Of a DNA stretch of 24,194 bases, positions 1 through 24,194 are shown piece after piece (within the stretch, counting starts at the first letter, position 1; every line of letters begins with the position of its first letter). This stretch comes from Nitrososphaerota archaeon. GTDB lineage: Archaea; Thermoproteota; Nitrososphaeria; Nitrososphaerales; UBA57. The stretch lies in NCBI GenBank assembly GCA_013378385.1, contig JACAFS010000010.1, forward strand, positions 1 to 24,194, written 5' to 3'. The position numbers and the translations under genes are program-made. The notes beneath the pieces are model-generated. The model was not told the origin of the DNA. It saw nothing but the letters and a program-made list of their open reading frames with translations, and did no database searches.

Positions 1-431
1 TCAGTAATGAAAACGTTCAAGTCGTATGTTCCCAAACCAGACCATTTATTTCCGGTTAATTTTACAAAATAATAACCCGATGTAGAAGCGGTAAATTGGA
101 TATTTTCGTCAATTCCATCGCCATTGACAGAAGAAGCAAGGGTAACTTCTACTGAATCAGAACTATCTGGATCAAGTAAATATAGATCTATATCAGTACC
201 AGAAATTAAATCGACATTAAGAGAAAGTGTTTGTCCTGCAATTAGATTAATTTTATAATAATCGGTACCGCTTGTCCAAGTTTCACTAGTTTTTCCAGTT
301 GTTAATTCAACTGCATTAGAAACTACGGTACCTCCAGCTCCATAAACAAACGGGAGTGATATAACAAGACTACTAGAAATTAACAGGAATAACATTAAGA
401 TAGATGAAATTAATTTAATCGAATGTTGCAT
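1..431 (-). CDS. Secreted protein, N-terminal part (signal peptide plus PPC/pre-peptidase-C-terminal-like beta-sandwich domain); the 3' end lies beyond the window
   Basis: The minus-strand frame is open to position 1, with ATG at 431..429. The translation starts MQHSIKLISSILMLFLLISSSLVISLPFVYGAGG (signal-peptide-like). It continues ...TSETWTSGTDYYKINLIAGQTLSLNVDLISGTDIDLYLLDPDSSDSVEVTLASS...SGYYFVKLTGNKWSGLGTYDLNVFIT, which fits the PPC-type pattern (DYY..L.aGq.L...l....D.DLYL.D). It is absent from the supplied ORF track because it is truncated. Confidence 0.6.
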   Translation of the reverse strand, partial: MQHSIKLISSILMLFLLISSSLVISLPFVYGAGGTVVSNAVELTTGKTSETWTSGTDYYKINLIAGQTLSLNVDLISGTDIDLYLLDPDSSDSVEVTLASSVNGDGIDENIQFTASTSGYYFVKLTGNKWSGLGTYDLNVFIT

Positions 432-516
432 ACGAAACTAACATTATTCTACTTAATAAAAACATAACATGATTTGAGAAAATCATTAGGCATTAGATAT
501 GAATAAAAATGAATAG

Positions 517-602
517 TGGACCGGAAGGGATTTGAACCCTCGACCTCCCCCATGCCAAGGGGGTATCCTACCAAACTAGACGATTGGCAATTATACCAGC
601 CC
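517..602 (-). tRNA. tRNA-Ala (anticodon GGC) with an apparent ~12-nt insertion (non-canonical intron?) between the acceptor stem and D stem; no encoded CCA
   Basis: The reverse complement reads GGGCTGG-TA-[TAATTGCCAATC]-GTCT-AGTTTGGTA-GGAT-A-CCCCC-TTGGCAT-GGGGG-AGGTC-GAGGG-TTCAAAT-CCCTT-CCGGTCC-A. It has a 7-bp acceptor stem with the G3:U70 alanine identity pair. The 5-bp anticodon stem carries loop TTGGCAT (anticodon GGC). There is a 5-nt variable loop, a canonical T-arm and discriminator A. At 86 nt it is about 12 nt longer than a standard class I tRNA. Confidence 0.75.
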
Positions 603-677
603 ATCATGATTGTTATGATAACTCGATCCAAAGTTATTAGAGAATTAGATACTTAAGAATATTAGTATAAGAAATAA

Positions 678-1106
678 TTAAAATTTTGATTTTATTGAGG
701 ATTTGATACTAAGAGCGAGACTTTGAAGTTCTTTTTCAGTAAAGGTTTTTCGAGAAGGCCAAGAATCATCAGTAGTATCGTCATTAAATCTAGGAATAAC
801 ATGAATGTGAACATGAAAAATATCTTGACTTGCGGCAATGCCATTAGATTGACTGATATTTAGGCCGTCTGCTTTAACTACTTTCCATACATGTTTAGAG
901 AGCATATTGACCATTTCAAATAATTTAGCGGCATGATCATCTTTCATATCAGTTAAGAATTGATAATGGTGTTTTGGAACGACTAACAAATGTCCACGGT
1001 TAAGAGGATATTTATCCATAAAGGAAATCAAGAAATCATTTTCAAATACAATATTGGCATTTCTATGGCCAGAAATTATTTCACAAAATACGCATTTCTC
1101 AATCAT
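678..1106 (-). CDS. HIT-family (histidine triad) nucleotide hydrolase/transferase
   Basis: 142-aa ORF with the histidine-triad motif HVHIHVIPR, an N-terminal CVFCEI segment and a ...NRGHLLVVPKHH... core typical of HIT/Hint proteins. Confidence 0.9.
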   Translation of the reverse strand: MIEKCVFCEIISGHRNANIVFENDFLISFMDKYPLNRGHLLVVPKHHYQFLTDMKDDHAAKLFEMVNMLSKHVWKVVKADGLNISQSNGIAASQDIFHVHIHVIPRFNDDTTDDSWPSRKTFTEKELQSLALSIKSSIKSKF

Positions 1107-1280
1107 AAGTTTTCACAAGGCAAAGATTCTATTAATTTTTACCTTAGTGTCCGGTATATTTATATCCAATTATAGCGGTTATTGTAAGTGGAGAGTTAAG
1201 ATGAATATAGAAAATTCTATTATGAAGTTTTCTCATATGTAGGTTTGATTGGACAATATCTTAATTTTGTATGAATTATT

Positions 1281-2978
1281 ATGTTAAAAAATATATCTGA
1301 ATTAACTGGATCTGATGCATTAATCAAGGCTTTAGAATATGAAGAAGTAGAAGGAATATTCGGATTACCAGGTGGTGCAAATCTACCAATTTATGATTCA
1401 TTATATGATAGTGATATACGTCACCTGTTAGTCAGACACGAACAGAATGCCGCACATATGGCAGACGGTTACGCTCGCGCTTCAAGAAAACCAGGAGTTT
1501 GTTTTGCGACTTCAGGTCCCGGAGCAACAAACTTGATTACGGGTATTGCTACTGCAATAGCAGATTCTTCACCTATTATTGCAATAACTGGACAAGTAGC
1601 ATCAGATATGATCGGAAAGGATGCATTTCAAGAATGTGATATAATAGGAATTGCAACTCCTGTGACTAAATACACATATCAACCTCTCACATCAGCAGAA
1701 GTTCCACAAGTAGTAAAAAATTCGTTTCATATTGCGACTTCAGGAAGACCTGGTCCGGTACTTATTGACATACCAAAGAATGCACAAACTGAGAAAATGA
1801 AGATGAATTTCCCAACTAAACCTAATATTCGTAAATTGCAACAACTACAAACTGCAGATCTTAAAGCAATAGACAAAGCAGCAGATCTTCTATTGAATGC
1901 AGAAAGACCAATGATAATGACGGGAGGCGGTGTAATCATATCTGGAGCGTTTAAAGAATTACAAGCAGTTGCTGAATTTTTAGTTTCGCCAGTAGTATCA
2001 ACATTCAAAGGAAAAGGTGGTTTTTCAGAAACACATTATTTATCATTAGGTCCAATTGGAATGCACGGTCATGTTGAGGCAAATAAATTAATAATTGAAT
2101 CAGATGTATTGTTAGCTGCAGGAGCACGATTTTCAGATAGATCGGTAGGAAAATGGGATGAATTTGGAAATGAAATGACAATTATTCATGCAGATATAGA
2201 TCCATCTGAAATTGGAAAGAATAAAAATGCAGATATTGGTTTAATTGGAGATATTAAAACTACATTATCATTATTGTTATCTGCAATGGGAAAGAAAGCA
2301 CAAAAAAGACAATCAGAGTATGAATGGATCAACAGAGTAAATGAAATTAAAGATATATGGAGAAGTAAACCTCTTCCAGCGCCAAGAGAAATAACAGGGC
2401 CAAGACTATTAAAGAAAATGAGAGAAATTTTACCCGAAGCATGTTTAGTAACTACTGAAGTAGGTCAACATCAAATGTGGGCATCGTTACACTTTGATGT
2501 TGCAGAACCAGGAACATTTTTCACTTCAACAGGACTGGGAACAATGGGTTGGGGACTACCTGCAGCAGTCGGTGCAAAATTCGCAAGGCCAGACTTGCCA
2601 GTAATTGATATTGCAGGAGATGGAAGTGTACAAATGACTGAATCTGCACTAGCAACCTCAGTTACAGAAAAGTTACCGGTAATTACAGTTATATTTAATA
2701 ATGGAATGTTGGGAATGGTTGCACAATGGCAAAGATTATTCTATGAAAGGAAATATATCGGCGTAGAATTACAAGGAATTCCTGATTACGTAAAGATAGC
2801 AGAAGCATATGGAGCACAAGGTATAAGAGCTCAATCAATGAATGAATTTGAAAAAGCATTAAAGAATGCATTAAATAGTGATGTAGCGACAGTAATTGAT
2901 GTTCCAATCAATCCTGACGAAGATGTATTTCCATTTGTTGTGCCAAATACAGCGCTAAAAGACATGGTAATCGCATAA
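1281..2978 (+). CDS. ilvB: Acetolactate synthase (acetohydroxyacid synthase) large catalytic subunit, TPP-dependent
   Basis: 565 aa. The N-terminal region reads GLPGGANLPIYDSL...VRHEQNAAHMADGYARASRKPGVCFATSGPGATNLITGIATAIADSSPIIAITGQV. The C-terminal TPP-binding motif is IAGDGSVQMTESALATSV...VIFNNGMLGMV. Length and motif order match IlvB/AHAS. No ilvN-like small subunit gene is adjacent. Confidence 0.88.
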   Translation: MLKNISELTGSDALIKALEYEEVEGIFGLPGGANLPIYDSLYDSDIRHLLVRHEQNAAHMADGYARASRKPGVCFATSGPGATNLITGIATAIADSSPIIAITGQVASDMIGKDAFQECDIIGIATPVTKYTYQPLTSAEVPQVVKNSFHIATSGRPGPVLIDIPKNAQTEKMKMNFPTKPNIRKLQQLQTADLKAIDKAADLLLNAERPMIMTGGGVIISGAFKELQAVAEFLVSPVVSTFKGKGGFSETHYLSLGPIGMHGHVEANKLIIESDVLLAAGARFSDRSVGKWDEFGNEMTIIHADIDPSEIGKNKNADIGLIGDIKTTLSLLLSAMGKKAQKRQSEYEWINRVNEIKDIWRSKPLPAPREITGPRLLKKMREILPEACLVTTEVGQHQMWASLHFDVAEPGTFFTSTGLGTMGWGLPAAVGAKFARPDLPVIDIAGDGSVQMTESALATSVTEKLPVITVIFNNGMLGMVAQWQRLFYERKYIGVELQGIPDYVKIAEAYGAQGIRAQSMNEFEKALKNALNSDVATVIDVPINPDEDVFPFVVPNTALKDMVIA

Positions 2979-3063
2979 TCAATAAAATAAGTTAGACAAA
3001 TGCCAAAGTTTTAGTGAGAGAAAGTAAATGATTTATTAATAGTTAGACGAAAAAATTTTAAGA

Positions 3064-3969
3064 TTGCCACGTAGAGCTTTAAGTAACAATCAAATAAAAC
3101 AGAAATTACAAAAACCTGACTGGATTAAAGTAAATTTTGTACAAGGAAAAAATTACAAGAAAGTTAAAGAAGCGTCCAAGGCATTAAATCTAAATACAGT
3201 TTGCCAGGAAGCTAATTGTCCGAATATTTACGAATGTTGGGATGGGGGAACGGCAACATTTATGTTATTAGGAGATATTTGTACAAGAGGATGTAGATTT
3301 TGTCATGTTAAATCAGGTAATCCAAAAGGAGTTGTAGATATTTTTGAACCTGAGAATACAGCAGATGCAGTAAAAGAATTAGAATTAGAGTATGTGGTAT
3401 TAACTTCAGTCGATCGAGATGATTTGAGTGATGGAGGTTCGACACATTTCGCAGAAACTGTAAATCAGATATACAAAAAGAATGAAAATACATTAATCGA
3501 AGTTTTAATACCAGATTTCTCAGGGAATTTGGATAACTTATCGATTGTTGCTAAGGCAAAACCAACAGTAATCGCTCATAATATTGAAACGACAAGAACA
3601 TTAACGCCTTTAGTAAGAGATGCCAGAGCGTCATATGATAGATCTTTAGAAGTTTTAAGAAATGTGAAAGAATTAGATTCTAATATCTATACAAAATCTT
3701 CAATAATGTTAGGATTTGGAGAGAAGTATTCAGAAGTGATAGAGGCAATGAGGGATTTAAGAAAAGCAGATGTAGATATATTAACAATTGGGCAGTATCT
3801 GCAGCCATCAGATTTTCATATTAGCATTAAACAATATGTTCATCCAGATGAATTTATTAAGTTAAAAGATGTTGCTGAAGACATGGGATTCAAGTATGTT
3901 GTATCTGGACCGTTAGTTAGAAGTTCATATAAAGCTGGAGAATACTTTGTAAAAAACCTGGTGAAATAG
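3064..3969 (+). CDS. lipA: Lipoyl synthase (radical SAM)
   Basis: 301 aa. It has the N-terminal auxiliary cluster motif CQEANCPNIYEC and the radical-SAM motif CTRGCRFC. KPDWIKV lies near the N-terminus, as in LipA. The TTG start at 3064 is the only plausible start that keeps the conserved N-terminus. Confidence 0.9.
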   Translation: MPRRALSNNQIKQKLQKPDWIKVNFVQGKNYKKVKEASKALNLNTVCQEANCPNIYECWDGGTATFMLLGDICTRGCRFCHVKSGNPKGVVDIFEPENTADAVKELELEYVVLTSVDRDDLSDGGSTHFAETVNQIYKKNENTLIEVLIPDFSGNLDNLSIVAKAKPTVIAHNIETTRTLTPLVRDARASYDRSLEVLRNVKELDSNIYTKSSIMLGFGEKYSEVIEAMRDLRKADVDILTIGQYLQPSDFHISIKQYVHPDEFIKLKDVAEDMGFKYVVSGPLVRSSYKAGEYFVKNLVK

Positions 3970-3972
3970 AAT

Positions 3973-4947
3973 ATGGAAATGACATTAAATCAAGCAGTTA
4001 AAAGTGCGTTAGATAATGAGATGGAAAAGAATGACAAGATAGTACTCATTGGAGAAGACATTGGTAAGAATGGAGGAGTTTTTAGAACAACTGAAGGATT
4101 GTATGATAAATATGGACCTAAACGAGTAATAGATACGCCATTAAATGAATCAGGAATTGTAGGTACTGCAATAGGCATGTCGCTGTATGGACTAAAACCT
4201 GTCGTTGAGATACAGTTTATGGATTTTATATTTCCTGCATTTGATCAAATTGTGTCCGACTTGGCTAAATTTAGATATAGAACAGGCGGTGCATACACAT
4301 GTCCCATGGTAATAAGAGCCCCATATGGAGGAGGAATAAAGGGTGCATCTTATCATTCTCAAAGTGGAGAAACTCATTTTGTTCATACGTCAGGACTAAA
4401 GGTTGTTGTGCCAGCAACTCCCTATGAAACGAAGGGACTATTAATTTCAGCAATCAGAGATGATGATCCAGTAATATTCTTTGAACCAAAGAGACTGTAT
4501 AGAGCTCTAAAAGAAGACGTTCCTGAAGAAGCATATACAATTCCAATTGGCGAGGCAAGAATAATGGAAGAAGGAAGTGATTTGACTTTAATTAGCTATG
4601 GTCCGATGATTCAAACTGCATTAGAAGCAATAGAAATAGTCAGAAAAGAAGGAACAAGTGTAGAATTGATTGATTTAAGAACTTTATCGCCACTAGATTC
4701 AGAAACTATAATTAAATCAGTAAAAAAGACTGGAAGAGTTGTAATTGCTCATGAAGCACCAAAAACACTAGGAATGAGTGCAGAGATTGCGGCACTTATT
4801 GCTGAGAATTGTTTAGAGTATTTAGAAGCTCCAATACAAAGAGCTACAGGATTGGACACTCCATTTCCTTATTCGTTGGAAAAAGAATATCTTCCTGATG
4901 CAAAATTTGTAAGTAAAAAAATAAAACAAACAGTAGAATATTCATAG
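3973..4947 (+). CDS. 2-oxoacid dehydrogenase complex E1 component, beta subunit (transketolase-like pyrimidine-binding and C-terminal domains)
   Basis: 324 aa. MTLNQAVKSALDNEMEKNDKIVLIGEDIGKNGGVFRTTEGLYDKYGPKRVIDTPLNESGIVG is a classic E1-beta N-terminus. The C-terminal half reads ...VELIDLRTLSPLDSETI...TGRVVIAHEAPKT. It starts 4 nt after the lipA stop. Confidence 0.9.
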   Translation: MEMTLNQAVKSALDNEMEKNDKIVLIGEDIGKNGGVFRTTEGLYDKYGPKRVIDTPLNESGIVGTAIGMSLYGLKPVVEIQFMDFIFPAFDQIVSDLAKFRYRTGGAYTCPMVIRAPYGGGIKGASYHSQSGETHFVHTSGLKVVVPATPYETKGLLISAIRDDDPVIFFEPKRLYRALKEDVPEEAYTIPIGEARIMEEGSDLTLISYGPMIQTALEAIEIVRKEGTSVELIDLRTLSPLDSETIIKSVKKTGRVVIAHEAPKTLGMSAEIAALIAENCLEYLEAPIQRATGLDTPFPYSLEKEYLPDAKFVSKKIKQTVEYS

Positions 4948-6119
4948 TGATTAGAATGGTATATAATTTTAAATTAGCAGATATTGGAGAGGGAATTGTA
5001 GAAGGAGAAGTTAGCAAATGGTATGTTAAAGTGGGAGACGTAGTAAAAGAGAATCAACCGCTTGTAGAAATAATTACAGAAAAAGTAACTGTAGAACTTC
5101 CATCGCCTGCAGATGGAACGATAACAAAGATTGGACCTGATGCAGGAAAGATTGTAAAAGTAGGTGAAGTAATAGTAGTAATTGATGATGGAAAAGAAGA
5201 CAGAGATATTGAAGAGAGTTCAAAAGATGTAATCGAGGTTGAGAAGGAGGATATAATTATAGAGAAGAATAAGAGTAAGAAAATCATTGCAACACCTGCT
5301 GTAAAACGTTTAGCAAGAGAGATGGGAGTAGATATTAACAGAGTTGCAGGAACTGAAAAAGAGGGTAGAATAACTGAAAAAGATGTTAAATTATACTCAA
5401 AATTAGAAGTACAAAGCAATGAAGAGAGAATAGCATTCAGAGGAACAAGAAGAACTATAGCAGAAAGATTATCAAAATCTTCAGATAGAGTAGTTCAGGC
5501 ATGGATAATGGAAGAGATTGATATGACCAATGTGACTGAATTAAAAAACAAATTAAAAGAAACGTCCACTGAGGATATAAAATTGACATATATGCCATTC
5601 TTTGTTAAAGCAGTAATTAGATCGCTGAAATCGAGTCCAAGAATTAATGCGTCATTAGATGAAGAGAAAGAAGACATAGTAATAAAAAAGGACTACAACA
5701 TAGGAATTGCAACAGACACAGAACAAGGTTTACTAGTGCCAGTAATAAAAAGAGCCCAAGACAAAGATATTACTACAATAGCTAAAGAGATAGAAAAGTT
5801 ATCAAGAGAAGCGAAAAAAGGGGAATTGGAATTAGAAGATACTCAAGGTGGAACATTTACTATTACAAACATCGGTGCAATTGGAGGAATATCATCTATT
5901 CCGATTGTAAATTACCCCGAAGTAGCAATATTGGCAATAAATAAGATTATGAAAAAAGTAGTATTATGGGAAGGAGAAATAGTTGCAAGAGATAGAGTTT
6001 ACCTGTCATTGTCATTCGATCACAGAGTATTAGATGGCGCAGATGTGGCACGATTTTTAAATTCAATTAGAAAATGTTTAGAAGAACCAGAGAGTCTGAT
6101 GAAGGATGAACAGACTTAA
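4947..6119 (+). CDS. 2-oxoacid dehydrogenase complex E2, dihydrolipoamide acyltransferase (lipoyl domain + peripheral-subunit-binding domain + catalytic domain)
   Basis: The lipoyl domain reads FKLADIGEGIVEGEV...LVEIITEKVTVELPSPADG, with the lipoyl-lysine in TEKV. The PSBD reads ATPAVKRLAREMGVDINRVAGTEKEGRITEKDV. The catalytic motif is SLSFDHRVLDGADVARF. The GTG at 4947 overlaps the E1-beta stop by 1 nt. ATG at 4956 (MVYNFKL...) is an equally plausible start. Confidence 0.9.
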   Translation: MIRMVYNFKLADIGEGIVEGEVSKWYVKVGDVVKENQPLVEIITEKVTVELPSPADGTITKIGPDAGKIVKVGEVIVVIDDGKEDRDIEESSKDVIEVEKEDIIIEKNKSKKIIATPAVKRLAREMGVDINRVAGTEKEGRITEKDVKLYSKLEVQSNEERIAFRGTRRTIAERLSKSSDRVVQAWIMEEIDMTNVTELKNKLKETSTEDIKLTYMPFFVKAVIRSLKSSPRINASLDEEKEDIVIKKDYNIGIATDTEQGLLVPVIKRAQDKDITTIAKEIEKLSREAKKGELELEDTQGGTFTITNIGAIGGISSIPIVNYPEVAILAINKIMKKVVLWEGEIVARDRVYLSLSFDHRVLDGADVARFLNSIRKCLEEPESLMKDEQT

Positions 6120-6759
6120 TATAATAGACTTAGGATTAACTGAATATCAACGTGCGTTAGATATACAAAAAACATTAGTTAAAAAAAGACTAGATGATTC
6201 AGTCACAGATACATTATTGTTACTTGAACATCCACATGTAATAACATTAGGAAGACAAACAAAACCCGGTGATGTTTTAGATAATTCAATGCCAATTGTC
6301 GAGATAGATAGAGGAGGAAGTGCAACTTATCACGGACCAGGTCAGCTAATCGGTTATGTAATAATTGACCTAAGAAGAAAAGGGATTTCAGTACCTACTC
6401 TCATTACGAAAATTCATGAGAGTCTAATCAGAACATTAAGTGAATTAGACATTAAAGCGGAAAGAAAAAGAAAGAAACCAGGAATTTGGATTGAACAGAA
6501 AAAGATAGCGTCAATTGGATTATCAGTAAGAAATTGGATAACATATCACGGATTTAGCCTTAATGTTGACACTGATTTAGATAAATTTAAGATTATAAGA
6601 CCATGTGGTTTTGATAGTCAGATTATGACTTCAATAAATTACAACAAGAAAAAGAAACATTCTATGGAGATAATTAAATCAAGCATAATAAGAAATTTTG
6701 TAGATGTTTTTGAATATTATAAAATTGAAAAGAAATTAAAGGCAAGCTATAGTAATTAA
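6106..6759 (+). CDS. lipB: Octanoyltransferase (lipoyl(octanoyl) transferase LipB)
   Basis: 217 aa with LLLEHPHVITLGR, the RGGSATYHGPGQL motif, KIASIG (catalytic Lys region) and PCG. It overlaps the E2 3' end by 14 nt. Confidence 0.85.
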   Translation: MNRLNIIDLGLTEYQRALDIQKTLVKKRLDDSVTDTLLLLEHPHVITLGRQTKPGDVLDNSMPIVEIDRGGSATYHGPGQLIGYVIIDLRRKGISVPTLITKIHESLIRTLSELDIKAERKRKKPGIWIEQKKIASIGLSVRNWITYHGFSLNVDTDLDKFKIIRPCGFDSQIMTSINYNKKKKHSMEIIKSSIIRNFVDVFEYYKIEKKLKASYSN

Positions 6760-7631
6760 GTGAATTCTTCTAATAACTGCTTAGCAATACGTTTACCTGT
6801 ATCGAGTGGTTGATTTACCAATGGGCCGTCTTGTAAAGCAGGTTCGTCACCATCATAAGTAGGTTTGTCAGCTTTATAGAAAACACCAATAGGAATCTTT
6901 GATTCCCATTCATAAGATTTTGATATAGCTTGTTTTATATCATTAGTATCATGTTCCTCATCCTCTAATGTATAAACACGATCACGAAACCATTGATAAG
7001 TTTGGATTTTATTATAAGTAACACAAGGACTCATGACATCAACCAATGAGAATCCTTTGTGAGAAAGTGCATTTTCTATTGTAGTAGACAAGTGATCTGC
7101 ATTACCAGAAAAACCTCTTGATACATATGTAGCACCAGAAATAAGAGCAAGGGCAATAGGATTAACAGGTACTTCTAATAAACCAGAAGGAGTGGATTTG
7201 GTAAGCATGCCTCTGTCACTAGTAGGTGAAGCTTGGCCAGTAGTTAAACCGTAAATTTGATTATTCATAACGATATATGTAATGTTGATATTTCGACGCA
7301 TCGAATGAATAAAATGACCCAATCCAATTCCATATCCATCGCCATCGCCGCCAGTTGCAATAACAGTCAAGTCGGTATTAGCAAGTTTAATACCATTAGC
7401 GATAGGAAGAGAACGACCATGAAGTCCATGGAAGGCATAAGCATTTACAAAGCCTGGAAGATTTGAAGAACATCCGATGCCAGACGATATAACAACATTT
7501 TCTGATTTAATTTTTAGACGAGCAAGAGCAGTATGTACACCACGTAAAACAGCAAAATCTCCGCAGCCTGGGCACCAAGTAGGAGTAGTTTCAGTTTTAT
7601 ACGCTTCAAGTTTAACAGGTTCGACTACCAA
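6756..7631 (-). CDS. 2-oxoacid:ferredoxin oxidoreductase, beta subunit (TPP-binding)
   Basis: 291 aa with WCPGCGDF near the N-terminus and the GGDGDGYGIGLGHF TPP/Mg motif. The TTG start lies immediately after the stop of the alpha subunit. Confidence 0.9.
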   Translation of the reverse strand: MVVEPVKLEAYKTETTPTWCPGCGDFAVLRGVHTALARLKIKSENVVISSGIGCSSNLPGFVNAYAFHGLHGRSLPIANGIKLANTDLTVIATGGDGDGYGIGLGHFIHSMRRNINITYIVMNNQIYGLTTGQASPTSDRGMLTKSTPSGLLEVPVNPIALALISGATYVSRGFSGNADHLSTTIENALSHKGFSLVDVMSPCVTYNKIQTYQWFRDRVYTLEDEEHDTNDIKQAISKSYEWESKIPIGVFYKADKPTYDGDEPALQDGPLVNQPLDTGKRIAKQLLEEFT

Positions 7632-9365
7632 CTAAATCAAGTCCTCAACTTTATCTATAATCTGCTCGGGATAAAAAGGCTCTCCGTCATATTTAAAAAG
7701 AGTGTGATTAATTTGGAAGCCGGTTTCCATAGAGATCAATTTAGACAATTGGCCAGTATAATTTGCTTCTATAATAAGAGTGTCTTTACTATTAGAAAGA
7801 ATTTCCTTAATTTCTTTTTGTAAAGGAATCAAATATTTAATATGAAGATGATTGACGCTTTTAGAATTGTTTTGAAGAATTTGTATCGCCTCATGAACAA
7901 CATTATAAGTAGAACCCCAGCTAACAATTGTAAGATCGGCATCTGCAGGTCCTTCTAATTTTGCAGCCGGAAGTTGTTCCGCGATGAATTTCATTTTTCT
8001 CATACGTTTAAGCATAATTTTTGTACGTGTTTCGGAATCAGTGAATACATCGCTAATTATATTTCCATAATCATCATGTTCGTCACTAGAAGCTTGAAAC
8101 ACAGTACCAGAAGTACCAGGGAATGCGCGAGGAGACACCCCAGTATCGGTGTATTGGAATCGTCTATAAAGTTTATCAGAATCATTTGAAGTTACAATTT
8201 CTCCACGTTCAATAGTAGAATTAAAGTCAAGATCGCCTATTGATTCCATATGTTCAGACAGAAATAGATCAGAAAGAATAATAACAGGAATTTGGAACTG
8301 ATCGGCTAGATTAAATGCTTCAATTGTTGAATAAAAACAATCCTCAATAGTAGATGGTGCAATTATAACTTTAGGAAAATCACCTTGTGAAGCGCCAATA
8401 GCTTGAAACAAATCACCTTGTTCAGTTTTGGTAGGTAGACCCGTAGAAGGACCACCACGCATAGAATTAATAACTACAATAGGAGTTTCAGTTTGTCCTG
8501 CTAAACCGATAGCTTCTGTCATTAGTGCAAAACCGCCACCAGATGTTCCAACCATAGAACGAACGCCTGCAAAAGAAGAGCCAATTGCCATGTTAATGAC
8601 AGAGATTTCGTCTTCAGCTTGTTTAACAACCATACCGGACTTTTTAGATTGGGCAATTAGGTAATGCAAAATTGAAGAAGCCGGAGTCATAGGATATGCG
8701 CAATAGAATTTACAACCAGCAAGTATAGAACCAAATCCAAGTGCTTGATTTCCAGTAAGCACCGGTCGTTTTATATTATAATCAGGATTTAAATCGAAGT
8801 CGAAATCAGGGAGATTTGATTTGGAATATTCATAACCTGCTTCGATGACTTTAAGATTGACCTCCATGACTGATTGTTTCTTTTTGCCGAAATAATCACG
8901 AATAACGCCATTCATAACATCAACGTCAAGATCAAGTAGTTGAACAAGTGAACTAAGAGCGACAGTATTTTGGAGTATAGGATTTCGTCCTATATCTTTA
9001 AGAATCTCATTGACGGGTAATGGACAGAGAATTACACCTTTAGGTATTTTATCAGGATCAGGTTTAATTTTATCACTATTATACAAAACAGCCCCGCCAG
9101 AAACTACATCGACAATGTTACGTTGGAATTCCAATGGATTTAGAGCAATGAGGAAATCAACTTTATTTCCATGAGAAAGTATCTTATCTCTTCCTGCTCG
9201 AAGTTGAAGATATATGAACCCTCCACGAATGACTGATTGATAGCTGTTATAGGCAAGAAGATGTAATCCGCTCCGTGAACAGATTTTTGCAAATGATTCA
9301 CCAGTAGAAGCAATACCATCTCCTGCGGCACCTCCGACTCGTATAACAACTTCGTGTTTTGACAT
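7632..9365 (-). CDS. 2-oxoacid:ferredoxin oxidoreductase, alpha subunit (fused gamma+alpha domains, two-subunit archaeal type)
   Basis: 577 aa. It has an N-terminal gamma-domain motif VGGAAGDGIASTGE and an alpha-domain core AYPMTPASSI...GTSGGGFALMTEAIGLAG. It forms an operon with the beta subunit with a 0-nt spacer. Confidence 0.9.
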   Translation of the reverse strand: MSKHEVVIRVGGAAGDGIASTGESFAKICSRSGLHLLAYNSYQSVIRGGFIYLQLRAGRDKILSHGNKVDFLIALNPLEFQRNIVDVVSGGAVLYNSDKIKPDPDKIPKGVILCPLPVNEILKDIGRNPILQNTVALSSLVQLLDLDVDVMNGVIRDYFGKKKQSVMEVNLKVIEAGYEYSKSNLPDFDFDLNPDYNIKRPVLTGNQALGFGSILAGCKFYCAYPMTPASSILHYLIAQSKKSGMVVKQAEDEISVINMAIGSSFAGVRSMVGTSGGGFALMTEAIGLAGQTETPIVVINSMRGGPSTGLPTKTEQGDLFQAIGASQGDFPKVIIAPSTIEDCFYSTIEAFNLADQFQIPVIILSDLFLSEHMESIGDLDFNSTIERGEIVTSNDSDKLYRRFQYTDTGVSPRAFPGTSGTVFQASSDEHDDYGNIISDVFTDSETRTKIMLKRMRKMKFIAEQLPAAKLEGPADADLTIVSWGSTYNVVHEAIQILQNNSKSVNHLHIKYLIPLQKEIKEILSNSKDTLIIEANYTGQLSKLISMETGFQINHTLFKYDGEPFYPEQIIDKVEDLI

Positions 9366-9391
9366 ATCCTAAGATAATTGCAAGATGTATA

Positions 9392-9649
9392 TTATTTAAC
9401 CTTACGAATTAAAAATTTAAGTAATTTATCGTCTTTATTAAAGGAAAGCAATTCATTTTCTGACTTTTTTATCCATGATTTGATGTCTTCTTCAGCTACT
9501 GGGTCGTCTGCAAATACTTCGAGAATTTCGTCAATATTCATTTCTTTAATAGTTTGTCTTGTTCTAAAAACCGGTTCAGGGCAAAGTAGTCCCTGCATAT
9601 CAATAGTTTTATCAGGTTTAATAGAAGAATCTTCTTGCGACATAAACAA
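9392..9649 (-). CDS. TusA/SirA-family sulfur-carrier-like protein
   Basis: 85 aa with IDMQGLLCPEPV (the CPxP active-site motif) followed by ...LEVFADDPVAEEDIKSW, the TusA-type pattern. Confidence 0.8.
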   Translation of the reverse strand: MFMSQEDSSIKPDKTIDMQGLLCPEPVFRTRQTIKEMNIDEILEVFADDPVAEEDIKSWIKKSENELLSFNKDDKLLKFLIRKVK

Positions 9650-9724
9650 TTTCTCTCACTCTTCAATAAATAGTTATTTAGTGTTACATATATCATACAA
9701 GAAGACTAGGAAAAAGGATAGAAT

Positions 9725-11056
9725 TTGAGCTTTAGATTACCAAGAGGAATGAGAGACATAGAAGAAAACGAATATGCCAAAATTGAGAAGGTAAGAAATG
9801 CATTCAATGAGACATGTAGAATATTTGGTTTTAAAAGATTCATGCCATCCCCAATAGAGATGCTTTCAACTTTAGAAGCAAAGAGTGGACCGGGAATAAA
9901 AGAGGAAATCTATCATTTTAAAGACAAGAAAGAAAGGGATCTAGGTTTAAGATTTGATCTAACTGTAGGAATAACGCGTCATATAACGGGGAAAAAAGAT
10001 TTACGAAGACCATTTAGAGTAGGTACTTTTGGAGACATGTTCAGATATGATGAACCGCAAAAAGGGAGATATAGATGGTTCCACCAATGGAATGCAGAAA
10101 TTTATTATACTATAAAAGATAATCCAAGCAATCATGTTCTAGAACTGCTCAAGTTTTCAACATCATTATTTGATAAGATTGGAATAAAAAATTTTGAAAT
10201 AAGATTGGGACATAGAGAGGTAGCAGAAAGTTTTGTTAATGCATTATTATATGGTAAGTTAGAACAACCAGAGAGTAACAAACAACAAGAAGTAACTACA
10301 ATATTGAGATTACTAGACAAGATTGAGAAAAAAACAGAAAAACAAATAGTGGATGAAGCAATTGAACTTGGATTAAAAGAAGAGAAAGCAAAGACATTAG
10401 TGAAATTTGGAAAGATTAAATCTAGTAATATAAATACACTGAAACAAGAATATGTATCAGTATTACAAGAAATAGGAATGATAGATAGGGATATAGAAGA
10501 AACATCCGACGTGATTAAAAATTATTTCAAATTATTTGAATCAAAAATAAAGAATATAGAATTCGATTTGGGGTTAGTGAGAGGCATGGATTATTATGAT
10601 GGTTATGTGTTTGAGATCGTGGATTTAAACAATAAAGAAATTGGTTCTATAGCAGGAGGAGGTGAATATACTCGTTTGATTAAGAGTTTTTCAGGTCCTG
10701 ATAATTTGTCAGCAATAGGAATAGCAGGAGGTATAGAAAGAACAATGGAATCAATAGATGAGAATCAAGAAAAGACAAATAATCTGATATCGATAATATC
10801 ATTGTTAGAAGAAGGGGCAGAGGATTTAATCGATATATTACGTGACAGCAATATACCTACGACATATAGACAATTAGATAATGAGGATATTAAGAAAGGT
10901 CTGAAGTTTGCCGCAGTCAATAATGCAAATATTGCAATAATAATTGGAAAAAATGAACTTGCGGATGGAAAATATCGAGTTAAGGACATGAAAACAGGGA
11001 AAGAAGAACTTGTTAAGAAAGAAAGTGTCGTCGACTTCATTAAAGAATTAATATAA
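9725..11056 (+). CDS. hisS: Histidyl-tRNA synthetase (class IIa) with C-terminal anticodon-binding domain
   Basis: 443 aa. It has LPRGMRD, LRFDLTVGITR (archaeal/eukaryal HisRS type), motif 2 MFRYDEPQKGRYRWFHQ, the HisA motif VRGMDYYDG, and a C-terminal ...IAIIIGKNELADGKYRVKDMKTGKEE. A TTG start at 9725 is required to retain the conserved PRGMRD N-terminus. Confidence 0.85.
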   Translation: MSFRLPRGMRDIEENEYAKIEKVRNAFNETCRIFGFKRFMPSPIEMLSTLEAKSGPGIKEEIYHFKDKKERDLGLRFDLTVGITRHITGKKDLRRPFRVGTFGDMFRYDEPQKGRYRWFHQWNAEIYYTIKDNPSNHVLELLKFSTSLFDKIGIKNFEIRLGHREVAESFVNALLYGKLEQPESNKQQEVTTILRLLDKIEKKTEKQIVDEAIELGLKEEKAKTLVKFGKIKSSNINTLKQEYVSVLQEIGMIDRDIEETSDVIKNYFKLFESKIKNIEFDLGLVRGMDYYDGYVFEIVDLNNKEIGSIAGGGEYTRLIKSFSGPDNLSAIGIAGGIERTMESIDENQEKTNNLISIISLLEEGAEDLIDILRDSNIPTTYRQLDNEDIKKGLKFAAVNNANIAIIIGKNELADGKYRVKDMKTGKEELVKKESVVDFIKELI

Positions 11057-11077
11057 TTATAGTGTAGAAATATATCA

Positions 11078-14000
11078 ATGAGAAGTATCTTAATTTGTTG
11101 TTTAGCAGTTGTTATTACTTTATTTTTAATTCCGACTGCTTTTGCTGAAGATGTAGACGATAGCAATAATTTTGATATCAATATAAAGACAGTAGATAAT
11201 ACAGCGACAATTACAGAGATTGCAATTCCTAAGGGTAATAACAAAACAATTAGAATAGATTTACCCAAACAGAACTCTGCATTCAATGGAACTGTGACTC
11301 TTGAAATCGAGGGAAATCCTACTGGATTGAGTACTTCTTTTACTTCAACTTCAATAACCGGCTGGCAAGGAACTACTGGGAAAAATTCTACTTTAACTTT
11401 TGCACCACAACTTTCGGCAACGCCTGGCAGTTATCAGATAACAATCAAGGCAATAAATAGCAACAATGCAACAGATTATGCGCAAAGGACAATAACATTA
11501 TATATTTCAGATTTTGAAATTACAGCTTCGCCTTCGACTGTTTCGGTATTTCCAGGTGGACAAGCGGATGTAACTCTAACAGTAAGTTCAGTGTCTGATA
11601 CAAAATTTTCGGGCGATGTGCAATTATTATCTGCGTCTATGTCAGGAGCAACTATAACATACGTGGATGATGTCGTAAATGTTCCAGAGAACGGAGCGGC
11701 ATATGCAACGGTAAGGATAACAGCAGATAGCAATGCGCAATCAAATGGAGATGGAGTATCTGTTATTATTAAAGCAAAAATTGGTGATCGTGAACGTCCA
11801 GTGACGATAATTGTAAAGATAGAATCAAATCCATTGTCGTTAGGTTTAGCAGTTAGTCCCAATCCTGCAATTGTTTTTCAACCTACATTTATAACAGCTA
11901 CAATTACTGACGCATCTGGTAATCCAGTAAATGGAGCATCAGTAACATTCAATCGAATGGCTGGAAATGGAACGTTTGCGGATGGTGGAACATTTACAAC
12001 TCTCACAACAAGTTCGGATGGAAAGATTTCTGCGGCTTTTACTCCGAAAACAAAGGAAACTCTTTCAATTCGAGTCTCAGCAGAAAAGACCAATTATCTC
12101 TCTGGTGATGAGATAATACAGATAGCCGTAAAAGGTGGTTTTGTAATGTCTGTCACGCCTGCACAAGAGCAAATTAATGCAGGTGACTCAAAAGCAGTAA
12201 CATTAACGATTACATCTACAGATGGATTCAGTTCGCCAGTAGAACTGTCTTATGAGGATGTAATATCGGGATTTACAGTATCATTCTCAGAAGTTAGTCT
12301 CATACCTGAAGCAAATGGAGCATTATCTACTACAGTTACAATATTTGTTTCAGACAATGTTCAATCAGGTGATGCAATAATTGTAATAAAAGGAAGATCA
12401 GGTGGATTAACTGCAGATGTATCTGTAGGAATCAATGTCCCTAAAGCAGAATTTACTTTATCTATTAGTGAATCACAAAATGAGATCACTACTTGGCAAG
12501 GAGATATTGTAAAAATAGACATGGTATTAATATCCATAGGAGGTTTTGATGGTACTGTACAACTAAGTACCAATATAGATGACAAACCAAATATGGATAT
12601 TGAATTTTCACCAAGTTCTGTTTCATTGAGTAGTGGAGAATCAAAACAAGTTTCTTTGCTTATAACAACAACGTCAGCAACAGAACCTATAGATAGATTA
12701 CCGGTTATTATTACAGCAACGTCGTTAACTTCTGAAACTACAACAACAGCATGGTTACAGATATTAGAACTATTCGAGATTGTGATTGATTCAAACAGCA
12801 GAAATGATGGAAGCAGGATAGCAACAATAGTGATCGATGGTGTAATAACACAACCAGAACAACTTCCTATCACGAAATATTTGAAGGAAAATAGTGAATT
12901 AACTGTAAAAATTACACAAGACATTATTGATGAAACAGAAGGAACAAGGTATGTTTTTACGGGATGGAATGATCAAACGAATACTTTAGAAAAAACTATA
13001 GAAATTAATTCGCCATTAACGGTGATTGCAGAATTTGATAAACAACATTACATAAACATCAGGTCAACTCCATTAGGAAGCATGATTGGTTTACTAGACA
13101 TAGAAGGTTCAGGTTGGCATAAAGAGAATGCATTAATTGAATTGAATACTGACGATATACTAGTCGTAACAGAAGATGAATCTAGATATAGATTTGATAA
13201 ATGGAGTGGTTCAATTGAATCAAATGACAGGAATATAGAATTATTAGTTGATGGGCCAAAATTAATTTATGCAGATTACATTTTACAATATAGAATAATA
13301 AAAATAATTGAACCGTCTTTTATTGCAGATATAATAACAACATTTAATGAACAATGGATAGATAGTGGAACAGAACTGTTACTTGAAACAACAAAGAAAG
13401 CTGACGAATATGGATTCATGCAATGGACAATAACAGGAAGCAGTTTCGATATAACAAGGACTACTAATCCTACAACTATCACCGTTAATGAACCATTAAC
13501 TATTAGAATTCAGTACGATTTGCTTCCAATGGTGAATATTGAATCAGTAAGAATGGCAGATAATGGATTTGAAGGAGAAGGTTCACAGATATGGGTAGAA
13601 TTATTGAATACAGAACTAAGAGGAGGATATGTGATAATAAAAACTTCAACAAGCATTAATGGATTAATAATAGGACCTGATCAACAAGAAATATACCTTG
13701 CTCCAGGAGAGAGCAAGTTATTTGCAATTACTATGAATTATACTAAAGCCGGTAGTGGTTCAATAGACATTACATTAGAGAAAACCGGAAGTCAGGACAA
13801 TAAGTTTAAGAAAGAGTTTAAGATTTTCACTCTGAATGATAAAAGAGAAATAACAAATATAGGGATAGCATTAAGTTCGAAATATTTACAGCAAATTGAT
13901 CAGTGGATGATTCCAAATGAGAAAGTAAAGATTTGTTCATCAGAGATCTTAGAACAATCAAGAGTCGGAGAAGATGAATCAGAATTACAGAAGGCTAAAG

Positions 14001-15493
14001 TAATATTACAATTTGTATCAAATAAAATACAAATATCAACCGATGTTCCAATGAGTGCACCAATGATGATAGAAGATTTTGGAATAATTGGATGTATTAA
14101 TACTGAAGAAAAGATAAATGGTGATTCTAGAACTTATCAGATTCTAATGGGAAGTTTGTTAAGATCAATAGATGTAGAAGTAAGGCCGGTAATTGGAGTG
14201 ATGGGAATTTCTGGAGATAATAACCAAGCTAGTGCTTTAATAAATACATGGATTGAGGCAAAATTAGATGACCAATGGGTTGTCATTGATCCCATAAACA
14301 ATGTCATAGAGACTGAAATTGTAAGACCAATAAATGTAGAGGAAGGCAAATCCTATAGACAAAGATATTCAGATATTCCTGAAAACGGAGGAATATTGTC
14401 AGCCATGATTTATGATTGTATATCTATTTGTAATGTAGATGTATCGGACGAGTATAGAGGTACAGAATCGCCAACAAAACTTGGCTCAATCTTATTTGTA
14501 GATGGAGATGTTGAGATAGAAGTAAGGGATTCAAATGGGAATTTCATTGCAAATGGAACATTGAGCAATTTCAAATGGTTTGATAAAGATGTGCCTTTGA
14601 ACAATAATAGGCAAATTAAGTTAATTTTGTTATCTGAGGGTGTAGATTTAGAATACATAATAATGAGAATCAATGGAGAATTAGGAGAAGAATTTGAAAT
14701 CAATGGAATGCGAGTAATTAATTTTGAACCGCAAACAAAGTCAATTAAATCTGCATTAATTTCAAAGACTTCATCTGACTTTAAATTAGTAGCACTGGGA
14801 GAAGATTTCATAATTGCGGAATTCGACGTACTAGAGTTCGATAAGCAACAGATTGAATTTTTATCAACTTCGTCAGTAGTAGAACATTTAGAACAAAACA
14901 GATTAAATGCAATTCGTATAACAACAATTAGTCATTCAGATATTGATGAATTAATCATACTGAAATTTTCAGATGGGATACTTTCAGAGATGGAATCCAA
15001 ATCATCAAGTATTGTTGCGATCATTAATGGAATAGAATCTCCAGTAGAGATAATTGATGATGGAGTAGTAATAACAATCATAATAGATGACCTGCAGAAT
15101 CAAAATGAGAATGTAATAACATTATACTTCGCTTCGTATACTATGAATTTTGAGCTGAGAGACCCACTAAATCAGATAATTAGAAACGCGGATATAACCA
15201 TGATAGGGGAATTTATGAATAGGACACAAACAAGTAACGAAGGAATGTTTACTAGACTAATTCCAGGAAACTATGATTTTATTGTAGAATATCGAGGAGA
15301 ACAAGAAATTATTTCCAAGAGAATTACGAATGATGATGTAGATATAGAGATCAATCTTTATCGTTCAGACTCGATGGTAATATTCTTTATAGCAATTATA
15401 TTTACAGTGATTCTAGTTGTAGCATATAGTATAGAAAAAGCGTTTGCAAGAATTTTACCGGAATATATCAACAAGAATACTGATTCATTTTAA
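11078..15493 (+). CDS. Giant multi-domain cell-surface protein (signal peptide, Ig-like/CARDB-like repeats, Big_1-like domain, InlB-B-repeat-like modules, degenerate transglutaminase-like domain, CarboxypepD_reg-like domain, C-terminal TM anchor)
   Basis: 1471 aa. The signal peptide is MRSILICCLAVVITLFLIPTAFA|ED. Repeated about 100-aa beta-sandwich modules carry the recurring pattern F.I(S).P....(V/I)..G....V.L(T)(V/I).S. The Big_1-like segment reads ITATITDASGNPVNGASVTFN. RYVFTGWND and YRFDKWSG modules are present. The TGase-like core is described in a separate feature. The C-terminus reads LRDPLNQIIRNADITM...LIPGNYDFIVEY, followed by the TM helix MVIFFIAIIFTVILVVAYSI. Confidence 0.8.
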   Translation: MRSILICCLAVVITLFLIPTAFAEDVDDSNNFDINIKTVDNTATITEIAIPKGNNKTIRIDLPKQNSAFNGTVTLEIEGNPTGLSTSFTSTSITGWQGTTGKNSTLTFAPQLSATPGSYQITIKAINSNNATDYAQRTITLYISDFEITASPSTVSVFPGGQADVTLTVSSVSDTKFSGDVQLLSASMSGATITYVDDVVNVPENGAAYATVRITADSNAQSNGDGVSVIIKAKIGDRERPVTIIVKIESNPLSLGLAVSPNPAIVFQPTFITATITDASGNPVNGASVTFNRMAGNGTFADGGTFTTLTTSSDGKISAAFTPKTKETLSIRVSAEKTNYLSGDEIIQIAVKGGFVMSVTPAQEQINAGDSKAVTLTITSTDGFSSPVELSYEDVISGFTVSFSEVSLIPEANGALSTTVTIFVSDNVQSGDAIIVIKGRSGGLTADVSVGINVPKAEFTLSISESQNEITTWQGDIVKIDMVLISIGGFDGTVQLSTNIDDKPNMDIEFSPSSVSLSSGESKQVSLLITTTSATEPIDRLPVIITATSLTSETTTTAWLQILELFEIVIDSNSRNDGSRIATIVIDGVITQPEQLPITKYLKENSELTVKITQDIIDETEGTRYVFTGWNDQTNTLEKTIEINSPLTVIAEFDKQHYINIRSTPLGSMIGLLDIEGSGWHKENALIELNTDDILVVTEDESRYRFDKWSGSIESNDRNIELLVDGPKLIYADYILQYRIIKIIEPSFIADIITTFNEQWIDSGTELLLETTKKADEYGFMQWTITGSSFDITRTTNPTTITVNEPLTIRIQYDLLPMVNIESVRMADNGFEGEGSQIWVELLNTELRGGYVIIKTSTSINGLIIGPDQQEIYLAPGESKLFAITMNYTKAGSGSIDITLEKTGSQDNKFKKEFKIFTLNDKREITNIGIALSSKYLQQIDQWMIPNEKVKICSSEILEQSRVGEDESELQKAKVILQFVSNKIQISTDVPMSAPMMIEDFGIIGCINTEEKINGDSRTYQILMGSLLRSIDVEVRPVIGVMGISGDNNQASALINTWIEAKLDDQWVVIDPINNVIETEIVRPINVEEGKSYRQRYSDIPENGGILSAMIYDCISICNVDVSDEYRGTESPTKLGSILFVDGDVEIEVRDSNGNFIANGTLSNFKWFDKDVPLNNNRQIKLILLSEGVDLEYIIMRINGELGEEFEINGMRVINFEPQTKSIKSALISKTSSDFKLVALGEDFIIAEFDVLEFDKQQIEFLSTSSVVEHLEQNRLNAIRITTISHSDIDELIILKFSDGILSEMESKSSSIVAIINGIESPVEIIDDGVVITIIIDDLQNQNENVITLYFASYTMNFELRDPLNQIIRNADITMIGEFMNRTQTSNEGMFTRLIPGNYDFIVEYRGEQEIISKRITNDDVDIEINLYRSDSMVIFFIAIIFTVILVVAYSIEKAFARILPEYINKNTDSF
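14120..14290 (+). other. Transglutaminase-like (papain-fold) core domain with all-but-Asp of the Cys-His-Asp triad substituted
   Basis: GDSRTYQILMGSLLRSIDVEVRPVIGV aligns to the TGase-core consensus G.C..FA.L...LLRA.GIPAR.V.GY, with Ser in place of the catalytic Cys. NTWIEAKLDDQWVVIDP aligns to HAW.EVY..G.GW..FDP, with Asn in place of His and the Asp retained. The spacing is S-39-N-15-D. Confidence 0.6.
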
Positions 15494-16824
15494 TTAGATT
15501 TTAACAACTTATTGAGGTTTCGATCGTATGTAGTGATTGTATTCTCAAGTTTTTTAAGGTCGTCTTCACTAATTTGGAATTCATTCCACAAATCAAGTTC
15601 TCTAATATATTCTTTAAAACGATCATAACCAGGTTTAACTGTTTCAACGATGTTTTCTAATTTAGCACCGCCAAGAAGTAATAATACGTCCAATCTATCA
15701 GAATTCTCTTTAACAGGAACAATTTGAATCAAAGATTCTTTCAAGGAAGGGAAACGTTTTCGATTCCAGGCATTATAATCATCTTCTAGACGCTTAGCAG
15801 ATACAGTATTAAGAACAGATTCAGGAACACGAATAACAACAATACTCAATATGATAGATTCGTACTGGAAGGGAGAAAGCGGAAAATATGCTGCATCATC
15901 TAGTATATTTTTTAAATTGTCATAAATTTCATAACTTCGACCATAAACATAAACCGGTGAGAAAGCTAGAACTTTGAGAGACTTTGCCATTTTGCCAAGA
16001 CTATTTATTGCATGTCCATTACTAGTTAACAAACTAAGAATTCGTGGAACTAAAATTTCGTATCCTAATTTTTTACCTGAACGATCTATTCCAATCATTT
16101 TGCTAAGTGCATTACCTTGTAAAACAATAAGCATATCTCCCGAAGTCTTTTGATTTTTTACTAAACGAGAAATGCCGCAATACGCATTGAATTGTACTTG
16201 ATCAGTATCATTATTAGATGGGAGAGAAGCAAGAACTATTCGTGAAGATTTAGGATTAATGTGTTTAATCTTTTTGATTAAGGGAAGGGTGAGTCCTGAA
16301 ACTAGTGTTTCTCCGATTGACCCAGTAATAATAGCAGTCTGTTCGTCAATATTATTATTAATACCAACCCGACGAATTTTATCTTCAAATTTATCAAATT
16401 CAGAAAAGGTATTTTCGAATTCACTCCAAGTATTGATATTAGAATCATAATCTTCATCGATTAGATAATAATTAGGATCATTAGAAGTAGATTCAGTTGA
16501 ATAAGAAGAATTTTTTTCAGAATCAATAAAATCAACTAATAAATGATTTAATCGTTCAGGATGAACAGAATTTTTAAATGAAAGAAGCGTCTGTGAGCCA
16601 AAATCCCCAATACCAAAATTAATTACTTTATGGAGATTTTTGACTTTGACTGAATTAAGATTATCGATCAAAAGTGAAAGTTCTTTTTTAAAATTTATTA
16701 AAGGAAGATTACAAGTTGCACATTCTTCTAAACCACGAACATTCTTGTGACCATCAGGGCATAAAATAAAAGAATTATAAGAAAGTTTTCTAGATGTAGG
16801 ACGAGTCATTACAATGTATATCAT
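15490..16824 (-). CDS. Uncharacterised protein: N-terminal zinc-ribbon (C-x3-H-x8-C-x2-C) plus a divergent FtsZ/tubulin-like core with degenerate nucleotide-binding motifs
   Basis: 444 aa. The zinc-ribbon segment is CPDGHKNVRGLEECATC. VINFGIGDFGSQTLLSF aligns to the FtsZ G1 box (IkViGvGGgGsNavnrM). AIITGSIGETLVSGLTLPLIKKIK aligns to the T4 segment vFvTaGmGGGTGTGaaPviAeiAK, but GGGTGTG is replaced by GSIGETLVSG. IVLASLPSNND...NAYCGISRL...DMLIVLQGNAL aligns to vaVVTkPFsFEG...A..Gi.eL...DtlIviPNdrL. The T7-equivalent is GHAINSLGKMAKSL and lacks the acidic residues of NxDxxD. The call is by-eye alignment only. The ORF itself is well supported by its length and lack of overlap. Confidence 0.55.
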   Translation of the reverse strand: MIYIVMTRPTSRKLSYNSFILCPDGHKNVRGLEECATCNLPLINFKKELSLLIDNLNSVKVKNLHKVINFGIGDFGSQTLLSFKNSVHPERLNHLLVDFIDSEKNSSYSTESTSNDPNYYLIDEDYDSNINTWSEFENTFSEFDKFEDKIRRVGINNNIDEQTAIITGSIGETLVSGLTLPLIKKIKHINPKSSRIVLASLPSNNDTDQVQFNAYCGISRLVKNQKTSGDMLIVLQGNALSKMIGIDRSGKKLGYEILVPRILSLLTSNGHAINSLGKMAKSLKVLAFSPVYVYGRSYEIYDNLKNILDDAAYFPLSPFQYESIILSIVVIRVPESVLNTVSAKRLEDDYNAWNRKRFPSLKESLIQIVPVKENSDRLDVLLLLGGAKLENIVETVKPGYDRFKEYIRELDLWNEFQISEDDLKKLENTITTYDRNLNKLLKSN

Positions 16825-16893
16825 ATAAGAGAATAAAAATAATTGGGTCAGATAGGCATAATTCCTATTAATTATTAATTAATAGTAAGATAT
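16825..16893. promoter_or_regulatory. 69-nt AT-rich divergent intergenic region, presumably holding promoters for the 444-aa (minus) and 326-aa (plus) genes
   Basis: This is the only non-coding DNA between the divergent genes. It contains TATA-like runs (AATAAAAATAATT; TATTAATTATTAATTAATA) within about 10-30 nt of each start codon, consistent with short-leader or leaderless archaeal transcripts. No experimental support is possible from the sequence alone. Confidence 0.3.
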
Positions 16894-17874
16894 ATGAAAC
16901 GACAAGACAAAGATATTGAATATAAATCCGTAATACTAGAACAAAGTAACAAGAATGTAAAAGGTCGTTTAATAATAACAGGAAATAAAATTTTATTTCA
17001 GAAAAAAGTGGGTTTAATATCAAAAAAATATGAAACTGAATTTCATACAATAATTGAATCAATAAATAAAATCGAAAAAGAAGGTTATTCGAAAATTTTA
17101 ATTACAGATAAAGAAAAAAATATTACAGTAAAATTTATTTTAGATACGCCAGTTGAGGCGAATGAAATTAGTGATAAGATTAATGATACAATAAATCAAT
17201 TAATTCTCGATACTGAAGAAGAGAAGAAGGATGAAATAGATCAGAGAATCAATCTAGCAAATTATTCAACCTATGTGTATGATATTACATTAGAATTATG
17301 GACTACAATTAGTTTGTTATTCATGATTATGAAAGAAACAATAGACAATAATTGGGATGAAGTTGATATAAAGGTGGAAGAATTCAAAGAGATAGTAGCA
17401 GAATTAGATAATAATAAAGTGAATATCAATGGTGATGCAAAAAATATCATAACGTCAATTAAAAGTAGAGATGATTTAACAATAGTGAATTCAATCAGAG
17501 TGTTGATAAAAACATTAGGCGAGTCTTTACAAGGTCCTGTACCATATAGTGAATGGAAAGAAATCAGTTCATCCATGAAACCAAGTTGGGAGAATTTACA
17601 ATTTTTTTATCTCTTTACGGTTGCAATATTTGAATCGTATTATTTTGAGAACATGAACATGGATGAAGAAAGGAAATCATCGAAAGCAAATGTAATTAAA
17701 TACATTCCAATAGTTAATGGACATTTTTCAGATCAGTTATTTGACAAAACAAAATATTCGACAAAAACACTTAGAGAAAGAAACGATACAATTGAGCAAT
17801 TAATAGATGAAACTACTGATAAATTGCAAGAGTTGTTAAAAGATTCTTTGAAGAAAGTAAGTTTGTTAAATTAG
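16894..17874 (+). CDS. Uncharacterised soluble protein: N-terminal PH/GRAM-like beta-sandwich (about residues 10-95) plus an acidic linker and a C-terminal all-helical domain
   Basis: 326 aa. SVILEQSNKNVKGRLIITGNKILFQKK....ETEFHTIIESINKIEKEGYSKILITDKEKNITVKFIL resembles bacterial/archaeal PH (bPH/GRAM) domains (G.L.iT..ri.F....... followed by beta strands and a terminal helix EANEISDKINDTINQLI). The remainder is helical and Glu/Lys/Asp-rich. The fold assignment is tentative. Confidence 0.45.
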   Translation: MKRQDKDIEYKSVILEQSNKNVKGRLIITGNKILFQKKVGLISKKYETEFHTIIESINKIEKEGYSKILITDKEKNITVKFILDTPVEANEISDKINDTINQLILDTEEEKKDEIDQRINLANYSTYVYDITLELWTTISLLFMIMKETIDNNWDEVDIKVEEFKEIVAELDNNKVNINGDAKNIITSIKSRDDLTIVNSIRVLIKTLGESLQGPVPYSEWKEISSSMKPSWENLQFFYLFTVAIFESYYFENMNMDEERKSSKANVIKYIPIVNGHFSDQLFDKTKYSTKTLRERNDTIEQLIDETTDKLQELLKDSLKKVSLLN

Positions 17875-17876
17875 TG

Positions 17877-20240
17877 TTATTTATTTTTCAACAATGTATT
17901 TTTAGATGTATTGAAGGTAACCGTGGATTTACCATAAGCAAATAGTTGTAAGTACTGTACTGCGTATTTACTCCTTACAGGCAATTGCCTAGGAATAACT
18001 TTTCCTTCGATACTAATTAATGAAGAGATTAACGGTTCAATATTAACATAATTTAAGATAAATTCATTCATAATGAGGTATTTCTTGAGTGTAGTGGCTT
18101 CATTTTCAATAATTTTTATACCATATTCGATATTCGATAATCTATCAGACAAATCAGTTTGTGCCTGATCGTCAAGTCGTCTGAGAGAAGATTCGATTTC
18201 AGAAATCAGTTGTGTGTCCTTACCCCATTGAAAATCTAAAGGAACACGTGTATCATTACGTTTTTCAAATTCTCTCAATAATCGTAATAATTCGCCAATA
18301 ACAGTATGTGTACCTGTTTCAAGAAATTGTAACATAGACATAACATCAGGCAGATATAGAATTCCAGTAAAGGTAGAAAGTTGTTCATAATTAATCTGAA
18401 TCTGTTTAGCAACATCAATAGTTTCAATGTCGGTTGGGGTTTGACCCAGAGATTCATTCAATGGAATTATGTTATATTCGTGCATTTTTAATGAACGTTC
18501 AATTAAACGTTTAAGATTTGTAATTGTTTTTTGCATTACTTGATTATAGCGTTTATGAAGAGATGCAATTGTAATAAGAAGAGTATCTAGAGCTTGTGAG
18601 CCTTTTCCTTGTAGAATGAAGTTTTCACTAATAGAAATAGAAGTGAATTCTAGTGTGGGGTCAAATTCTTTTTGCACAACAGTAACAAGACTTTCTGCAA
18701 CACGAATAGTATTTTGAGATACCTCAAGAAAATAGTCGTTCAATTCACGTTGATTATTTAAGACGTCGTCAAATGTAAGATCAGAACTATAAGATAAATG
18801 GTCAGAGTTTATAGATGGAAGATTAGCAATACCAAGTTTTTCAAGCTTAGTTAGCATATCTTGACATTTATCAAGTTGATCGTTATGGTAATTGATGACC
18901 TTAAGTTCTAATGAATCATTTCCAGATAGTTGAGAATCAGAGAAAACGCGAATTTTCTCAGATTTTTCTTTGAGTCCTGAATATGAGAGCGTATATAATC
19001 CATCAAGAGTAATAGAAAGTTCTTCTTTGAATTCGCCAAGCGAGGTTATTGAATTACTAATATCAATACCAGGACATATTTCCTGAATTTCCTCTAGTTG
19101 TGAACCAGAATCATCAATACTACTGAGATAATTGTTGCATTGTTCTTTGACTAATTCAGTAAGTTCAGCACCTTTTGATCTTCTAGAGAGATTAATAGAG
19201 GACAATGACATTGCAACACCAATTGTACCCGCAGCAAGAATAGATTTGAATGAATCAGATGAATTAAAACCAGTAGAATAGTCAAAAGGGATTTGCATGG
19301 CTTGTAAAGGAACAATAAAGAATAGTGTGCCAGCAATAAGAGTAATTACATAAGAATAACTGGGCAATATACTTAATTCAATACCGCGTTCGTCCATCCA
19401 CGGCCATAGTTTATCTAGAATAGATATAAAAGAAAGAGACAAAATCATAAGGATTGGAATAAATAACAAAACAAGATTATCGATTAGAACAAACAAATAT
19501 GAATTAAAGAGGTTATTTTGTAGAGAAAGGAAACCGGAAAGAGATTCACTAAGAGCAAATTCATTGAAAGACAACAACCTAGGACTAGTTTCATAAACAA
19601 TTTGTGAGAACATAGGCATAGTAGAATCAGATATAAGAGAATAGATTACCTGTGGCCTAGTATTTGGATTAATTGATAATATTTCAGCTAATCCAAGTGC
19701 ATTAAATGGAATAAACATAATTAGGAATGAAAATAAAAGTCCAATATTTTTTGAGAGATTATCAGTTTTTTTAATTATTGCATAAACAAGCATAAGAGGT
19801 ATTGAAACAAAATAATATGGAGTCAAGAATAAAGTTCCAGCAGTTAAACCAAATATTAGAGTGAAGATATTATCTGGGTCATTTAATGCTTTAGCAATAA
19901 AGACGCCAACAACGAAGAAACTAAGTAATAACCACCAGAAAGGTATTGATGTCTGATAAAGATAAGCAGGAATAAACAGAATAAATGAGATCAGAAATCC
20001 GGAAGTTATTGACCTGAATCCAATAAAAGCAGAAAGAATTGAAATAAGAAATACAATAGGAATTGGATATAATGGAACAGTGTATAGAATAATTAAACTA
20101 AATAAGAAGATTGAACTAGCAAATAGAATCTTTTTTAGATTTTTACGATATTGTTGTTCTCGTTCAATAGCATTATCGATATCAGAAGATGGTCGGAATC
20201 CAACTTTATCAATTACAGAAGAATTGATTAATTTAGACAA
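17877..20240 (-). CDS. Uncharacterised polytopic membrane protein (about 9-11 TM helices, residues about 37-350) with an approximately 430-aa C-terminal cytoplasmic helical domain
   Basis: 787 aa. Hydrophobic segments include ILFASSIFLFSLIILYTV, IPIVFLISILSAFIGF, GFLISFILFIPAYLY, FWWLLLSFFVVGVFIA, IFTLIFGLTAGTLFL, YYFVSIPLMLVYAII, IGLLFSFLIMFIPFNALGLA, YLFVLIDNLVLLFIPILMILSLSFISIL, YVITLIAGTLFFIVPL and ILAAGTIGVAMSLSSI. I recognise no family motif in the C-terminal half. It lies 25 nt downstream of the 900-aa gene on the same strand. Confidence 0.75.
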   Translation of the reverse strand: MSKLINSSVIDKVGFRPSSDIDNAIEREQQYRKNLKKILFASSIFLFSLIILYTVPLYPIPIVFLISILSAFIGFRSITSGFLISFILFIPAYLYQTSIPFWWLLLSFFVVGVFIAKALNDPDNIFTLIFGLTAGTLFLTPYYFVSIPLMLVYAIIKKTDNLSKNIGLLFSFLIMFIPFNALGLAEILSINPNTRPQVIYSLISDSTMPMFSQIVYETSPRLLSFNEFALSESLSGFLSLQNNLFNSYLFVLIDNLVLLFIPILMILSLSFISILDKLWPWMDERGIELSILPSYSYVITLIAGTLFFIVPLQAMQIPFDYSTGFNSSDSFKSILAAGTIGVAMSLSSINLSRRSKGAELTELVKEQCNNYLSSIDDSGSQLEEIQEICPGIDISNSITSLGEFKEELSITLDGLYTLSYSGLKEKSEKIRVFSDSQLSGNDSLELKVINYHNDQLDKCQDMLTKLEKLGIANLPSINSDHLSYSSDLTFDDVLNNQRELNDYFLEVSQNTIRVAESLVTVVQKEFDPTLEFTSISISENFILQGKGSQALDTLLITIASLHKRYNQVMQKTITNLKRLIERSLKMHEYNIIPLNESLGQTPTDIETIDVAKQIQINYEQLSTFTGILYLPDVMSMLQFLETGTHTVIGELLRLLREFEKRNDTRVPLDFQWGKDTQLISEIESSLRRLDDQAQTDLSDRLSNIEYGIKIIENEATTLKKYLIMNEFILNYVNIEPLISSLISIEGKVIPRQLPVRSKYAVQYLQLFAYGKSTVTFNTSKNTLLKNK

Positions 20241-20265
20241 TTTTTATCTCCAAAATATCAGAGAA

Positions 20266-22968
20266 TTATGAACTGGTATCCTCAATCCGTTTAGTGCTTT
20301 TAAGTTCATGATCAGGAGATACATGAACGCCTTGTTCTAATAAATAGGAATGAGATAGGAGTCTTTCTCCTTGAGTAGTTTGATTATACAGGATATCCAT
20401 TTCCTTGAATGTTTCGAGATCTTTGACACTAGCTTTTGCAGCAATAATTAGAAATCTCATAGTCCAAGGATCAGTTGAATCGACTTCGCGTATGTAAATA
20501 CTTTTGGAAGCGTCTTGTTTTACATAACCAGACAACATAGTTTTAGCTTCGGAATCAAGGTCTTTATCCCATAAACCACGAGGGCTTACTACGGTGAACC
20601 ATAGATAATCAGTTCGGTATTCAGCAGTTAGACCCATTGTAGCAGGAATTCTGAATATACCAAGGGCGCCAGAGAGATATTCCTTAAGATGTTGTCTATC
20701 AATAATTTCGTTGAGCATATTCTCTTGTGTAAGAGACGCTTCATCTTCCAGAAGTATACGTTGCATAATTTTTAGTTGCTCGCCTTCGGTTAATTCCGCA
20801 ACACGATCATAATAACCACGATCTCGCATAGACTCATTCATTTTCTCGTAATAAGTATTTTGAAGAGTTGAAGCTTCAGTTAATAATTTTCTATATGAAG
20901 ATGCTACTTCAAATTTTCTTTCAATGTTTTGATATGCAGAAAGTTTTGACTGGATAGTTTTACGTTCTTCAGTAATCGCAGTGAGTTGAGAATCTATAAT
21001 ATTTAATTCATGTTCGAGATCTGATGCTTTACCTTGCATATACTTCTTTTTTGGACCTAAGAATCCAAATCTAATTTTCTTTGCTTGTCCACCGACTCTA
21101 CCTTTTTCTTGTTCACGACTGCGTTTTTTAATTGTAAGGTTTTCTTCTTCAACTTTTAGTTCCTCTGTTCTTTCGGTTGTTAGTCTTTTCATAACTTGAC
21201 AATCGCCGAGCCGTGCGTCGAGAGTCTTAACTTCAGTTTCAACAGGAGACAGTAAAGAAGACAGAAGTGCAAAGTTTATGACAAGTTCAGGATTACTAAT
21301 TCGTTCTACTGCAATTTGCATTCGTTTATGTAATTCAGTTTTTTCTGATTTGGCAAGTGTTTTATTAAGTTTATCCGCAAGATTACTGATATTAAGATAT
21401 AATTGTAAACCAGTAAGGTATTGATCAATAAGTTCAACTAGATTAATAGTATCGGTAATAATTTGATTTTGTCTTGGAGTAAGTTTTTGAGCACTAGGCA
21501 ATGTGTTGCGTAAGTCTTCGGTTAATTGCTTAACTTTATCTTGTAAAGTATTATAGTTTTGAGATAAGTTACTACTAAGAGATACTAATTCTTCGGATAG
21601 AGTTCTTATCCTAGCTTCTACAGTACCATCTGCAGCATCCAATCCTATTGATAAAACGGATTTGGATAAGTCATTTACTAAAGTACGGGTAGCAGTTTCT
21701 GCTCCACGAATATGCATGAGTAATTCGGCATCCATAGAAACCCCCTCTCCAAGGAAGCTTTGGACGTTTTCTTCAAATCTTGATTCTTCATAGGTATTTT
21801 TCTCGATAGAGAGACCTCGATATACGGCTTTTAATTCATCGTACGATGAATTCATTACATCGATAAGTCCTTTAGATTGTTCATTTCCTGAGTAAATTTC
21901 TAATTTTTCTTTTCTTAGTTCACGTAAACGGTCTAATTTATCAAGATATATTTTAGTGAGTTCAATAAATTCAGCAACTGGATAAGAAACTTTCAGTGTA
22001 GAAATTACATTGACCCATTTTCCTCCCAAATCTACATTAGAACCAATATTACTGAATAAATCTGCCAAGTCAAAATTCAAAGATTTCATCAATATATCAA
22101 CTATAGCCTCATCGACTAACTTACGAGCGTCAAGTACACTTCCAGTTCTACTATAAGCAGGACCAAGAGACATCATAAGAAAAGCCGTAAACGGATTTTT
22201 ATATGGTTCTCCATAAGTGCTAACAACATTATGATTTAGAGATCGATCAATAGCATATTCATGTTCAAGAAGAGAAGAATAACAAGAAGCTCCTTTAGCA
22301 GGAGGGTCGTCGCCACTACAAGGAAGAATAGCTAATCCAATAATTGGTATTCCACTGCCTATTTTTTTTCTCAAATGTCTTGCAAAGTCTAATGCAGTAC
22401 CACTACCTGAACCGCCACCAAGGCCATAAACCAAAAATATAATTGGCTGAATAGTAGCCGTAAAGACATGTTCTTTAAATTTATCCATATAACCGTCGAC
22501 AAGTTTGAGATGATGATAATTCAATCCATAAATTGCTTTAGATAAAGCGCGTTTTCTTCCAACTCCTCCAGCAAGCGGAGGAATTTCCATAGACGAAGAG
22601 AGCCAAGGTGTGTACTGTTCAGGTACAACTGCACCTTCACGTTCAAGAAAATCTGGATATGCTTTAATAAAATCAAACATTGATTCCGGAGTAGGGAATT
22701 TCATAGTTTTACTTTCAAGATGTATTTTATCAGTAGGAATTCCATTGGTTTTTAGAGTCTCAGATAGATTCTTGTAAGCCATATCAAGACTACGTATATC
22801 ATGATCTGCAACATCTAATGCAAGCAGTGAAATTTTAATCCCGTCGATTTTCAGGAGAGGGAGTAAATTATCGTGATTTTGTACAAATGATTCAATTACA
22901 TTTGCTCCTGTGCCTCCTAAGCCAACAATTTGTATAGAACTAGTATAATCTGCAGCCAAAGCAATCAC
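20266..22968 (-). CDS. Large FtsZ/tubulin-superfamily GTPase (N-terminal about 330 aa) fused to an approximately 450-aa coiled-coil region, a basic patch and a C-terminal globular domain
   Basis: 900 aa. The G1 box is IQIVGLGGTGANVIESF (nt 22906-22923). The T3-like segment is AGGVGRKRALSKA. The T4 tubulin signature is IIFLVYGLGGGSGSGTALDFARHL (GGGSGSG, nt 22399-22419). IIGLAILPCSGDD is equivalent to the FtsZ VVTKPFsFEG strand. The T7-like segment SLNFDLADL matches NxDxxD. Residues about 335-760 are heptad-rich and Glu/Lys/Leu-rich. The basic segment is KKRSREQEKGRVGGQAKKIRFGFLGPKKKYMQGK (nt 21028-21129). The GTG start overlaps the upstream stop by 1 nt. Confidence 0.8.
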   Translation of the reverse strand: MIALAADYTSSIQIVGLGGTGANVIESFVQNHDNLLPLLKIDGIKISLLALDVADHDIRSLDMAYKNLSETLKTNGIPTDKIHLESKTMKFPTPESMFDFIKAYPDFLEREGAVVPEQYTPWLSSSMEIPPLAGGVGRKRALSKAIYGLNYHHLKLVDGYMDKFKEHVFTATIQPIIFLVYGLGGGSGSGTALDFARHLRKKIGSGIPIIGLAILPCSGDDPPAKGASCYSSLLEHEYAIDRSLNHNVVSTYGEPYKNPFTAFLMMSLGPAYSRTGSVLDARKLVDEAIVDILMKSLNFDLADLFSNIGSNVDLGGKWVNVISTLKVSYPVAEFIELTKIYLDKLDRLRELRKEKLEIYSGNEQSKGLIDVMNSSYDELKAVYRGLSIEKNTYEESRFEENVQSFLGEGVSMDAELLMHIRGAETATRTLVNDLSKSVLSIGLDAADGTVEARIRTLSEELVSLSSNLSQNYNTLQDKVKQLTEDLRNTLPSAQKLTPRQNQIITDTINLVELIDQYLTGLQLYLNISNLADKLNKTLAKSEKTELHKRMQIAVERISNPELVINFALLSSLLSPVETEVKTLDARLGDCQVMKRLTTERTEELKVEEENLTIKKRSREQEKGRVGGQAKKIRFGFLGPKKKYMQGKASDLEHELNIIDSQLTAITEERKTIQSKLSAYQNIERKFEVASSYRKLLTEASTLQNTYYEKMNESMRDRGYYDRVAELTEGEQLKIMQRILLEDEASLTQENMLNEIIDRQHLKEYLSGALGIFRIPATMGLTAEYRTDYLWFTVVSPRGLWDKDLDSEAKTMLSGYVKQDASKSIYIREVDSTDPWTMRFLIIAAKASVKDLETFKEMDILYNQTTQGERLLSHSYLLEQGVHVSPDHELKSTKRIEDTSS
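22399..22419 (-). other. Tubulin/FtsZ signature motif (GGGSGSG) of the 900-aa protein
   Basis: The reverse complement of 22399-22419 is ggtggcggttcaggtagtggt, which translates to G G G S G S G. This is one conservative change from the canonical GGGTG(T/S)G. Confidence 0.8.
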
Positions 22969-23897
22969 TATACTAATTCTTTAAGCTCCCTTTTAATTGT
23001 TTCAAGGTCGTCAGATAGAGATTTATCAATTCGAGATGCTTTAATTAGTAAAAGATCTAATTTGTCTGCTTTTTCAGAAACACTTGAAGACAGATAAGAA
23101 CTAGAAGATCTAGTTCGGATAAATAATAAAGCAAATGCAATAGTTGTAATACCAAATATAACACTTGCAATAATAAATAATGTAGTTGTACTAGGTGGAG
23201 CAGGATAATCTGAGTCAGGAATGGTGTTAAGAAGTTTTATTGCATCGTCATATAATCCAAAAGTAGTAAGATATTCCGCTTCTGAAACTATTTCAAGAGC
23301 TAAAGAATTATATTTTCCTTCCATAGATATTGAATCTAGTTTTTCTAATTTAGATTGTAAAAGTGCATCATAAGAAATAATTGTTTGATCAGTAATCGTA
23401 TATGTGCGTTCGTCAAGAATTTCCATAGAATCAAGAGACATCACGAGTATAGGAACAAGTTCAAGAGCATGAACGGTTTTATCCATATCAACTACATCTT
23501 TTTCAGTTATTGATTCAGGAATTTTTCCATCTAAAGTAAATTGAGCAGTTCCTTCAACTGCTTGAAATACGATTGATTGAGAACCAGGAGTCCAGACAGA
23601 AGTATCAACGCCTTGGTAATTATTATTAAGAGTCCAAAAAGAATTTCCAGACTTTTCCATACTGGTTGTTAATAAAATATTATCAGATAATGTAGCACCA
23701 ATTTCTATTTCAAAATGTATAGTATAAGCGCCACCGGCAACAAGAAATTCATCAGTGACATCATTACCATTTGGATCAAGAACAGTGAAATTTGTCAGGA
23801 CAGCGGGTGCTTGAGAATAAGAGATAGGTAAAAGAATCGCTGAAAGAAATATAGAAATAATCAAAATACTGAATTTATAATTAGTCATTAAGTGCAT
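22968..23897 (-). CDS. Uncharacterised type-I membrane protein: cleavable signal peptide, approximately 200-aa extracellular beta-rich plus helical ectodomain, single TM, approximately 50-aa cytoplasmic helical tail
   Basis: 309 aa. The signal peptide is MHLMTNYKFSILIISIFLSAILLPISYSQA|PAV. A PAPPSTTT linker precedes the TM helix LFIIASVIFGITTIAFALLFI, followed by RTRSSSS (positive-inside). The tail contains ...KADKLDLLLIKASRIDKSLSDDLETIKRELKELV. Its stop TAG (22970-22968) overlaps the GTG start of the 900-aa gene (TAGTG). Confidence 0.7.
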   Translation of the reverse strand: MHLMTNYKFSILIISIFLSAILLPISYSQAPAVLTNFTVLDPNGNDVTDEFLVAGGAYTIHFEIEIGATLSDNILLTTSMEKSGNSFWTLNNNYQGVDTSVWTPGSQSIVFQAVEGTAQFTLDGKIPESITEKDVVDMDKTVHALELVPILVMSLDSMEILDERTYTITDQTIISYDALLQSKLEKLDSISMEGKYNSLALEIVSEAEYLTTFGLYDDAIKLLNTIPDSDYPAPPSTTTLFIIASVIFGITTIAFALLFIRTRSSSSYLSSSVSEKADKLDLLLIKASRIDKSLSDDLETIKRELKELV

Positions 23898-23966
23898 ATA
23901 GATATTATTAATTATTCAAATATATATATTCACTAAATTTTGAGCTAGGGAAAACTACTTTTTTTA
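23898..23966 (-). promoter_or_regulatory. Putative promoter of the 309-aa/900-aa/787-aa operon (TATA-like element)
   Basis: On the minus strand the sequence upstream of ATG(23897) is ...GTGAATATATATATTTGAATAATTAATAATATCTAT|ATG. The ATATATATATTT run (plus-strand 23918-23929) sits 21-32 nt upstream of the ATG. That is the position expected for an archaeal TATA box on a leaderless or very short-leader mRNA. Confidence 0.35.
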
Positions 23967-24194
23967 TTAATTAGAAGAAAATGCCTCGCTAATTGCAGAG
24001 TTTACATCATTGGCAATAAAAAAAGCGTCAGAGGCGATTTGAGATTTAGAATTAATCAATAAATCAACCACACCACCAGTATTCGCTAGAAGAATAACTT
24101 TTTTATTAAGATTCATAGCCATCGAAAGTTCAGACAGAGTGCCCCAACTTCCAGCAATTCCTATCACAACGTCAGCCATACTTACAACAAAGAA
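23967..24194 (-). CDS. LOG / TIGR00725-family Rossmann-fold protein (lysine-decarboxylase-like), C-terminal part; the 5' end lies beyond the window
   Basis: The frame is open upstream of the track's Met to the window edge (FFVVSMADVV...). ADVVIGIAGSWGTLSELSMAMNLNKKVILL matches the conserved aD.vIaigGG.GTLsEia.A...gKpVi.l segment of LOG/TIGR00725 proteins. Confidence 0.6.
   Translation of the reverse strand, partial: FFVVSMADVVIGIAGSWGTLSELSMAMNLNKKVILLANTGGVVDLLINSKSQIASDAFFIANDVNSAISEAFSSN

Follow-up and report, generated by a model that had tools for sequence, protein, structure and literature searches.

A zinc-ribbon tubulin homolog with a degenerate T4 loop as a predicted partner of FtsZl1 in a conserved membrane-associated gene cluster

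We uncovered, in a 24,194-nucleotide stretch of DNA from a Nitrososphaerota archaeon (contig JACAFS010000010.1; hereafter, the window), a gene for a tubulin-fold protein with an N-terminal putative zinc ribbon, which probably belongs to a conserved membrane-associated FtsZl1 system as its partner tubulin and which, in its T4-degenerate form, would serve as a non-catalytic structural subunit for FtsZl1-driven assemblies. To our knowledge, the FtsZl1 proteins, the most divergent relatives of tubulin and recognized since 2010, have been assigned neither a function nor a partner. The zinc-ribbon tubulin is a constant companion of FtsZl1 and has exactly the T7/activation half of the fold that FtsZl1 reportedly lacks; abundant uncultured archaea of the deep ocean and of sediments offer natural variants in which this companion has lost its GTP loop and the protein is strongly constrained. 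Results on heterocomplex formation, nucleotide binding and membrane recruitment would address the origin of tubulin-family heteromers with one non-catalytic site. The features of the window are collected in Table 1.

Table 1. Genes and motifs of the window, with coordinates, strand and salient characters.
Feature	Position (nt)	Strand	Details
1471-aa surface protein	11078..15493	+	Signal peptide, Ig-like domains, transglutaminase core, C-terminal TM (Pfam, hydropathy)
Zinc-ribbon tubulin-fold protein	15490..16824	-	ORF, 444 aa
T7 loop and H8	15976..16023	-	aa 268-283, SNGHAINSLGKMAKSL; H7 255-267 and H8 270-282 in the model
Degenerate T4 loop GSIGETLVSG	16294..16323	-	aa 168-177; GETLVSG in place of GGGTGSG
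T1-like loop FGIGDFGS	16594..16617	-	aa 70-77; aligns to the GxGxxG T1 of FtsZ and CetZ
Zinc knuckle pair C22-x3-H26-x8-C35-x2-C38	16711..16761	-	aa 22-38, CPDGHKNVRGLEECATC
326-aa partner protein	16894..17874	+	Weak GRAM/PH-like N-terminus and helical domain (weak GRAM, bPH matches)
787-aa polytopic membrane protein	17877..20240	-	Several hydrophobic segments in the N-terminal ~320 aa, followed by a soluble part of ~470 aa (hydropathy)
900-aa FtsZl1-type GTPase	20266..22968	-	N-terminal FtsZ-like domain; Pfam Tubulin_2 (PF13809), 36.3 bits, cutoff 27
309-aa bitopic membrane protein	22968..23897	-	Signal/TM, extracellular domain, TM, ~45-aa cytoplasmic helix (hydropathy, alignment)

The gene is real, functional and under strong purifying selection: it has 61 close homologs, and its dN/dS of 0.05–0.12 equals that of the FtsZl1 gene, ruling out a decaying pseudogene. 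Its probable true start is Met6 (nt 16809), the one used by most orthologs, which gives a protein of 439 aa; an AT-rich TATA-like box lies ~25 nt upstream of this ATG. The N-terminal C-x3-H-x8-C-x2-C knuckle pair noticed in an earlier, sequence-only reading of the window lies exactly where it had been placed. Its four ligands are invariant in 13 orthologs, with identity down to 34%, and a CPxGHxN-x6-CxxCG version is kept in relatives at 22–30% identity and runs through groups A and B. In the AF2 model the knuckle forms short beta hairpins (pLDDT about 90), and Pfam Zn_Ribbon_1 is matched by two of 28 relatives. With its two knuckles and four conserved Cys/His ligands, this segment can be considered a putative zinc ribbon.

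The assignment of the protein to the tubulin/FtsZ superfamily, made previously by eye, is secure because both a family profile and a structure model point to it. Taken alone, the window protein gives a sub-threshold match to Pfam Tubulin (PF00091; 23.6 bits with a cutoff of 33, E=7e-5, profile positions 2–189 of 190), and a single-sequence search of the PDB returned no match; all 28 family members tested match PF00091 at E<=0.01 (best 6e-14), and the family profile recovers archaeal FtsZ (4e-18) and CetZ (1e-16) from the PDB. An AF2 model based on a 28-sequence alignment (pLDDT 86.6, pTM 0.81), which supersedes one made with the 13 close orthologs only (pLDDT 48), displays the two-domain tubulin fold with its Rossmann-like GTPase domain, H7 and activation domain. 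In Foldseek this model matches gamma/beta-tubulin, BtubB and CetZ over its full length (E 1e-15 to 1e-14; TM 0.6–0.68 across about 450 columns). As modeled, then, the 444-aa protein is a complete tubulin fold with GTPase domain, activation domain and C-terminal helices. The original label "FtsZ-like" holds for the superfamily and has to be replaced below that level: a Pfam search found no FtsZ_C domain (PF12327) (the FtsZ NxDFAD T7 is likewise absent), the tubulin-type NxW T3 and FNA H5 motifs are present, and the best fold matches are gamma/beta-tubulin and not FtsZ; hence, we regard the protein as tubulin/CetZ-like. PF13809 (Tubulin_2) was not matched by the 444-aa protein.

Family and PDB profile alignments also support the by-eye alignment of the nucleotide-binding motifs. 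The G1-like FGIGDFG (aa 70–76) was correctly recognized, its span having been given 3 nt short (nt 16597–16614 for 16597–16617), and G71, G73, G76 and S77 of the T1-like loop are invariant in the 13 orthologs. The T4 loop had been located exactly, and matches the LGGGTGSG of the family and the T4 loop of tubulin column for column. The signature GGGTG(S/T)G, which relatives in the same operon type carry as GGGTGSG, is absent: three of its five glycines and the Thr have been substituted by E, T, V and L, with G171, S176 and G177 retained. An ortholog alignment had been proposed as a check for selection on the degenerate form; in the degenerate clade G171 and E172 are indeed invariant. More generally, in the degenerate T4 loops of the family the second glycine is almost always replaced by Glu or Asp, and some otherwise canonical relatives carry GEGTGSG or GDGTGSG. 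As for T7, aligned to the FtsZ NxDFAD via the family alignment, no Asp or Glu was found in aa 268–283 in any register, just as the sequence-only reading had it. At T7/H8 a D..E persists in those thaumarchaeal relatives that do not belong to the marine branch; within the branch the acids are gone. Since most canonical-T4 relatives likewise lack them, the absence of T7 acids is a family trait that is not tied to the loss of T4. The idea that the T7 of the partner trans-activates FtsZl1 was downgraded, these acids not being conserved in most of the family.

Phylogenetically, the loss of T4 is derived. The family, delimited at E<=1e-3, comprises about 107 representative clusters, most of them with a canonical GGGTGSG, and the zinc-ribbon tubulin lineage within it is thaumarchaeal, bathyarchaeal and bacterial. 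In a bootstrapped tree, built by neighbour-joining only, the degenerate-T4 clade (group A) is thaumarchaeal and monophyletic (bootstrap 100) and joins the canonical-T4 zinc-ribbon group B1 (bootstrap 96), being thereby nested among canonical zinc-ribbon relatives. Zinc-free distant relatives carry the JGI label "CetZ", and more than 720 proteins of Bathyarchaeota without Pfam annotation are tubulin homologs. A scan of viral contigs yielded just two distant tubulin-like matches, and a mobile-element or viral origin was accordingly dropped.

All 40 informative loci (29 metagenomic and 11 genomic) display one cluster, coding for the bitopic membrane protein, the 900-aa FtsZl1, the 787-aa polytopic protein, the 326-aa protein and the zinc-ribbon tubulin. 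The metagenomic loci come from a scan run with a subgroup alignment; 15 are complete, a contig end truncates the other 14, which are nonetheless consistent, and there are no counter-examples. The link to the 900-aa GTPase suspected from the window thus holds as synteny in every informative locus, the unit being a four-to-five-gene system and not a pair. Bathyarchaeota have the same gene set with a different T4-degenerate partner tubulin, and gene set and order are kept over distant lineages, in which the partner tubulin shows 25–28% and FtsZl1 43–47% identity. The T1 (GLGGTGAN) and T4 (GGGSGSG) motifs of FtsZl1 are canonical and conserved in all loci, and tubulin-family models found no match in its remaining ~600 aa. 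In each complete locus the bitopic protein is encoded upstream of FtsZl1, and the polytopic protein is conserved in all loci, Bathyarchaeota included. The 326-aa gene adjoins that of the zinc-ribbon tubulin in loci L001–L009 and L011 and in every informative metagenomic locus; relatives that fall outside the thaumarchaeal clade have the two genes co-directional, and in the window the 326-aa gene is inverted, so that the five genes do not form one transcript there. The surface-protein gene converges on the zinc-ribbon tubulin gene with a 4-nt overlap, an adjacency confined to thaumarchaeal loci (L001–L010) and lost outside Thaumarchaeota; its product is possibly a lineage-specific accessory. 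PDB profile searches with the 326-aa and 309-aa proteins picked up only haemagglutinin HA2, through coiled coils, and these matches are spurious. None of the cluster proteins matched a defence system in PADLOC, and on this result the idea of a defence island was dropped.

The earlier suggestion of a probable pseudo-GTPase stands as to the degeneracy of T4 and T7 and stays conditional as to function, with T1, T5/H5 and S6–T6 being among the best-conserved segments. Invariant columns in the degenerate clade amount to 36% in T1, 29% in T5/H5 and 38% in S6–T6 versus a protein average of 17%, which would agree with a pocket in which some ligand still binds. It is conceivable, if rather unlikely, that the zinc-ribbon tubulin still binds nucleotide through a non-canonical T4, with Glu172 in Mg2+/nucleotide coordination, possibly hydrolyzing it slowly and forming polymers of its own. 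The T1 glycines, the DTDQxQFNA of T5/H5, the S6–T6 segment and the three retained T4 residues would agree with this, and the acid-bearing loops of otherwise canonical relatives suggest that an acid at that position is compatible with a working loop. Weighing against it are the extent of the T4 substitutions and the low conservation of T7/H8, which with 6% invariant columns is the least conserved segment of the clade. Moreover, it is established from FtsZ and tubulin structures that the backbone amides of the T4 glycines bind the phosphates and that single G-to-X changes impair binding. More improbable still is an independent nucleotide-free filament or scaffold without direct FtsZl1 contact, the cluster then marking a common pathway, such as the handling of envelope or surface proteins, with no heteropolymer. 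The convergent surface-protein gene of all thaumarchaeal loci would speak for such a pathway, as would the two genes that separate the zinc-ribbon tubulin from FtsZl1, one of them inverted in the window; however, the preservation of gene set and order across very distant lineages, and the loss of the surface-protein adjacency outside Thaumarchaeota, argue otherwise.

We give hardly any credence to the notion that the protein is an ortholog of the thaumarchaeal "FtsZ" Nmar_1262, which does not polymerize and is not found at the division site, and that it has therefore already been described. The two come from the same phylum, and Nmar_1262 also lacks both GGGTGTG and NVDFAD (PMC3684127). However, its T4 motif reads AGKAGSA, a variant present in none of the 107 family representatives and in no other fetched sequence, on which ground orthology was rejected. 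Further, a scan of species-representative genomes, using two search patterns specific to close orthologs, recovered the family from 12 MAGs, all uncultured, and from none of the cultured strains. The work of Pelve 2011, which the sequence-only reading had drawn on as background, hence concerns a different paralog, and the thaumarchaeal "FtsZ" literature (Pelve 2011, Ng 2013) is not applicable to the zinc-ribbon tubulin gene.

We accordingly return to the non-catalytic partner of FtsZl1 as the preferred reading. The ancestral partner tubulin had a canonical GGGTGSG loop, and in one thaumarchaeal clade, including the window, the phosphate-binding T4 was converted to G-E-x-L/I-x-S/A-G. The T4-degenerate partner most likely lacks canonical GTP binding or hydrolysis and most likely has a structural, non-catalytic part in assemblies that the GTP-competent FtsZl1 drives, whether as partner, cap or nucleator. 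Genomic linkage ties it to FtsZl1; the two would be in physical contact, and the zinc ribbon might be a docking module toward membrane or adaptor components. A bolder and decidedly tentative extension would posit a previously undescribed two-tubulin membrane machine, comprising FtsZl1, the full-fold partner and two membrane proteins, in Thaumarchaeota, Bathyarchaeota and Chloroflexi-like bacteria. Here the partner would have become a pseudo-GTPase at least twice through a Glu/Asp at the second T4 glycine, this acid acting as a built-in phosphate mimic that locks a nucleotide-independent, assembly-competent state, with the partner serving as a cap or nucleator like gamma-tubulin or the N-site of alpha-tubulin.

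Among the closest known systems is the predicted FtsZl1 membrane-remodelling system of Makarova & Koonin 2010 (PMC2875224), in which, as in the window cluster, FtsZl1 shares its locus with genes for membrane proteins of unknown function. The FtsZl1 members described there are roughly 760–1200 aa long and lack T7 and the activation half of the fold; the 900-aa protein agrees with their architecture in length and position of the N-terminal domain, the two points compared. In contrast to the window cluster, where no such proteins occur, the published operons have vWA proteins, OmpA-like proteins, kinases and a P-loop GTPase at their center, and their listed components (A1, A2, B1–B9) include no second full-length zinc-ribbon tubulin-fold protein; thaumarchaeal FtsZl1 was absent from that data set. 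Nmar_1262 (Pelve 2011; Ng 2013, PMC3684127) is likewise a thaumarchaeal tubulin-superfamily protein without the T4 and T7 signatures, but differs in its T4 variant, falls outside the family at E<=1e-3, and has been reported neither with a zinc ribbon nor in the context of FtsZl1. CetZ shares with the zinc-ribbon tubulin a full tubulin-like fold without FtsZ_C, and its structures 3zid, 4b45 and 4b46 are among the best profile and fold matches; in contrast, its T4 is canonical, it lacks a zinc ribbon, and it is euryarchaeal and unlinked to FtsZl1. Finally, in alpha/beta-tubulin, BtubA/B and the Asgard AtubA/B both subunits bind GTP and have the full fold, whereas in the predicted window pair FtsZl1 contributes an N-terminal GTPase domain only and the phosphate loop of its partner is lost. 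The pair nevertheless resembles these heterodimeric tubulins in having two tubulin-superfamily paralogs encoded together, one of them with a probably non-catalytic site, and the top matches include BtubB and AtubB.

The protein encoded by the zinc-ribbon ORF, which the sequence-only reading had called an FtsZ-like paralog, is placed in the FtsZ/tubulin superfamily by both AlphaFold2 and Foldseek. On its own it gives a sub-threshold match to Pfam Tubulin (E=7e-5, 23.6 bits vs a cutoff of 33), which spans nearly the whole profile. An exhaustive HMMER search with an ortholog profile over 1.84 billion representatives recovered 107 relatives, of which 28 diverse full-length members make up alignment A2, every one of these 28 matching PF00091. 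With A2 as input, the AlphaFold2 pLDDT rose from 48 to 86.6 (pTM 0.81), and Foldseek matched this model to gamma-tubulin, beta-tubulin, BtubB and CetZ in the PDB at E values of 1e-15 to 1e-14 (TM 0.6-0.68); since about 450 columns are aligned, the match takes in the GTPase domain, H7, the activation domain and the C-terminal helices. Run against PDB sequences, the A2 profile likewise retrieved archaeal FtsZ (4e-18) and CetZ (1e-16), as well as TubZ and BtubB. No FtsZ_C domain was detected in the window protein, and its T3 (NxW) and H5 (FNA) motifs are tubulin/CetZ-like; hence, "tubulin-fold" is a better label for it than "FtsZ-like". As nearly all orthologs begin at Met6, whose ATG is preceded at a distance of about 25 nt by an AT-rich box, nt 16809 is the likelier start, which would yield a protein of 439 aa.

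Features of the zinc-ribbon tubulin and its neighbors in the window
Feature	Residues	Nucleotides	Strand	Remarks
Zinc-ribbon tubulin ORF		15490-16824	minus	444 aa
Zinc knuckle	22-38	16711-16761	minus	
T1-like FGIGDFG	70-76	16597-16617	minus	
T4 GSIGETLVSG	168-177	16294-16323	minus	
T7/H8 segment	268-283			contains INSLGKM; no acidic residues
1471-aa predicted surface protein		11078-15493	plus	converges on tubulin gene; 4-nt overlap
326-aa cluster protein		16894-17874	plus	inverted in window
FtsZl1-type GTPase		20266-22968	minus	900 aa; Pfam Tubulin_2 above cutoff

The motif observations of the sequence-only reading are confirmed, while its interpretation is partly supported and can be extended: the knuckle and the T4 loop lie where it had placed them, INSLGKM falls within an acid-free T7/H8 segment, and only the range for the T1-like motif fell 3 nt short. 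Across 13 orthologs (34-97% identity), C22, H26, C35, C38, G71, G73, G76, S77, W133, G171 and E172 are invariant, and relatives at 22-30% identity still show the Cys/His pattern, in the form CPxGHxN-x6-CxxCG; these motifs are not chance occurrences. The dN/dS of the gene is 0.05-0.12 (window vs the thaumarchaeal loci L005, L001 and L004), the same as that of the neighboring FtsZl1 and below that of the other cluster genes. By these measures of constraint, the protein is functional.

The family shows four motif states. Group A, restricted to thaumarchaeal sequences and including the window protein and loci L001-L010, combines the zinc ribbon with a T4 of the form G-E-x-L/I-x-S/A-G; group B couples the ribbon to GGGTGSG in its canonical form or close to it; group C, from Bathyarchaeota, lacks the ribbon and has W/S-D/E-G-I/V-G-S-A at T4; and group D, likewise ribbon-less, has a canonical T4 and IDxxDY at T7, with some members labeled "CetZ" by JGI. 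In neighbor-joining trees, group A is monophyletic (bootstrap 100) and joins the canonical-T4 group B1 (bootstrap 96); hence, its T4 loss is derived. T4 and T7 are both degenerate in the window protein, as had been claimed, but the T7 acids are missing from most of group B as well as from the marine branch of group A that includes the window protein (other thaumarchaeal group A members have D..E), and their absence is largely a family trait. Of the 58 family sequences whose T4 departs from the canonical form, 46 have Glu or Asp in place of the second glycine, among them both groups A and C along with a few B1 members that are canonical in other respects (GEGTGSG, GDGTGSG), which suggests a recurrent route of degeneration; more speculatively, the acid is possibly an intramolecular phosphate mimic. 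Examples of this acid (aa 172 in the window) occur in the loci L036, L037, L042 and L043 and in the family proteins P0087-P0116.

The T4 loop of the window protein is altered at five of seven positions. Because T4 glycine amides bind the nucleotide phosphates, and three of the five glycines are among those replaced, we infer that canonical GTP binding has been lost. This, together with the strong constraint, favors the earlier proposal of a non-catalytic paralog. Against it stand the other pocket loops, which are conserved: invariant columns in group A amount to 36% in T1, 29% in T5/H5 and 38% in S6-T6, alongside the zinc ribbon (36%) and the activation domain (29%), vs 17% overall, the least conserved segments being T7/H8 (6%) and T3 (8%). 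These loops are the main caveat against labeling the protein a dead GTPase.

In all 11 genomic loci, drawn from uncultured species-representative MAGs, the zinc-ribbon tubulin is accompanied by genes for a 309-aa protein, FtsZl1 and a 787-aa protein, and, except in L012, for the 326-aa protein. Hydropathy predicts the 309-aa product to be a bitopic and the 787-aa product a polytopic membrane protein, and all loci examined encode an FtsZl1 that retains T1 GLGGxGxN/D and T4 GGGSGSG. A metagenome scan with the group-B alignment yielded 53 loci; all zinc-ribbon loci among them with upstream sequence are co-directional in the order 309-FtsZl1-787-326-tubulin (15 complete, 14 truncated by a contig end yet consistent), without a counter-example. 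The linkage of the tubulin to a motif-intact FtsZl1 and membrane proteins is obligate in gene-neighborhood terms. At least some zinc-ribbon loci are bacterial: one metagenome locus is flanked by a WalK-like histidine kinase, and L011 comes from a Dehalococcoidia bin. Thaumarchaeal loci carry the 326-aa gene in inverted orientation; in the other loci it is co-directional. The N-terminus of its product weakly resembles GRAM/bacterial PH domains, with matches at E about 0.03-0.04 in 2-3 orthologs. Adjacency to the surface-protein gene, whose product has a predicted signal peptide, Ig-like domains, transglutaminase-like core and C-terminal TM anchor, is confined to the thaumarchaeal loci L001-L010. 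Of these, L002 and L003 are contigs from the same MAG on which the entire region is duplicated without a difference over 21 kb, probably through assembly or binning redundancy. Elsewhere, window positions 1281-9365 encode an acetolactate-synthase-like TPP enzyme, lipoyl synthase, LipB, 2-oxoacid dehydrogenase E1-beta and E2, and a 2-oxoacid:ferredoxin oxidoreductase; this content and the GC of ~33% may fit the heterotrophic marine Thaumarchaeota of PMC7300363, a paper in which the MAG names do not occur.

The 900-aa protein agrees with the FtsZl1 of Makarova and Koonin (PMC2875224) in its N-terminal FtsZ-like domain and length, and FtsZl1 was reported there to lack T6-H7 and the activation domain. 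Given this and the gene linkage, the partner tubulin probably supplies the complementary full tubulin body, acting as a non-catalytic subunit of a membrane-located FtsZl1 assembly, with the zinc ribbon as the obvious candidate docking module.

Related systems were also uncovered. More than 720 Bathyarchaeota proteins without Pfam annotation are T4-degenerate, ribbon-less tubulin homologs; their genes (group C; L069:10001-11200, L070, L071 and neighbors) adjoin those for FtsZl1 (893 aa), 309-like and 787-like proteins, and this set is the window's system again. The conserved core comprises a partner tubulin together with FtsZl1 and a pair of membrane proteins. A different triad recurs in L050, L051 and L053, where a group-D tubulin is joined by a canonical tubulin-like gene of only ~400 aa and by a protein of ~450 aa with weak similarity to the polytopic 787-aa protein; L054 and L055 have the two tubulin-family genes only, with no match to the middle gene. 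At L013:4792-11260, the operon of a zinc-free canonical relative (JGI "CetZ") also encodes an AAA ATPase and another tubulin-family protein; this may correspond to the ESCRT-like system described as "Halo_adaptin" (PMC10936438). The thaumarchaeal FtsZ cited in the sequence-only reading is another paralog, as Nmar_1262, the N. maritimus "FtsZ" that neither localizes nor polymerizes (T4 AGKAGSA; PMC3684127), falls outside the family, being absent from the 107 HMMER relatives, as is AGKAGSA from the fetched sequences. Reviews name "non-canonical" members of the tubulin superfamily in Thaumarchaeota but give no particulars; we found no description of a zinc-ribbon tubulin or of this operon in the literature, and the components listed in the supplement to the 2010 FtsZl1 paper (PMC2875224) include no tubulin-fold partner. 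Compared with these known systems, both the tubulin-superfamily subfamily represented by the window protein and the FtsZl1 system architecture around it are new.

Follow-up and report, generated by a model that had tools for sequence, protein, structure and literature searches.

Whether a 900-aa protein that carries FtsZ-like motifs ahead of a very long C-terminal extension is a true relative of FtsZ and tubulin, and what such a protein may do in the cell, is the question raised by the locus studied here. The window analyzed is a stretch of 24,194 nucleotides from a Nitrososphaerota archaeon (GCA_013378385.1 JACAFS010000010.1:1-24194). The open reading frame lies where a preliminary description of this DNA had placed it, with the correction that it is on the minus strand, a detail which that description had omitted; the GTG start codon shares 1 nt with the stop of the gene upstream (TAGTG). 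The best overall explanation, to which we assign a probability of roughly 0.55, is that the protein (FtsZl1) takes part in a GTP-driven, membrane-tethered assembly within a five-gene cassette. The coordinates of the protein, its domains and motifs, and the neighboring genes are given in Table 1.

Table 1. Features of the FtsZl1 protein, its gene cassette, and the adjoining surface protein gene (coordinates within the window).
Feature	Coordinates	Strand	Details
FtsZl1/Tubulin_2-family protein	20266..22968	minus	900 aa, GTG start
Tubulin/FtsZ-fold N-terminal nucleotide-binding domain plus H7, T7, H8, S7 (head)	21979..22938	minus	residues 11-330
T1 / G-box IVGLGGTGANV	22897..22929	minus	residues 14-24; G16, G18, G21 invariant (n = 51)
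T3-like loop AGGVGRKRA	22546..22572	minus	residues 133-141; G134, G135, R138, R140 invariant
T4 signature GLGGGSGSGTA	22393..22425	minus	residues 182-192; G184-G186, G188 invariant
S5 strand plus T5-like loop ILPCSGDD	22306..22329	minus	residues 214-221; P216, C217, D220 invariant
T7-like loop plus H8 start NFDLADL	22057..22077	minus	residues 298-304; family pattern x-F-D-x-x-D/E
All-helical stalk	20830..21978	minus	residues 331-713; DSSP on AF2 model, pLDDT ∼85-95
Cationic/hydrophobic hairpin tip KKRSREQEKGRVGGQAKKIRFGFLGPKKK	21043..21129	minus	residues 614-642, net charge +10
C-terminal alpha/beta domain	20269..20826	minus	residues 715-900; beta-alpha-beta-beta core 789-846
Cassette gene 1, 309-aa membrane protein	22968..23897	minus	N-terminal signal/anchor, C-terminal TM helix 242-260 (hydropathy)
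Cassette gene 3, 787-aa polytopic membrane protein	17877..20240	minus	hydropathy
Cassette gene 4, 326-aa soluble protein	16894..17874	plus	
Cassette gene 5, second, very divergent tubulin-superfamily protein	15490..16824	minus	444-aa ORF
Surface protein, 1471 aa	11078..15493	plus	signal peptide, Ig-like repeats, transglutaminase core, C-terminal TM

The 900-aa protein is almost certainly a genuine, highly divergent relative of FtsZ and tubulin that belongs to the FtsZl1/Tubulin_2 family. In the profile search, its match to Pfam Tubulin_2 (PF13809) scored 36.3 bits, above the gathering score of 27 (E = 5e-9); the match is limited to residues 14-217, equivalent to model positions 2-207 of 356, or approximately the first 60% of the model. 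A total of 428 homologs were found, many of them full-length (∼900 aa) and scoring 640-1900 bits, and nearly all of the homologs listed carry a precomputed PF13809 match. This agreement of motifs and homologs is far above chance. The score against Pfam Tubulin (28.2 bits) is below the cut-off of 33, and thus the sequence profile does not place the protein among CetZ, TubZ, or artubulin; nor does it fall within the NCBIfam ftsZ family (TIGR00065; 17.8 bits against a cut-off of 295.2), and the Pfam search found neither an FtsZ_C nor a Tubulin_C domain. The best sequence match in a PDB profile search is CetZ (4b46; E = 4.8e-4), and it covers the T4 region only. At the level of structure, an AF2 model of the monomer (pLDDT 89.6, pTM 0.77) gave 80 Foldseek matches in the PDB at E ≤ 1e-3, and the best 50 of these are all FtsZ, tubulin, TubZ, BtubA, or Odin/Asgard tubulin (E = 1e-5 to 5e-4, probability 1.0, TM(target) 0.33-0.50). 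Sequence identity to the matches of FtsZ/tubulin fold is 12-15%. Together, the Tubulin_2 match and the structural matches bear out the membership in the tubulin/FtsZ superfamily that had been proposed from the motifs, and the accompanying guess that the protein resembles the FtsZl-1 type was correct.

The FtsZl1 family was first described in 2010, with Huta_2051, MA2711, and PAB1257 among its examples, and the published neighborhood table includes proteins of about 730-1130 aa (Makarova and Koonin, 2010; PMC2875224). As in that family, the protein studied here combines an FtsZ-like GTP-binding domain bearing a GGGxGSG T4 motif with a helical middle region and a distinct C-terminal domain (PMC2875224), and because this layout is the published one, the protein belongs to a known family. 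The earlier comparison of its size with CetZ and FtsZ underplays that such an architecture has been known since 2010. Several differences from the published family were also identified (PMC2875224): H7, T7, and H8 are recognizable here, whereas the alignment in the 2010 study stopped at H5; the C-terminal domain, described as "mostly alpha-helical," is mixed alpha/beta here; and the Nitrososphaerota, Methanomethylicota, and Dehalococcoidia are absent from the 2010 family list.

Conservation of the nucleotide-site motifs was counted in an alignment of 51 FtsZl1 sequences, with identity down to 36%. The head, in which pLDDT is mostly > 90 in the AF2 model, contains both of the loops typical of the superfamily, T1 (GxGxxG) and T4 (GGGTG(S/T)G), as GLGGTGAN and GGGSGSG, respectively. 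The T4 signature was aligned to the GGGTGSG motif of CetZ/FtsZ in the PDB profile search and to GGGTGTG of Escherichia coli FtsZ by hhalign. The glycines of T1 and T4, as well as the glycines and arginines marked for the AGGVGRKRA loop in Table 1, are invariant in all 51 sequences, and the same is true of P216, C217, D220, F299, and D300; D221 is kept in 50 of the 51. Local pLDDT is lower (62) in the AGGVGRKRA loop, in line with a flexible loop, and we infer that this loop corresponds to T3.

In the T7-like motif, F299 and D300 occur in 51/51 sequences, and position 303 is acidic in 49 (45 with D and 4 with E; the other 2 have N), while N298 of the NxDxxD pattern is kept in just 23. The motif lies between helices 278-296 and 301-308 of the AF2 model, the equivalents of H7 and H8, and an hhalign alignment covering residues 175-338 sets N298/D300/D303 on N207/D209/D212 of E. 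coli FtsZ (E = 5.5e-4, with a probability of only 30%). Given its conservation, its place between the H7 and H8 equivalents, and its alignment to the FtsZ T7 loop, the T7-like motif is genuine. The motif peptides quoted in the preliminary description were all located at their places in the 900-aa protein when checked residue by residue, and its view that T1 and T4 are intact stands, as does the GTPase fold with a T7 arrangement that it had looked for in a structural model.

A helical region of ∼380 residues separates S7 from the C-terminal domain, which distinguishes this protein from FtsZ, CetZ, TubZ, and tubulin; it further differs from FtsZ in that its 900 residues include no C-terminal peptide of the FtsA/ZipA/SepF type. 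The preliminary description was right that this region is helical, but its limits of ∼335-760 are replaced by residues 331-713, with more helices extending to ∼778. Because the helices are modeled with confidence (pLDDT ∼85-95), the region does not appear as the disordered, low-complexity sequence that had been named as evidence against that description. In the model, the helices fold back within the monomer as antiparallel hairpins (450-492/498-540 and 576-631/635-686 by DSSP), the longest of which is formed by helices 576-631 and 635-686 joined by the loop 632-634. The stalk is the least conserved region of the protein, with identity of 27-47% versus 46-73% for the head. The basic segment that had been described as interrupting the helices is present at residues 614-642, though not as a random interruption: the longest hairpin makes its turn there. 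Across the 51 homologs, the mean net charge of this tip is +3.7 per ∼20 aa, versus -0.2 for the stalk, and the tip contains 2-8 hydrophobic or aromatic residues; two homologs in which the hairpin is shortened still have the tip. Judging from this composition, the hairpin tip is a candidate membrane-binding loop.

The C-terminal region, previously put at ∼130 aa, comprises ∼186 aa in the AF2 model and includes the DYLWFTVV... peptide at residues 787-803. W790, P796, W800, and W835 are invariant, and purifying selection is strong on both this domain and the head in the 51-sequence alignment. Modeled separately (pLDDT 86.2), the domain gave only weak Foldseek matches (E ≥ 0.009). Approximately 20 of the best 50 are CetZ, TubZ, FtsZ, or tubulin chains, weak at E = 0.04-0.2, and the remainder of the best 50 include RusA, IspF, SelD, HypE, and RNase E. 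Profile searches with this region matched neither E. coli FtsZ nor any PDB entry, and Pfam found no FtsZ_C or Tubulin_C domain in it.

The most informative context of the FtsZl1 gene, missed by the preliminary description, is a second tubulin-like gene together with three conserved partner genes. In the resulting cassette, the gene for a membrane protein with a single pass comes first and FtsZl1 second, followed by the genes for a polytopic membrane protein, the 326-aa protein, and the second tubulin-like protein; this order is kept in five distant loci (L008, L009, L011, L012, and L013). The gene 1 product ends in a short cytoplasmic helical tail after its TM helix (hydropathy), and its homologs lie directly upstream of FtsZl1 in the same five loci (E = 4e-22 to 2e-82). 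The gene 3 product has at least six TM helices in its N-terminal half and a soluble C-terminal half without hydrophobic segments; it has no match in Pfam, NCBIfam, or the PDB, and five distant loci have its gene beside that of FtsZl1 (E = 2e-16 to 1e-107). Homologs of gene 4, for which no family or PDB match was found, are present in L008, L009, and L011 (E = 2e-8 to 5e-21), and in L012 and L013 the corresponding place is taken by genes of 302-310 aa.

The gene 5 product, probably 439 aa in length from M6, has an N-terminal zinc-ribbon-like motif (CPxGH...CxxC), a degenerate T4 (GSIGETLVSG), and no coiled coil. Its match to Pfam Tubulin (E = 7e-5) is under the cut-off; the Dehalococcoidia ortholog (P0182) scores 42.7 bits against the cut-off of 33 and has GGGTGSG, and the degenerate form of T4 occurs in the archaeal lineages. 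A profile of the gene 5 family matched the Asgard tubulin AtubB2 (E = 2.6e-6), TubZ, and BtubB in the PDB, and the gene is kept in five distant loci.

This gene set is present in Nitrososphaerota, Methanomethylicota, another archaeon, and Dehalococcoidia; around a distant FtsZl1 homolog from Bathyarchaeia (L010), none of the partners was found within 10 kb. FtsZl1 is the slowest-evolving gene of the cassette, with 53% identity between archaea and Dehalococcoidia, compared with 23-34% for the partners. Published FtsZl1 operons are typified by a vWA protein, a membrane-associated, diverged P-loop GTPase, OmpA-like proteins, and kinases (PMC2875224). The neighborhood described here is similar in having a gene for a small membrane-associated protein directly upstream (A2 in the euryarchaeal operons, gene 1 here), and differs in what accompanies it: the 787-aa polytopic membrane protein, the 326-aa protein, and the second tubulin-superfamily paralog are found, while neither the window nor any of six distant loci encodes a vWA protein, P-loop GTPase, OmpA-like protein, or Ser/Thr protein kinase.

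We know of no FtsZl1 protein that has been found to bind or hydrolyze GTP, to polymerize, or to bind membrane, and the mechanism proposed here, a GTP-driven assembly tethered to the membrane, stands in our estimate at about even odds. The FtsZl1 head would bind GTP, and a head-to-tail contact, either between two FtsZl1 copies or between FtsZl1 and the second tubulin-like protein, would put D300/D303 into the nucleotide site of the neighboring subunit; hydrolysis would then need assembly, as it does for FtsZ and tubulin. The nucleotide-binding fold, the glycine loops of T1 and T4, the core helix, and the acidic pair of T7 are all common to FtsZ, CetZ, TubZ, and tubulin/BtubAB, and this likeness supports assembly-activated hydrolysis. 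The helical stalk would jut from the polymer, with its basic/aromatic tip docking at the cytoplasmic face of the membrane, and the two membrane proteins of the cassette may anchor or organize the assembly. With a GTP cycle in the head, a stalk tip at the membrane, and two membrane partners, the whole system would act as a GTP-regulated, membrane-tethered cytoskeletal or remodeling scaffold. This may be a variant of the role suggested for FtsZl1 by Makarova and Koonin, in which the second tubulin paralog replaces the P-loop GTPase and the vWA protein.

It is fairly unlikely that the helical region instead forms an extended, parallel, dimeric coiled coil with the basic patch midway along the rod. 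Such a coiled coil, spacing or bundling protofilaments as the preliminary description had envisaged, is at odds with the confident monomer model (pTM 0.77, with pLDDT 85-95 in the helices), in which loops of 3-5 residues connect helices of 43-56 residues, forcing an antiparallel fold-back in the model, and the basic patch falls exactly at a hairpin turn. AF2 monomer models may fold true dimeric coiled coils back on themselves, and a heptad period reaches significance in some helices (635-686, z = 4.9; 450-492 and 368-389, z = 3.2), although it is absent from several others. Marcoil also gave an extended coiled coil for Huta_2051 (Makarova and Koonin, PMC2875224). The same authors considered FtsZl1 perhaps non-filamentous (PMC2875224), which would suit a GTPase switch that forms no filaments, a monomer or closed dimer that moves the stalk at the membrane by a dynamin/atlastin-like logic and is activated by a self-partner or by the degenerate 444-aa paralog. 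A tubulin-type C-terminal domain is not established for FtsZl1, the degenerate T4 of the partner paralog in archaea recalls an active/inactive pair, and the layout of head, stalk, and candidate membrane-binding tip is like that of dynamin-like proteins. In BDLP/dynamin, a GTPase head is followed by a long antiparallel helical stalk, with a membrane-interacting tip at the far end of the stalk. The likeness to BDLP, dynamin, and atlastin is one of architecture and implies no homology: the FtsZl1 head has the tubulin fold rather than the P-loop (TRAFAC) GTPase fold, and no Walker A motif was found in any cassette protein. To our knowledge, the T7 acidic pair acts in trans across the longitudinal interface in all characterized members of the FtsZ/tubulin family, and the conservation of this pair in FtsZl1 weighs against a non-polymerizing switch, which we consider quite improbable.

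Tubulin-coiled-coil proteins have also been described from bacterial neighborhoods with GAP1-N2/DO-GTPase, vWA, and HSP70 proteins (Kaur, Burroughs, Iyer and Aravind, 2020; PMC7159879), and FtsZl1 could accordingly belong to a biological-conflict (immunity) system, in which NTP-dependent assembly thresholds or executes a response to invaders. The predicted conflict systems of that study, termed "GTPase-centric," likewise have a tubulin domain followed by a C-terminal coiled-coil or alpha-helical region, with two tubulin-coiled-coil genes per locus in Firmicutes (PMC7159879); the patchy occurrence of the cassette, together with the 53% identity between archaea and Dehalococcoidia, also suggests horizontal transfer. 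However, the TRAFAC (P-loop) GTPases, vWA, FNIII, and sometimes HSP70 of those systems (PMC7159879) are all absent from the cassette and its relatives, as is any recognizable effector, and the second tubulin-like protein here differs in having a zinc ribbon and no coiled coil. None of the six proteins matched a defense model in PADLOC-DB v2 below E = 0.08. The surroundings are housekeeping genes and the flanks of the locus are unchanged over 96% to 61% identity within Nitrososphaerota, so that this is not a variable defense island; the strong purifying selection on the head and C-terminal domain also weighs against a role in conflict, which we consider unlikely. The chromosomal housekeeping setting likewise argues against a role in DNA segregation, as a TubZ-like motor whose basic patch would bind nucleic acid or a centromere-binding adaptor. 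Structural matches do include TubZ chains, and the tip is strongly basic (+10). However, the surroundings contain neither a TubR-like HTH gene nor repeats or genes of plasmid or phage type, the two conserved partners are membrane proteins, and the tip mixes basic with exposed aromatic/aliphatic residues, a combination commoner at the membrane interface; a segregation motor is thus highly improbable.

The 1471-aa surface protein, recognized from Pfam matches, hydropathy, and synteny in L001-L008, is encoded next to the cassette in 8/8 Nitrososphaerota loci compared and in 0/5 other loci, and it may be a lineage-specific envelope partner.

The FtsZl1 gene is a single open reading frame of 900 codons in a window with a GC content of 33%, and its GTG start shares one base with the TAG stop of the gene upstream (TAGTG). 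The gene lies on the minus strand; a plus-strand reading of the same interval was dropped, as that frame is full of stops. The protein is a further member of a known, annotated family: it passes the Pfam Tubulin_2 model (PF13809; 36.3 bits, gathering score 27), falls just under the cut-off of Pfam Tubulin (28.2 bits, cut-off 33) and far under that of the NCBIfam ftsZ equivalog (17.8 bits, cut-off 295), and NCBI records already call its homologues "tubulin-like domain-containing protein." A collection of 5.8 billion proteins contains 428 homologues, many of them full-length (about 900 aa) with scores of 640-1900 bits, and the window matches marine Nitrososphaerales ("Thaumarchaeota") MAG contigs with protein identities of 78-96%. 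An AlphaFold2 model made from 51 homologues has high confidence (mean pLDDT 89.6), and Foldseek returns 80 PDB hits for it at E <= 1e-3, the best 50 of which are all FtsZ, tubulin, BtubA, TubZ or Odin/Asgard tubulin (identity 12-15%, probability 1.0). At the sequence level, a PDB profile search matches just the T4 region of CetZ and FtsZ, and there is no solved structure for any close relative. The FtsZ/tubulin membership put forward in the preliminary description is borne out by the Tubulin_2 and Foldseek results, and all of the peptides it quoted occur at their given residue numbers; that description was right on family and motifs, overstated the coiled coil, and made too little of the literature. 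Within the tubulin/FtsZ superfamily no branch is more divergent than FtsZl1, and the present protein agrees with the published family in both sequence and architecture (Makarova and Koonin, 2010; PMC2875224).

Conservation of the motifs was read from an alignment of 51 sequences, with identity down to 36%. The T1 glycines (G16, G18, G21), the T3-like loop (G134, G135, R138, R140), the T4 glycines (G184-G186, G188), P216, C217 and D220 after strand S5, and F299 and D300 are all without variation, while at position 303 there are 45 D, four E and two N, and N298 is kept in just 23 of the 51. In the model, the T7-like motif is flanked by a helix of 19 residues (278-296) and a short one (301-308), which is the H7-T7-H8 arrangement. 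In a separate check, hhalign places residues 175-338 of the FtsZl1 family profile on residues 96-255 of Escherichia coli FtsZ, with N298, D300 and D303 on N207, D209 and D212 (E = 5.5e-4, probability 30%). Because the model and this alignment agree, the T7 motif claimed earlier holds. FtsZl1 could not be aligned past H5 in the 2010 analysis (PMC2875224), and the T7 assignment carries that analysis further, for this clade.

Residues 331-713, which form the stalk, are predicted as long helices with pLDDT of about 85-95, and therefore the region is not disordered. Helices 450-492 and 498-540 are joined in the model by a loop of five residues, and helices 576-631 and 635-686 by a loop of three, so that as modelled each pair must form an antiparallel hairpin, the longer one measuring ∼8 nm. 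Heptad periodicity, by a simple test with mixed results, is significant in just three stalk helices. Of the giant coiled coil described previously, the helical character stands, but the modelled helices fold back as hairpins and the heptad signal is confined to some of them. The basic segment 614-642 (net charge +10) sits at the turn of the longest hairpin. Across the 51 homologues this tip is weakly conserved in sequence and conserved in character: its mean net charge is +3.7 per about 20 residues, vs. -0.2 for the remaining stalk, it holds between 2 and 8 residues that are hydrophobic or aromatic, usually with G/P-K-K-K after them, and it is retained in two homologues whose hairpin is much shorter. 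Such a composition is what would be expected of a membrane-interface loop, for which the tip is a candidate.

The C-terminal region (residues 715-900) is a conserved alpha/beta domain in which W790, P796, W800 and W835 do not vary; identity across the family is 39-73% for this domain, 46-73% for the head (residues 11-330) and 27-47% for the stalk. Modelled alone (pLDDT 86.2), the domain has no significant match in the PDB; about 20 of its best 50 weak PDB hits are CetZ, TubZ, FtsZ or tubulin (E = 0.04-0.2), and the others are RusA, IspF, SelD, HypE and RNase E. These proteins share one SCOP fold class, "Bacillus chorismate mutase-like," to which the tubulin C-terminal domain also belongs. The order of elements in FtsZl1, namely S7 (319-328), stalk, and a beta-alpha-beta-beta unit (789-846), agrees with the FtsZ order S7-[H9]-S8-H10-S9-S10, and the stalk may thus have been inserted into a C-terminal domain of the tubulin type. 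We keep this split tubulin C-domain as a hypothesis because neither Pfam (E <= 10) nor hhalign with E. coli FtsZ nor the PDB profile search returns anything for the domain, and a viral fold library gives weak RusA-like hits alone.

FtsZl1 belongs to a conserved cassette of five genes. For the 309-, 787- and 326-aa partners, sequence searches of Pfam, NCBIfam and the PDB give no hits, and a search for P-loop motifs in every cassette protein found none conserved. The 444-aa protein also belongs to the tubulin superfamily, as a second and very divergent member: the Dehalococcoidia orthologue reaches 42.7 bits with Pfam Tubulin, above the cut-off of 33, and among PDB chains the family profile matches the Asgard tubulin AtubB2 (E = 2.6e-6), TubZ and BtubB. 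The T4 motif of this family is the canonical GGGTGSG in the Dehalococcoidia orthologue and a degenerate GSIGETLVSG in the archaeal versions, and a zinc-ribbon-like motif near the N terminus, CPxGH...CxxC, is common to all members. The family is rare: an exhaustive profile search of 1.84 billion representatives gives 126 clusters at E <= 1e-3, and the ten that were checked by name are each either unnamed or "hypothetical protein." The two tubulin-like families are very distant paralogues, since hhalign aligns them over the S4-T4-S5 region alone (E = 0.004). We also considered a tie to the Nitrosopumilus maritimus "FtsZ" Nmar_1262, which has the T4 sequence AGKAGSA and is non-polymerising (PMC3684127); word-indexed searches that started from the 444-aa paralogue gave close relatives alone, and neither these nor the profile search established a link.

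Features of the window and of the distant FtsZl1 loci
Locus	Feature	Coordinates	Strand
Window	tRNA body	525-581	-
Window	Acetolactate-synthase-like TPP enzyme	1281-2978	
Window	Lipoyl gene cluster	3064-6759	+
Window	2-oxoacid:ferredoxin oxidoreductase, both subunits	6756-9365	-
Window	Antisense ORF, 173 aa	10765-11286	-
Window	Predicted surface protein, 1471 aa: signal peptide, Big_1, Ig_VWA7, transglutaminase core, C-terminal TM anchor	11078-15493	+
Window	Antisense ORF, 187 aa	12361-12924	-
Window	444-aa protein, three genes from FtsZl1, weak Pfam Tubulin hit	15490-16824	-
Window	326-aa soluble protein	16894-17874	+
Window	787-aa polytopic membrane protein, C-terminal half soluble	17877-20240	-
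Window	FtsZl1, second cassette gene	20266-22968	-
Window	309-aa protein: N-terminal signal/anchor, C-terminal TM helix, short cytoplasmic tail	22968-23897	-
Window	70-aa ORF, SLOG cluster4 (LDcluster4) match	23967-24179	-
L008	Freshwater Nitrososphaerota contig, cassette kept		
L009	Dehalococcoidia MAG, cassette kept		
L009	309-aa homologue, annotated as two genes of 104 and 202 aa	9045-9998	+
L010	Bathyarchaeia FtsZl1 homologue, 954 aa, 40% identical, adjoins Orc1/Cdc6 gene	10001-12865	+
L011	Contig with bacterial-type flanking genes, cassette kept		
L012	Archaeal contig, cassette kept		
L013	Methanomethylicota contig, cassette kept		

Synteny was checked in six distant loci (L008-L013), and homologues of the 309-, 787- and 444-aa proteins flank FtsZl1 in five of them (E about 3e-17 to 1e-107). 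Three of these five loci also have a recognisable 326-aa gene, and genes of 302-310 aa occupy the same position in the other two. Both of the L009 gene calls match the 309-aa protein of the window, and this points to a frameshift, a misassembly or a split gene. None of the four partners lies within 10 kb of the Bathyarchaeia homologue (L010), and thus the partnership is not universal, unless the partners are encoded at another site. FtsZl1 is the slowest-evolving cassette gene (53% identity between this archaeon and Dehalococcoidia, vs. 23-34% for its partners). Within Nitrososphaerota, the locus is stable from 96% down to 61% identity together with its flanks, the Ig-like/transglutaminase surface protein and the 2-oxoacid:ferredoxin oxidoreductase, and HisRS is also found at the flank in the seven closest loci (L001-L007). 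The surface protein abuts the cassette in the window and in L008, and in none of the bacterial or other archaeal loci. Upstream of the cassette, the 70-aa ORF, which is kept in L001-L007, matches the C-terminal third of LDcluster4 alone (model positions 94-148 of 151).

A membrane-remodelling role for FtsZl1 was predicted from operons with vWA, diverged P-loop GTPase, OmpA-like and kinase genes, and the euryarchaeal operon consists of A2 (membrane protein, about 290 aa), FtsZl1, a membrane-associated P-loop GTPase and A1 (PMC2875224). The present cassette lacks all four of the vWA, P-loop GTPase, OmpA and kinase components and instead encodes a membrane protein of the polytopic type together with a tubulin paralogue; it is a new variant of the FtsZl1 system. 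The Tubulin_2 group served merely as an outgroup in later surveys (PMC9871819), and the literature searched contains no experimental work on any FtsZl1 protein, sixteen years after its description.

We propose a mechanism for FtsZl1 that we consider about as likely as not. The head would bind GTP, and a longitudinal head-to-tail contact, of FtsZl1 with itself or with the second tubulin-like protein, would put D300 and D303 at the neighbouring nucleotide, so that hydrolysis would depend on assembly. The stalk would point toward the membrane, with its cationic/aromatic tip binding the bilayer, and the two membrane proteins would anchor the assembly. The adjacent giant surface protein in Nitrososphaerota hints at an envelope connection.

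In a more far-reaching and more tentative reading, to which we assign a probability of roughly 0.3, the cassette could encode an undescribed "two-tubulin" membrane machine common to TACK archaea and wall-less Dehalococcoidia. FtsZl1 would then be a complete two-domain tubulin/FtsZ fold with a ∼400-residue helical stalk inserted after S7, in architecture a dynamin-like head-stalk-paddle device on a tubulin GTPase, and the cationic/aromatic tip would insert into the membrane. It would pair with its degenerate paralogue as alpha- does with beta-tubulin and dock on the dedicated membrane proteins to shape or remodel the envelope, in cells that divide with Cdv/ESCRT-III or have no peptidoglycan.

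Several other explanations compete with the proposed mechanism. FtsZl1 could be a bundler acting through intermolecular coiled coils, and the simple heptad test cannot tell these from intramolecular ones; the confident monomer model, with its high pTM (0.77), suggests that the stalk is intramolecular and not a 50-nm rod. A conflict (immunity) system has a precedent in bacterial neighbourhoods of tubulin-coiled-coil, vWA and GTPase genes, which were re-read in this sense and some of which have two tubulin genes (Kaur et al., 2020; PMC7159879). None of the defining components of those systems is present here, however, and PADLOC is negative for the cassette proteins. The chromosomal stability of the locus and its strong purifying selection argue for a cell-biological role. 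A non-polymerising switch and a part in DNA segregation are further rivals.

Two incompatible predictions of FtsZl1 function stand in print, membrane remodelling (2010) and biological conflict (2020), and the present subfamily is unusually tractable for choosing between them. It offers a high-confidence model, a recognisable T7 catalytic pair (D300/D303) that gives clean mutant controls, a discrete conserved candidate membrane-binding tip, and a compact set of five partner genes that lacks the hallmarks of conflict systems. A second, rare family of tubulin-like proteins comes with the cassette, whose sharing between archaea and Dehalococcoidia could inform how cytoskeletal modules move between domains.

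Elsewhere in the window, a compact cluster encodes lipoyl synthase, the E1-beta subunit of 2-oxoacid dehydrogenase, the E2 lipoyl-acyltransferase and a lipoyl ligase or transferase of the LplA/LipB family (Pfam LplA-B_cat), and an E1-alpha gene is absent from among these; the TPP enzyme lies upstream of the cluster and the oxidoreductase subunits downstream. Near the start of the window, an Rfam tRNA body (36.5 bits) has D, anticodon (GGC, Ala) and T arms and ends in the 3' acceptor strand CCGGTCCA; the matching 5' acceptor strand is not adjacent, a possible 5' exon lies near 621-629 on the minus strand, and ARAGORN finds no tRNA. Either a tRNA-Ala interrupted by a non-canonical intron near position 9/10 or the remnant of a tRNA could account for this body. 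The two ORFs antisense to the HisRS and surface-protein genes have low-complexity, hydrophobic translations and are most likely shadow ORFs of an AT-rich genome.
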